From Nitrososphaerota archaeon (GTDB lineage: Archaea; Thermoproteota; Nitrososphaeria; Nitrososphaerales; UBA57): 32,000 nucleotides of DNA. Below, one piece after another: positions 1 through 32,000 of the stretch; position 1 is the stretch's first letter; every line of letters begins with the position of its first letter. The notes below the pieces were generated by a model. The model saw only the letters and a program-made list of their open reading frames with translations, ran no database searches and was not told the origin of the DNA. Made by a program: the position numbers and the translations under genes. Location of the stretch: the NCBI GenBank assembly GCA_016871995.1, contig VHBL01000002.1, positions 60,001 through 92,000 of the forward strand, written 5' to 3'.

Positions 1-1
1 A

Positions 2-355
2 CTATCTGGAGAGCTTGGAGCAATTATGATCTTCTTGGGTGTGGCCCGCGAAGAAGGAAGAAGTGGTAAGAAGGTTCATAAGCTCGTTATGGAATCTTAT
101 GAAGAGCACGCAAACAAAGCGATAGCCAGAATTTGCAGCGAAGTAAAGAGGAAGTCCAAGGTCTCTTTTGTGCTGATCTACCATTTGCTTGAAGAGTTTC
201 GCCCTGGTGAGCCAGTTGTGCTAGTAATTGTAGGAGGAGCAAGAAGGAAAGATGTTTTTTCTGCAATGGAAGAGGCGGTAAGGAGATATAAGACTGAACC
301 TGCACTGTTCAAGAAAGAAGTATACGTTAATGGTACGCATAAATGGATTCATTGA
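2..355 (+). CDS. moaE: Molybdopterin synthase catalytic subunit MoaE, 5' end outside window
   Basis: The frame is open from the window edge (LSGELGAIMIFLGVAREE...), so the ATG at 26 is probably internal. FLGVAR ... LIYHLLEEFRPGEPVVLVIVGGARRKDVFSAMEEAVRRYK...LFKKE fits the recalled MoaE pattern (F-G-x-R, HR-G-l-x-GE, v-v-v-a-hR-aF-a, lK-P-wKKE). Confidence 0.7.
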   Translation, partial: LSGELGAIMIFLGVAREEGRSGKKVHKLVMESYEEHANKAIARICSEVKRKSKVSFVLIYHLLEEFRPGEPVVLVIVGGARRKDVFSAMEEAVRRYKTEPALFKKEVYVNGTHKWIH

Positions 356-663
356 TTTACGATTTTGCTATATCTAGTGCATGGGTTATCTCAGGCATTA
401 TAAGTTTCTTGGCAATCTTCACGCGTTGGTAGATCCAGAAAGGCAATATATCGATTTTCTAGATATTACGTTTGGAACCACCCTTGGTATGATATGTGGA
501 TGGTTCCGCATTTTCAGCTCTTGATCTACATCATTTGCCAATCCTATGAATGAGTGGTATGCGTAGATCGCCCTTCCTTAATTGCTAAGGTTTACAGCTG
601 TTTGCCTTGGACATGCTATCGCATGGCCTAATCTTCTGGGCTGATAATTTACTGGTGAAATAA

Positions 664-790
664 TGCGGGGGGTGGGATTTGAACCCACGAACTCCTAACG
701 AGAAGGGATTACCCAGCAAGCCCATTTTGATCTTGAGTCCCTCGCGGTTGACCGGGCTTTGCGCGACAGTTCTCGTTTCGCTACCCCCGC
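664..790 (-). tRNA. tRNA-Leu (anticodon CAA) with two putative introns
   Basis: The minus strand reads GCGGGGG-TA...GTGGG-TTCAAAT-CCCAC-CCCCCGC-A, giving a 7-bp acceptor stem and a canonical T-arm. The anticodon arm is AGGGA-CTCAAG[~22 nt]A-TCCCT (anticodon CAA), and there is a long variable arm TCTCGTTAGGAG (type II tRNA). The 127-nt length requires a ~17-nt insertion next to the D-stem plus a ~22-nt insertion after position 37. Confidence 0.8.
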
Positions 791-815
791 ACAAGGTAGC
801 AGTCAGGAATCCCGC

Positions 816-823
816 AAATATAT
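816..823 (-). promoter_or_regulatory. TATA-like box upstream of tRNA-Leu
   Basis: Minus-strand ATATATTT is centred about 29 nt upstream of the tRNA 5' end at 790. This is typical archaeal TATA spacing. The same AT-rich block lies about 60 nt upstream of the thrB ATG on the other strand. Confidence 0.4.
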
Positions 824-881
824 GAATCGATACCTGCAAAGCCTTACCTTTATCAAGCATGATTTTCCCGCTACCAAATCG

Positions 882-1814
882 ATGCAGAAGATAACTGTAA
901 AAGGGCCTGCCTCAAGTGCAAATTTGGGCCCCGGCTTTGATACTTTCGCCATCGCCATCGATGGTATTTACGATACAGTTTCAATGACACTGGAAAAGCA
1001 AAAGGGCATAAGAATCAAAATAAAAAATGGGAGAATACCCTCAAAAGCAGAGGAAAATACGGGAGGGTTAGTGGCATCCAACATTTTTACCGAGTTTGGA
1101 ATTTCTGGAGGGTGCACGATCGAAATCCAAAAGGGAGTGCCTGCTGGATACGGCTTAGGGAGTTCTGCTGCAACAGCTTCCGCTGTAGCCTACGGACTTG
1201 ACAAGCTCCTCGACCTTAAATTGAACAGTTCAGAGCTGCTGGCTTTTGCAGCTAGTGGTGAAGTAGCTTCTGCTGGTGTTAGCCATTACGATAATGTTGC
1301 AGGTTCCTTGTTTGGAGGCTTTGTTGTAGTACGCTCTGCGGAATCTATTGACGTTGTTAGTTTTGCTCCTCCAAAGAACCTTGGCATTTGCATAGCAGTA
1401 CCAAAGATTTCCACGCCTCCAAAAAAGACGGGTAAGGCACGAGCAATGCTTCCAAAATCCGTGTCGCTTGTAGACATGATACACAATTTGTCCTCAGCAT
1501 CTATGATGGTTGCAGCGTTCGCTAAGGGGGATGTTGATTTGATAGGCAAAGCGATGTCCGACAAGATAGTAGAACCAGCAAGAGAATCACTGGTACCTGG
1601 TTATCAAGAGGTCAGGAGAATGACGCTCAAGGCAGGGGCATCTGGCACAGCGATAAGTGGCGCAGGTCCTTCTATGATAGCTTTCGTGAATCTGGACAAG
1701 GTAAAATCAGCTCGAGTTGCAGGCGCTATGAAAGACGGTTTTGCTGCAGCAAATGTAAATTCCGAAATCATTATCACGAAGATTGGTAAAGGAGCCAGCG
1801 TATTAAAACAATGA
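882..1814 (+). CDS. thrB: Homoserine kinase (GHMP kinase family)
   Basis: The ORF 759..1814 overlaps the tRNA, so the plausible start is the ATG at 882 (MQKITVKGPASSANLGPGFD, the typical ThrB N-terminus). The GHMP ATP-binding motif PAGYGLGSSAATASA is present. The stop overlaps the thrC start (ATGA at 1811-1814). Confidence 0.9.
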   Translation: MQKITVKGPASSANLGPGFDTFAIAIDGIYDTVSMTLEKQKGIRIKIKNGRIPSKAEENTGGLVASNIFTEFGISGGCTIEIQKGVPAGYGLGSSAATASAVAYGLDKLLDLKLNSSELLAFAASGEVASAGVSHYDNVAGSLFGGFVVVRSAESIDVVSFAPPKNLGICIAVPKISTPPKKTGKARAMLPKSVSLVDMIHNLSSASMMVAAFAKGDVDLIGKAMSDKIVEPARESLVPGYQEVRRMTLKAGASGTAISGAGPSMIAFVNLDKVKSARVAGAMKDGFAAANVNSEIIITKIGKGASVLKQ

Positions 1815-3037
1815 AACTCAAGTGCATAAGCTGTTCCAGAGAATATTCCACTGATGAGATGATGTACTACTGCAGATTTTGTAACGATTTACTGGAAGTT
1901 GTTTATGTTAAATCTGAGCTTGAAAAGAAAGCCAATTCGTCAGATTGGAGGAAGCTCCCTCTCTCCGTATGGCGCTATCATCCCTTCCTGCCTTTCAATG
2001 ATGGGGCGACTCGAATTACACTAAACGAGGGAGGAACAGGCTTGCACAGATGCGAGAAACTTGCAGCATTTCTTGGCCTGAAGAGTATTTACATAAAAAA
2101 TGAAGGAGAAAACCCTACAGGTTCTTTCAAGGACAGAGGAATGACTGTTGGAGTTTCAAAGGCTCTAGAATTGGGAGTTTCATGGGTAATCTGCGCCTCT
2201 ACGGGCAATACCTCTGCTTCTCTCTCAGCATACGCCGCTCGTGCAGGACTCAAAAGAATAGTTTTGATACCATCTGGCAAAGTTGCTTATGGGAAACTTG
2301 CGCAGGCTATGATGTGCGGTGCCCAAGTAGTGCAGGTAAAGGGAAACTTTGACGAGGCTCTAGAGATAGTGATGGATCTGGCCGAGAGATACAAGGAAGT
2401 ATACCTGCTAAATTCTGTGAACCCTTTCCGATTGGAGGGTCAAAAGACCCTAGCATTCGAATTATGCGAACAATTAGGCCACGTACCAGATTGGATAGTA
2501 GTGCCAGTAGGTAATGCTGGAAACATTAGCGCTATCTGGAAAGGCATGCAGGAGTTCAAGTATCTGGGCTATATCAATAAACTGCCAAGGATGGTCGGGG
2601 TTCAGGCAGCAGGAGCGGCACCAATAGCAGAAGCCTTTGAAAGAGGTTCCTCAGAAGTCAAGTTTGTTGAAAAGCCAGAAACTATAGCAACTGCAATAAG
2701 GATTGGAGTTCCGCAGAGCTGGAAGAAGGCCCTGAAGGCTATTCACGATTCAAACGGATTAGCGACGAAGGTCACTGATGAAGAAATACTCAGCGCCCAA
2801 GGCTCACTGGCAAAGCTGGAGGGTATTTTTGTCGAACCTGCGAGTGCCACACCTGTGGCTGCTGTAAGGAACCTTGTTAGGAATGGCACGATAAAGAAGG
2901 AGGATGAGGTTGTATGCGTAGCAACAGGTCACGGCCTGAAAGATCCAGACGTCATCACAAAGTTTTTCGAGAAACCCATAGAGGTCGAAGCGGACATCAA
3001 GGCACTTGAAAGTATGCTTGGCCTATCGAGGTCTTGA
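1811..3037 (+). CDS. thrC: Threonine synthase with N-terminal Cys4 zinc-ribbon
   Basis: The PLP-lysine motif GENPTGSFKDRGM and the fold-type II PLP pattern (ASTGNTSAS, PVGNAGNISA) are present. The N-terminus reads KCISCSREY...YYCRFCND. The gene is translationally coupled to thrB. Confidence 0.9.
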   Translation: MKLKCISCSREYSTDEMMYYCRFCNDLLEVVYVKSELEKKANSSDWRKLPLSVWRYHPFLPFNDGATRITLNEGGTGLHRCEKLAAFLGLKSIYIKNEGENPTGSFKDRGMTVGVSKALELGVSWVICASTGNTSASLSAYAARAGLKRIVLIPSGKVAYGKLAQAMMCGAQVVQVKGNFDEALEIVMDLAERYKEVYLLNSVNPFRLEGQKTLAFELCEQLGHVPDWIVVPVGNAGNISAIWKGMQEFKYLGYINKLPRMVGVQAAGAAPIAEAFERGSSEVKFVEKPETIATAIRIGVPQSWKKALKAIHDSNGLATKVTDEEILSAQGSLAKLEGIFVEPASATPVAAVRNLVRNGTIKKEDEVVCVATGHGLKDPDVITKFFEKPIEVEADIKALESMLGLSRS

Positions 3038-3078
3038 GCACTACCATTGTTTTAGGAAGCCGAACTGGAGTAGGTTAA

Positions 3079-3846
3079 TTGAACAGCCACGAAGTATCTT
3101 TTCTTGAACTGGTAGCTTCGCTGGATATCGCATCGCTCCATCCTGGTGGCCGTAAAGCTACCAAGACGCTTCTTGATAGCCTCGAAGTTGTTGCAGACGA
3201 TAAATTGTTAGATGTTGGGTGCGGAACTGGTAGGGATTTGGTAGAACTGGTTCAAGACAAGCGATGCCGGGCAGTAGGGATAGACCGCAGCGAAAAGATG
3301 GTCAGAATGGCACAAAAGAGAGTCAAAAAACAAAACATGCAAGATAGAATCACAATACTGAAGGGAGACATCCAAAACCTTCCGTTTACTAATTCATGCT
3401 TTGATATAGTATATTCACAATCCGTTTTGTTGCAGGTCGACAAAATCAGGGCGATAGAAGAACTTGCGAGGGTGCTAAAAACAGGAGGAAGGTACGGCTC
3501 GTTGGAATTTGCATGGAGTGATGAGTCAGATAAATCTCTGATGCAAAGGATAACTGAGCTCACGGGCGAACATTTTGGCCCGCTAAACCACGAAGAGTGG
3601 AAAAACACTCACGGTAAAGCAGGGCTGAAGGAATATTATTCGTTTTTTACAAAAAAGTCCGTGGTACCCTATCCATTAAGCGAAATCATAGCCACTGAAG
3701 GGTTGATGAACACCCTGATAGGCGCACTACGGTTCGCAACTCTACCATCAAAGACTCGAAAAAGGATAAGGCACCAGACACAGTATATGCGATGGATAAA
3801 GGAAAGCGGAAAACTAGGTTACGCGATATACTGCTACAGAAAATAA
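3079..3846 (+). CDS. Class I SAM-dependent methyltransferase (substrate unknown)
   Basis: Motif I LLDVGCGTGRD is followed by an acidic loop (VGIDRSEKM), post-I/II motifs (GDIQNLPF, FDIVYS) and LKTGGR. The start is TTG at 3079. Confidence 0.75.
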   Translation: MNSHEVSFLELVASLDIASLHPGGRKATKTLLDSLEVVADDKLLDVGCGTGRDLVELVQDKRCRAVGIDRSEKMVRMAQKRVKKQNMQDRITILKGDIQNLPFTNSCFDIVYSQSVLLQVDKIRAIEELARVLKTGGRYGSLEFAWSDESDKSLMQRITELTGEHFGPLNHEEWKNTHGKAGLKEYYSFFTKKSVVPYPLSEIIATEGLMNTLIGALRFATLPSKTRKRIRHQTQYMRWIKESGKLGYAIYCYRK

Positions 3847-3885
3847 TCGCAAGCCATATATCCTATTACCACTGATTAGTAGTTT

Positions 3886-5145
3886 ATGCAGACCAATTCA
3901 AAACTTGCCGCGTCAATAATCGTCACAACTCTTGTAGTTTCGCTGGTCTGGTATGCCGCTATACCCACGCTTACACCAAAGTCTGCTCAAGAGGTTCCTG
4001 TACCGGGACCAGAGCAGATCAGAATGATAAAAATTGGAGGAACGTTGCCTCTTTCAGGACAGTTTTCACCAGTAGCAGGAACATTCAACAAGCTGTATGG
4101 CGCTTGGGCAGACCAAATCAACGCCAGAGGCGGCTTGTATGTGGCGGAATACAACAAAAGATTACCAGTTCAAGTAATAGTATATGATGATCAAAGCGAT
4201 GCCGCAACAGCAACACGGCTCTATGAAAAATTGATCTCGGAAGACAAAGTTGACATTTTAATTGGTCCTTATTCAAGCACTCTCACCGTTCCGCTCGTTG
4301 CTGTAGCTACAAGAAACAGCATCCCTCTAGTTGCAACTTCTGCAGGAGCTCCTCCCATATTCAACCAGGGATCTGACTGGGTCTTCGTCGGGATTGATCT
4401 AATTACCAACTGGCCAAAGACATATTTTGACATGGTGAGGGCAAAAGGACTGGCCAAGACTATTGGGTTTGTTGCTACCGATGAACCTTTCGGCCAAGGT
4501 ATCCTTGCAGGTGGCAAGACGTTCGCTCCTTCAGCAGGGCTCACAACAGTTAGCGAAAATATCGTACCAGTGGGTACTAAGGATTTCACCGCAACAATAG
4601 CTAAGCTCAAGGGAACAAACCCTGACATTGTTTTTGTGGCAGCACTAGCTCCTGATGCAGCAACCTTCGTTAAGCAGGCGAAGGAGCAAGGGTTGAAGCC
4701 AAGAGAATTTCACGTGCCTCAGCTGGTAAAAGGTTTCATCGAATCCGTTGGAATTGACTCTGCAAATTATGTTACTGGAGAATGGTACTGGACTGAGGAC
4801 ATCCCACTAGGGGGTGTCTGGGGCAAAGAGTTGTTCACTAGCGCAATGGCAAAAGCAGGCATCGCAAATGTGGACTATCCATGGGCAGCAGTGCATTACT
4901 ATGGTTTAGAGATAATCGGAGCTGCAATCGAACGCACAGGTACACTCGATAAAGTAAAATTGCGGGATGGACTGAAGAATTTATCAATTCCAACGATTAG
5001 TGGGGAGGTTCACTTCAAGAGCTTCGGCAACTTCAAAGGTGTAGGAACACTGGTGCCGTTCCCTGTGCAGATGCAAAATGGCAGGGTTGTTGTAGTCTGG
5101 CCTGCAGAAATCAAGAAATCCGACTATGTGTATCCCGCGCCTTAA
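3886..5145 (+). CDS. ABC transporter substrate-binding protein, Leu/Ile/Val-binding (type 1 PBP) family, N-terminally anchored
   Basis: An N-terminal hydrophobic anchor (AASIIVTTLVVSLVWYAAI) is followed by IKIGGTLPLSGQFSPVAGTF...WADQINARGGL, the typical family opening. It is the first gene of a Liv-type operon. Confidence 0.8.
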   Translation: MQTNSKLAASIIVTTLVVSLVWYAAIPTLTPKSAQEVPVPGPEQIRMIKIGGTLPLSGQFSPVAGTFNKLYGAWADQINARGGLYVAEYNKRLPVQVIVYDDQSDAATATRLYEKLISEDKVDILIGPYSSTLTVPLVAVATRNSIPLVATSAGAPPIFNQGSDWVFVGIDLITNWPKTYFDMVRAKGLAKTIGFVATDEPFGQGILAGGKTFAPSAGLTTVSENIVPVGTKDFTATIAKLKGTNPDIVFVAALAPDAATFVKQAKEQGLKPREFHVPQLVKGFIESVGIDSANYVTGEWYWTEDIPLGGVWGKELFTSAMAKAGIANVDYPWAAVHYYGLEIIGAAIERTGTLDKVKLRDGLKNLSIPTISGEVHFKSFGNFKGVGTLVPFPVQMQNGRVVVVWPAEIKKSDYVYPAP

Positions 5146-5148
5146 GCA

Positions 5149-6015
5149 ATGACAATTGCTCCCCTTGCAGAGCTCTTAATTTTCGGCATTCTCTTAGGCG
5201 GTATCTATGGCCTATCTGCTATAGGTCTGACACTGATCTTCGGCGTTGCAAGGGTTCTGAACCTTGCTCATGGAGCTTTTGCAGTCATAGCAGCGGCAGT
5301 TTCCTATGTTATTGTTCAGGCTACAGGACAGAACCTATTTTTTGTTGCCATGCTGACAGTCCCATTATTCTTTGCTACTGGCTACGCATATGAAAAACTA
5401 CTGATTCATAAGCTGCTACCTCTAAGCAGGGAACGTAGAATCGAGGCGTTAATACTTGGCACTCTTGGCTCCGCTCTTGCAGCAGAATCAATTGCATCAA
5501 TAATAGTTCCGCGGAATTTTGGCCTTAACTACCAACTGCCACCAATTTCATTAGGCGAAATCACAGTTTCTGCACTTAGGCTCTTGCTCTTGGTTATAGT
5601 TGCTGTGACGACTATCACCCTTCATCTCATAATTTACAAAACATGGTATGGTAAAGCTCTCCGAGCGACTATAGACGACGCAGAGGCAGCACAGCTAATG
5701 GGGGTAAACTTCGATAGGGTTGCTTCTGTAACATTTGGTCTTGGCACAGCGCTGTCGGCTCTCGGTGGAATACTATTGCTTCTTGTTTCCAACATTTCCC
5801 CGACTATGGGGTTCCCCGTAACTCTGAAAGTCCTTACAATCATAATTCTTGGAGGTCTTGGCAGCGTCCTCGGTTCGCTTGCAGCTGCAATCGTCTTGGG
5901 CCTAAGCGAAATATTTACGGGTTTTTTCTTCGATACTGCATGGGCCAATTCTACAAGTCTTGTAGTGCTCCTTATAGTTCTGCTCATAAAGTCTGAGGGA
6001 TTGTTGAAGAGGTAA
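5149..6015 (+). CDS. livH: Branched-chain amino acid ABC transporter permease (LivH-like)
   Basis: Polytopic membrane protein of 288 aa. It contains the LivH-type pattern YGKALRATIDDAEAAQLMGVN and a C-terminal GGLGSVLGSLAAAIVLG. Confidence 0.8.
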   Translation: MTIAPLAELLIFGILLGGIYGLSAIGLTLIFGVARVLNLAHGAFAVIAAAVSYVIVQATGQNLFFVAMLTVPLFFATGYAYEKLLIHKLLPLSRERRIEALILGTLGSALAAESIASIIVPRNFGLNYQLPPISLGEITVSALRLLLLVIVAVTTITLHLIIYKTWYGKALRATIDDAEAAQLMGVNFDRVASVTFGLGTALSALGGILLLLVSNISPTMGFPVTLKVLTIIILGGLGSVLGSLAAAIVLGLSEIFTGFFFDTAWANSTSLVVLLIVLLIKSEGLLKR

Positions 6016-6017
6016 TC

Positions 6018-6962
6018 TTGATGCAAGTAAGAGAAATCATTCTATCGACAATTGTTTTAGCGACGATGTTACCACTTCCATTCCTTTCAAGTTCGTACAT
6101 AGTCTTTCTGATGAGTGGCATAATGGTTCTTGCACTTTGCTCACTATCATTCAATCTCGTGTACGCAAATACAGGTTATTTGAATCTTGGAAACTCTGTG
6201 CCATTTGGAGTTGGCGCATACACATTTGCCTCTACTCTGAGTTATGATTGGCCGCTTCCTCTAGTTTTGGTCGCCTCATTATCGGCAATTTTGATATCAG
6301 GAGCTCTTTCTGGAATATTTATTATAAGGCTAAAGGGCGCATATTATGCAATAGGAACTCTGGCGCTCGTCTTATTTGCGCAGGCTCTTGCATACAATTT
6401 GGGATGGCTTACAGGAGGTTATCAAGGTATAATTGTCAATGTTGCAGGAGGTTCCGTATATTCAGCATACTTCATTCTTGCATTCCTTAACACTTTATTG
6501 CTCTTGCTGACTTCAGCAATACGAAAATCCTCTTTTGGTTATAGAATAAGGAGCATAAAAGGCAACGAACTTGCAGCGAGGACATTTGGGATTAATACAA
6601 CGACGAACAAGTTTATGGTCCTCTTAGTAAGTTCAGTGTTTGTTGGAATTGCTGGGATTCTGTCCACATTTTACAACGGCTTTGTGACGCCAGAGAGTTC
6701 GTTCGGAATTTCAATTACTTTCCTACCAATCATAGCGGCAATTCTATTGGGCTCTTCCAGCATAGCAGGGCCATTAATTGGCGTTCTGATAATTACCCTT
6801 GCATCAGAAATATTTGTAACGACAACCCCCCAGCTCACTCATTTGGTGCTTGGGATTTTGTTGATATTGGTTGCTTTATACCAGAAAAACATTCCCAGCC
6901 TAAGAAATTCAAGGTTGCTAAAAGGCAAACTAGGTGTAAGTGGTGCAAATTCTAAGAATTGA
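6018..6962 (+). CDS. livM: Branched-chain amino acid ABC transporter permease (LivM-like)
   Basis: Polytopic membrane protein containing FGYRIRSIKGNELAARTFGIN (LivM-type loop). TTG at 6018 is immediately followed by ATG at 6021. The position in the operon fits. Confidence 0.75.
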   Translation: MMQVREIILSTIVLATMLPLPFLSSSYIVFLMSGIMVLALCSLSFNLVYANTGYLNLGNSVPFGVGAYTFASTLSYDWPLPLVLVASLSAILISGALSGIFIIRLKGAYYAIGTLALVLFAQALAYNLGWLTGGYQGIIVNVAGGSVYSAYFILAFLNTLLLLLTSAIRKSSFGYRIRSIKGNELAARTFGINTTTNKFMVLLVSSVFVGIAGILSTFYNGFVTPESSFGISITFLPIIAAILLGSSSIAGPLIGVLIITLASEIFVTTTPQLTHLVLGILLILVALYQKNIPSLRNSRLLKGKLGVSGANSKN

Positions 6963-7662
6963 GAATCTGTCGCACGCATTCGGACAGCTTAAAGTTCTTG
7001 AAGATGTAAATATAGATCTTGATCATGGCAAGATAACTGCTATAATAGGACCAAATGGTTCGGGAAAATCTACGCTGTTCAACCTGATAAGTGGGGTTCT
7101 TCGGCCACAAAAAGGCAAGATACGGTTAAATGGGACTGACGTTGTAGGCATGGAACCGTATATCATTGCTAGAAGAGGCATATTTAGGACGTTTCAGGAT
7201 CCGCAACCCTTCTACAATATGAGCGTGTTGGAAAACGTCAAGACTGCATCGCTTCTAAACGGCACTGCATCTGGAGAAGGACTATTAGACATTCTTGCAC
7301 TTTGCAATCTTGAAAACGAAGCAAACACGGACGCTGCAGACCTAAGCTTTGCAAACCTTCGATTTCTTGAATTAGCTAGAGTTATGGCGGCGAAACCCAA
7401 ATTGCTGCTTGCAGACGAACCCTTTTCAGGTCTTAGTACTTCGGAAATAAAACTAGCATCAGATTTGCTGGCTAAGATTCGCGATCAATTTAAAGCTTCA
7501 ATTTTGATGACCGGTCATCTAGTAGGACATTTAGCAAATGCCGCACAAGATTTCATAGTTCTACATAGAGGGAAAGTAATAGCTAGAGGCTCAGTTGATC
7601 AAGTTCGCAAAGACCCGGCCGTGCAGGAAACCTACCTAGGGAAAGACAATGCTGAAGATTAA
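6940..7662 (+). CDS. livG: ABC transporter ATP-binding protein (LivG-like)
   Basis: Walker A GPNGSGKST and Walker B LLLADEP are present, and the C-terminal PAVQETYLG is typical of LivG. The start is GTG, overlapping the livM end. Confidence 0.8.
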   Translation: MVQILRIENLSHAFGQLKVLEDVNIDLDHGKITAIIGPNGSGKSTLFNLISGVLRPQKGKIRLNGTDVVGMEPYIIARRGIFRTFQDPQPFYNMSVLENVKTASLLNGTASGEGLLDILALCNLENEANTDAADLSFANLRFLELARVMAAKPKLLLADEPFSGLSTSEIKLASDLLAKIRDQFKASILMTGHLVGHLANAAQDFIVLHRGKVIARGSVDQVRKDPAVQETYLGKDNAED

Positions 7663-8350
7663 TGATATAACCGTAGCCAGAAACAATAACACTATACTCT
7701 CTAATTTATCGCTCAATATTGGTAAGAATGAGATAGTAGCAATTTTTGGGCATAACGGAGCTGGCAAGTCGAGCCTTTTCAAGACAATCTGCGGTCTTGT
7801 AAAGCAGTCACAGGGTTCGATTTCACTTGACGATGTTGTAATTGATAATATGAAACCAAACCAAAGAGCAGAACTCGGCATAATACAGGTTCAGGAAGGT
7901 AGCAGGATTTTTTCCTCCATGACAGTTTTAGAAAACTTAGAGCTCGGCGCCTTCAGAAATGTTGCAAGGAGAAATATGGAAGAAAACCTGAAAGAGATCT
8001 TTAGAATCTTCCCAAAACTAGATGAAAGGAAAGACCAGAAGGCTGGAACTCTAAGTGGGGGAGAGAAGCAGATTCTTGCCATAGCCAGAGGTTTGATGTC
8101 AGAACCGAAACTACTAATGCTCGACGAACCTTCGCTGGGTCTCGCACCAATAAACAAACAGCAAATATTCACTACGGTAAAGGATATGGGCAGTGGGTTT
8201 GCAACATTGCTAATTGAACAGGATATTTTAGGAGCTTTGAAGATTTCAGATCGGGCAATTTTTATGCGAGAAGGCAGAATTATGTATGAACGCTCCAGCA
8301 ACGAATTGTTAAAAGATCGCCAGACTATTCGCGACCTAATGGAGCTCTGA
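7649..8350 (+). CDS. livF: ABC transporter ATP-binding protein (LivF-like)
   Basis: Walker A GHNGAGKSS, signature LSGGEKQILAIARGL and Walker B LLMLDEPSLGLAP are present. It overlaps the livG end. Confidence 0.8.
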   Translation: MLKINDITVARNNNTILSNLSLNIGKNEIVAIFGHNGAGKSSLFKTICGLVKQSQGSISLDDVVIDNMKPNQRAELGIIQVQEGSRIFSSMTVLENLELGAFRNVARRNMEENLKEIFRIFPKLDERKDQKAGTLSGGEKQILAIARGLMSEPKLLMLDEPSLGLAPINKQQIFTTVKDMGSGFATLLIEQDILGALKISDRAIFMREGRIMYERSSNELLKDRQTIRDLMEL

Positions 8351-8415
8351 CAGAGCCAGTCCCGAAACCCTTAATATCTTGCTCTAGGGGCTGTGCCATC
8401 TAAAGAGGAACTGGA

Positions 8416-9333
8416 TTGTCAGCAGTAGCCATTGAGGCAAAAAATGTTATCAAACAATACGGTTCATTCAGGGCTGTAGACGATCTCACCATCGACATCG
8501 AAAAGGGCGGAGTAGTAGCGCTTCTTGGTCCTAACGGCGCTGGCAAGTCAACATTCCTCAAATGCATTCTTGGTCTAATAGGTTTCCGTGGAGATATTTC
8601 GGTGAATGGAATCTCCGTGCATGAAAACGGGAAAGAAGCACGAAAGTTTGTCGGTTATGTTCCCCAAAATCCTTCGCTATACGAGGGAATAAGCGTCGAA
8701 GAAACTTTGAAGTTCTACGCAGATGTACGTGGTACTCCCCATGGAAAGATACGTGAATTATTGGAATTTGTGGGTCTTGATCTATGGGGAAGAGCTAAGG
8801 TCACAGCATTGTCTATGGGTATGAAGCAGAGACTGATGCTGGCAACGGCATTGCTTGCCGATCCTCCATTACTTTTGCTCGATGAACCAACAGCAAACCT
8901 CGATATTCGAAGGCAGCTCGAGTTCAGAAGTCTTCTAAACACGCTCATAGGGCAGGGAAAGACTGTTGTATTCACTACGCACATCTTGGGTGACGTCACC
9001 GAATTGACTAGGAACATACTTGTACTCAACAAAGGAAAACTGATAGCAACTGGCTCTGTAGAGCAACTGATGAAGCAGCTCGACCTTAACGCTCATCTAT
9101 ACATACTATTGGAAGATTTTGCATCGCAGAAAGCAAGGGACATCATAGTCAACTCGGGCGGAAGAGACATTACAGAAGAAAACGGTTGGATTGTTGCTAC
9201 ATGCGACCCCGAAAAGAAACTCGGAATTCTGAATTCGTTAAGAGATGCAGGTTACAAGATAAAAGACTTTAAGGTGGAGGATCCGAATCTGGAAACTGCC
9301 TTCCTCAGGTTAACTGGTGATACAAATGCCTAG
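8416..9333 (+). CDS. ABC transporter ATP-binding protein (ABC-2 / NosF-like subfamily)
   Basis: Walker A GPNGAGKST, signature LSMGMKQRLMLATAL and Walker B LLLLDEPTANLD are present. The start is TTG. The gene is coupled to the downstream ABC-2 permease. Confidence 0.8.
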   Translation: MSAVAIEAKNVIKQYGSFRAVDDLTIDIEKGGVVALLGPNGAGKSTFLKCILGLIGFRGDISVNGISVHENGKEARKFVGYVPQNPSLYEGISVEETLKFYADVRGTPHGKIRELLEFVGLDLWGRAKVTALSMGMKQRLMLATALLADPPLLLLDEPTANLDIRRQLEFRSLLNTLIGQGKTVVFTTHILGDVTELTRNILVLNKGKLIATGSVEQLMKQLDLNAHLYILLEDFASQKARDIIVNSGGRDITEENGWIVATCDPEKKLGILNSLRDAGYKIKDFKVEDPNLETAFLRLTGDTNA

Positions 9334-10159
9334 TCCATTCCTCATAATAATGAAAAAAGAGTTCCGTGACTCCCTAAAGAGCAGGTGGCTCCTATCGTTC
9401 GCAGTCACGTTCTTCTTCCTTGCGTTGGGGGTTCCGTACATCATTCTTAGAGGCGGAGGGGTGCTTCCAGAAGACTACCCAGGCATGGTAGTATCTACGC
9501 TAGTTTCCCTTTCTGTTCCGCTAGTCCCCTTGATAGCTCTAGCAATGTCTTCGACTAGCGTTTCAGGAGAGAGAGAAACAGGGACATTAGAGTTCTTGCT
9601 TGCTCAGCCTGCGAGCAAGATGGAAGTATTTCTGGGCAAATATGTAGGAATACTAGTTTCAATAACTCTTGCAATGATTCTGGGTTACGGTACTGCTGAG
9701 CTACTAGTGTATTCTAGCAATCCCGTCTTCGCATTGCAGTTTCTATACGGCCTAGTATACTCGATGATGCTGTCTGGCGCTGCAATCTCATTGGGTTTCC
9801 TTGTTTCGGTACTGTCGAAGGGAAGGGTCAATGCTCAGGGTGCAGGGATATTCATATGGTTCCTTATGGTGGTCATATACGACGTTGGATTCTTGGGCGT
9901 TATAGCTGTAGTTCTTGACCTTAGCGAGTATCTGGTGCCTATGACGCTAGCCAATCCCGTTGAATTGACAAGAACTATATCGCTGATGCACATGGCAAGG
10001 AGCCCTCTTGGAGGAGAGCTTGGACCCGTAGCGACGTATATGAGCAGAACATGGGGACCTGACCTTACCGTAACTATACTTTCAACGACATTGGGACTCT
10101 GGATACTCATCCCTCTGGGAATCTCTGCCATAATATTCAGGAAGCAAGACGCTAGGTAA
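9317..10159 (+). CDS. ABC-2 type transporter permease (NosY-like)
   Basis: Six hydrophobic segments and the conserved SGERETGTLEFLLAQP motif typical of ABC-2/NosY permeases. It overlaps the upstream ATPase gene by 17 nt. Confidence 0.7.
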   Translation: MIQMPSPFLIIMKKEFRDSLKSRWLLSFAVTFFFLALGVPYIILRGGGVLPEDYPGMVVSTLVSLSVPLVPLIALAMSSTSVSGERETGTLEFLLAQPASKMEVFLGKYVGILVSITLAMILGYGTAELLVYSSNPVFALQFLYGLVYSMMLSGAAISLGFLVSVLSKGRVNAQGAGIFIWFLMVVIYDVGFLGVIAVVLDLSEYLVPMTLANPVELTRTISLMHMARSPLGGELGPVATYMSRTWGPDLTVTILSTTLGLWILIPLGISAIIFRKQDAR

Positions 10160-10164
10160 TTGCG

Positions 10165-10192
10165 GGTACGGATGTCCGTACCACTGCCTTTT
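10165..10192 (+). terminator. Hairpin plus T-tract downstream of the ABC-2 permease gene
   Basis: GGTACGG-ATGT-CCGTACC (10165-10182) is a perfect 7-bp stem. It is followed by cttTTat (T run at 10189-10192), 6 nt after the stop codon. Confidence 0.35.
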
Positions 10193-10265
10193 ATCTGATA
10201 ATTTTGTTCGTTCAAAATAAACAACCTTCAGCCTATATTGACTTAGTTGCTAACCTCAATCCAAT

Positions 10266-11129
10266 TTGCCCAAGCCAAATTCGGGTTCGTCAAAAGACAT
10301 AGCAATCTTGCCTCTTGCAATAGCATTGCTCGTGTTCCTAGTTTCTTTTACTGGCCCACTCATAAGTTTCAGCCAAGCTCAGCAGCAGGTAAGAATAGCA
10401 ATTTCCTTGGATCCGAGTACGCCAATAATTAATTCGGAGACCGCCTTGAAGGTAACCGCAAGTGATTCTAACGGCAATCCTATCAGAAACGTCGAGTTTT
10501 TGATAAGAATTGAGGACCAAGACCCGCTTTACAACGTGGATGTATTTTCGAAGATAGTTACCGCACCTACAGGTACGCATACTGAGCAGGTAAAGGTACC
10601 TTCGCACACCTGTTTTGAAGGGGCAAAGTGGGCTGCCATAGTTGAAGTAACAAAAATCAATGGCGTAGCGATAAACCCTATAAGAAATGTCTTGGAGTTT
10701 AGTACGCAAAATCCTCCAGCTGCTCAACCTGCTCCCGCCCCAGTACCCGGACCAGCGCCTGCACAGCCTGCTCCACCTCCACAACCAGCGGCCCCTGTTG
10801 CAGCTCCCCCTGCACCGGTTCCAGCCCCTGTAGCTCAGCCAGCACCACAACCTGCTCCAGCACCTGTTGCGCAACCAGCACCGCCACCGCCTCCCGTTCC
10901 AGTTCCGCAGCAGCCAGTCCCATTACCTCCTCCAGCGCCCCAACAAGCGGCTCCCGCACCAGTTCCTCAACCCGAGGCACCAAGGCCAGCTCAGGATGTC
11001 AACCCCGAACCACAGCAGGTTCAGCCACAACAATCTTCAATGGACATGACTCTAATTGGAGTCGTAGCAGTACTTGTAATAGCTGGAACATTATTTGGCG
11101 CTATGAAAATGCGTAAAACTAAGATGTAA
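10266..11129 (+). CDS. Secreted or anchored surface protein with a long Pro/Ala/Gln-rich spacer and C-terminal TM anchor
   Basis: There is an N-terminal signal/anchor (IAILPLAIALLVFLVSF), a globular region of about 110 aa, and about 107 aa of P/A/Q/V low complexity (10713-11033). The C-terminal TM plus basic tail is LIGVVAVLVIAGTLFGAMKMRKTKM. The start is TTG and is uncertain. Confidence 0.6.
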   Translation: MPKPNSGSSKDIAILPLAIALLVFLVSFTGPLISFSQAQQQVRIAISLDPSTPIINSETALKVTASDSNGNPIRNVEFLIRIEDQDPLYNVDVFSKIVTAPTGTHTEQVKVPSHTCFEGAKWAAIVEVTKINGVAINPIRNVLEFSTQNPPAAQPAPAPVPGPAPAQPAPPPQPAAPVAAPPAPVPAPVAQPAPQPAPAPVAQPAPPPPPVPVPQQPVPLPPPAPQQAAPAPVPQPEAPRPAQDVNPEPQQVQPQQSSMDMTLIGVVAVLVIAGTLFGAMKMRKTKM

Positions 11130-11283
11130 TGTAGATCTAGTAACGTTCACTTGCATTCATATCCACTCAAAACCTTCAAACGCATTCTTCTGTCAATCTT
11201 TAGCATGTCTACTGATGTCAAAATTTTAGTAATAATCGAGATCGTAAGATTTTTTATCACTAGACGTATGGAGCAAAAATAGC

Positions 11284-11679
11284 TTGGCTTCGCTAGTGTT
11301 CGTGCCCGACAATATCTCCGATGTAGCATCAATAATCGTAGCCATCGTTTCACTCCATTATGGTATGAAACTTGTCAGGCTTTCTAAAGAGATAGAATTT
11401 GTGACCCTCAAAGGAGGCAGAGCTCCCTACTACATCATGGCAGGTCTGGGATTTTTGGCCCTTAACAGAATCGCCGATCTATTAGCTGAAAACATTCTGA
11501 CTGATCTTGTGGGAAGTGAATTCGCCACGGTGTTTGATGATCCACCAGCACTTCTTGCTGCAGTTTTCATTTTCTTGGGACTCAGAAACATGTACGAAAT
11601 CTATCGAAAAAGTGGTACGCCAAAAACCAGAGACCCGAGTTCGGAAGAAATTTGGACAGTCAAGAAACTAACAGACTAG
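11284..11679 (+). CDS. Small membrane protein, unknown function
   Basis: The 131-aa ORF has 3-4 hydrophobic helices (ASIIVAIVSL, YYIMAGLGFLAL, LLAAVFIFLGL). No recognisable motif; the start is TTG. Confidence 0.4.
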   Translation: MASLVFVPDNISDVASIIVAIVSLHYGMKLVRLSKEIEFVTLKGGRAPYYIMAGLGFLALNRIADLLAENILTDLVGSEFATVFDDPPALLAAVFIFLGLRNMYEIYRKSGTPKTRDPSSEEIWTVKKLTD

Positions 11680-11891
11680 GTTTCTATATTAGTGCCGAGT
11701 TTCTTGAATAGAAGCGTCAGAAATCCTGGCTTCACTATACTCTCAACGATCACGTATCCTAGCACGTTGAACATTCCTTCGAATATCTTGAATAAGCTTT
11801 TTGTGTGTTCCAGCGGCATTTCAGGGACAAAGACAAGCCTCAAGGATATATTGTCATTTCCCTTTTGCTCTATAGTAATATTTGTGCAGTC

Positions 11892-12311
11892 CTATTCATA
11901 ATCTTCAACAAGTTTCTTGACAGATGCAATCACTTCCGCATGAGAACCGCTGTTCAAGAACACATGTGCACGCCATTTAGCATTATCATATACCTGCTTT
12001 AGCCATTCGTTTTTGGATACTCTGCAAGCTTTCGAGCTTCCCGAATACCAGAGGTCTTGATTGATAAGCACCATTCTTGATCTCTTGGCTCTGTCAATTA
12101 CTCTCTTTGCCTGAATTGCTTCGTTAAGTGTAAATCCATGCCTGCTACTCTCAAGCGCTACCAGCCCGATTTCGTTAATCAAACTGTAGAGAGTCTTTCC
12201 TTGGGAATTTGCAAGCCTGTTCAGTTCTTCGGCTATTTCCTCGTTCATGTTAACGGTTCTACGCTTGCCCAATGTAGTGGAAAGGGACATAATTGCACAG
12301 GACTGGAGCAA
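11892..12311 (-). CDS. Ribbon-helix-helix (CopG/Arc/MetJ-like) domain protein; ends at a TAG followed by 71 more open in-frame codons
   Basis: GKRRTVNMNEEIAEELNRLANSQGKTLYSLINEIG gives the beta-strand/helix/helix pattern of RHH DNA-binding domains. The likely start is Met-8 (12290). See the finding on the in-frame TAG. Confidence 0.55.
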   Translation of the reverse strand: MLQSCAIMSLSTTLGKRRTVNMNEEIAEELNRLANSQGKTLYSLINEIGLVALESSRHGFTLNEAIQAKRVIDRAKRSRMVLINQDLWYSGSSKACRVSKNEWLKQVYDNAKWRAHVFLNSGSHAEVIASVKKLVEDYE

Positions 12312-12414
12312 TTAAACAAACATCATGGTAGTTGCAACTCTGTTGAGTGCAAACGCACTCAAAATCTACATTATGTAGCTGGTCAAAAGCCTGTTAATGT
12401 CCATACAGGCAAGC

Positions 12415-13300
12415 ATGATAGGCTTTGTCGAGGAAATAGCAACTTCGAGGATAAAAATATCATCGCTTCAGCTCAGAGAACAGTTGGAGATATAAATGGC
12501 TTATCTATTCAATTAAAGAGCACGGTCTCCTCGAACCTATAATTGTAAGACCAAAGGGCTCCTACTTTGAAGTCGTTGCAGGAAACAGGAGATTCACAGC
12601 ATGCAAGAACATGGGATGGAGGAAAATACTCTGCCATATAATCAGCCTTGAAGATAGGGAAGCCTATGAAGTCTCTCTTGTCGAAAATGTTCAAAGGAGA
12701 ACTCTATCACCCGTAGAAGAGGCTAAGGCTTACAGGAATTATGTCTCAATACATGGCTGGGGAGGGGTGTCGGAGCTTGCACGCAAGATCGGGAAAAGCC
12801 AAGAATATGTCAGTAAAAGATTACGCCTTCTAGACCTTCCTCAAGAGGTTTTAGAGCAAATTATTCGCCAGCGAATAACTCCGAGCATAGGAGAAGAACT
12901 TCTTCAGATAGAGAGCAGCGAGGGACGTAAGCTGCTAGGCATAATGGCCGCTAATACAAACATGACAAGGGCAGAGGTCAGAGAAATTGTTAAGTTCAGT
13001 TGCATAAACAATGCAACCAGAAACTTTGATGCGGACGATCTTAAGGTTAAGGTACTATCACGCGCTTTAAGAAGAGTGATTGCAGCTCTCCAGATTTCGT
13101 TAGCAAGAATGGATAGAGTAATAGAAGATATCGGAGAGGATTGGATAGTTAGAGAATTTCTTATGCAACATAGAATGCTAGTTCATGATCAGATATCTTC
13201 CGTCATTAGATTTAGAAAAAGAATTGAAAAGCCTGCTGTGTGTGATAGCCAGACCAATATTTGGTGTGGGCTTAGAGAAGGAAGCCTTATTACGACATAA
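12415..13300 (+). pseudogene. ParB/Spo0J-like protein (ParB N-terminal domain + HTH), disrupted by a frameshift near 12476-12490
   Basis: The frame of 12611 continues upstream, without any start codon, as SIKEHGLLEPIIVRPKGSYFEVVAGNRRFTACKNMGWRKILCHII...ENVQRRTLSPVEEAKAY (ParB box GxRR and ENxQRxxL). The HTH is KIGKSQEYVSKRLRLLDLPQEVLEQI. The expected N-terminus (MIGFVEEIATSRIKISSLQLRE) lies in a different frame from the ATG at 12415 and stops at 12493. Confidence 0.65.
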
Positions 13301-13317
13301 TAGAGAAATGATACGGA

Positions 13318-14220
13318 ATGAAGGTTGCTTATCTTTACGTGGCTCCGCTTGTGATTGCGATCGTGGGGATAGGAATTCTTCCCTTGGGGCATGCTTTCTA
13401 CATAAGCCTAACGGATTTATCTGCTGCCAAGCCAGAGCCTGAGTTCGTTGGACTCAAAAACTATCAAGACTTCTTGACAGCACCCTTCTTTTTGAACTCC
13501 GTTCGCGTCACGACGATCTTTGTCGTAGGAACAGTAGTAATGGAATTCCTTGTCGGTCTTTATTTGGCACTATTGATGTTTGGGAAGGTTCGCGGTAAGA
13601 AGGTATTTGACAAGATTCTTTTTGTTCCTATAGCTATATCACCTATAGTTATGGGAGTGCTTTACTCTCCGAACGTGGTTCTTGATGATGTGAACACGCT
13701 GCTATACTATGGGCTTTGCATATCTCCAATATGCAGCGAAAATACGGGCATATTCCTCAACACGGCCCTCCCGGTGGTATATTACGGCATGATGATAATG
13801 TCCGATGTTTTTGTCTGGGGTCCTTTAATGATGCTTGTCATACTTGCAATTCTTAATAACATTCCCAAAGAGCATTTTGAGGCTGCTGAGATAAGTGGCG
13901 CAACACCATTTCAAATGTTTAGACGCCTTACCTTCCCCGCTATAATTCATTCACCTATACTTGCTGCAATGATAGTACTCCGAGTTGTTGATAACTTTAG
14001 GGCATACGAAATTCCATTTACTTGGAGTTTCTGGTTATTTCAGGAGAGGTTGGGAGCTCCTATAGATACATTTAGCGTTGTGATGTTCAAGATGCTCTCA
14101 GGTTCTGACTTTCCTCTTTCACAAATAGCAGCTGTTGGACTCCTTCTAATGGCTTTCAGTGTCACAACTGCTGTTGTTCTAATGAAAGCGATTACAAAAA
14201 GCTGGGAGGGTATAAGATGA
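13318..14220 (+). CDS. Carbohydrate-type ABC transporter permease (MalF/UgpA-like)
   Basis: Six TM segments and the EAA loop EAAEISGATPFQMFRRLTFPAI. Confidence 0.8.
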   Translation: MKVAYLYVAPLVIAIVGIGILPLGHAFYISLTDLSAAKPEPEFVGLKNYQDFLTAPFFLNSVRVTTIFVVGTVVMEFLVGLYLALLMFGKVRGKKVFDKILFVPIAISPIVMGVLYSPNVVLDDVNTLLYYGLCISPICSENTGIFLNTALPVVYYGMMIMSDVFVWGPLMMLVILAILNNIPKEHFEAAEISGATPFQMFRRLTFPAIIHSPILAAMIVLRVVDNFRAYEIPFTWSFWLFQERLGAPIDTFSVVMFKMLSGSDFPLSQIAAVGLLLMAFSVTTAVVLMKAITKSWEGIR

Positions 14221-15074
14221 ACTTCGCCAAGATCAGCTTCTTCCTTCTGTGCCTTGCAGCGTTCTGGATAATATGGCCCATCTTCACCATGTTTAACGAA
14301 GGCATGAGAGTAGACTTGGGTCCTCTCATGTCTGGGAGAGGGTCCAGCTATATAGGCAGATTCTTCCAACCTCAAGGAGGAATAAGATATAACCCTATCA
14401 CTTTCATACGAGCTTTTACCTTCGAAAACTTTCCCAGAGCCGTTCTTAATAGCACCGTCATAGCCGCAATTAGTATTGGCTTGGCCTTGGCTGTTGGAAT
14501 ACTGGCTGCTTATGCACTTGCGCGTTATAGGTTCAAAGGAAGAGGCCTAATTACGCTCCTTGTACTTATGCTCAGGACTATAACTCCTCTGGCTGTTATA
14601 GTTCCCTTTTTCATAGTCTATGGTCAGATAGGACTCTTTGATACCCACATTGGGATGGGACTCGTATACCTGATAATCAATATACCTATAGTTACATTTA
14701 TGATGCGAGGGTTCTTCGCCGATATTCCGCAGTCGATGTATGAAGCTGCTTCATCAAGTGGAGCCTCAGAAATGCAGATCTTACGAAAGGTTGCCTTACC
14801 GCTTGTAATCCCAGGCATCCTGGCAACCACCATCTTTGCCTTCGTTGCTACTTGGAATGAATTCTTATTCGCCCAATTCCTATCTGGTGTTCAGGCCAAA
14901 CCAGTCAGCAGAGGAGTGTGGTCAGGATTTGCAGAAGCTATAGAATCCTTCAAGGTTTTGGACTTTGATGAACTTAACGCCAATGCAACATTGGCTATGA
15001 TACCCGCACTAGTATTATCATTTATGATTAGGAAATATGTCGCCAGAGGCTTTACGTTAGGTACCGCTCGCTAG
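14217..15074 (+). CDS. Carbohydrate-type ABC transporter permease (MalG/UgpE-like)
   Basis: The EAA loop is EAASSSGASEMQILRKVALPLVIP. It overlaps the upstream permease by 4 nt. Confidence 0.8.
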   Translation: MNFAKISFFLLCLAAFWIIWPIFTMFNEGMRVDLGPLMSGRGSSYIGRFFQPQGGIRYNPITFIRAFTFENFPRAVLNSTVIAAISIGLALAVGILAAYALARYRFKGRGLITLLVLMLRTITPLAVIVPFFIVYGQIGLFDTHIGMGLVYLIINIPIVTFMMRGFFADIPQSMYEAASSSGASEMQILRKVALPLVIPGILATTIFAFVATWNEFLFAQFLSGVQAKPVSRGVWSGFAEAIESFKVLDFDELNANATLAMIPALVLSFMIRKYVARGFTLGTAR

Positions 15075-16156
15075 CTTATAGCCGTCCCAGTGTCGAGGTC
15101 GAAAAGGGTCAGCCTTCTTTCGTTGAATCGCATAAAGACTTGGGCTCCAATCTGAGCTCTGAAGTCGACCTTTTCCCGAGCTCTAATGATCGAATTGCCT
15201 ACCTTTATGTCAACTATCATGCTATCACCGAGCGACTCGAGCAGATATACCTCTCCTTTACATGTGGCCCCGTTCACCTGCTCAGCTTTAACCTCTATAT
15301 CCTCAGGTCTAATGCCCACGTGCACCTTCCTACCAGAAGACAGCCCATCTTTCTTAGTAAGAGCCTTGATAGTTATTGGCGGCCGAACCCCACTTAGCTC
15401 GGCCTGTCCATTTGATAATATAGTCGCAGGGATAAGGTTCATCGGGGGATTACCGATAAACGATGCTACCCAAGAGTCCTTTGGTGAGTCGTAAATTGCC
15501 TGAGGGGCATCGATTTGAACAAGTTTTCCATTCCTCAACACTGCAATTTTGTCGGCCATAGTCATCGCCTCTGTCTGGTCATGTGTAACATAGACCAAAG
15601 TCGTTCCTAGGGTTTTTTGTAACTTCTTAAGTTCAGTTCTCATTGCAATTCTCATGCTAGCATCGACGCTTGAGAGAGGTTCGTCCATCAAGAAGACATC
15701 TGGCTGCCTTACAATTGCCCTTCCTAACGCGACTCTCTGTTGTTCTCCCCCGCTGAGCTCTTTGGGCTTTCGGTCAAGAATATGCTGTATTCCCAAGAGT
15801 TCTGCCACCTCCTTCACCCTCCTGTCTATATCTGGCTTTGGAGTTTTGCGAACAGTAAGAGGAAAGGCTATGTTATGGAATGCAGTGAGGTGCGGGAAAA
15901 GGGCATAGTTCTGAAAGACAAGCGATATGTTCCTATCGCGAGGCGGAACTCCATTTACCAATTTGCCGTCAAAGTAGACCTCACCCTCGGTCGGAACCTC
16001 TAATCCTGCAATGAGTCTAAGGAGAGTCGTCTTACCTCCTCCCGAAGGCCCTAAGATCGACAGAAATTCCTTGTCGTTTATTTCTAGATTAACACCTTCT
16101 ATGGCTGCAACGTTTCCAAAACGCTTGGTTACATTCTTCAGCGATACGCTGACCAT
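15071..16156 (-). CDS. Carbohydrate-type ABC transporter ATP-binding protein (MalK/UgpC-like)
   Basis: Walker A GPSGGGKTT, signature LSGGEQQRVALGRAIV and Walker B FLMDEPLSSVDA are present, with a C-terminal regulatory (TOBE-like) domain. It converges on the permease gene, and both stops share the palindrome CTAG at 15071-15074. Confidence 0.85.
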   Translation of the reverse strand: MVSVSLKNVTKRFGNVAAIEGVNLEINDKEFLSILGPSGGGKTTLLRLIAGLEVPTEGEVYFDGKLVNGVPPRDRNISLVFQNYALFPHLTAFHNIAFPLTVRKTPKPDIDRRVKEVAELLGIQHILDRKPKELSGGEQQRVALGRAIVRQPDVFLMDEPLSSVDASMRIAMRTELKKLQKTLGTTLVYVTHDQTEAMTMADKIAVLRNGKLVQIDAPQAIYDSPKDSWVASFIGNPPMNLIPATILSNGQAELSGVRPPITIKALTKKDGLSSGRKVHVGIRPEDIEVKAEQVNGATCKGEVYLLESLGDSMIVDIKVGNSIIRAREKVDFRAQIGAQVFMRFNERRLTLFDLDTGTAIS

Positions 16157-16270
16157 TGTCCTTAAGGATATGGCATAGGTTCTTAAGCTTTCACCGAAGA
16201 AATTGCAGTATTCGCTAAAGAAAGATGAACAAAGGATGCCGCAAAGACAATAAAAAAGTTAAAGTAATCG

Positions 16271-16750
16271 ATGCAGATTAGCCCATCTATGGCAACTGCA
16301 AATGCAGGGAAAAAGAGTCCAACAAAGCTGATCATAGGAATTATAGTCCTTGTCGCAGCCGGTGCCGGAGGTTTGCTTCTGTTCTCGCAAGGCCCGGCAG
16401 GCCCTTCAGCGGAGCCTGGAGTCAAGGAATTTCAGATCTTCCTAGTTGAATCAGGACCGAACAGGGCATGGAATCCTAATGAGATAACGGTAAAGCTAGG
16501 GGATAAGGTCAGGCTTAGGATAGTTAACAATGATGCGGAAAATCCTGCCATGCCAACCTATCACAGATTTGTACTTACTGAGTATAATATTGACTCGGGT
16601 GACATATCACCAAACAAAGAGTATGTTGTGGACTTCGTAGCTGATAAGGCAGGAGAGTTCACATGGTTTGACCCAAGACCTGATGAAATGGTCGGAAGGG
16701 AGAATGTCAGACATTCACAAGAAAAAGGGAAACTAATAGTAGAGCCCTAG
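16271..16750 (+). CDS. Membrane-anchored cupredoxin-like domain protein lacking an obvious Cys copper ligand
   Basis: After an N-terminal anchor (LIIGIIVLVAAGAGGLLLF), EITVKLGDKVRLRIVNND...YHRFVLTEYNI...VVDFVADKAGEFTWFDP resembles the cupredoxin beta-sandwich pattern. There is no Cys in the mature domain. Confidence 0.35.
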   Translation: MQISPSMATANAGKKSPTKLIIGIIVLVAAGAGGLLLFSQGPAGPSAEPGVKEFQIFLVESGPNRAWNPNEITVKLGDKVRLRIVNNDAENPAMPTYHRFVLTEYNIDSGDISPNKEYVVDFVADKAGEFTWFDPRPDEMVGRENVRHSQEKGKLIVEP

Positions 16751-17061
16751 AATTAAGCCAACCTAGGCCAATATCAACTAGGCTCACGAGATAAAATATG
16801 CCAAGATGTAGGAATTTCATTAAAAGACATAAATCTAGTGTTAAATGATGTGCAATTTTAGCAGAAAACTGACAGAAATCGTTCTTGGGTATATATTAAA
16901 CAAACGAAGGGGGAATGAGGGTCTTCTCTCCCTCGACGTTTCTGCCAAACCGATGATAGATTTGATTCCCTGTCTAGGGGCGCTCCGCTAATATTCGACA
17001 ACTGACGAAGTTTTTTCTAGTTTTCGGCGCACTTATAGGGAGGAAAATCAGCGGGGCCGTA

Positions 17062-19284
17062 ATGACAAAACAGATAACTCTGTTAAGTCTGATTGTGGCA
17101 ACGATCCTACTGACTTCAACGATACCTGCGTTTTCACAAGCACAAGTTCCAGGCGCAAATTGGGAAATGGCCAATTATGCCACCAATGGTGGCAGTTACA
17201 GTCCGCAGACACAGATAACTAGAGATAACGTACAATATCTAGAGACGAAGTGGGTCTTGCCGTTCCAATTGCTCCCGCAGATAAAAGGAGGCATCTCCAA
17301 CCCAACACCAGGAGCTATGAGCCCCCCGATAATTGTGGATGGCAAAGTCTACGTGGTGAAAAATAGTGGCCACATACTCGCAATAGACGCACAGACAGGT
17401 AAACAGATTTGGATGAGTCAGGGGTACTCCAATGTAAACTGGACAGCTTTTCAAGGGCGGTATCCTTGGATGGCCCCATACGCTGGCCACATCCATGCGA
17501 TGTACCACTATTCGGAAAAGGGCTGGCTCATGGTGAACAACAACTCTTGCTTTGCAAGAGCATGGAATATCAAAGATGGATCAGTAGCATGGGAGATGGG
17601 GCCTGAGCAGCTCTGCGGGACAAATGAGCAGATGGGTAACCCTGTTCTTGCGGCAAGGACTGCGGGGAGGGAAGGTATAGGCTCTCTAGGAAACCAAGGA
17701 TATATGGGCTCAAGGAGCAATCCACCAGCATTCTTGGGTAACATAATGGTCTGGCCATCTACTGGGGTTAGTGGTCAGGGAGGCAGATCAAGTATGATAG
17801 GCTTCGACATGAGCGATCCAAAGAATCCAAGGCAATTATGGAGGACATGGGTAGCGCCTCCAGCTCAAGGAGATCCAAATTGGGCCATTGACCAATGCAA
17901 GATTGCCAATGGAAATGGATGGTACTTCGAAGCGCCAAGGTTCTTCGAAACCCCTGGCTACAAGGCTACAAGGTGCACTGAAGTTCCAGATGATGTAGTA
18001 AGAAATGATTGGATTAACATGATACCAAACACTCCTCACTTCGGGAAGTTGCATACGGCAAGTTCGGTAACTTCCATCTGGGGCCATATGCCACTTGACC
18101 CAGAACTTGGACTAGTATATCTTGGATTTGGTGACTTGGGACCATATCCAAATTCGACATTCAAGTATGGGCCAAATCTGCATGGAAGCGGCTTTGTAGC
18201 GCTCGATGTCAGGACTGGCGCCCTCAAATGGTGGTTCGCAGCTAATCCTCACGATCTATGGGACTATGACTGCTCATGGGGCGGGATACTTGGAGAGGCA
18301 GCTGGTAAGAAGGTCTACATAAAGGCCTGCAAGAACGGAATAGTGTATGTATTGGACAGAGCTACTGGAGAGCCAGTATGGGTCTTTGATTCACCAACGA
18401 ACTGGAGGAGTACTCCAAACTGGAACTATGGTGTTGATAAGTCTGGAAATCCTAGGAGTCCAGATGCATGTTGCAGGATGACAAAGGAGCATATGAGCAA
18501 GCCATGGATGCACTATCCGAGCGAAGCACCAATTATAGGGCCTCAGGCATGGGCCTACATCGAATCAGACATAGCATATGATCCAACAAGAAAAGTGGTG
18601 TATGCAGGCACCTTCAACGCTATGCGGGAGTTGAAAATCACTAATTACAGAGACTTTGGTAACCAAGGCCAAACTACTAAAGCTAACGTGCATCCACACA
18701 ACGCAACTATAAACGCCTATGATATGAACACTGGAAAGATAAAATGGATGTACGGGCCCATTGATGGCGGCGGATTCAGAGGAGGCATTATGACCACTGG
18801 AGGCATGGTGATAGCATACATGAATGATGGGAACATTCACGTCGTCGACGCTGAAACTGGCCAACTGGTACGCAAAATGTTCTTTGGGCATCCTGTAAAT
18901 GTCATGCCGACGATAGGAGCTGACAAGAACGGGAAGTTCAAGCTCTTCATCTATGTAGGGGGCTCAGGCATACAGAGGTTCAACCCCGTTCAGATGGCTG
19001 ATCTGGAAGGCAGCTTGGTAGCATATGGATTGCCCGACAAACTCCCACAGCCTGAAGTAATCACAAAGGAAGTCATCAAGGAAGTAGTCAAAGAAGTACC
19101 AAAGGAAGTCATCAAGGAAGTAGTCAAAGAAGTACCAAAGGAAGTCATCAAGGAAGTAGTCAAAGAAGTACCAAAGGAAGTAACAGTAGAAACTATCAGT
19201 CCTATTTCGTATGCAGCGATAGGAATTGGAGTAGTAATGATAGTCATATCTGGAATACTATTCAGTAGAAGGAAGAAGGCATAG
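17062..19284 (+). CDS. PQQ-repeat beta-propeller protein (quinoprotein dehydrogenase-like), secreted, with a repeat stalk and C-terminal TM anchor
   Basis: A signal-like N-terminus is present. Repeated PQQ-type blades are visible: PIIVDGKVYVVKNSGHILAIDAQTGKQIW, GIVYVLDRATGEPVW, INAYDMNTGKIKWMY, GNIHVVDAETGQLV. The C-terminus is (KEVIKEVVKEVP)x3 followed by IGIGVVMIVISGILFSRRKKA. Confidence 0.7.
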   Translation: MTKQITLLSLIVATILLTSTIPAFSQAQVPGANWEMANYATNGGSYSPQTQITRDNVQYLETKWVLPFQLLPQIKGGISNPTPGAMSPPIIVDGKVYVVKNSGHILAIDAQTGKQIWMSQGYSNVNWTAFQGRYPWMAPYAGHIHAMYHYSEKGWLMVNNNSCFARAWNIKDGSVAWEMGPEQLCGTNEQMGNPVLAARTAGREGIGSLGNQGYMGSRSNPPAFLGNIMVWPSTGVSGQGGRSSMIGFDMSDPKNPRQLWRTWVAPPAQGDPNWAIDQCKIANGNGWYFEAPRFFETPGYKATRCTEVPDDVVRNDWINMIPNTPHFGKLHTASSVTSIWGHMPLDPELGLVYLGFGDLGPYPNSTFKYGPNLHGSGFVALDVRTGALKWWFAANPHDLWDYDCSWGGILGEAAGKKVYIKACKNGIVYVLDRATGEPVWVFDSPTNWRSTPNWNYGVDKSGNPRSPDACCRMTKEHMSKPWMHYPSEAPIIGPQAWAYIESDIAYDPTRKVVYAGTFNAMRELKITNYRDFGNQGQTTKANVHPHNATINAYDMNTGKIKWMYGPIDGGGFRGGIMTTGGMVIAYMNDGNIHVVDAETGQLVRKMFFGHPVNVMPTIGADKNGKFKLFIYVGGSGIQRFNPVQMADLEGSLVAYGLPDKLPQPEVITKEVIKEVVKEVPKEVIKEVVKEVPKEVIKEVVKEVPKEVTVETISPISYAAIGIGVVMIVISGILFSRRKKA
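19069..19176 (+). repeat. Perfect 3 x 36-bp tandem repeat inside the PQQ-propeller gene
   Basis: gaagtcatcaaggaagtagtcaaagaagtaccaaag occurs at 19069-19104, 19105-19140 and 19141-19176 with no mismatch. It is flanked by degenerate partial copies and is in frame (EVIKEVVKEVPK x3). Confidence 0.95.
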
Positions 19285-19305
19285 TACTAGATCGGCAGAT
19301 TAGGA

Positions 19306-19371
19306 GGGGTAGGTGTATGGTTCCATGGGAGATCCATGGACGCTAGCCGAGTCATGAAACACACCTGCCCC
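19306..19371. other. 66-nt nested inverted-repeat element (possible structured RNA or terminator)
   Basis: The outer stem pairs GGGGTAGGTGT (19306-19316) with ACACCTGCCCC (19361-19371): 11 bp including one G-T pair. The inner hairpin is TCCATGG-GAGAT-CCATGGA (19322-19340). The element starts 22 nt after the stop of the PQQ-propeller gene. Confidence 0.35.
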
Positions 19372-20322
19372 ATGCCAATCTTGATTAAGTTTCGAATAGT
19401 TAACCGTTAAGTTTCCTTCAAAACTGATAATCCTTTAGTTAATGGAAATCCCGAACAACCTGCTAGGCAGATTTAATTAATTAGTAATGGTAGAACAATC
19501 AAACAATCTTAAAGTTAACAGCGTAAACGTCAATCATTGACATAGCAGATGTTGACGAGATTCACGAATAGATAAAGAACCTACCGACTTCCGCAGGGGT
19601 ATTTGATAAAGATGACCAATAATAAATCAAGATTAAGGTCAATTCTTAATCATTCGGGTTTCGCTTCGATATAGCTGGATTGGACGTATTGATCTAGGTT
19701 TTCTTCAAACAGACGAACTCTTTCTCTTAGCTTTGATATTCCTTCTTCCCTAGATATAATCACTGTTGATTCGCCCGTCCCCAAAGAGGGGGTGGACTAG
19801 TTCTGGTCTTCTTTAATATTTTGCCAAGGCCAATTCACCTGACTTGCCAAAGATTAGATAGCTCAATAGAGGGCATCTGCTCTGACATAATGGGTTTAAC
19901 AAAACTCGACTGGAATTCTTCGAAATTTTGTACCCGAATGCCAGTAACAATTGGGGTTTCAAGGAAGGTGGGTGCAGTTATGGCTGAAATGGTCACTAGC
20001 ATTGTGTGGACGAATGCCATACTTAGCTTTCCTATTGGCTTTCTACTTGCTGGTTTGATTGTTCTGGTGTCGACTATAGGCGGAACTCCGATTAACTTAG
20101 CTAAGGAGCTCGGCACCCTTGAGCCAGATTCGTAGGAGTTTACTTCTTCCCAGGTTTCTTTGCAGCTTTCTTCTTAGCCATTCCAGACTTAGTTGCGTCC
20201 TGAGTTTATTAGCACAATGAATGATGGATCTATCCTGCTGTCGGGATTGCGATAGTGGCTGTGGTAGTGGCTGCGGTTGTGGTAGTGAGGAAGAAGAGCG
20301 GCTGAGTTCTATTCATACCCTT

Positions 20323-21381
20323 CTATAGATTAACTAGTTGGTTGTTTAGCATAACTTGAAACCTGTTGCTCCGAGCCTCATCTCTTAGGTGCTGAAAGAC
20401 CTTCTCCTTTTTCAAATCTTCTGATTTCAGGTCTGAACCAGTCGTGAGCAGTAACACGGGAATTGGTATAGCCTGCTCAGAGTCCACCTTTACATTTCGC
20501 AGATTTGTGTAAAGAATCATCCTCAGTAAGCCATCTTTGATGTCTTCGAGAGAAGGTAGATGAGATGTTTTGGTGTGCTTTCCCTCGATTAGAAGTATCT
20601 TGCCGTTTTCTCTGCGTGCCTCGTCCACTGTAAAGAAATAATTCCCGCCCAGATAGTTCTTAATGGTTATTGATGCCTTAACTCCTGATAACTTCTCCTT
20701 TGGTTGAACCGTAACTACCTCGCGATTTTGAGCTTTCTCCGCTAGCTCCCGTGATAAAGGCAGGAAAACATCTCTACCTTTGACAAGTTCTGAAATTCTT
20801 TTCCTTGCAGATTCTGCTGAATGCATTTTGATATTTAGAGCATGGGATATGCTGCCGTACGACCGCAAGGCCATATTCGCTAATTCCCCAACCTTGTCAA
20901 TCTGTGTCATATTCCAATGAAGAGCGTCGGATTGGTAATAGAGCAGTTCACCTAATTGTGCCTTTAGATAATCCACATCATACCTCTGGTTCGTGATTTT
21001 GTTCCTATAGTCTGGATTTTTGGTTGCAGATTTGTAGTACGCTATTATCACATATACTCCAAGTAGGCTCATTAACGAAACTGTGTCCCATTGTAGGAAA
21101 TCCCTATCACCGTCTTTGCCTTCGTCCTTGAAAATCGGGATTATCGTAACCTTCTTACCTTGAAAAGTTAATGTATCATAAAGCCTTGCATATGGATAGG
21201 ATCTAGTGCGCTTAGCTGATACCCACCAACTTACAGCGAATATCTTGCCTCCATCCATTTCAAGAAGAAATGATGCGTCTGTCGATAGCGCTCTTGCCAA
21301 TTCGGATAGCGGATATTTGCGGAGCTCTCTTGGCAGTTTCGGTATATACTTTATTCCAGTAATCTCAGCCGTAATCTTCAT
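20323..21381 (-). CDS. Putative type II restriction endonuclease (PD-(D/E)xK-like core)
   Basis: The 352-aa ORF starts 4 nt after the methyltransferase stop on the same strand. The C-terminal FFTVDEARRENGKILLIEGKHTK gives a D...E-x-K spacing typical of PD-(D/E)xK nucleases. No other family was recognised. Confidence 0.5.
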   Translation of the reverse strand: MKITAEITGIKYIPKLPRELRKYPLSELARALSTDASFLLEMDGGKIFAVSWWVSAKRTRSYPYARLYDTLTFQGKKVTIIPIFKDEGKDGDRDFLQWDTVSLMSLLGVYVIIAYYKSATKNPDYRNKITNQRYDVDYLKAQLGELLYYQSDALHWNMTQIDKVGELANMALRSYGSISHALNIKMHSAESARKRISELVKGRDVFLPLSRELAEKAQNREVVTVQPKEKLSGVKASITIKNYLGGNYFFTVDEARRENGKILLIEGKHTKTSHLPSLEDIKDGLLRMILYTNLRNVKVDSEQAIPIPVLLLTTGSDLKSEDLKKEKVFQHLRDEARSNRFQVMLNNQLVNL

Positions 21382-21385
21382 AAAA

Positions 21386-22324
21386 TCAACTGGTAGCTAC
21401 GCTTTCTTTCTGCTTGACAATTTTCTGGAGGCTGGTTCGATAGTGTGCAGCATCAGCTCTTTCAACAATTTCGGTTTTGTCATTTGAGAGAGTAGATTGT
21501 CTGATGCCAAGCTTCTCCGCAATGATAGGTTTCAATTCCAAATCCAGTTCGTAACCGAATGAATTTCTTCCAAGCTCTTTCGCAACTTTCAGCGTCGTTC
21601 CCGAACCTGCAAATGGATCTAAAACATTCTCGCCCACAAATGTAAAGAGCTTGATTAGTCGTCTGGGAATTTCGTCGGGGAAAGCCGCAATACCTTCTTC
21701 TAACCTGCCCTTCATCGGCAATACATTCGTAATTTGCCATGTATCTGGAATCGCTTTCCTTTCACCCGCGATATCGTCCCAAACTGTGAAAGGTATACTC
21801 CTCCCGTTGAACTCTTTAACATCAATCCTAGACGCTTCGACTACTTCAGAGGAAAGTTTCTTCAAATAAGAATAGTCGAACCTGCCCTTCTGAAAAATCA
21901 GAATACTTTCCTGCATGTTATCTGGATAGAAATACATTGGGTATGGATGCTGCAGCAAAACACCGCTTCTTCGACTGATACGAACATATCCCTTGGGCTT
22001 CATCCAAACAATTCTATCCCTATACCTGAATCCAGCTCGCGTCATGATTTTGGTTATGTCAGCAACGACTGGAAATTTTTCTCCGTCTACCAACATGTCA
22101 TCCACCACGAAGCAACATACCCTACCCTGGGCTACAACCCTCTTCAGTTCCTTCGCTACTCCTTTGATGAGGTCTAAGAAATCCTTGTATGTTTTGAAAA
22201 AATCTGGATAATCAAAAGGAGCATTGAAATACGGAGGGGACGTGACCACAAGATGAATGCTATTTTTGGGTAGCTCCTTCATGCTAAGAGCATTACCAAA
22301 TATTACTTTGTGAGCAGTCCCCAT
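21386..22324 (-). CDS. Beta-class N4/N6 DNA methyltransferase (SPPY motif, probably N4-cytosine)
   Basis: Motif IV VVTSPPYFNAPFDY is near the N-terminus and motif I LDPFAGSGTTLKVAKELGRNSFGYELD is near the C-terminus. This is the circular permutation of the N6_N4 MTase (beta) group. Confidence 0.85.
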   Translation of the reverse strand: MGTAHKVIFGNALSMKELPKNSIHLVVTSPPYFNAPFDYPDFFKTYKDFLDLIKGVAKELKRVVAQGRVCCFVVDDMLVDGEKFPVVADITKIMTRAGFRYRDRIVWMKPKGYVRISRRSGVLLQHPYPMYFYPDNMQESILIFQKGRFDYSYLKKLSSEVVEASRIDVKEFNGRSIPFTVWDDIAGERKAIPDTWQITNVLPMKGRLEEGIAAFPDEIPRRLIKLFTFVGENVLDPFAGSGTTLKVAKELGRNSFGYELDLELKPIIAEKLGIRQSTLSNDKTEIVERADAAHYRTSLQKIVKQKESVATS

Positions 22325-22350
22325 ACTATCACTTCTGGCTTTCCTTTTGG

Positions 22351-22357
22351 TATATAA
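22351..22357 (-). promoter_or_regulatory. TATA-like box for the methyltransferase/endonuclease operon
   Basis: Minus-strand TTATATA is centred about 30 nt upstream of the ATG (22324). This implies a leaderless or near-leaderless transcript. Confidence 0.4.
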
Positions 22358-22604
22358 TTGTATGATTCTGCCAAGCAGGCTAGGAAACTTCGCTTCTTAG
22401 AGAGCTTAATCTATCCAGATAATGAATAGTTGATGTGTTGGAAGAGGTATCAATATCGAAAAAGAGGCCTTAGGTTCATCTCTCTTTACCCCACAATTTA
22501 GATAATTTGGCTGGGTCTTCAGAAAGAAACTCGAAAAGGCTACAGGAGTCAGGCTAGGACCATCCTTAAAACAATCCCATGAAACTAGGGGTCAGAATCT
22601 AGGA

Positions 22605-24380
22605 ATGAAATTCTGCCCGGTGTGTAGCAGCCGAATGAAACTCATTGGAGGTACGAGTTTCGTCTGTGTTAGATGCGGAAACAGAGACGTAGGAGAAAGC
22701 CGAGCACGGCAGGAGCCCATTACATTGAGAAATTGTTTTCCGTTCAAATCTGTTAGACCATCTCAGGAGGCCATCCTTAAGGAATTAGAGGCAGTTTTAC
22801 AATCCAAGAAGTTTATCATCCTAGAGGCACCTGTAGGTTTCGGAAAGTCTGCTGTCGCTGTAGCACTCTGCAAATACCTTGGCTCAGCTCACATACTCAC
22901 GGCTACAAAGCAGCTTCAAGATCAATATTCCAGTAATTTCCATTATCCAACGATCAAAGGTAAAGGTAACTTCCAATGCCATGTCAGGACAACATCTGGG
23001 GCTCTATTGCCCTGTAGTATGGGCAGATGCTTGGTCGATTGGGATCTGAACGATTGTCCTCATTACCTATCATTTGAGGAATACAAACAGCACAAGAACA
23101 ACTCTTGCAGTAGAGATTCAAAATGCGAACATCTCAAGGATAGAAAACAATGCACGTACTATGAACAGAAGTGGTACGGCCTTATGAGTCCAGTTGCTGT
23201 CTACAACTATTCTTTTCTCCTTAGCGAGTTGAAGTACGCCAAGAACGTTCCCAAGAAGAAGTTACTGGTATGTGACGAAGCTCACGATCTAGAAAAGCAG
23301 ATAGTTGGTTTCGCATCATTCCAGCTAAAGAAGAGTAACTTGCAGCCATACCATGACGAGCTAAGGCCAGGCGAGGAGTTTGAGATTGCGCATAAAGGTC
23401 AAGACGACCCAGCAGCATGGCTGGATGTATTATCCAATGCGAAGGATCTGTTAGATGAATACCTCGGAATTCATAAGGAAGCTGACGAAGCGCAGGACAA
23501 GGTTGCGGTATGCAAGAACATGCTGGAATCTTTAGAGAGTTGTATGGATAGCATCAAAACGAACAGTACGAATTGGGTAGTCAACAACGTAAAGGTAAAC
23601 GGCAACCTCTCTGTTGAAGAGGTTACTTTTCAGCCATTAAACACCAGTAGTTACACATCACCTCTCTTCGAGATAGCTGATAAGGTTCTGATGATGTCAG
23701 CGACAATCTTTTCTGATGAAAGGCTGTACAAATCGCTTGGAATACTTGCTTCAGAAGCTGCTATCATCAGGGTTCAGGATTCAGCCTTTCCAGTTAAGAA
23801 TAGGCCAATTTACGCTTTGAATACTGCTGCCCTCAACAAAGCAAGCATGGATTCATCGCTCGAGAGTATTGCACTAGCCATTGACAAAATAATGGATCGC
23901 CATGCCAATGAAAGAGGCATTGTACATACGACTTCTTACACGCAGGCCAGGTATATTGTTGGACATGTTTCAGAGCCAAATAGAAAAAGGCTCATTAATA
24001 CAGAAGGCAGTTTTGACAGGTCAATTCTCATAAGGATGCATGGGGCGAGCGATGCTTCAGTCCTTATCTCTCCCAGCCTTCACGAAGGAGTAGATCTGAA
24101 AGATGATTTATCAAGGTTCCAGGTTATTGTGAAAGTGCCATATCCAGATCTTTCGGATAGAAGGACCAAGACTATACTCCAAATGGACAGGGCTTGGTAT
24201 GATTGGCAGACTGCCCAAAGGCTCGTACAAACCTATGGAAGAAGTGTTAGGAGTGAAACAGATCATGCAATTACATATGTCCTCGATTCGAACTTTACAA
24301 GATTTGTTAATACAAACAGGGACCTGTTCCCCAAGTATTTTCTTGATGCGATAAAAGTTGGGGAACCTTTCAGGAATTAG
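22605..24380 (+). CDS. XPD/Rad3/DinG-family (SF2, DEAH) helicase with N-terminal zinc ribbon and Cys-rich putative Fe-S insert
   Basis: The N-terminus is CPVCSSRMKLIGGTSFVCVRCGN. Walker A is EAPVGFGKS. A Cys cluster lies between motifs I and II (FQCH...LPCSMGRC...DCPHY...C...C...C). Further motifs are the DEAH box VCDEAHDL, MSATI, VHTTSY, SPSLHEGVDLKDD and motif VI QTYGRSVRSETDHA. Confidence 0.8.
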   Translation: MKFCPVCSSRMKLIGGTSFVCVRCGNRDVGESRARQEPITLRNCFPFKSVRPSQEAILKELEAVLQSKKFIILEAPVGFGKSAVAVALCKYLGSAHILTATKQLQDQYSSNFHYPTIKGKGNFQCHVRTTSGALLPCSMGRCLVDWDLNDCPHYLSFEEYKQHKNNSCSRDSKCEHLKDRKQCTYYEQKWYGLMSPVAVYNYSFLLSELKYAKNVPKKKLLVCDEAHDLEKQIVGFASFQLKKSNLQPYHDELRPGEEFEIAHKGQDDPAAWLDVLSNAKDLLDEYLGIHKEADEAQDKVAVCKNMLESLESCMDSIKTNSTNWVVNNVKVNGNLSVEEVTFQPLNTSSYTSPLFEIADKVLMMSATIFSDERLYKSLGILASEAAIIRVQDSAFPVKNRPIYALNTAALNKASMDSSLESIALAIDKIMDRHANERGIVHTTSYTQARYIVGHVSEPNRKRLINTEGSFDRSILIRMHGASDASVLISPSLHEGVDLKDDLSRFQVIVKVPYPDLSDRRTKTILQMDRAWYDWQTAQRLVQTYGRSVRSETDHAITYVLDSNFTRFVNTNRDLFPKYFLDAIKVGEPFRN

Positions 24381-24430
24381 AATTCTCATACTAGCGTGCG
24401 CTGCATGTTAACAATCATTACTATTTTATC

Positions 24431-24448
24431 TATAAAAAATTTTTAATA
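24431..24448 (+). promoter_or_regulatory. AT-rich TATA-like region upstream of the AbiEi-like gene
   Basis: TATAAAAA (24431-24438) and TTTTAATA (24441-24448) lie 35-45 nt upstream of the ATG at 24480. Confidence 0.3.
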
Positions 24449-24479
24449 GATGCTATTTGCACATAATGCTGGATAACAT

Positions 24480-25187
24480 ATGGTAAGTATCTATGGTACT
24501 GAAGGGCAACTTCTTGAGCATCTAGCCCTCCATGGACAGCTCAGCATTAGCCAACTCAAACGGGAGTCTGGTTTATCATATCCCACCGTATTTTACAGTA
24601 CTTCTTCCATTCCTATAGTTTCTTTCGAGAAAATAGGTAAAGAAAAGAAAGCGAGGATTAGAGATGATGTCATCGATATCGTCTATCCTTTTCTAATATC
24701 TATGCAAACTAGCAAGGAGAAGAGGGTGCAACTGGCGATAGCCTATCTCGCCAGAAAAGGACTTGATAAGCCGCTAATCGGCGGCGAGCTAGCTCTTCAG
24801 ATGCAGCTATATGTAAAGGATGCGGAACCTGATCCTCAAGTCGAAATTAGGACAAGCCATCCCTCAAAGCTTCGCAATTATCTTAAGAAAGCTCTACAAG
24901 GTAAGATCTGCACAGAACTACTATCAAGTATACAAATAGTCCGCGATAGCTACCTGTCACCTGCAACACGCATGGGACTGATATCGGTATCGAAGCCTGA
25001 AAAACTACTAGTTGATGCTATAGCCGAACATAAACCAGCAGTATTAATTGAGAATATTGCAGAAGCGATTGTAAACTCTTCACGAGCGATTAATACCAAA
25101 TTGCTAGAGTCATATGCTGGGATGCGGGGCGTCTTGAAAGAAACACAAAATGAAATAAAGAAAGCGCAGGAGTCTGGCTTCCCATAG
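24480..25187 (+). CDS. AbiEi-like antitoxin/transcriptional regulator (N-terminal wHTH)
   Basis: The N-terminal LLEHLALHGQLSISQLKRESGLSYPTV is a wHTH. The C-terminal GLISVSKPEKLLVDAIAEHKP...LLESYAGMRG resembles the AbiEi C-terminal domain pattern (vS-pE-tLlDll ... l-yA). It is followed by an AbiEii-like ORF. Confidence 0.5.
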   Translation: MVSIYGTEGQLLEHLALHGQLSISQLKRESGLSYPTVFYSTSSIPIVSFEKIGKEKKARIRDDVIDIVYPFLISMQTSKEKRVQLAIAYLARKGLDKPLIGGELALQMQLYVKDAEPDPQVEIRTSHPSKLRNYLKKALQGKICTELLSSIQIVRDSYLSPATRMGLISVSKPEKLLVDAIAEHKPAVLIENIAEAIVNSSRAINTKLLESYAGMRGVLKETQNEIKKAQESGFP

Positions 25188-25222
25188 TTTCAAACAGTCA
25201 GATACGTCAGATTGCCCAGAAG

Positions 25223-25549
25223 TTGGGCTTTAACGAAGCGTTTGTCGAGAGAGAATATCACCTTATGGTGACTATCGAAGATCTCCGTCAGAGGGGCTTA
25301 ATGAATGAAAACCCACTCTGTTTGGGAGGTGGTCATGGAGCTAGGGCGTATCTGCCTGTGGACCTCCAGCGATTCAGTATTGATTTGGATTTCTATTCAA
25401 ATTGTGGGGACATCCATGACATTAAGAATGACCTATCAAAAGTACCAGGTTTCAAGGTCATAGGTTACGGAGAACAGACTGAAGGACGATTCAAGAGGTA
25501 CGACTCATTGCCACCCAAAAGCCTCAAAAATGTACAATTGCTTTCATAA
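25223..25549 (+). pseudogene. AbiEii/AbiGii-family nucleotidyltransferase toxin, N-terminal fragment only (about 108 of an expected 230-300 aa)
   Basis: IAQKLGFNEAFVEREYHLMVTIEDL and CLGGGHGARAYLPVDLQRFSIDLDFYS match the family opening (ia-g-ieKDy...L and GGtAl...R-S-DlDf). The ORF stops at 25549, where it collides with a convergent minus-strand ORF ending at 25544. There is no canonical start upstream of the TTG at 25223. Confidence 0.6.
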
Positions 25550-25840
25550 AAGAGTACAAACGGTCATTATCTCGGCTGCGATTTCTGGAGTGCCAGCTAT
25601 TGCGTCATATCTTCCGGTTCTAGAATTGATCCAATGGATTTTAGGATCCATCAAAAGGCCACGAAGTTCTCCTTCGGAATAGTACCTAGGTTCTTCCTTG
25701 GCGAAATCCTCCTCGTACGTTGTTACTATCCATTCTCTATTTTTAAGGAGCCTTGTTAGTCTACTGATAGCCGTAGAGTCCTTGTTTTCCAGATATTTGC
25801 GAAGGTTCGCCTTGTCCTTACCTTTTTTTAGGCATAGCTT
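25544..25840 (-). CDS. Winged-helix-like ORF with no start codon (98 codons), in the +1 frame of the HerA-like gene 3' end
   Basis: The minus frame is open from 25840 to the TGA at 25546-25544. It reads KLCLKKGKDKANLRKYLENKDSTAISRLTRLLKNREWIVTTYEEDFAKEEPRYYSEGELRGLLMDPKIHWINSRTGRYDAIAGTPEIAAEIMTVCTLL. No ATG/GTG/TTG occurs before codon 63. The helix-turn-helix-wing pattern looks protein-like. Confidence 0.4.
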   Translation of the reverse strand, partial: KLCLKKGKDKANLRKYLENKDSTAISRLTRLLKNREWIVTTYEEDFAKEEPRYYSEGELRGLLMDPKIHWINSRTGRYDAIAGTPEIAAEIMTVCTLL

Positions 25841-27644
25841 TCAGAAAATTCTTCAATATGTCCTCGTTATTTTCTGCGTGGAAGAAGACCGGAATGTTCT
25901 GAGTTGCCGTTGCTTTGAAACTAGTAAGCAACCAGTCCCCATTCTGGAATGAAAGTGTTCTATCCATGAATGCATCATCTATTGCAAACATATCTGATAT
26001 CAATTGCCTATCATATGGTCTGGGCATCGTTGATACAAAGTAGCTGTGCAATTGCTGCAACGCATTAGTATTGAGATTAGCTATTCTTTGGGTGCTTATC
26101 CATCCGTGCAGATGATACTTCCTACCATGTCGTAATAATCTTTCTACAGTTCTGCTTGCCTGATCCGTGCCATCTTCTTTCCTTGTGTCTCGTGGCATAA
26201 ACTCTTGAGCCTCATCAATTATGAAAAGTATTCTAGGAGTCAGAGTGAAACTTCTTTTCCTCTTGCGAAAGACATTTGCTATTACTGATGACGTCTGAAG
26301 CCTAGCATCTTCAGCTTCCGGGAGATTTACTACAAATAGCCTAGGAGAATCCTTCTTGGTCGAGAGCATTTCATCTACAAGGTTATCCCACGTGTACTGT
26401 TCCTCTCCATCTTTCTGGCCGTCCTCGCTTGGATTTCTATCAATAACCTTCTGAAGGCTATCGAAGGTCTTCTTCAAAGAACTGCTAGCAGGTAGATCTT
26501 CAAGTAATGGTTGCACTTGCCGAATAAGCTTTGATGTCCTTGAGTCAAATGAGCTCTCCCGCTCTAATTTGTTAGAATCTAGGAACTCTTCCATCATCTT
26601 GATAATTTCAGGGACAAGGAGCTTACCTTGGACTGCGCCATACTTGTCGTTAAGAGTAGTTGACAGGACATCTATTAATCCTCCATAAGTGCTGAACATT
26701 TTGATTCCTTCCTGTCCAGCCAGAGGCATCTCCACGAATCTGACCTTGTCATCTCTGAACAAAGAAGAGATTTTCTCTACGAATTTATCTTCCAATTCAA
26801 CTAATGATTCTGGAACTGCATGCCTCCTGAAGTATTCTCTTGCAGTATCTTCAGCCTCAGCAAAATTTTCCGCAAATAGTATCCTGCTTGGATATTTGTC
26901 AAGGACATCAAGGATATGGATCCCGTACTCCGAGGAAACATCGAATATCACTATCTTCAGATCTGGAATTACTTGAAGGGCCTTTCTTACAACCATTGCC
27001 GTCATATTCGACTTTCCTGAACCTGTAAAGGCGAAGACTCCAACGTGGTAGTGAACAAGCTTCTCTATGTCGACAGTGAAGGGTATGTTCTCCTCAACAA
27101 CTCCTAGGAGATGTCCAAAGGAATAGTCTTCTTCGTTGGATTTGGGGACATAACAGATCAACTTCTGGATTGATTCTTTGCTCAGTAAATTAACTGTGCT
27201 GCCTGTAAGTGGAGCAAAAGGTTTCTTTTCAAACGCTATCTGATCAGCATTGACCTTCATCACGTAGCCCGTTGGGGCTGCGACGATTTCTATCCAAGTG
27301 CTCTTGGAACCCTTCTCCCATTCATCTTGAATGAGCTCCATGAACTCTTTTCTGATAGTTGCGGGCTGGGATCTATCCAAGGTTAGCATTGAGTAGTGCA
27401 TCGGATAGACATCTGCAATTTCGTAGATAGAGTAGGTATCGTGCGAGCCAAGGGTCTGCACATTGGGTATTGCTACAAGCTGTCCTGCTGAAAGTCTCTT
27501 TATCACGTTGGGCGTGTAATCGCATTCAATTCTAGCAGTTCTGAAAGTGATGGTTGATAGACCATCAGTTGTTGTGCGGGTAGTGGACACAATTTCCCTT
27601 AGCTTTCCTTGGAATTCACCATTAAGATCGTCAAAGACTGGCAA
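25818..27644 (-). CDS. HerA-like (FtsK/HerA superfamily, DUF87-type) ATPase
   Basis: An N-terminal barrel-like region (GQLVAIPNVQ...YSIYEIADVY) is followed by Walker A HVGVFAFTGSGKSN and Walker B RILFIIDEAQEFMP. LLRHGRKYHLHGWISTQRIANL matches eGRK-g-l-l-tQRp of HerA. The start is TTG at 27644, 2 nt after the upstream stop. Confidence 0.8.
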   Translation of the reverse strand: MPVFDDLNGEFQGKLREIVSTTRTTTDGLSTITFRTARIECDYTPNVIKRLSAGQLVAIPNVQTLGSHDTYSIYEIADVYPMHYSMLTLDRSQPATIRKEFMELIQDEWEKGSKSTWIEIVAAPTGYVMKVNADQIAFEKKPFAPLTGSTVNLLSKESIQKLICYVPKSNEEDYSFGHLLGVVEENIPFTVDIEKLVHYHVGVFAFTGSGKSNMTAMVVRKALQVIPDLKIVIFDVSSEYGIHILDVLDKYPSRILFAENFAEAEDTAREYFRRHAVPESLVELEDKFVEKISSLFRDDKVRFVEMPLAGQEGIKMFSTYGGLIDVLSTTLNDKYGAVQGKLLVPEIIKMMEEFLDSNKLERESSFDSRTSKLIRQVQPLLEDLPASSSLKKTFDSLQKVIDRNPSEDGQKDGEEQYTWDNLVDEMLSTKKDSPRLFVVNLPEAEDARLQTSSVIANVFRKRKRSFTLTPRILFIIDEAQEFMPRDTRKEDGTDQASRTVERLLRHGRKYHLHGWISTQRIANLNTNALQQLHSYFVSTMPRPYDRQLISDMFAIDDAFMDRTLSFQNGDWLLTSFKATATQNIPVFFHAENNEDILKNFLKAMPKKR

Positions 27645-27646
27645 GG

Positions 27647-29458
27647 TTAACTCTTCCTCCCCGCTTCAATCTTGGACCTGTAGTCTCTAAACCTGCTGGA
27701 GAACAATACTTGCTGATCCAAATCTGATCTGCTCATTTCTAACGCTACAACTGCAAGATATGCCTCCCTATTCTGGCCCAAGTTGGCTTTCGCTTTCTTA
27801 TCTGCAAGGAATAATGGATAGTTGTGCCCTATCGCTTCGGGAATAACTTCTTTACTCATTTGTACCAAGATGGCCATGGCAAGGTTAGTCATCTCAGAGC
27901 CCCTCTCGAAGTGCAGGATGGGGCGGATCTTTTCATCGACTTTTGAATCTTCGTTGTGCAGAAGGATTTCATCCCAATGATCGTATGCTGGGTAAGCAGG
28001 CCTGTCATAGCTGAAGACATGGCTTCTAACTGCAGGGTTCTTCTTGCTGCTCCATAGCTGGATGTATGTCTTGACGTACATCCTTTCAGGATAGATGACG
28101 TTCTTGAACGCTCCATTTACTCTGGCCTCGCCTTTTGGTAATGTAGTATCTTTTACAGGTGCCATCGTCTTGAATGCAGCATCAGTTTCTATGGTGTGCC
28201 AAGGAGTTGGAACCTCTGATGAGTTGATGACGCTGTTCATCTGCAGGAGCATCTTATCGCTGCGGAAGTCTGGAATTTTGTGATTGAGTTTGATCTTGCC
28301 TGCGTTTTGTAGAATTGGTATGACCGTCTTGACAAGTTCCGCAGCAGCAATATCCTTGATGAGTCCTATTAGGAGCAAGTTGTCTGTCCACGCTTTTCTC
28401 GTTAGAGCTTGGACGAATATGAGGGTAAGAAAATCAATATCATCTGCAGTTATCCAAAATTCTTGGCCTTTTTTCTTGAATCTAAGTGGATGGTCTCCTT
28501 GAGGATTGAATATATGATCAGCTACGATATGGGCTGCCTCCAGGACTCTATCCCAGTACTTTGATACTCTATCTTTTAGCTTGTAGTTCATGACCTGCTG
28601 GAAGATGTGATGTTCATTTTCCAGCTCACCAAAATCCTTCTGGAGCTTTGAAAACCTGTTCTGGTTTGCACCTAGCCTTCCAATTAGCTGTTGCAAGTTT
28701 AGGAGTTGGCCATCAAAGAGATGTTCGATGGCAGCATACTTGACAAGATGGCTCCTTGGTGCTGGAATTTTGAGCTCTTTGTTTGGTAAGAGCATCCTAG
28801 CAAGTTGAAGATCAAAGTTGTCTATCACCCCATCCTTGGTCTCCATGCCTTCTAGAATGCAGAGATGATCTTCGATTAGGTCTTTGGTGCTCCAGTTCAG
28901 ATGGGCATGATCTCCAGCTATAGTTCTGTCTAGAATGATTATTTTGAGAGCATCGCGTGCTGTTGTTGCTTTGAATGCCAAATAGTACTCTGCAAGGTGC
29001 ATCAGGGCTCCTGGGAGTCTTTGAGGGTCAACTTCAATACCAGATTGTGTCTTCTGGCCGAATATGTTAGCAGCATCTTCTTCTGAAATCGGGATAGCAG
29101 CAGATACAGAGAATTCTGTTCCGAGCTGTTTTGGATCTGAAACTACTATTTCCTTACCGAGAAATTTGATATTACCAGAGTAACCGAATGCCCCTACATA
29201 GAACACTATGAGATCGAGTTGCTGATCTACAGAATCGGTGCCATCGATGGCTATGTATTCAATTTCTTCTTTTCCGAAAAAGGACTCTGCTGTTGAACAT
29301 GCACTCGGAAAGTTTACTCCAAATCGTAGAAGCTGCTTTACGTCTCCTCTAGATTCTTCCAACTGGGCTAACTTTGTCTTGAAGGATTCAAGGAGGAAAC
29401 GTGTAGAACTCTGAACTCCCTCTATCGTACGTGACTCTGGAGTGAAGGGAGAAGACAT
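27647..29458 (-). CDS. Large NurA-like (RNase H-fold nuclease) protein, 603 aa
   Basis: YIAIDGTDS (NurA motif a-DGS), IIILDRTIAGD (l-lDGsl-like) and the C-terminal GHNYPLFLADKKAK (yP-L-aH/D-a) are visible. It sits immediately upstream of and is coupled to the HerA-like ATPase. The assignment rests on recalled motifs only. Confidence 0.5.
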   Translation of the reverse strand: MSSPFTPESRTIEGVQSSTRFLLESFKTKLAQLEESRGDVKQLLRFGVNFPSACSTAESFFGKEEIEYIAIDGTDSVDQQLDLIVFYVGAFGYSGNIKFLGKEIVVSDPKQLGTEFSVSAAIPISEEDAANIFGQKTQSGIEVDPQRLPGALMHLAEYYLAFKATTARDALKIIILDRTIAGDHAHLNWSTKDLIEDHLCILEGMETKDGVIDNFDLQLARMLLPNKELKIPAPRSHLVKYAAIEHLFDGQLLNLQQLIGRLGANQNRFSKLQKDFGELENEHHIFQQVMNYKLKDRVSKYWDRVLEAAHIVADHIFNPQGDHPLRFKKKGQEFWITADDIDFLTLIFVQALTRKAWTDNLLLIGLIKDIAAAELVKTVIPILQNAGKIKLNHKIPDFRSDKMLLQMNSVINSSEVPTPWHTIETDAAFKTMAPVKDTTLPKGEARVNGAFKNVIYPERMYVKTYIQLWSSKKNPAVRSHVFSYDRPAYPAYDHWDEILLHNEDSKVDEKIRPILHFERGSEMTNLAMAILVQMSKEVIPEAIGHNYPLFLADKKAKANLGQNREAYLAVVALEMSRSDLDQQVLFSSRFRDYRSKIEAGRKS

Positions 29459-29473
29459 TTGAAGGCACTTGCG

Positions 29474-30100
29474 TCAAGATATATGAGGCGCGGTTGTTAA
29501 ACTATTTGGATATGGAACAATCTTTGTCTCATGATCTTTATTGGAATAGTAGGCGTATTTTTCAAAATAAGGCGCGAGATCTACTCCATTCTGACGTATG
29601 ATGAATTTGCCGCCAACCTTGTCTATATTGAAGGTGTATCCTTTTCTATCAGGCCAGTAGCGCGGGGGAACCTTAGAGAACGGAATTACGAATGTATCGG
29701 CCGTAGTCTTTTCGTGATAGACTACGAAGCAATTTTCACCTTGCCTTGAAGCATCTTCCATGAACTCGACTTTCTTCCCGTCTAGACCTATCCAGCGGGC
29801 TTCTAACGTAACATGTCTTCCTCCTACTGCGATTGTACCATGAACTTTGTTTGGTCCATCTAGAGAGAAAGTTTGTCTCCCAAAGTGTTTGGGTAAAAGT
29901 TTGTAACCCTTTTTTGTAGCTTCGTCCTGCAGTTTGTCTATTATTTGCTCAACATCCAGGTACCGACCCTTTCTTGAAATTCCAGATGTAGTACTTAGTA
30001 CAGCGGCAGATCCGATCGGTCTAGTACTTTGTACTGGAGCCGGTGGTTGAACTGTACTATCTAAGATCCTAACAGGCGTTCCACGCCTGTGTAGGGAATC
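29474..30100 (-). CDS. Hypothetical protein, first gene of the NurA/HerA-like cassette; 209 open codons but no canonical start before the ATG at 29761
   Basis: The track ORF (95 aa, ATG 29761) continues upstream in frame to 30100. That stretch looks protein-like (GRYLDVEQIIDKLQDEATKKGYKLLPKHFGRQTFSLDGPNKVHGTIAVGGRHVTLEARWIGLDGKKVEF) and contains no in-frame ATG/GTG/TTG. The stop is 15 nt before the NurA-like ATG. Confidence 0.5.
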   Translation of the reverse strand, partial: DSLHRRGTPVRILDSTVQPPAPVQSTRPIGSAAVLSTTSGISRKGRYLDVEQIIDKLQDEATKKGYKLLPKHFGRQTFSLDGPNKVHGTIAVGGRHVTLEARWIGLDGKKVEFMEDASRQGENCFVVYHEKTTADTFVIPFSKVPPRYWPDRKGYTFNIDKVGGKFIIRQNGVDLAPYFEKYAYYSNKDHETKIVPYPNSLTTAPHIS

Positions 30101-30123
30101 CTATTTAAGAACTCAAATAGTAG

Positions 30124-30213
30124 CGGGCCCGGTGGGATTTGAACCCACGACCTTCGGCTCCGGAGGCCTGCGCTGAAGAATCAACGCCCTGATCCATGCT
30201 AGGCTACGGGCCC
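30124..30213 (-). tRNA. tRNA-Arg (anticodon CCG) with a ~14-nt non-canonical insertion/intron
   Basis: The minus strand reads GGGCCCG-TA-GCCT-AGCATGGATCA-GGGC-G-TT[GATTCTTCAGCGCA]GGC-CTCCGGA-GCCGA-AGGTC-GTGGG-TTCAAAT-CCCAC-CGGGCCC-G. The acceptor, D and T arms are canonical. The anticodon stem TTGGC/GCCGA forms only if 14 nt are removed. The loop CTCCGGA gives anticodon CCG. No CCA is encoded. Confidence 0.75.
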
Positions 30214-30236
30214 AATACGAAGCTGAGCATAGCAGT

Positions 30237-30244
30237 ATTTTAAA
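30237..30244 (-). promoter_or_regulatory. TATA box upstream of tRNA-Arg
   Basis: Minus-strand TTTAAAAT is centred about 27 nt upstream of the tRNA 5' end (30213). Confidence 0.5.
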
Positions 30245-30272
30245 GCCATGTAGTTTTTGATCTTGGTGTAAA

Positions 30273-30989
30273 TTGGAAGTCAAAGCGTTCGCGATAGACC
30301 TTGATGGCACGATGACTGATACTGCAGGTAGATTGAACCTTGATGCAGCACATGCTGCAAAATGGCTGTACAACGCGGGCTGTGAGATAATATTCGTAAG
30401 CGGGAAGAGCAGTCAGGAAGTCTTTGCTCTAGCGTCATTTCTTGGGACTAGCAAGGTTGGAGTCGGGGAAAATGGGGGAGTCGTTCAAATTGGCCCAAGC
30501 GAACTGGTTTTGCTTGGCGACAAGACCCATCCTCTTGCTGCCTACAGCTATCTTGCAGAGAGGGTGAAGAATGTCAAGCTGAAATCGGTATATCCACGCT
30601 TTACAGAGGTCGTCATGGAGAGAACTTTCGACTTTACCAAGGGTGTGGACGTTATTGAGGAAAGCAAGTACCCAGTCTACCTTTCAGACAGCCTCTACGG
30701 CTATCACATCACCTTGAGAGGCATAGACAAGGCAAGAGGTTTAAGAGAAGCCCTAAAATTTTTGAAAGTAAAACCTGAAAACTGCGTTGCAATAGGCGAT
30801 AGTCAGACGGATGTTCCTTTGTTCAGGATGTGTGGCTACAGCATCACAGTTGGTAATGCAGCTGATGACGTGAAGGCCGAAGCAAAATTCTCTGCATTTG
30901 CAGAAAATGGAGAGGGAACGGTTGAAGCATTAGAATATGTTGCAGAGCGCTTCCTTAAGGTCAAGCTTGGAGAAATTCCCCGTAAATGA
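30273..30989 (+). CDS. HAD-superfamily (subfamily IIB) phosphatase, archaeal phosphoglycolate phosphatase-like
   Basis: Motif I FAIDLDGTMTD, motif II VSGKS and motif IV AIGDSQTDVPLF are present, with a cap domain between motifs II and III. The start is TTG. Confidence 0.7.
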   Translation: MEVKAFAIDLDGTMTDTAGRLNLDAAHAAKWLYNAGCEIIFVSGKSSQEVFALASFLGTSKVGVGENGGVVQIGPSELVLLGDKTHPLAAYSYLAERVKNVKLKSVYPRFTEVVMERTFDFTKGVDVIEESKYPVYLSDSLYGYHITLRGIDKARGLREALKFLKVKPENCVAIGDSQTDVPLFRMCGYSITVGNAADDVKAEAKFSAFAENGEGTVEALEYVAERFLKVKLGEIPRK

Positions 30990-32000
30990 GTTTCAGAGTT
31001 TATAGAGATAGAGTCAAGGCAAAAGTCATAGCCGCTCTAGATGAAATTGGAGCCCCAAGAGTAGAGTTTGAGCCGCAGGAGCCTCCAAGGCCAGAATTCG
31101 GAGATATCTATGTAAACGTGGCATTTTCACTTGCAAAAGCTCTGAAAAAGAGTCCATACGAAATTGCAAAGATGCTTGCCGAAAAGATAGGAAGTGTTGA
31201 TAGTTTGTCCTGTGAGCCTTACCAACCGGGATACATTAATTTCAGAATCAACTATCCAGAGTTGGCATTCACAACTCTTGCCAGAGAAACAGCATTTCCA
31301 AACCTTGGCAGAGGGGAGAAGGTACTAGTTGAGCATACCAGCGTCAACCCTAATAAAGCACTGCATATCGGTCACGCAAGAAATGTTTTCCTTGGAGATT
31401 CAATTGCACGAATCCTCAGGTCTACTGGCTACAAGGTCTCAGTACTGAACTACGTTGATGACTCCGGGTTGCAAGTTGCTGACATTATCGTCGGCCTCCT
31501 TCACCTTGGTTTTGATGTTGAACCACAGAAGCAGGAAAAGTACGACCACTATGCTGGCGATACCATATATGTGCAGGTCAACGAACTCTATGAAAAAAAT
31601 CCCAAGCTGCAGGAGAAGAGAGGAGAAGTTCTAAAAGAAATAGAGGAAAGGAATTCAAAGACTGCTAAATTTGCTGCTGAAATCACAGAAAGAATTCTCA
31701 AAGAACAGCTAAAAACTTGCTGGAGGGTCGGCGCTTACTACGATTGCTTAGTCTTCGAGTCACACATACTTGCCACGAAGATGTGGGATAGTTTTTTCAA
31801 GATGCTGAAGGGGAAGAACATTGCAAAGTATGCGGAGTCTGGGGAACTTGCCGGTTGCTGGATAGCCATAACGAAAGAGGGGGAAGAGGATACTGAAAAG
31901 GTTCTTGTCAGGAGCAATGGCACAGCGACTTACATTGCAAAGGATATCCCGTTTGCAGCGTGGAAACTTGGCTTGACAGATGATAGATTTGGCTATAAGA
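30986..32000 (+). CDS. argS: Arginyl-tRNA synthetase, 3' end outside window
   Basis: The ATG at 30986 overlaps the HAD stop (ATGA). The frame is open to the window end (read by hand; it is absent from the ORF track, presumably because it has no stop). It contains VEHTSVNPNKALHIGHARN (HIGH motif), YVDDSGLQVAD and VRSNGTATYIAKDIPFAAWK, all typical of class I ArgRS. Confidence 0.85.
   Translation, partial: MSFRVYRDRVKAKVIAALDEIGAPRVEFEPQEPPRPEFGDIYVNVAFSLAKALKKSPYEIAKMLAEKIGSVDSLSCEPYQPGYINFRINYPELAFTTLARETAFPNLGRGEKVLVEHTSVNPNKALHIGHARNVFLGDSIARILRSTGYKVSVLNYVDDSGLQVADIIVGLLHLGFDVEPQKQEKYDHYAGDTIYVQVNELYEKNPKLQEKRGEVLKEIEERNSKTAKFAAEITERILKEQLKTCWRVGAYYDCLVFESHILATKMWDSFFKMLKGKNIAKYAESGELAGCWIAITKEGEEDTEKVLVRSNGTATYIAKDIPFAAWKLGLTDDRFGYK

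Follow-up and report, generated by a model that had tools for sequence, protein, structure and literature searches.

What kind of DNA lies beside the tRNA-Arg(CCG) gene of this mesophilic, uncultured thaumarchaeon, and did it arrive as a single mobile element? The window, by which we mean the whole stretch of 32,000 nucleotides analysed here (positions 60,001 to 92,000 of contig VHBL01000002.1), contains a block of defence genes of 10.5 kb, from ~19611 to ~30100, that adjoins the tRNA gene. A preliminary description, made from the letters of the DNA, had presented this region as an accessory island flanked by the tRNA. The block is pieced together from anti-virus genes, some intact and others broken, at a recombination hotspot, and it belongs to the familiar kind of genomic island rather than to a new type of element. 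It seems likely that it is a composite, now immobile defence-type block that lies at a synteny breakpoint, as opposed to one integrated element. The sequences with which it is compared are metagenomic contigs throughout.

Gene Content

All the features that the preliminary description listed between the stop codon of the PQQ-propeller gene, at 19284, and the tRNA are present where it had placed them, and two core genes, the HAD phosphatase and argS, do resume past the tRNA (Table 1). Several unrelated defence systems are packed into the block: a type II restriction–modification (R-M) pair, an AbiE pair, a prokaryotic Argonaute (pAgo) remnant, and a HerA–NurA pair. Among ~15 billion proteins grouped at 90% identity, the REase, MTase, helicase, and AbiEi each remain a singleton.

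Table 1. Features of the Block and Its Flanks, in Window Coordinates
Feature	Position	Strand	Evidence
PQQ-propeller ORF (left flank)	17062-19284		Pfam PQQ 8.8e-41
PQQ 3′ flank, common frame, not island	19285-19610	.	Identical in L011, L012, L030, L031
45-nt junction segment common with integrase-bearing allele, ~9% diverged	19611-19655	.	L027 homology ends 19655
Non-coding or fragment zone	19656-19820	.	Six-frame translations
pAgo remnant	19821-20135	+	PADLOC pAgo_I 5e-18, profile positions 385-442 of 455
Type II REase, apparently intact	20323-21381	-	PADLOC REase_II PDLC03572, 3.5e-101
N6/N4 DNA MTase, partner of the endonuclease	21386-22324	-	Pfam N6_N4_Mtase 4.2e-39; PADLOC MTase_II 1.7e-66
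DinG/XPD-family helicase	22605-24380	+	Pfam Helicase_C_2, DEAD_2; PADLOC typeIV_DinG 1.4e-65; phrog_2488 8.7e-102
AbiEi-like antitoxin/regulator	24480-25187	+	PADLOC AbiEi 3.9e-4 (weak); Pfam DUF6577 0.0026, below gathering score
AbiEii toxin fragment	25190-25549	+	PADLOC AbiEii 3.7e-6, profile positions ~3-88 of 260-307
HerA-type hexameric ATPase/translocase, intact	25818-27644	-	Pfam DUF87 2.7e-14; PADLOC HerA 'Type III coevolved' 6.3e-31
Predicted NurA-fold nuclease, 603 aa, HerA partner	27647-29458	-	AlphaFold and Foldseek
5′-truncated gene	29474-30100	-	Matches residues 42-223 of a 230-aa RHH-domain protein
tRNA-Arg(CCG) with 14-nt intron	30124-30213	-	Rfam tRNA 44.4 bits

The ~1 kb of fragments reported at the left end does exist, but only one piece of it is recognisable, the PIWI end of a pAgo at 19821–19998. 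The last ~58 PIWI residues are all that remain, followed by an unrelated hydrophobic tail, which rules out a complete MID–PIWI Argonaute system. In six-frame translations compared with Pfam and PADLOC, nothing upstream of the remnant was recognised, and the zone at 19656–19820 gave no match. The REase and MTase genes that follow share a strand, are separated by 4 nt, and are both full length, as expected of a type II R-M pair. The REase_II match spans residues 1–351, the entire protein, and the N6_N4 match covers residues 23–269 of the MTase, whose translation shows the SPPY and FxGxG motifs.

The helicase carries an N-terminal zinc ribbon. Bacillus phage G and phages of Serratia and Pseudomonas have full-length homologs of it with 27–30% identity, and the phage records that match it also include Salmonella phages and Halorubrum viruses; it falls in a clade that it shares with large phages. 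A search of IMG/VR returned no close relatives of the helicase or of the truncated gene next to the tRNA.

The AbiE pair is incomplete. Of AbiEii, the N-terminal ~85 residues are preserved, without a proper start codon; the 3′ part is deleted, and only ~270 nt separate the fragment from the stop codon of the HerA gene. The match of its partner to AbiEi is weak as well, and a complete AbiE system (type IV toxin–antitoxin/abortive infection) was rejected. The frame that abuts the tRNA has also lost an end. Its only homolog, P0121, is 72% identical and has an N-terminal ribbon–helix–helix domain (RHH_12); in tblastn searches residues 42–223 of P0121 align to 30094–29552 of the window. The first ~41 codons of the frame are lost, the RHH part is missing, and no ATG, GTG, or TTG precedes 29761. 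Genes are thus cut at three junctions, at the 5′ end of pAgo (~19821), at the 3′ end of AbiEii (before 25549), and at the N-terminus of the tRNA-adjacent frame, and a further junction lies at 29459–29473, just upstream of the HerA–NurA pair.

The HerA–NurA Pair

HerA is matched by HerA chains in the PDB, and Walker A (GSGKS) and Walker B (IIDEA) motifs can be read in its translation. Its best PADLOC model is the one labelled 'Type III coevolved', and its score is far under the cut-offs that NCBIfam sets for HerA of the repair type and of the anti-phage type. The protein shares 91% identity with its counterpart in the closest relative, and its cluster at 90% identity has nine members from several sources.

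The 603-residue partner has no match in Pfam (E ≤ 0.01), PADLOC, NCBIfam, or PHROG, and none to the NurA sequences of the PDB, even when a profile of 21 sequences is used. It was modelled with AlphaFold (pLDDT 77.5, pTM 0.80). The ten best Foldseek matches of this model in the PDB are all NurA, with E-values from 7e-8 to 1.4e-5 and probability 1.0; because the TM-scores are low (0.33–0.57, target-normalised), the match holds at the level of the fold only. Asp72, Glu126, and Asp177, which are candidates for the catalytic residues, are invariant in 21 homologs and are found in the model at β1, at the start of the next helix, and at β4. More than 300 homologs of ~600 residues exist (more than 300 clusters at 50% identity), and a HerA gene follows the NurA-like homolog in all eight of the related loci inspected.

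The pair makes up 40% of the block, and across Nitrososphaerota it is found in other contexts with 57–91% identity; in close relatives the identity is 87–91%, as compared with 84% for HAD. Two distant genomes (L028 and L029) share the same neighbours on both sides of the pair: thermosome, pterin-4a, and NTP_transf_5 on one, and EamA, CoA-binding, HxlR, PNPOx, and HtrA on the other. Given this conservation across the phylum and these stable neighbours, the pair is not the ordinary accessory cargo that the preliminary description took it to be. In the closest relative an unrelated methyltransferase neighbours the pair. In four close relatives (L018 and L039–L041) a different ORF, of 180 aa, lies upstream, and homology to the window is confined to 25816–29445; such sharp limits at the boundaries of the pair would fit a relocatable cassette. 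Two of these (L039 and L040) have a CRISPR array whose end lies ~240 nt upstream of the pair. The window contains no CRISPR array and no cas gene, and neither mre11 nor rad50 was found in the window or in the gene and Pfam tables of L018, L019, L020, L028, L029, and L039–L041.

Boundaries and Origin of the Block

The left edge of the island had been set at 19285, directly after the PQQ gene, and has to be moved to 19610/19655. From 15742 to 19610 the window and a near-identical genotype, L027, differ by two mismatches and one indel of a 36-nt repeat. Four of their six mismatches fall within the 45 nt of 19611–19655, as against a difference of only ~0.05% in the flank. Island contigs start at 19470 (k=141), 19484 (k=127), and 19581 (k=31), and because these k-dependent starts all converge on 19609/19610, there is a single branch point; contigs also break at 15742, 16923, and 17009. 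Past 19655 L027 continues into unrelated sequence that encodes a zf_C2HC protein, a 425-aa Phage_integrase protein, EF-2, and SRP54. The tyrosine integrase of this sister genotype, 1 kb from the same left junction, has no counterpart in the window.

A rival explanation is a hybrid origin, in which one rearrangement would have taken place between two integrated elements, one with an integrase, downstream of the PQQ gene and beside EF-2 as in L027, and the other at the 3′ end of tRNA-Arg. The left end of the first element would have been joined to the right part of the second by homologous recombination or by the integrase acting on inverted sites, and the integrase would have stayed behind at the reciprocal junction, in another part of the genome. 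Such an event, which we regard as unlikely although not negligibly so, would account in one step for the absence from the block of both an integrase and matching att repeats. In L027 this left junction does lead to an integrase and to a different core flank, and the divergence of 19611–19655 relative to the flank is as expected for the ends of related elements. However, the reciprocal junction is not observed, and all island contigs lead in from the PQQ flank, which speaks against the block having a second left neighbour in these samples. A single event would also leave unexplained the truncations of AbiEii and pAgo and the replaced gene upstream of NurA. Moreover, L027 may not be a strict sister strain but a more distant relative, of ~91% identity, with a recent recombination tract of 3.9 kb.

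On the right, the 3′ end of tRNA-Arg(CCG) is both the boundary of the block and a recombination hotspot. In an alignment of six lineages homology stops at this point, beyond which five or more different sequences follow; elsewhere the 3′ neighbours are VapBC and a membrane protein (L014/L015) or a CopG-like gene 94 nt away (L017). The edge of the block is 23 nt from the tRNA and so lies directly at its 3′ end. ARAGORN gave no identity for the tRNA, which was read by eye as tRNA-Arg(CCG); its intron is non-canonical and lies in the anticodon stem, and five related contigs conserve both tRNA and intron. Seven short-k contigs start at 30120–30123, and the breaks at 30123 could arise from a 30-nt repeat common to another tRNA gene and not from strain variation.

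SSV1 integration uses tRNA-Arg(CCG), and SSV-type integration into tRNA-Arg splits the integrase gene. A frame without a start codon that abuts the 3′ end of this tRNA is what would be expected of int(C). Unlike int(C), the frame in the window is a relative of an RHH protein: P0121 is its sole homolog, it gives no Phage_integrase or SSV-integrase signal, and no att copy accompanies it. The C-terminal part of a split integrase was accordingly rejected as its identity.

The usual signs of mobility are missing as well. As the preliminary description had observed by eye, there is no recombinase gene and no second copy of the tRNA 3′ half. No integrase or recombinase domain was detected in any island ORF or in six-frame translations of 19285–20330, and a tblastn search with the L027 integrase over 41 kb yielded E > 2 and no integrase. 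The best Smith–Waterman score for a tRNA-derived repeat, 12.5, lies within the range of shuffled sequences (11–16), and 30090–30175 shares no direct repeat of at least 8 nt with 19285–20330 (1.25 expected by chance). The proposed check of GC and k-mer composition showed no deviation: the island has 43.0% GC compared with 44.6% in the flanks, its tetranucleotide distance is 0.0187 compared with 0.0175, and the codon usage of its genes (RSCU distances) is within the range of flanking genes. Composition and codon usage are indistinguishable from those of the flanks and so give no hint of a foreign source. Exchange among close relatives is compatible with this, as is long residence, but the composite reading gains no positive support from it.

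The preliminary description had also suggested looking for an empty site. In no relative does the PQQ gene adjoin tRNA-Arg, and no true empty site was recovered; the two flanks are nowhere else neighbours, which places the block at a synteny breakpoint and argues against a simple insertion. Relatives have other genes beside tRNA-Arg, and their PQQ paralog (47% identity) is in opposite orientation; in L027, the integrase and EF-2 come after the PQQ ortholog.

These results bear on a second explanation, that the block is a single integrative element, be it a cryptic one or what is left of a provirus, inserted by a tyrosine integrase at the tRNA-Arg 3′ end, whose integrase and distal att site have decayed. 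In thaumarchaea the integration target is mostly the 3′ end of a tRNA gene, and the att sites of the integrated elements are short, 8–26 bp (Krupovic et al. 2019, PMC6563490), and the block lies directly downstream of this usual target. Its R-M pair, toxin–antitoxin genes, and phage-type helicase are typical mobile cargo, and six of 74 surveyed thaumarchaeal elements lack a recognisable att site or target-site duplication (PMC6563490). Against this stand the lack of any integrase remnant or repeat, a tRNA-proximal end that cuts a gene, unlike site-specific integration, and a composition that is not deviant. In addition, the HerA–NurA pair occurs elsewhere in close relatives with identity at or above the housekeeping level, and the helicase and truncated gene are without close IMG/VR relatives. 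A site-specifically integrated, tRNA-targeting element in the strict sense was rejected, the position at the tRNA 3′ end being the one feature found of those that define it, and a decayed single element is improbable. That the segment is ordinary and vertically inherited, with defence-type genes together by chance, is most improbable: its composition is that of the flanks and HerA–NurA is conserved across the phylum, but the arrangement occurs in no relative, four genes are confined to this population at 90% identity, three are truncated at junctions, and a near-identical genotype differs in content after 19655.

The composite block is thus the reading that we prefer, and the mosaic, immobilised, hotspot-built island of the preliminary description is supported by the three cut genes, the homology limit at the tRNA 3′ end, and the four singleton proteins. 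Content varies between close relatives, as seen in the L027 allele, in the at least five contents downstream of the tRNA, and in the singletons. In the order of events that we infer, insertions, deletions, and one or more rearrangements would have brought together pieces of separate derivation. The pieces would comprise a pAgo system now reduced to its final 58 codons, a type II R-M pair specific to the strain, a phage-type DinG/XPD helicase, an AbiE toxin–antitoxin pair with its toxin cut off, the HerA–NurA pair conserved in Nitrososphaerota, which would have moved in from another context, and a beheaded RHH-protein gene abutting the tRNA. An integrase that may once have acted at the locus would have been lost or left at another junction. 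At present the R-M pair probably restricts unmethylated incoming DNA, and the pAgo, AbiEii, and RHH-gene remnants are probably dead. The HerA hexamer probably threads DNA ends into a NurA dimer, which would degrade them, by the mechanism described in PMC12977600; the role of the pair here may be repair or defence.

Relation to Known Systems

Defence islands and flexible islands at tRNA hotspots are known from Makarova et al. (2011, 2013; cited in PMC11472057), and integrated elements of thaumarchaea from Krupovic et al. (2019, PMC6563490). Like these, the block clusters R-M, Abi/toxin–antitoxin, pAgo, and helicase–nuclease genes directly past a tRNA 3′ end, and has lineage-variable content, broken genes, and remnants. 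It differs in lacking an integrase, an att duplication, and a compositional deviation, and in marking a synteny breakpoint instead of an insertion into a conserved site.

The pair resembles the archaeal HerA–NurA end-resection complex (3TAI, 2YGK, 9X1M; PMC12977600) in its adjacent, co-oriented genes, in the DUF87 domain of HerA, and in the NurA fold of the partner's model, where the invariant acidic residues may occupy RNase H-like positions. In contrast to that complex, the NurA-like protein has ~600 residues, whereas solved NurA structures have ~320–430, its sequence does not match Pfam NurA or the PDB, and mre11 and rad50 are not nearby. A second likeness is to the nurA–herA paralogs of Thermoproteales that are CRISPR-associated (Bernick et al. 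2012, PMC3396285). Here too a conserved pair stands apart from the canonical repair operon, with a CRISPR array close upstream in L039 and L040 and a 'Type III coevolved' model for HerA; however, no csm6 lies between the genes, the window is free of CRISPR and cas, and the neighbours in L028 and L029 are of the housekeeping type. Tentatively, the 600-residue NurA-fold protein and its HerA could be a distinct module of two genes, common throughout Nitrososphaerota, for which Pfam, NCBIfam, and PADLOC have no pair model, that acts in defence or CRISPR-linked DNA degradation and not, or not only, in end resection. The neighbours that hint at such a role are the R-M, AbiE, and pAgo remnants here, and the methyltransferase and CRISPR array in relatives.

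Apart from this NurA-like family and a cluster free of the customary signatures, the finding is an ordinary one. The block provides a worked example of a defence cluster without the usual marks of an island, revealed only by near-identical and related genotypes. Because integrase, att repeat, and compositional deviation are all absent, island finders based on composition or integrases would miss it. The family of ~600-residue proteins is undescribed, linked to NurA through a structure model only, and next to HerA in every locus examined. If the pair is the phylum's end-resection machine or a defence module, it would merit a family model and biochemical study.

The Block and Its Setting

The block between the PQQ-propeller gene and tRNA-Arg(CCG), from about 19611 to about 30100, belongs to a known kind, the defence or flexible genomic island at a tRNA hotspot. 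All of the features on which the preliminary description based its island are present: the PQQ stop codon, the tRNA gene, the restriction–modification (R-M) pair, the helicase, the AbiE genes, and the HerA/NurA-like genes. The observation is confirmed, and its interpretation is supported in part. Probably the block was put together from at least five pieces, which gathered and decayed at a recombination hotspot set by the 3′ end of tRNA-Arg; the other edge of the block would be a second breakpoint 326–371 nt downstream of the PQQ gene. The proposed mosaic built at a hotspot is borne out by genes cut at the ends of the block and inside it, and by variable sequence past the tRNA 3′ end.

Features of the block and its surroundings
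Feature	Position	Strand	Evidence or remarks
tRNA, Leu(CAA)-like	664–787	minus	Rfam 19.7 bits, below gathering score; missed by ARAGORN
PQQ-propeller ORF	17062–19284		Left flank of the block
pAgo remnant	19821–19998		Last ~58 PIWI residues; 5e-18
REase	in block		PADLOC REase_II, 3.5e-101
N6/N4 MTase	in block		4.2e-39
DinG/XPD helicase	from 22605		typeIV_DinG, 1.4e-65; phrog_2488, 8.7e-102
AbiEi-like gene	in block		Weak match, 3.9e-4
AbiEii fragment	cut before 25549		~270 nt from HerA stop codon
HerA	25818–27644	minus	DUF87, 2.7e-14; PADLOC HerA, 6.3e-31
603-aa protein	27647–29458	minus	No match in Pfam, PADLOC, NCBIfam, PHROGs
Truncated RHH-protein gene	29474–30100		Residues 42–223 of P0121 (230 aa), 72% identity
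tRNA-Arg(CCG)	30124–30213	minus	Rfam 44.4 bits; typed by eye

The DNA comes from an uncultured archaeon of the Nitrososphaeria (Thaumarchaeota). For its HAD phosphatase, the closest genome match is in a MAG named “uncultured Nitrosopumilales archaeon” (CAZXXP01; 84% amino-acid identity) and the second in a Nitrosocaldus MAG (48%). Identical copies of the window's genes occur in one series of JGI/ENA/Logan metagenomes, where the longest contig is 164.7 kb. The lake metagenomes behind them are JGI 3300020084, 3300020193, and 3300020200, ENA ERZ27247963, and SRR16108667 to SRR16108675. The first 10 kb hold everyday metabolic genes, namely those for MoaE, a GHMP kinase, a PALP enzyme, and an ABC transporter for branched-chain amino acids. 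Next come ABC transporters, a ParB-HTH protein, and a cupredoxin, and after these the PQQ-propeller protein. The latter is secreted and belongs to a multi-copy family that includes P0304; one paralog shares the 164.7-kb source contig with it, and a single 174.6-kb contig of another MAG carries three. In relatives such paralogs border variable regions, next to tRNA-Arg (L014, L017) or the HerA–NurA pair (L018). About 1–3.4 kb past the right end of the window, on L003 (12743–15080), argS is directly followed by a protein of 553 aa, which matches Pol-beta nucleotidyltransferase weakly, and by an overlapping 232-aa ORF. Neither is clearly annotated; they may constitute another defence or toxin–antitoxin-like pair in the “core” flank.

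The tRNA End

ARAGORN assigned no type to the tRNA at the right edge. When a 14-nt anticodon-stem intron is taken out by eye, a 76-nt tRNA remains whose loop, CUCCGGA, is that of Arg(CCG); the gene is kept with the same intron in five related contigs. An alignment of six lineages is conserved through the tRNA and gives way to unrelated sequence immediately past its 3′ end. There the relatives L014/L015 carry a VapBC pair, a membrane protein, and a CopG-like gene, and L017 carries a disrupted CopG-like gene alone, 94 nt away. In both arrangements a PQQ paralog then follows in opposite orientation (47% identity over the part covered by L017). The idea that the PQQ gene had been inverted with respect to L014 and L017 was rejected, since the genes there are paralogs from a multi-copy family, with 47% and 33% identity where HAD has 84%. 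The empty site that had been envisaged, with the PQQ gene adjoining tRNA-Arg, did not materialize: the flanks are not neighbours in any relative among the metagenomic contigs on which all comparisons were made, and thus the block is not a simple insertion.

The frame closest to the tRNA has a sole homolog, P0121, which bears an N-terminal RHH_12 domain. The first ~41 codons of the frame are gone, and the break lies 23–30 nt from the tRNA end. An SSV-type split integrase was considered for this start-less frame and rejected, since the gene that was cut short here encodes an RHH-domain protein. Structure models of P0121 and of the truncated gene gave no usable fold (pLDDT 37).

The Leu(CAA)-like tRNA gene has the acceptor stem GCGGGGG/CCCCCGC, the loop CUCAAGA, and a long variable arm; because it is ~124 nt long, it probably carries one or more non-canonical introns. 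Its T-arm matches that of tRNA-Arg exactly over 20 nt, and this match (671–690), as part of a tRNA gene, was rejected as a remote att site. That Logan contigs start at 30123 might be due to a 30-nt repeat that a different tRNA gene also has.

The Left Junction

Contigs that carry the PQQ flank stop at 19610 or 19547, and island contigs begin at 19470, 19484, and 19581 in assemblies at k = 141, 127, and 31, respectively; these starts fit one branch point at 19609/19610. Contig ends are only partly useful for proving where the island is bounded. They are weak evidence when taken alone because mixed genotypes break contigs elsewhere too: in several independent assemblies contigs start or end alike in the left flank, at 15742, 16923, 17009, and 17288 (17288–17292), which indicates a mixed population of close genotypes, or recombination tracts. 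L027, the alternative allele at the left junction, and one Logan contig both begin at 15742.

From 15742 to 19610, L027 differs from the window by two mismatches and one indel; there are four mismatches in 19611–19655, and beyond that homology is gone. The indel falls in the PQQ gene, where a perfect 36-nt tandem repeat (19064–19181, 3.3 copies) codes for KEVIKEVVKEVP units just before the C-terminal membrane anchor. The L027 protein (P0272) is 98% identical to that of the window and has one 12-aa repeat fewer (728 versus 740 aa), so the number of units varies within the population. L027 may come from a relative, about 91% identical, that bears a recent recombination tract.

Past the junction, L027 continues with genes for a zinc-finger protein, a 425-aa tyrosine integrase, EF-2, and SRP54. 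The 207-aa zf_C2HC protein and the integrase (L027 3879–6014; JGI 3300020084, Ga0194110_10009537) have the PQQ flank on one side and the 3′ end of EF-2 on the other, with 57 nt separating the integrase start codon from the EF-2 stop codon; together they may form a minimal integrative element. No convincing att repeat surrounds this integrase; a 14-nt imperfect and an 11-nt repeat were judged chance matches. The L027 allele shows that integrase-carrying DNA does use, or abut, the left junction. It thereby keeps open an origin of the block in one step, by rearrangement between two elements, although we regard this as unlikely.

Integrase, att Sites, and Composition

The preliminary description reported neither an integrase nor an att copy, and both absences hold. 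Domain scans of the island ORFs and six-frame translations revealed no recombinase, and tblastn with a related integrase found nothing over 41 kb. Local alignment of the tRNA region with the island scored 12.5, no better than shuffled queries (11–16), and no direct repeat of at least 8 nt links the tRNA 3′ half plus trailer to 19285–20330; published thaumarchaeal att sites measure 8–26 bp (PMC6563490). Because integrase and att site are lacking and genes are cut at the ends and inside, the block is not a single integrated element, and its descent from one such element that has since decayed is decidedly improbable. A viral origin was rejected as well: searches of IMG/VR found nothing closely related to the helicase, to the truncated gene, or to the L027 integrase.

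Composition does not betray the island. Its GC content is 43.0% versus 44.6% in the flanks, where windows span 41% to 48%; tetranucleotide distances to the flank profile are 0.0187 versus 0.0175, the repeat-rich PQQ gene being the sole outlier; and GC3 and codon-usage distances of each island gene fall within the range of flanking genes. The block is thus compositionally indistinguishable from its flanks but is not syntenic in relatives, and that it is no island at all seems highly improbable.

Intact Genes and Remnants

The supposed 1 kb of fragments at the left yielded, in six-frame scans, the pAgo piece and nothing more that is recognisable; this gene is cut at about 19821. A 12-nt tandem repeat (TGCGGTAGTGGC, 2.9 copies, 20248–20282) lies between it and the REase gene. 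With both genes apparently intact, the R-M pair should restrict DNA that lacks methylation. The remnants of pAgo, AbiEii, and the RHH gene are presumably non-functional. The helicase clade is common in large phages, and the gene may be the leftover of a mobile element, not a defence gene. Its product, of 581 or 591 aa depending on the gene caller, begins with a CPxC...CxxC zinc ribbon (22605–22690) weakly matching transcription factor S4 (6e-4). The window contains no CRISPR array.

Clustering at 90% identity groups the REase, MTase, helicase, and AbiEi with nothing beyond this population; the HerA cluster contains eight further members, drawn from several sources. The ~6 kb from 19.6 to 25.8 kb are truly accessory and strain-specific.

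The HerA–NurA Pair

Homologs of the 603-aa protein number more than 300 (a search of 1.84 billion representatives gave 304 clusters at E ≤ 0.001), and the best 120 are all ~600 aa, 57–88% identical, and from Nitrososphaerota MAGs. It matched no NurA sequence in the PDB, either as a single sequence or as a 21-sequence profile, and structure comparison alone gave an assignment. An AlphaFold model built on the alignment of that profile (pLDDT 77.5, pTM 0.80) retrieved NurA in all of the top ten Foldseek matches (3TAI, 3TAL, 3TAZ, 2YGK, and 9X1L-N, the T. kodakarensis HerA–NurA complex; E 7e-8 to 1.4e-5). The model points to a much enlarged NurA relative, an assignment at the level of fold only because TM-scores are low. 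Asp72, Glu126, and Asp177 are invariant in the family and, in the model, appear to occupy the positions expected of an RNase H-like active site.

In the closest relative the pair is 91% and 87% identical, above the 84% of HAD. Its neighbours there are another PQQ paralog (33%), a thermosome gene, and a methyltransferase that is unrelated (26%); no tRNA is present. Two distant genomes (57–60% identity) hold it in one common neighbourhood of housekeeping-type genes. Homology to four relatives stops at the gene boundaries (25816–29445), and a 180-aa ORF that precedes the pair in close relatives is missing from the window. On L040 and L039, contigs of relatives with an 88% identical NurA-like protein, a CRISPR array (40–369 and 41–77, respectively) ends ~240 nt upstream of the pair; its 37-nt repeat, GTTGCAGAAGCTAGAGTCATAAAATGACGATTGAAAG, has a period of 73–74, and L040 has at least five copies of it, L039 one. 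Between array and pair, the usual 180-aa ORF is reduced to its C-terminal 32 residues.

As a module, the HerA–NurA pair is conserved throughout the lineage, and it has been relocated into the block. In the T. kodakarensis complex, duplex DNA passes through the HerA hexamer to a NurA dimer, where both strands are cut (PMC12977600), and CRISPR-linked nurA–herA paralogs are known from Thermoproteales (PMC3396285). By analogy with the former, the pair described here would work in the same manner, in repair or defence. The NurA-fold family paired with HerA is undescribed, and it is the most useful by-product of the analysis.

Follow-up and report, generated by a model that had tools for sequence, protein, structure and literature searches.

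A divergent long NurA nuclease paired with a HerA translocase: a probable genome-maintenance unit of Nitrososphaerota

The locus described here is best explained as a two-gene unit: an operon with translational coupling, whose products are a divergent long NurA nuclease (603 aa) and a HerA translocase (608 aa) and for which genome maintenance is a likelier role than mobile defence cargo. We assign this reading a probability of roughly 0.75. An earlier note on this DNA had proposed a new four-gene defence cassette composed of an upstream frame without a start codon (orfX), the NurA-like gene, the HerA gene, and a winged-helix open frame (the 'wHTH' frame). The locus is not such a cassette because the pair is vertically inherited and the small flanking frames are decayed or unsupported. 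What is new is a long NurA-HerA variant, and no new class of defence system. The window denotes the whole stretch of DNA analysed (32,000 nucleotides), and the features under discussion are collected in Table 1.

Table 1. Features of the locus, with coordinates in the window
Feature	Coordinates	Strand	Basis or remark
'wHTH' open frame	25544..25840	minus	no evidence of gene; outside unit
HerA-family hexameric ATPase/translocase gene	25818..27644	minus	ORF call, 608 aa, TTG start
HerA Walker B IIDEAQEF, residues 475-482	26199-26222	minus	
HerA Walker A FTGSGKSN, residues 206-213	27006-27029	minus	
Long NurA-family nuclease gene	27647..29458	minus	ORF call, 603 aa, ATG start
C-terminal NurA motif GHNYPLFLADKKAK, D553 at P. 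furiosus NurA His411 position	27788..27829	minus	aligned to GGYLRPLQLAHHGVK of 3tai
Inserted winged-helix-like domain, about residues 235-300	28559..28756	minus	AF2 model and weak profile matches
NurA motif ILDRTIAGD, residues 175-183, D177 as P. furiosus NurA Asp126 equivalent	28910..28936	minus	aligned to LMDGTLTG of 3tai
Helix AEYYLAF with E157	28973..28993	minus	neighbouring YLAY aligned to P. furiosus NurA YLAY
NurA motif I IAIDGTDS, residues 69-76, D72 as P. furiosus NurA Asp51 equivalent	29231..29254	minus	aligned to avDGS of 3tai
orfX, 5'-truncated remnant of a gene for a 230-aa RHH-domain protein	29474..30094	minus	outside conserved unit
Intron-containing tRNA gene bordering truncated orfX (context)	30123..30213	minus	ARAGORN; Rfam tRNA 44.4 bits

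A recheck of the open reading frames reproduced the coordinates and spacings first given for the four frames: 2 nt lie between the NurA-like stop and the HerA start, and 15 nt between the orfX stop (29474) and the ATG of the nuclease gene (29458). The six motifs quoted at that time are likewise all in place in HerA and in the 603-aa partner; beyond those listed in Table 1, they include GRKYHLHGWISTQR (HerA residues 507-520) and NYPLFLADKKAK (partner residues 546-557). At the HerA stop, a random sequencing error in the A7 run can be dismissed, since two independent assemblies are identical across 4.65-4.8 kb.

On profile evidence, the ATPase is a clear DUF87/HerA protein, as had been claimed. 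It matches PF01935 (DUF87) at E 2.7e-14 (54.2 bits; gathering cutoff, 23.2), and PDB HerA chains match it down to E 1e-10. Its best-scoring PADLOC HerA profile, PDLC01055 'HerA, Type III coevolved', is matched over nearly its full length (6.3e-31); at 106 bits over about 530 positions, the two are only remotely related. NCBIfam HerA models also match, all far under their cutoffs: NF040819 (47.6 bits vs 970) and NF040937 (44.2 vs 800) for double-strand break (DSB) repair, NF042943 (73.6 vs 800) and NF042944 (43.1 vs 850) for anti-phage HerA. By these scores, the window HerA stands outside both curated NCBIfam subfamilies, DSB-repair and anti-phage. The P-loop of one HerA orthologue is interrupted by a LAGLIDADG intein.

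The partner is harder to place. It matches nothing in Pfam (even at E=10), PADLOC, NCBIfam, or PHROGs, and the named members of its family are all annotated 'hypothetical protein'. The only match of a phmmer search against the PDB was a PAPS reductase (E 0.017), taken as chance. Since the window protein fails every sequence-profile library, its membership of the NurA family rests on predicted structure, motif alignment, and transitive homology. Together these identify it as a divergent long NurA-family nuclease with a predicted RNase-H-like fold. The AF2 model (pLDDT 79, pTM 0.84) was compared with the PDB by Foldseek: the best 10 matches are all NurA (E 2.7e-8 to 1e-6, probability 1.0) and include the Thermococcus kodakarensis HerA-NurA complex, with a TM score of 0.60 when normalised to Sulfolobus solfataricus NurA (2ygk_A); Thermotoga maritima NurA (TmNurA, 1zup) is among the weaker fold matches. 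The family profile aligns with Pyrococcus furiosus NurA (3tai) at E 0.0012, in three catalytic motifs. PF09376 is matched by 21 of 35 diverse relatives (best, 2.8e-11), and a precomputed PF09376 match exists for a relative that is 58% identical. The claim that the partner is NurA-like and larger than characterised NurAs is thus upheld by fold, motifs, and the PF09376 matches of its relatives.

Conservation holds where catalysis would be expected from the residue roles described for P. furiosus NurA, namely Asp51, Glu105, Asp126, and His411 (PMC3300031). Across the alignment of 35 diverse relatives, with identities down to 19%, D72, E157, and D177 are invariant, and D553 is nearly so. E157 is the probable counterpart of Glu105; here we infer the exact residue equivalence. 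An acidic residue at the His411 position is also carried by TmNurA and Ago (PMC3300031). The partner exceeds solved NurAs by about 150-260 aa, in part because of the inserted winged-helix-like domain. In the AF2 model, residues 239-294 form a helix-helix-helix-strand-strand pattern (pLDDT 84-93). Profile columns 231-332 weakly match the winged-helix domains of MarR, Z-alpha, LrpA, and TFIIE-beta (E 0.02-1), and single relatives weakly match TrmB, HTH_24, AsnC-type, and HTH_20 domains (E about 1e-3).

Further hallmarks of the NurA family are a dimeric ring that docks onto the HerA hexamer and Mn/Mg-dependent 5'-3' exo/endonuclease activity. By analogy with solved HerA-NurA complexes, the ATP-driven HerA ring would feed the ends of duplex DNA to a NurA dimer, whose two-metal active site (D72, E157, D177, D553) would cut the strands; linear DNA would in this way be processed or degraded processively at its ends. 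The winged-helix-like insertion in the nuclease probably adds a contact to DNA or to a partner. From this analogy we infer HerA/NurA-like complex formation, nuclease activity, and the biological role; processing or degradation of DNA ends is the most likely activity of the pair. Once the partner is recognised as a NurA, a HerA-NurA machine overlooked by standard annotation can be assigned to Nitrososphaerota, among them relatives of ammonia oxidisers, and to Bathyarchaeia and Thermoplasmataceae.

The 2 genes travel together. The NurA-like gene is followed by HerA on the same strand, with a gap of 0-170 nt or an overlap, in 65 of 66 loci, the exception lying at a contig edge; among roughly 75 related loci, every one that continues far enough past the nuclease gene has the two adjacent and co-oriented. 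The pair occurs in at least 60 species-representative genomes, nearly all labelled Nitrososphaerota/Thaumarchaeota, and is single-copy in all genomes with matches but one metagenome-assembled genome. This genome scan used the closer alignment A1, which biases it to Nitrososphaerota and makes the count, one of presences only, a lower bound. Relatives are also found in Bathyarchaeia, Thermoplasmataceae, and Culexarchaeia. A block of thermosome, pterin-4a dehydratase, NTP_transf_5, the pair, an MFS transporter, and a CoA-binding protein is shared by 17 loci, and a second clade shares another synteny block (6 loci). Pairwise identities of the NurA-like protein correlate with those of HerA (r=0.97) and of the adjacent thermosome (r=0.91). 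These sequence comparisons portray the pair as a vertically inherited chromosomal resident of Nitrososphaerota that is also present in other archaeal phyla. For that reason, a genome-maintenance role, either end processing for recombination and repair or the clearing of broken or linear DNA, is more likely than a role as mobile defence cargo.

The classical repair linkage is missing, since no mre11 or rad50 gene is adjacent in any context examined: profile searches found neither in the window, as first reported, and none adjoins the pair across 11 annotated neighbourhoods. The earlier note had reasoned that homologues that are universally conserved, single-copy, and syntenic with mre11/rad50 or other repair genes would point to a housekeeping role. 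Conservation and single copy are what we find; the synteny is with general housekeeping genes, not with repair genes. At one locus (L076), the pair has an Lhr helicase and a Metallophos nuclease as neighbours, an arrangement not repeated at other loci.

Could the small frames nevertheless belong to the unit, making orfX, NurA-like, HerA, and wHTH a new HerA-based defence cassette on a tRNA-flanked island? The four frames are co-directional and tightly packed, with a tRNA gene at one end and defence-type genes on the other side. Neither small frame withstands inspection. As noted before, orfX is open from 30100 with no ATG, GTG, or TTG over 113 codons; it is not an intact gene but a 5'-truncated copy of a 230-aa protein. 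Its only homologue, P0315, is 72-75% identical over P0315 residues 42-223. Gone from orfX are the start codon and the N-terminal 41 residues, and the point of truncation lies directly against the tRNA gene; within orfX, an ORF of 95 aa survives from the ATG at 29761. Metagenome scans yielded no relatives of P0315, whose AF2 model has a pLDDT of 38. A RecU/PD-(D/E)xK identity for orfX drew weak matches (E 0.025-0.17) and is unsupported. The 'wHTH' frame, taken at first for a winged-helix gene, runs for 62 codons without a start before a 36-codon ORF, and the gene calls of the independent assemblies omit it. The profiles of Pfam, PADLOC, NCBIfam, and PHROGs leave it unmatched, even at E=10, and neither the roughly 75 related loci nor JGI metagenomes yielded a homologue. 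None of these related loci, 87-88%-identical relatives among them, has either frame. The 'tRNA-flanked' description fails because the window holds one tRNA gene (ARAGORN and Rfam), and no att-like direct repeat of the tRNA end was found between positions 19000 and 31000. The two frames are debris of local rearrangements beside the tRNA gene and a variable R-M/DinG/AbiE patch. The four-gene reading is effectively refuted, and we give it next to no credence.

A defence function for the two genes themselves is a more serious rival. The pair could serve mainly as innate immunity against viruses or plasmids; fixed in the chromosome, it would destroy linear foreign DNA in the manner of RecBCD rather than act in repair. 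For the T. kodakarensis HerA-NurA complex, which degrades both strands irrespective of how the ends are structured, the authors of that work suggest a possible role in defence (PMC12977600). Proven defence systems combine HerA with an effector of the SIR2 or DUF4297 type, the CRISPR type III 'coevolved' profile is the best HerA match in PADLOC, an immune role is compatible with vertical inheritance, and the window pair abuts R-M, DinG-like, and AbiE-like genes. The neighbours first listed in support of a defence island are in part confirmed: a DinG/XPD-like helicase, an N6/N4 methylase, a weak AbiEi match, and a weak, truncated AbiEii match are present in the window, but the supposed 'restriction' partner of the methylase (352 aa) matches no family. 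A search of the window for a remnant of the PDDEXK nuclease found beside the DinG orthologue at a related locus (L005) turned up none. The pair borders R-M, DinG, or AbiE genes in the window and at 2 related loci (L004 and L005); these neighbours are lineage-specific and are not conserved across related loci. Against a primarily immune role, and against a defence-island module, stand the conserved housekeeping synteny, the co-divergence with the thermosome gene, the single copy, and the lack of viral, plasmid, or phage copies in IMG/VR, PLSDB, and phage GenBank; moreover, the partner has no PADLOC match, and the better of the anti-phage HerA scores is 73.6 bits against a cutoff of 800. We judge this rival unlikely. 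A broader proposal, that the pair is a phylum-wide, chromosomally fixed RecBCD-like machine of mesophilic archaea that both destroys unprotected linear viral or plasmid DNA and feeds recombinational repair, with the family-specific winged-helix insertion as a switch or recognition element that canonical HerA-NurA lacks, is more doubtful still; if true, it would supply the 'missing' NurA for lineages without an annotated one. Alternatively, the pair might translocate DNA for another purpose, for instance to resolve chromosomes during division or to take up DNA, and the nuclease would then trim the ends. FtsK is absent from archaea, a part for HerA in division has been suggested (PMC12977600), and the window HerA weakly matches the Ced DNA-import ATPases CedD and CedB. 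The Ced scores are, however, far under the cutoff (35.7 vs 600 bits), no membrane or pilus genes are conserved beside the pair, and an obligate nuclease partner suits end processing better; this last alternative is very improbable.

With genome maintenance as the preferred reading, the pair can be set beside known systems. It shares with CRISPR type III-linked herA/nurA clusters the profile PDLC01055, its best PADLOC match. Clusters of nurA, csm6, and herA are known from Pyrobaculum (cited in PMC12977600), whereas the window and the annotated neighbourhoods contain no cas genes, csm6, or CRISPR array. Like the SIR2-HerA and DUF4297-HerA anti-phage systems, it combines a HerA-family ATPase with an adjacent effector, and the window HerA matches solved chains of those systems (8j4u, 8wiv, 8yho, 9c1m) over the P-loop region. 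In contrast to them, the effector is NurA-like, with no PADLOC or Pfam match to SIR2 or DUF4297, and the pair sits in a conserved chromosomal setting, not in a patchy defence island. Bacterial HerA-NurA (Deinococcus-Thermus; TmNurA) resembles it as a stand-alone two-gene module with no Mre11-Rad50 linkage, and TmNurA shares the acidic residue at the His411 position (PMC3300031); bacterial NurAs, however, are about 330 aa long, lack the insertion, and have no detectable sequence similarity to the window protein, and the window pair is archaeal and vertically inherited.

The best structural matches are to canonical archaeal HerA-NurA (S. solfataricus 2ygk/4d2i, P. furiosus 3tai, T. kodakarensis 9x1l-9x1p). 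Common to both are an RNase-H-fold NurA beside HerA in one operon, the HerA Walker A and B motifs, and a predicted conservation of the catalytic Asp-Glu-Asp and a fourth metal ligand. The window protein differs in sharing only 10-12% sequence identity with solved NurAs, in its length of 603 aa against chains of 319-430 residues, in its winged-helix-like insertion, and in a fourth ligand that is Asp, not His. Its HerA is far under the NCBIfam cutoff for canonical repair HerA (47.6 vs 970 bits), nurA precedes herA, none of the loci examined has mre11-rad50 next to the pair, and the hosts are mostly mesophilic Nitrososphaerota, whereas canonical systems belong to hyperthermophiles. Because of the longer nuclease, the winged-helix insertion, and the lack of mre11-rad50 linkage, the pair lends itself to comparisons that bear on an open point, whether HerA-NurA resects ends or destroys foreign DNA (PMC12977600).

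The 603-aa nuclease gene and the 608-aa HerA gene of the window (hereafter, the pair) form a NurA-HerA system, of a kind that is already known. Within that kind, the pair is a distinct variant. Its nuclease exceeds the solved NurA chains by 150-280 residues (the earlier note had also taken it to be larger than archaeal NurA) and carries an inserted winged-helix-like domain; it also escapes the Pfam NurA model. Its fourth metal ligand is acidic, unlike that of Pyrococcus furiosus (Pf) NurA, and its operon is a stand-alone nurA-herA pair, in contrast to the operons linked to mre11-rad50. The host is a MAG of the Nitrososphaerota (Thaumarchaeota); the nuclease matches 'hypothetical protein FJ358_06080 [Thaumarchaeota archaeon]' at 100% identity, and two independent assemblies are identical over 4.65-4.8 kb of the locus.

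Features of the locus, in window coordinates except where residues are given
Feature	Position	Strand	Remarks
N6/N4 DNA methylase and 352-aa ORF	20323-22324	minus	methylase match 4.2e-39; ORF 4 nt downstream
DinG/XPD-like helicase	22605-24380	plus	N-terminal zinc ribbon
AbiEi-like ORF and AbiEii-like fragment	24480-25549	plus	between DinG and HerA
wHTH frame	open 25840 to 25544	minus	overlaps HerA stop; 62 codons without a start
HerA ORF	25818-27644	minus	608 aa; TTG start
NurA-like ORF	27647-29458	minus	603 aa; ATG start
Inserted domain of NurA-like protein	residues ~235-300		helix-helix-helix-hairpin in AlphaFold2 model
orfX frame	open 30100 to stop 29474	minus	stop 15 nt before the 603-aa ATG
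tRNA gene	30123-30213	minus	91 nt, apparent intron; Rfam 44.4 bits; no anticodon assigned by ARAGORN

No profile of Pfam (even at E=10), PADLOC, NCBIfam, or PHROGs matches the nuclease. Its AlphaFold2 model, built with 40 homologues, is good (pLDDT 79, pTM 0.84), and all 10 of its best PDB matches are NurA, from the T. kodakarensis HerA-NurA complex, P. furiosus, and S. solfataricus (probability 1.0, E 2.7e-8 to 1e-6; TM 0.60 with the S. solfataricus chain as the reference for normalisation). Matches to RNase H, EndoV, and RAG1 rank far below. The top PDB sequence match of a profile from 35 diverse relatives is Pf NurA (E 0.0012), limited to three stretches: aIDGT aligned to avDGS, LLDRsLSG to LMDGTLTG, and GHNxPLflADKxAK to GGYLRPLQLAHHGVK. 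With the 20-residue tag offset removed from the Pf NurA numbering, this alignment places D72, D177, and D553 of the window protein on Asp51, Asp126, and His411, shown to be metal ligands by Chae et al. (PMC3300031); TmNurA and Argonaute have an acidic residue in place of His411 (PMC3300031). In relatives down to 19% identity, D72, E157, and D177 never vary and D553 hardly does, and 21 of the 35 relatives match Pfam NurA directly (best 2.8e-11). Because structure matches, profile motifs, conserved ligands, and the Pfam matches of relatives agree, the 603-aa protein is a divergent NurA, and probably an active one. The earlier note had called it NurA-like, and the motifs it quoted are all located in the window.

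The inserted domain accounts for part of the extra length. At the profile level, it bears a weak winged-helix likeness to MarR, Z-alpha, LrpA, and TFIIE-beta; in individual relatives, the weak likeness is to TrmB, HTH_24, and AsnC-type domains. We found no account of a winged-helix-bearing NurA in the literature, nor any description of the pair in Thaumarchaeota beyond generic mentions. One family member, the 897-aa database protein P0256, has an extra N-terminal region of ~340 aa with a D...D.K-like motif, perhaps a second nuclease domain that has become fused to it.

The 608-aa partner scores 54.2 bits against Pfam DUF87 (cutoff 23.2), matches many PADLOC HerA profiles (best PDLC01055, 6.3e-31, nearly full length), and matches solved HerA chains of repair and defence complexes alike. 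It falls below the NCBIfam equivalog cutoffs for both repair-HerA and antiphage-HerA. These matches identify it, as proposed, as a HerA-family ATPase. The pair would work much as the solved complexes do: a HerA hexamer, starting at an end, would feed duplex DNA by translocation into a NurA dimer. Cutting of the strands would fall to a two-metal site made up of D72, D177, D553, and probably E157, and the inserted winged-helix-like domain may touch DNA or HerA.

Two observations concern the HerA genes themselves. The 3' end in the window (25818-25840, minus) reads ...ATG CCT AAA AAA AGG TAA, and a 98-codon open frame downstream, in the +1 frame, opens at the A7 run, after which come an AGG codon and the stop. 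A +1 slip or 1-nt indel there would add ~90 residues to HerA; the sequence is the same in two independent assemblies, the extension is present in no relative, and the context is probably meaningless. In the Nitrososphaerota MAG locus L037, the HerA orthologue carries a ~526-aa in-frame LAGLIDADG-type intein inside the Walker A loop (10465-12050; junctions AF|S...LLGYFAAEGN...HN|TGSGKSN). It is typically in long-conserved genes of DNA metabolism that inteins are found.

How far does the unit extend? The earlier note had joined the pair to its two flanking frames in a four-gene cassette on a tRNA-flanked island. HerA comes next after the nuclease gene, and on its strand, in 65 of 66 fetched loci, the exception ending at a contig edge, and in ten further loci wherever the contig runs beyond the nuclease gene. 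The intergenic gap is 2 nt in the window and typically 2 nt or an overlap elsewhere, a spacing that points to translational coupling. None of the other loci, those of 87-88%-identical relatives included, contains orfX, the wHTH frame, any of the AbiE-like ORFs, the methylase, or the 352-aa ORF. We therefore reject the four-gene cassette: orfX is truncated, the wHTH frame is unsupported, and both lack counterparts in these loci.

orfX, the frame upstream of the nuclease gene, has no ATG, GTG, or TTG in its first 113 codons, so its mechanical ORF is only 95 aa. Searches of 5.8 billion proteins returned one homologue, the 230-aa P0315 (structure model of low confidence, pLDDT 38), which from residue 42 on aligns with orfX at 72-75% identity. 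orfX lacks the first 41 residues of P0315, which hold an RHH-like N-terminus and the start codon and would occupy the site of the present tRNA gene. This alignment makes orfX a 5'-truncated remnant, which explains the missing start. The wHTH frame, which overlaps the HerA stop, has no support of any kind in Pfam, PADLOC, NCBIfam, or PHROGs profiles or in homologue searches, and is not called as a gene in public assemblies. An open frame of ~100 codons at 42% GC is unremarkable; the window ORF list holds many comparable spurious frames. As to the island, the window has a single tRNA gene, and no bounding repeat was found. The truncated orfX begins immediately 3' of this tRNA gene; in the marine relative L072, a fragment like the 3' half of the tRNA lies just downstream of HerA.

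The proposal of a new defence module is not borne out: the pair has conserved synteny, is single-copy, and is absent from mobile-element collections. The family comprises >300 clusters of ~600-aa proteins at 90% identity (304 representatives at 50% clustering), and its named members are all annotated 'hypothetical'. When one genome per GTDB species was scanned, the pair turned up in 60 genomes, in single copy in all but one MAG; this number is a lower bound, since matching depends on two exact peptide patterns. The label is archaeal in all but three, and most are Nitrososphaerota: acid-soil and peat lineages, Conexivisphaerales, and Nitrososphaeraceae, including Nitrososphaera sp. AFS. The exceptions, all MAGs, are labelled Methanomethylicaceae, 'bacterium', and 'Thermoproteota', one each. 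Seventeen loci have a common block (TetR, thermosome, pterin-4a dehydratase, NTP_transf_5, the pair, MFS transporter, CoA-binding protein, trypsin/PDZ protease, NTP-transferase), and six others share a different one. Nuclease identity follows that of the adjacent thermosome (r=0.91, pairwise, 16 genomes) and that of HerA (r=0.97, 46 loci), values that are descriptive only, as genome pairs are not independent. Distant members (25-33% identity) occur in Bathyarchaeia, Thermoplasmataceae, and Ca. Culexmicrobium; one of their loci, L067, again has a DUF87 partner, amid ribosomal and metabolic genes. Searches of IMG/VR, PLSDB, and phage GenBank yielded no relatives, the latter two being weak tests for archaea. 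A purely housekeeping reading is nonetheless opposed by several points. The pair borders R-M, DinG, and AbiE genes in the window lineage, and its nearest PADLOC HerA profile is CRISPR-type-III-linked. Recent T. kodakarensis HerA-NurA work argues that both strands are destroyed wholesale and that the complex may act against viruses (PMC12977600).

The observations and interpretation of the earlier note thus stand in part: the nuclease and ATPase were rightly named, and mre11/rad50, missing from the window, adjoin the pair in no context examined, while the cassette, island, and new module fall away. SIR2-HerA and DUF4297-HerA are likewise rejected as identities for this NurA-HerA pair. The pair is not a new system; its use lies in annotation and as a case for comparison in the debate on HerA-NurA function. 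In the Conexivisphaerales MAG locus L076 (5198-9567), the pair adjoins a divergent block: an unannotated gene of 282 aa, followed by an 881-aa Lhr-type helicase and a Metallophos phosphoesterase/nuclease. This neighbourhood is found in L076 only among the loci checked, and the helicase-phosphoesterase pairing presumably resembles a repair-type gene pair.

Among the neighbours, the DinG-like helicase recurs in one other locus, L005 (61% identity), again convergent with HerA; there it is followed by a PD-(D/E)xK/Exo5/Cas4-like nuclease partner that is missing from the window. Among PADLOC profiles, the window helicase best matches that of type IV-A CRISPR-associated DinG (1.4e-65, full length), and no cas genes lie near it. 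The 235-aa AbiEi-like ORF is a weak match (E 3.9e-4; also DUF6577 at 0.0026), and the AbiEii-like nucleotidyltransferase after it retains the first 108 residues only; by their sequences, the two read as a decayed toxin-antitoxin or abortive-infection pair. The 352-aa ORF has no family match; it could be an endonuclease of an orphan family that forms a type II R-M pair with the methylase. The site beside HerA seems to accumulate R-M genes, since in L004, the closest relative, HerA is directly followed by a different methylase (26% identity). Farther along, at least 9 tandem 12-nt units (19043-19193, plus) encode a KEV(I/V)-type repeat at the C-terminus of the 740-aa PQQ beta-propeller protein.
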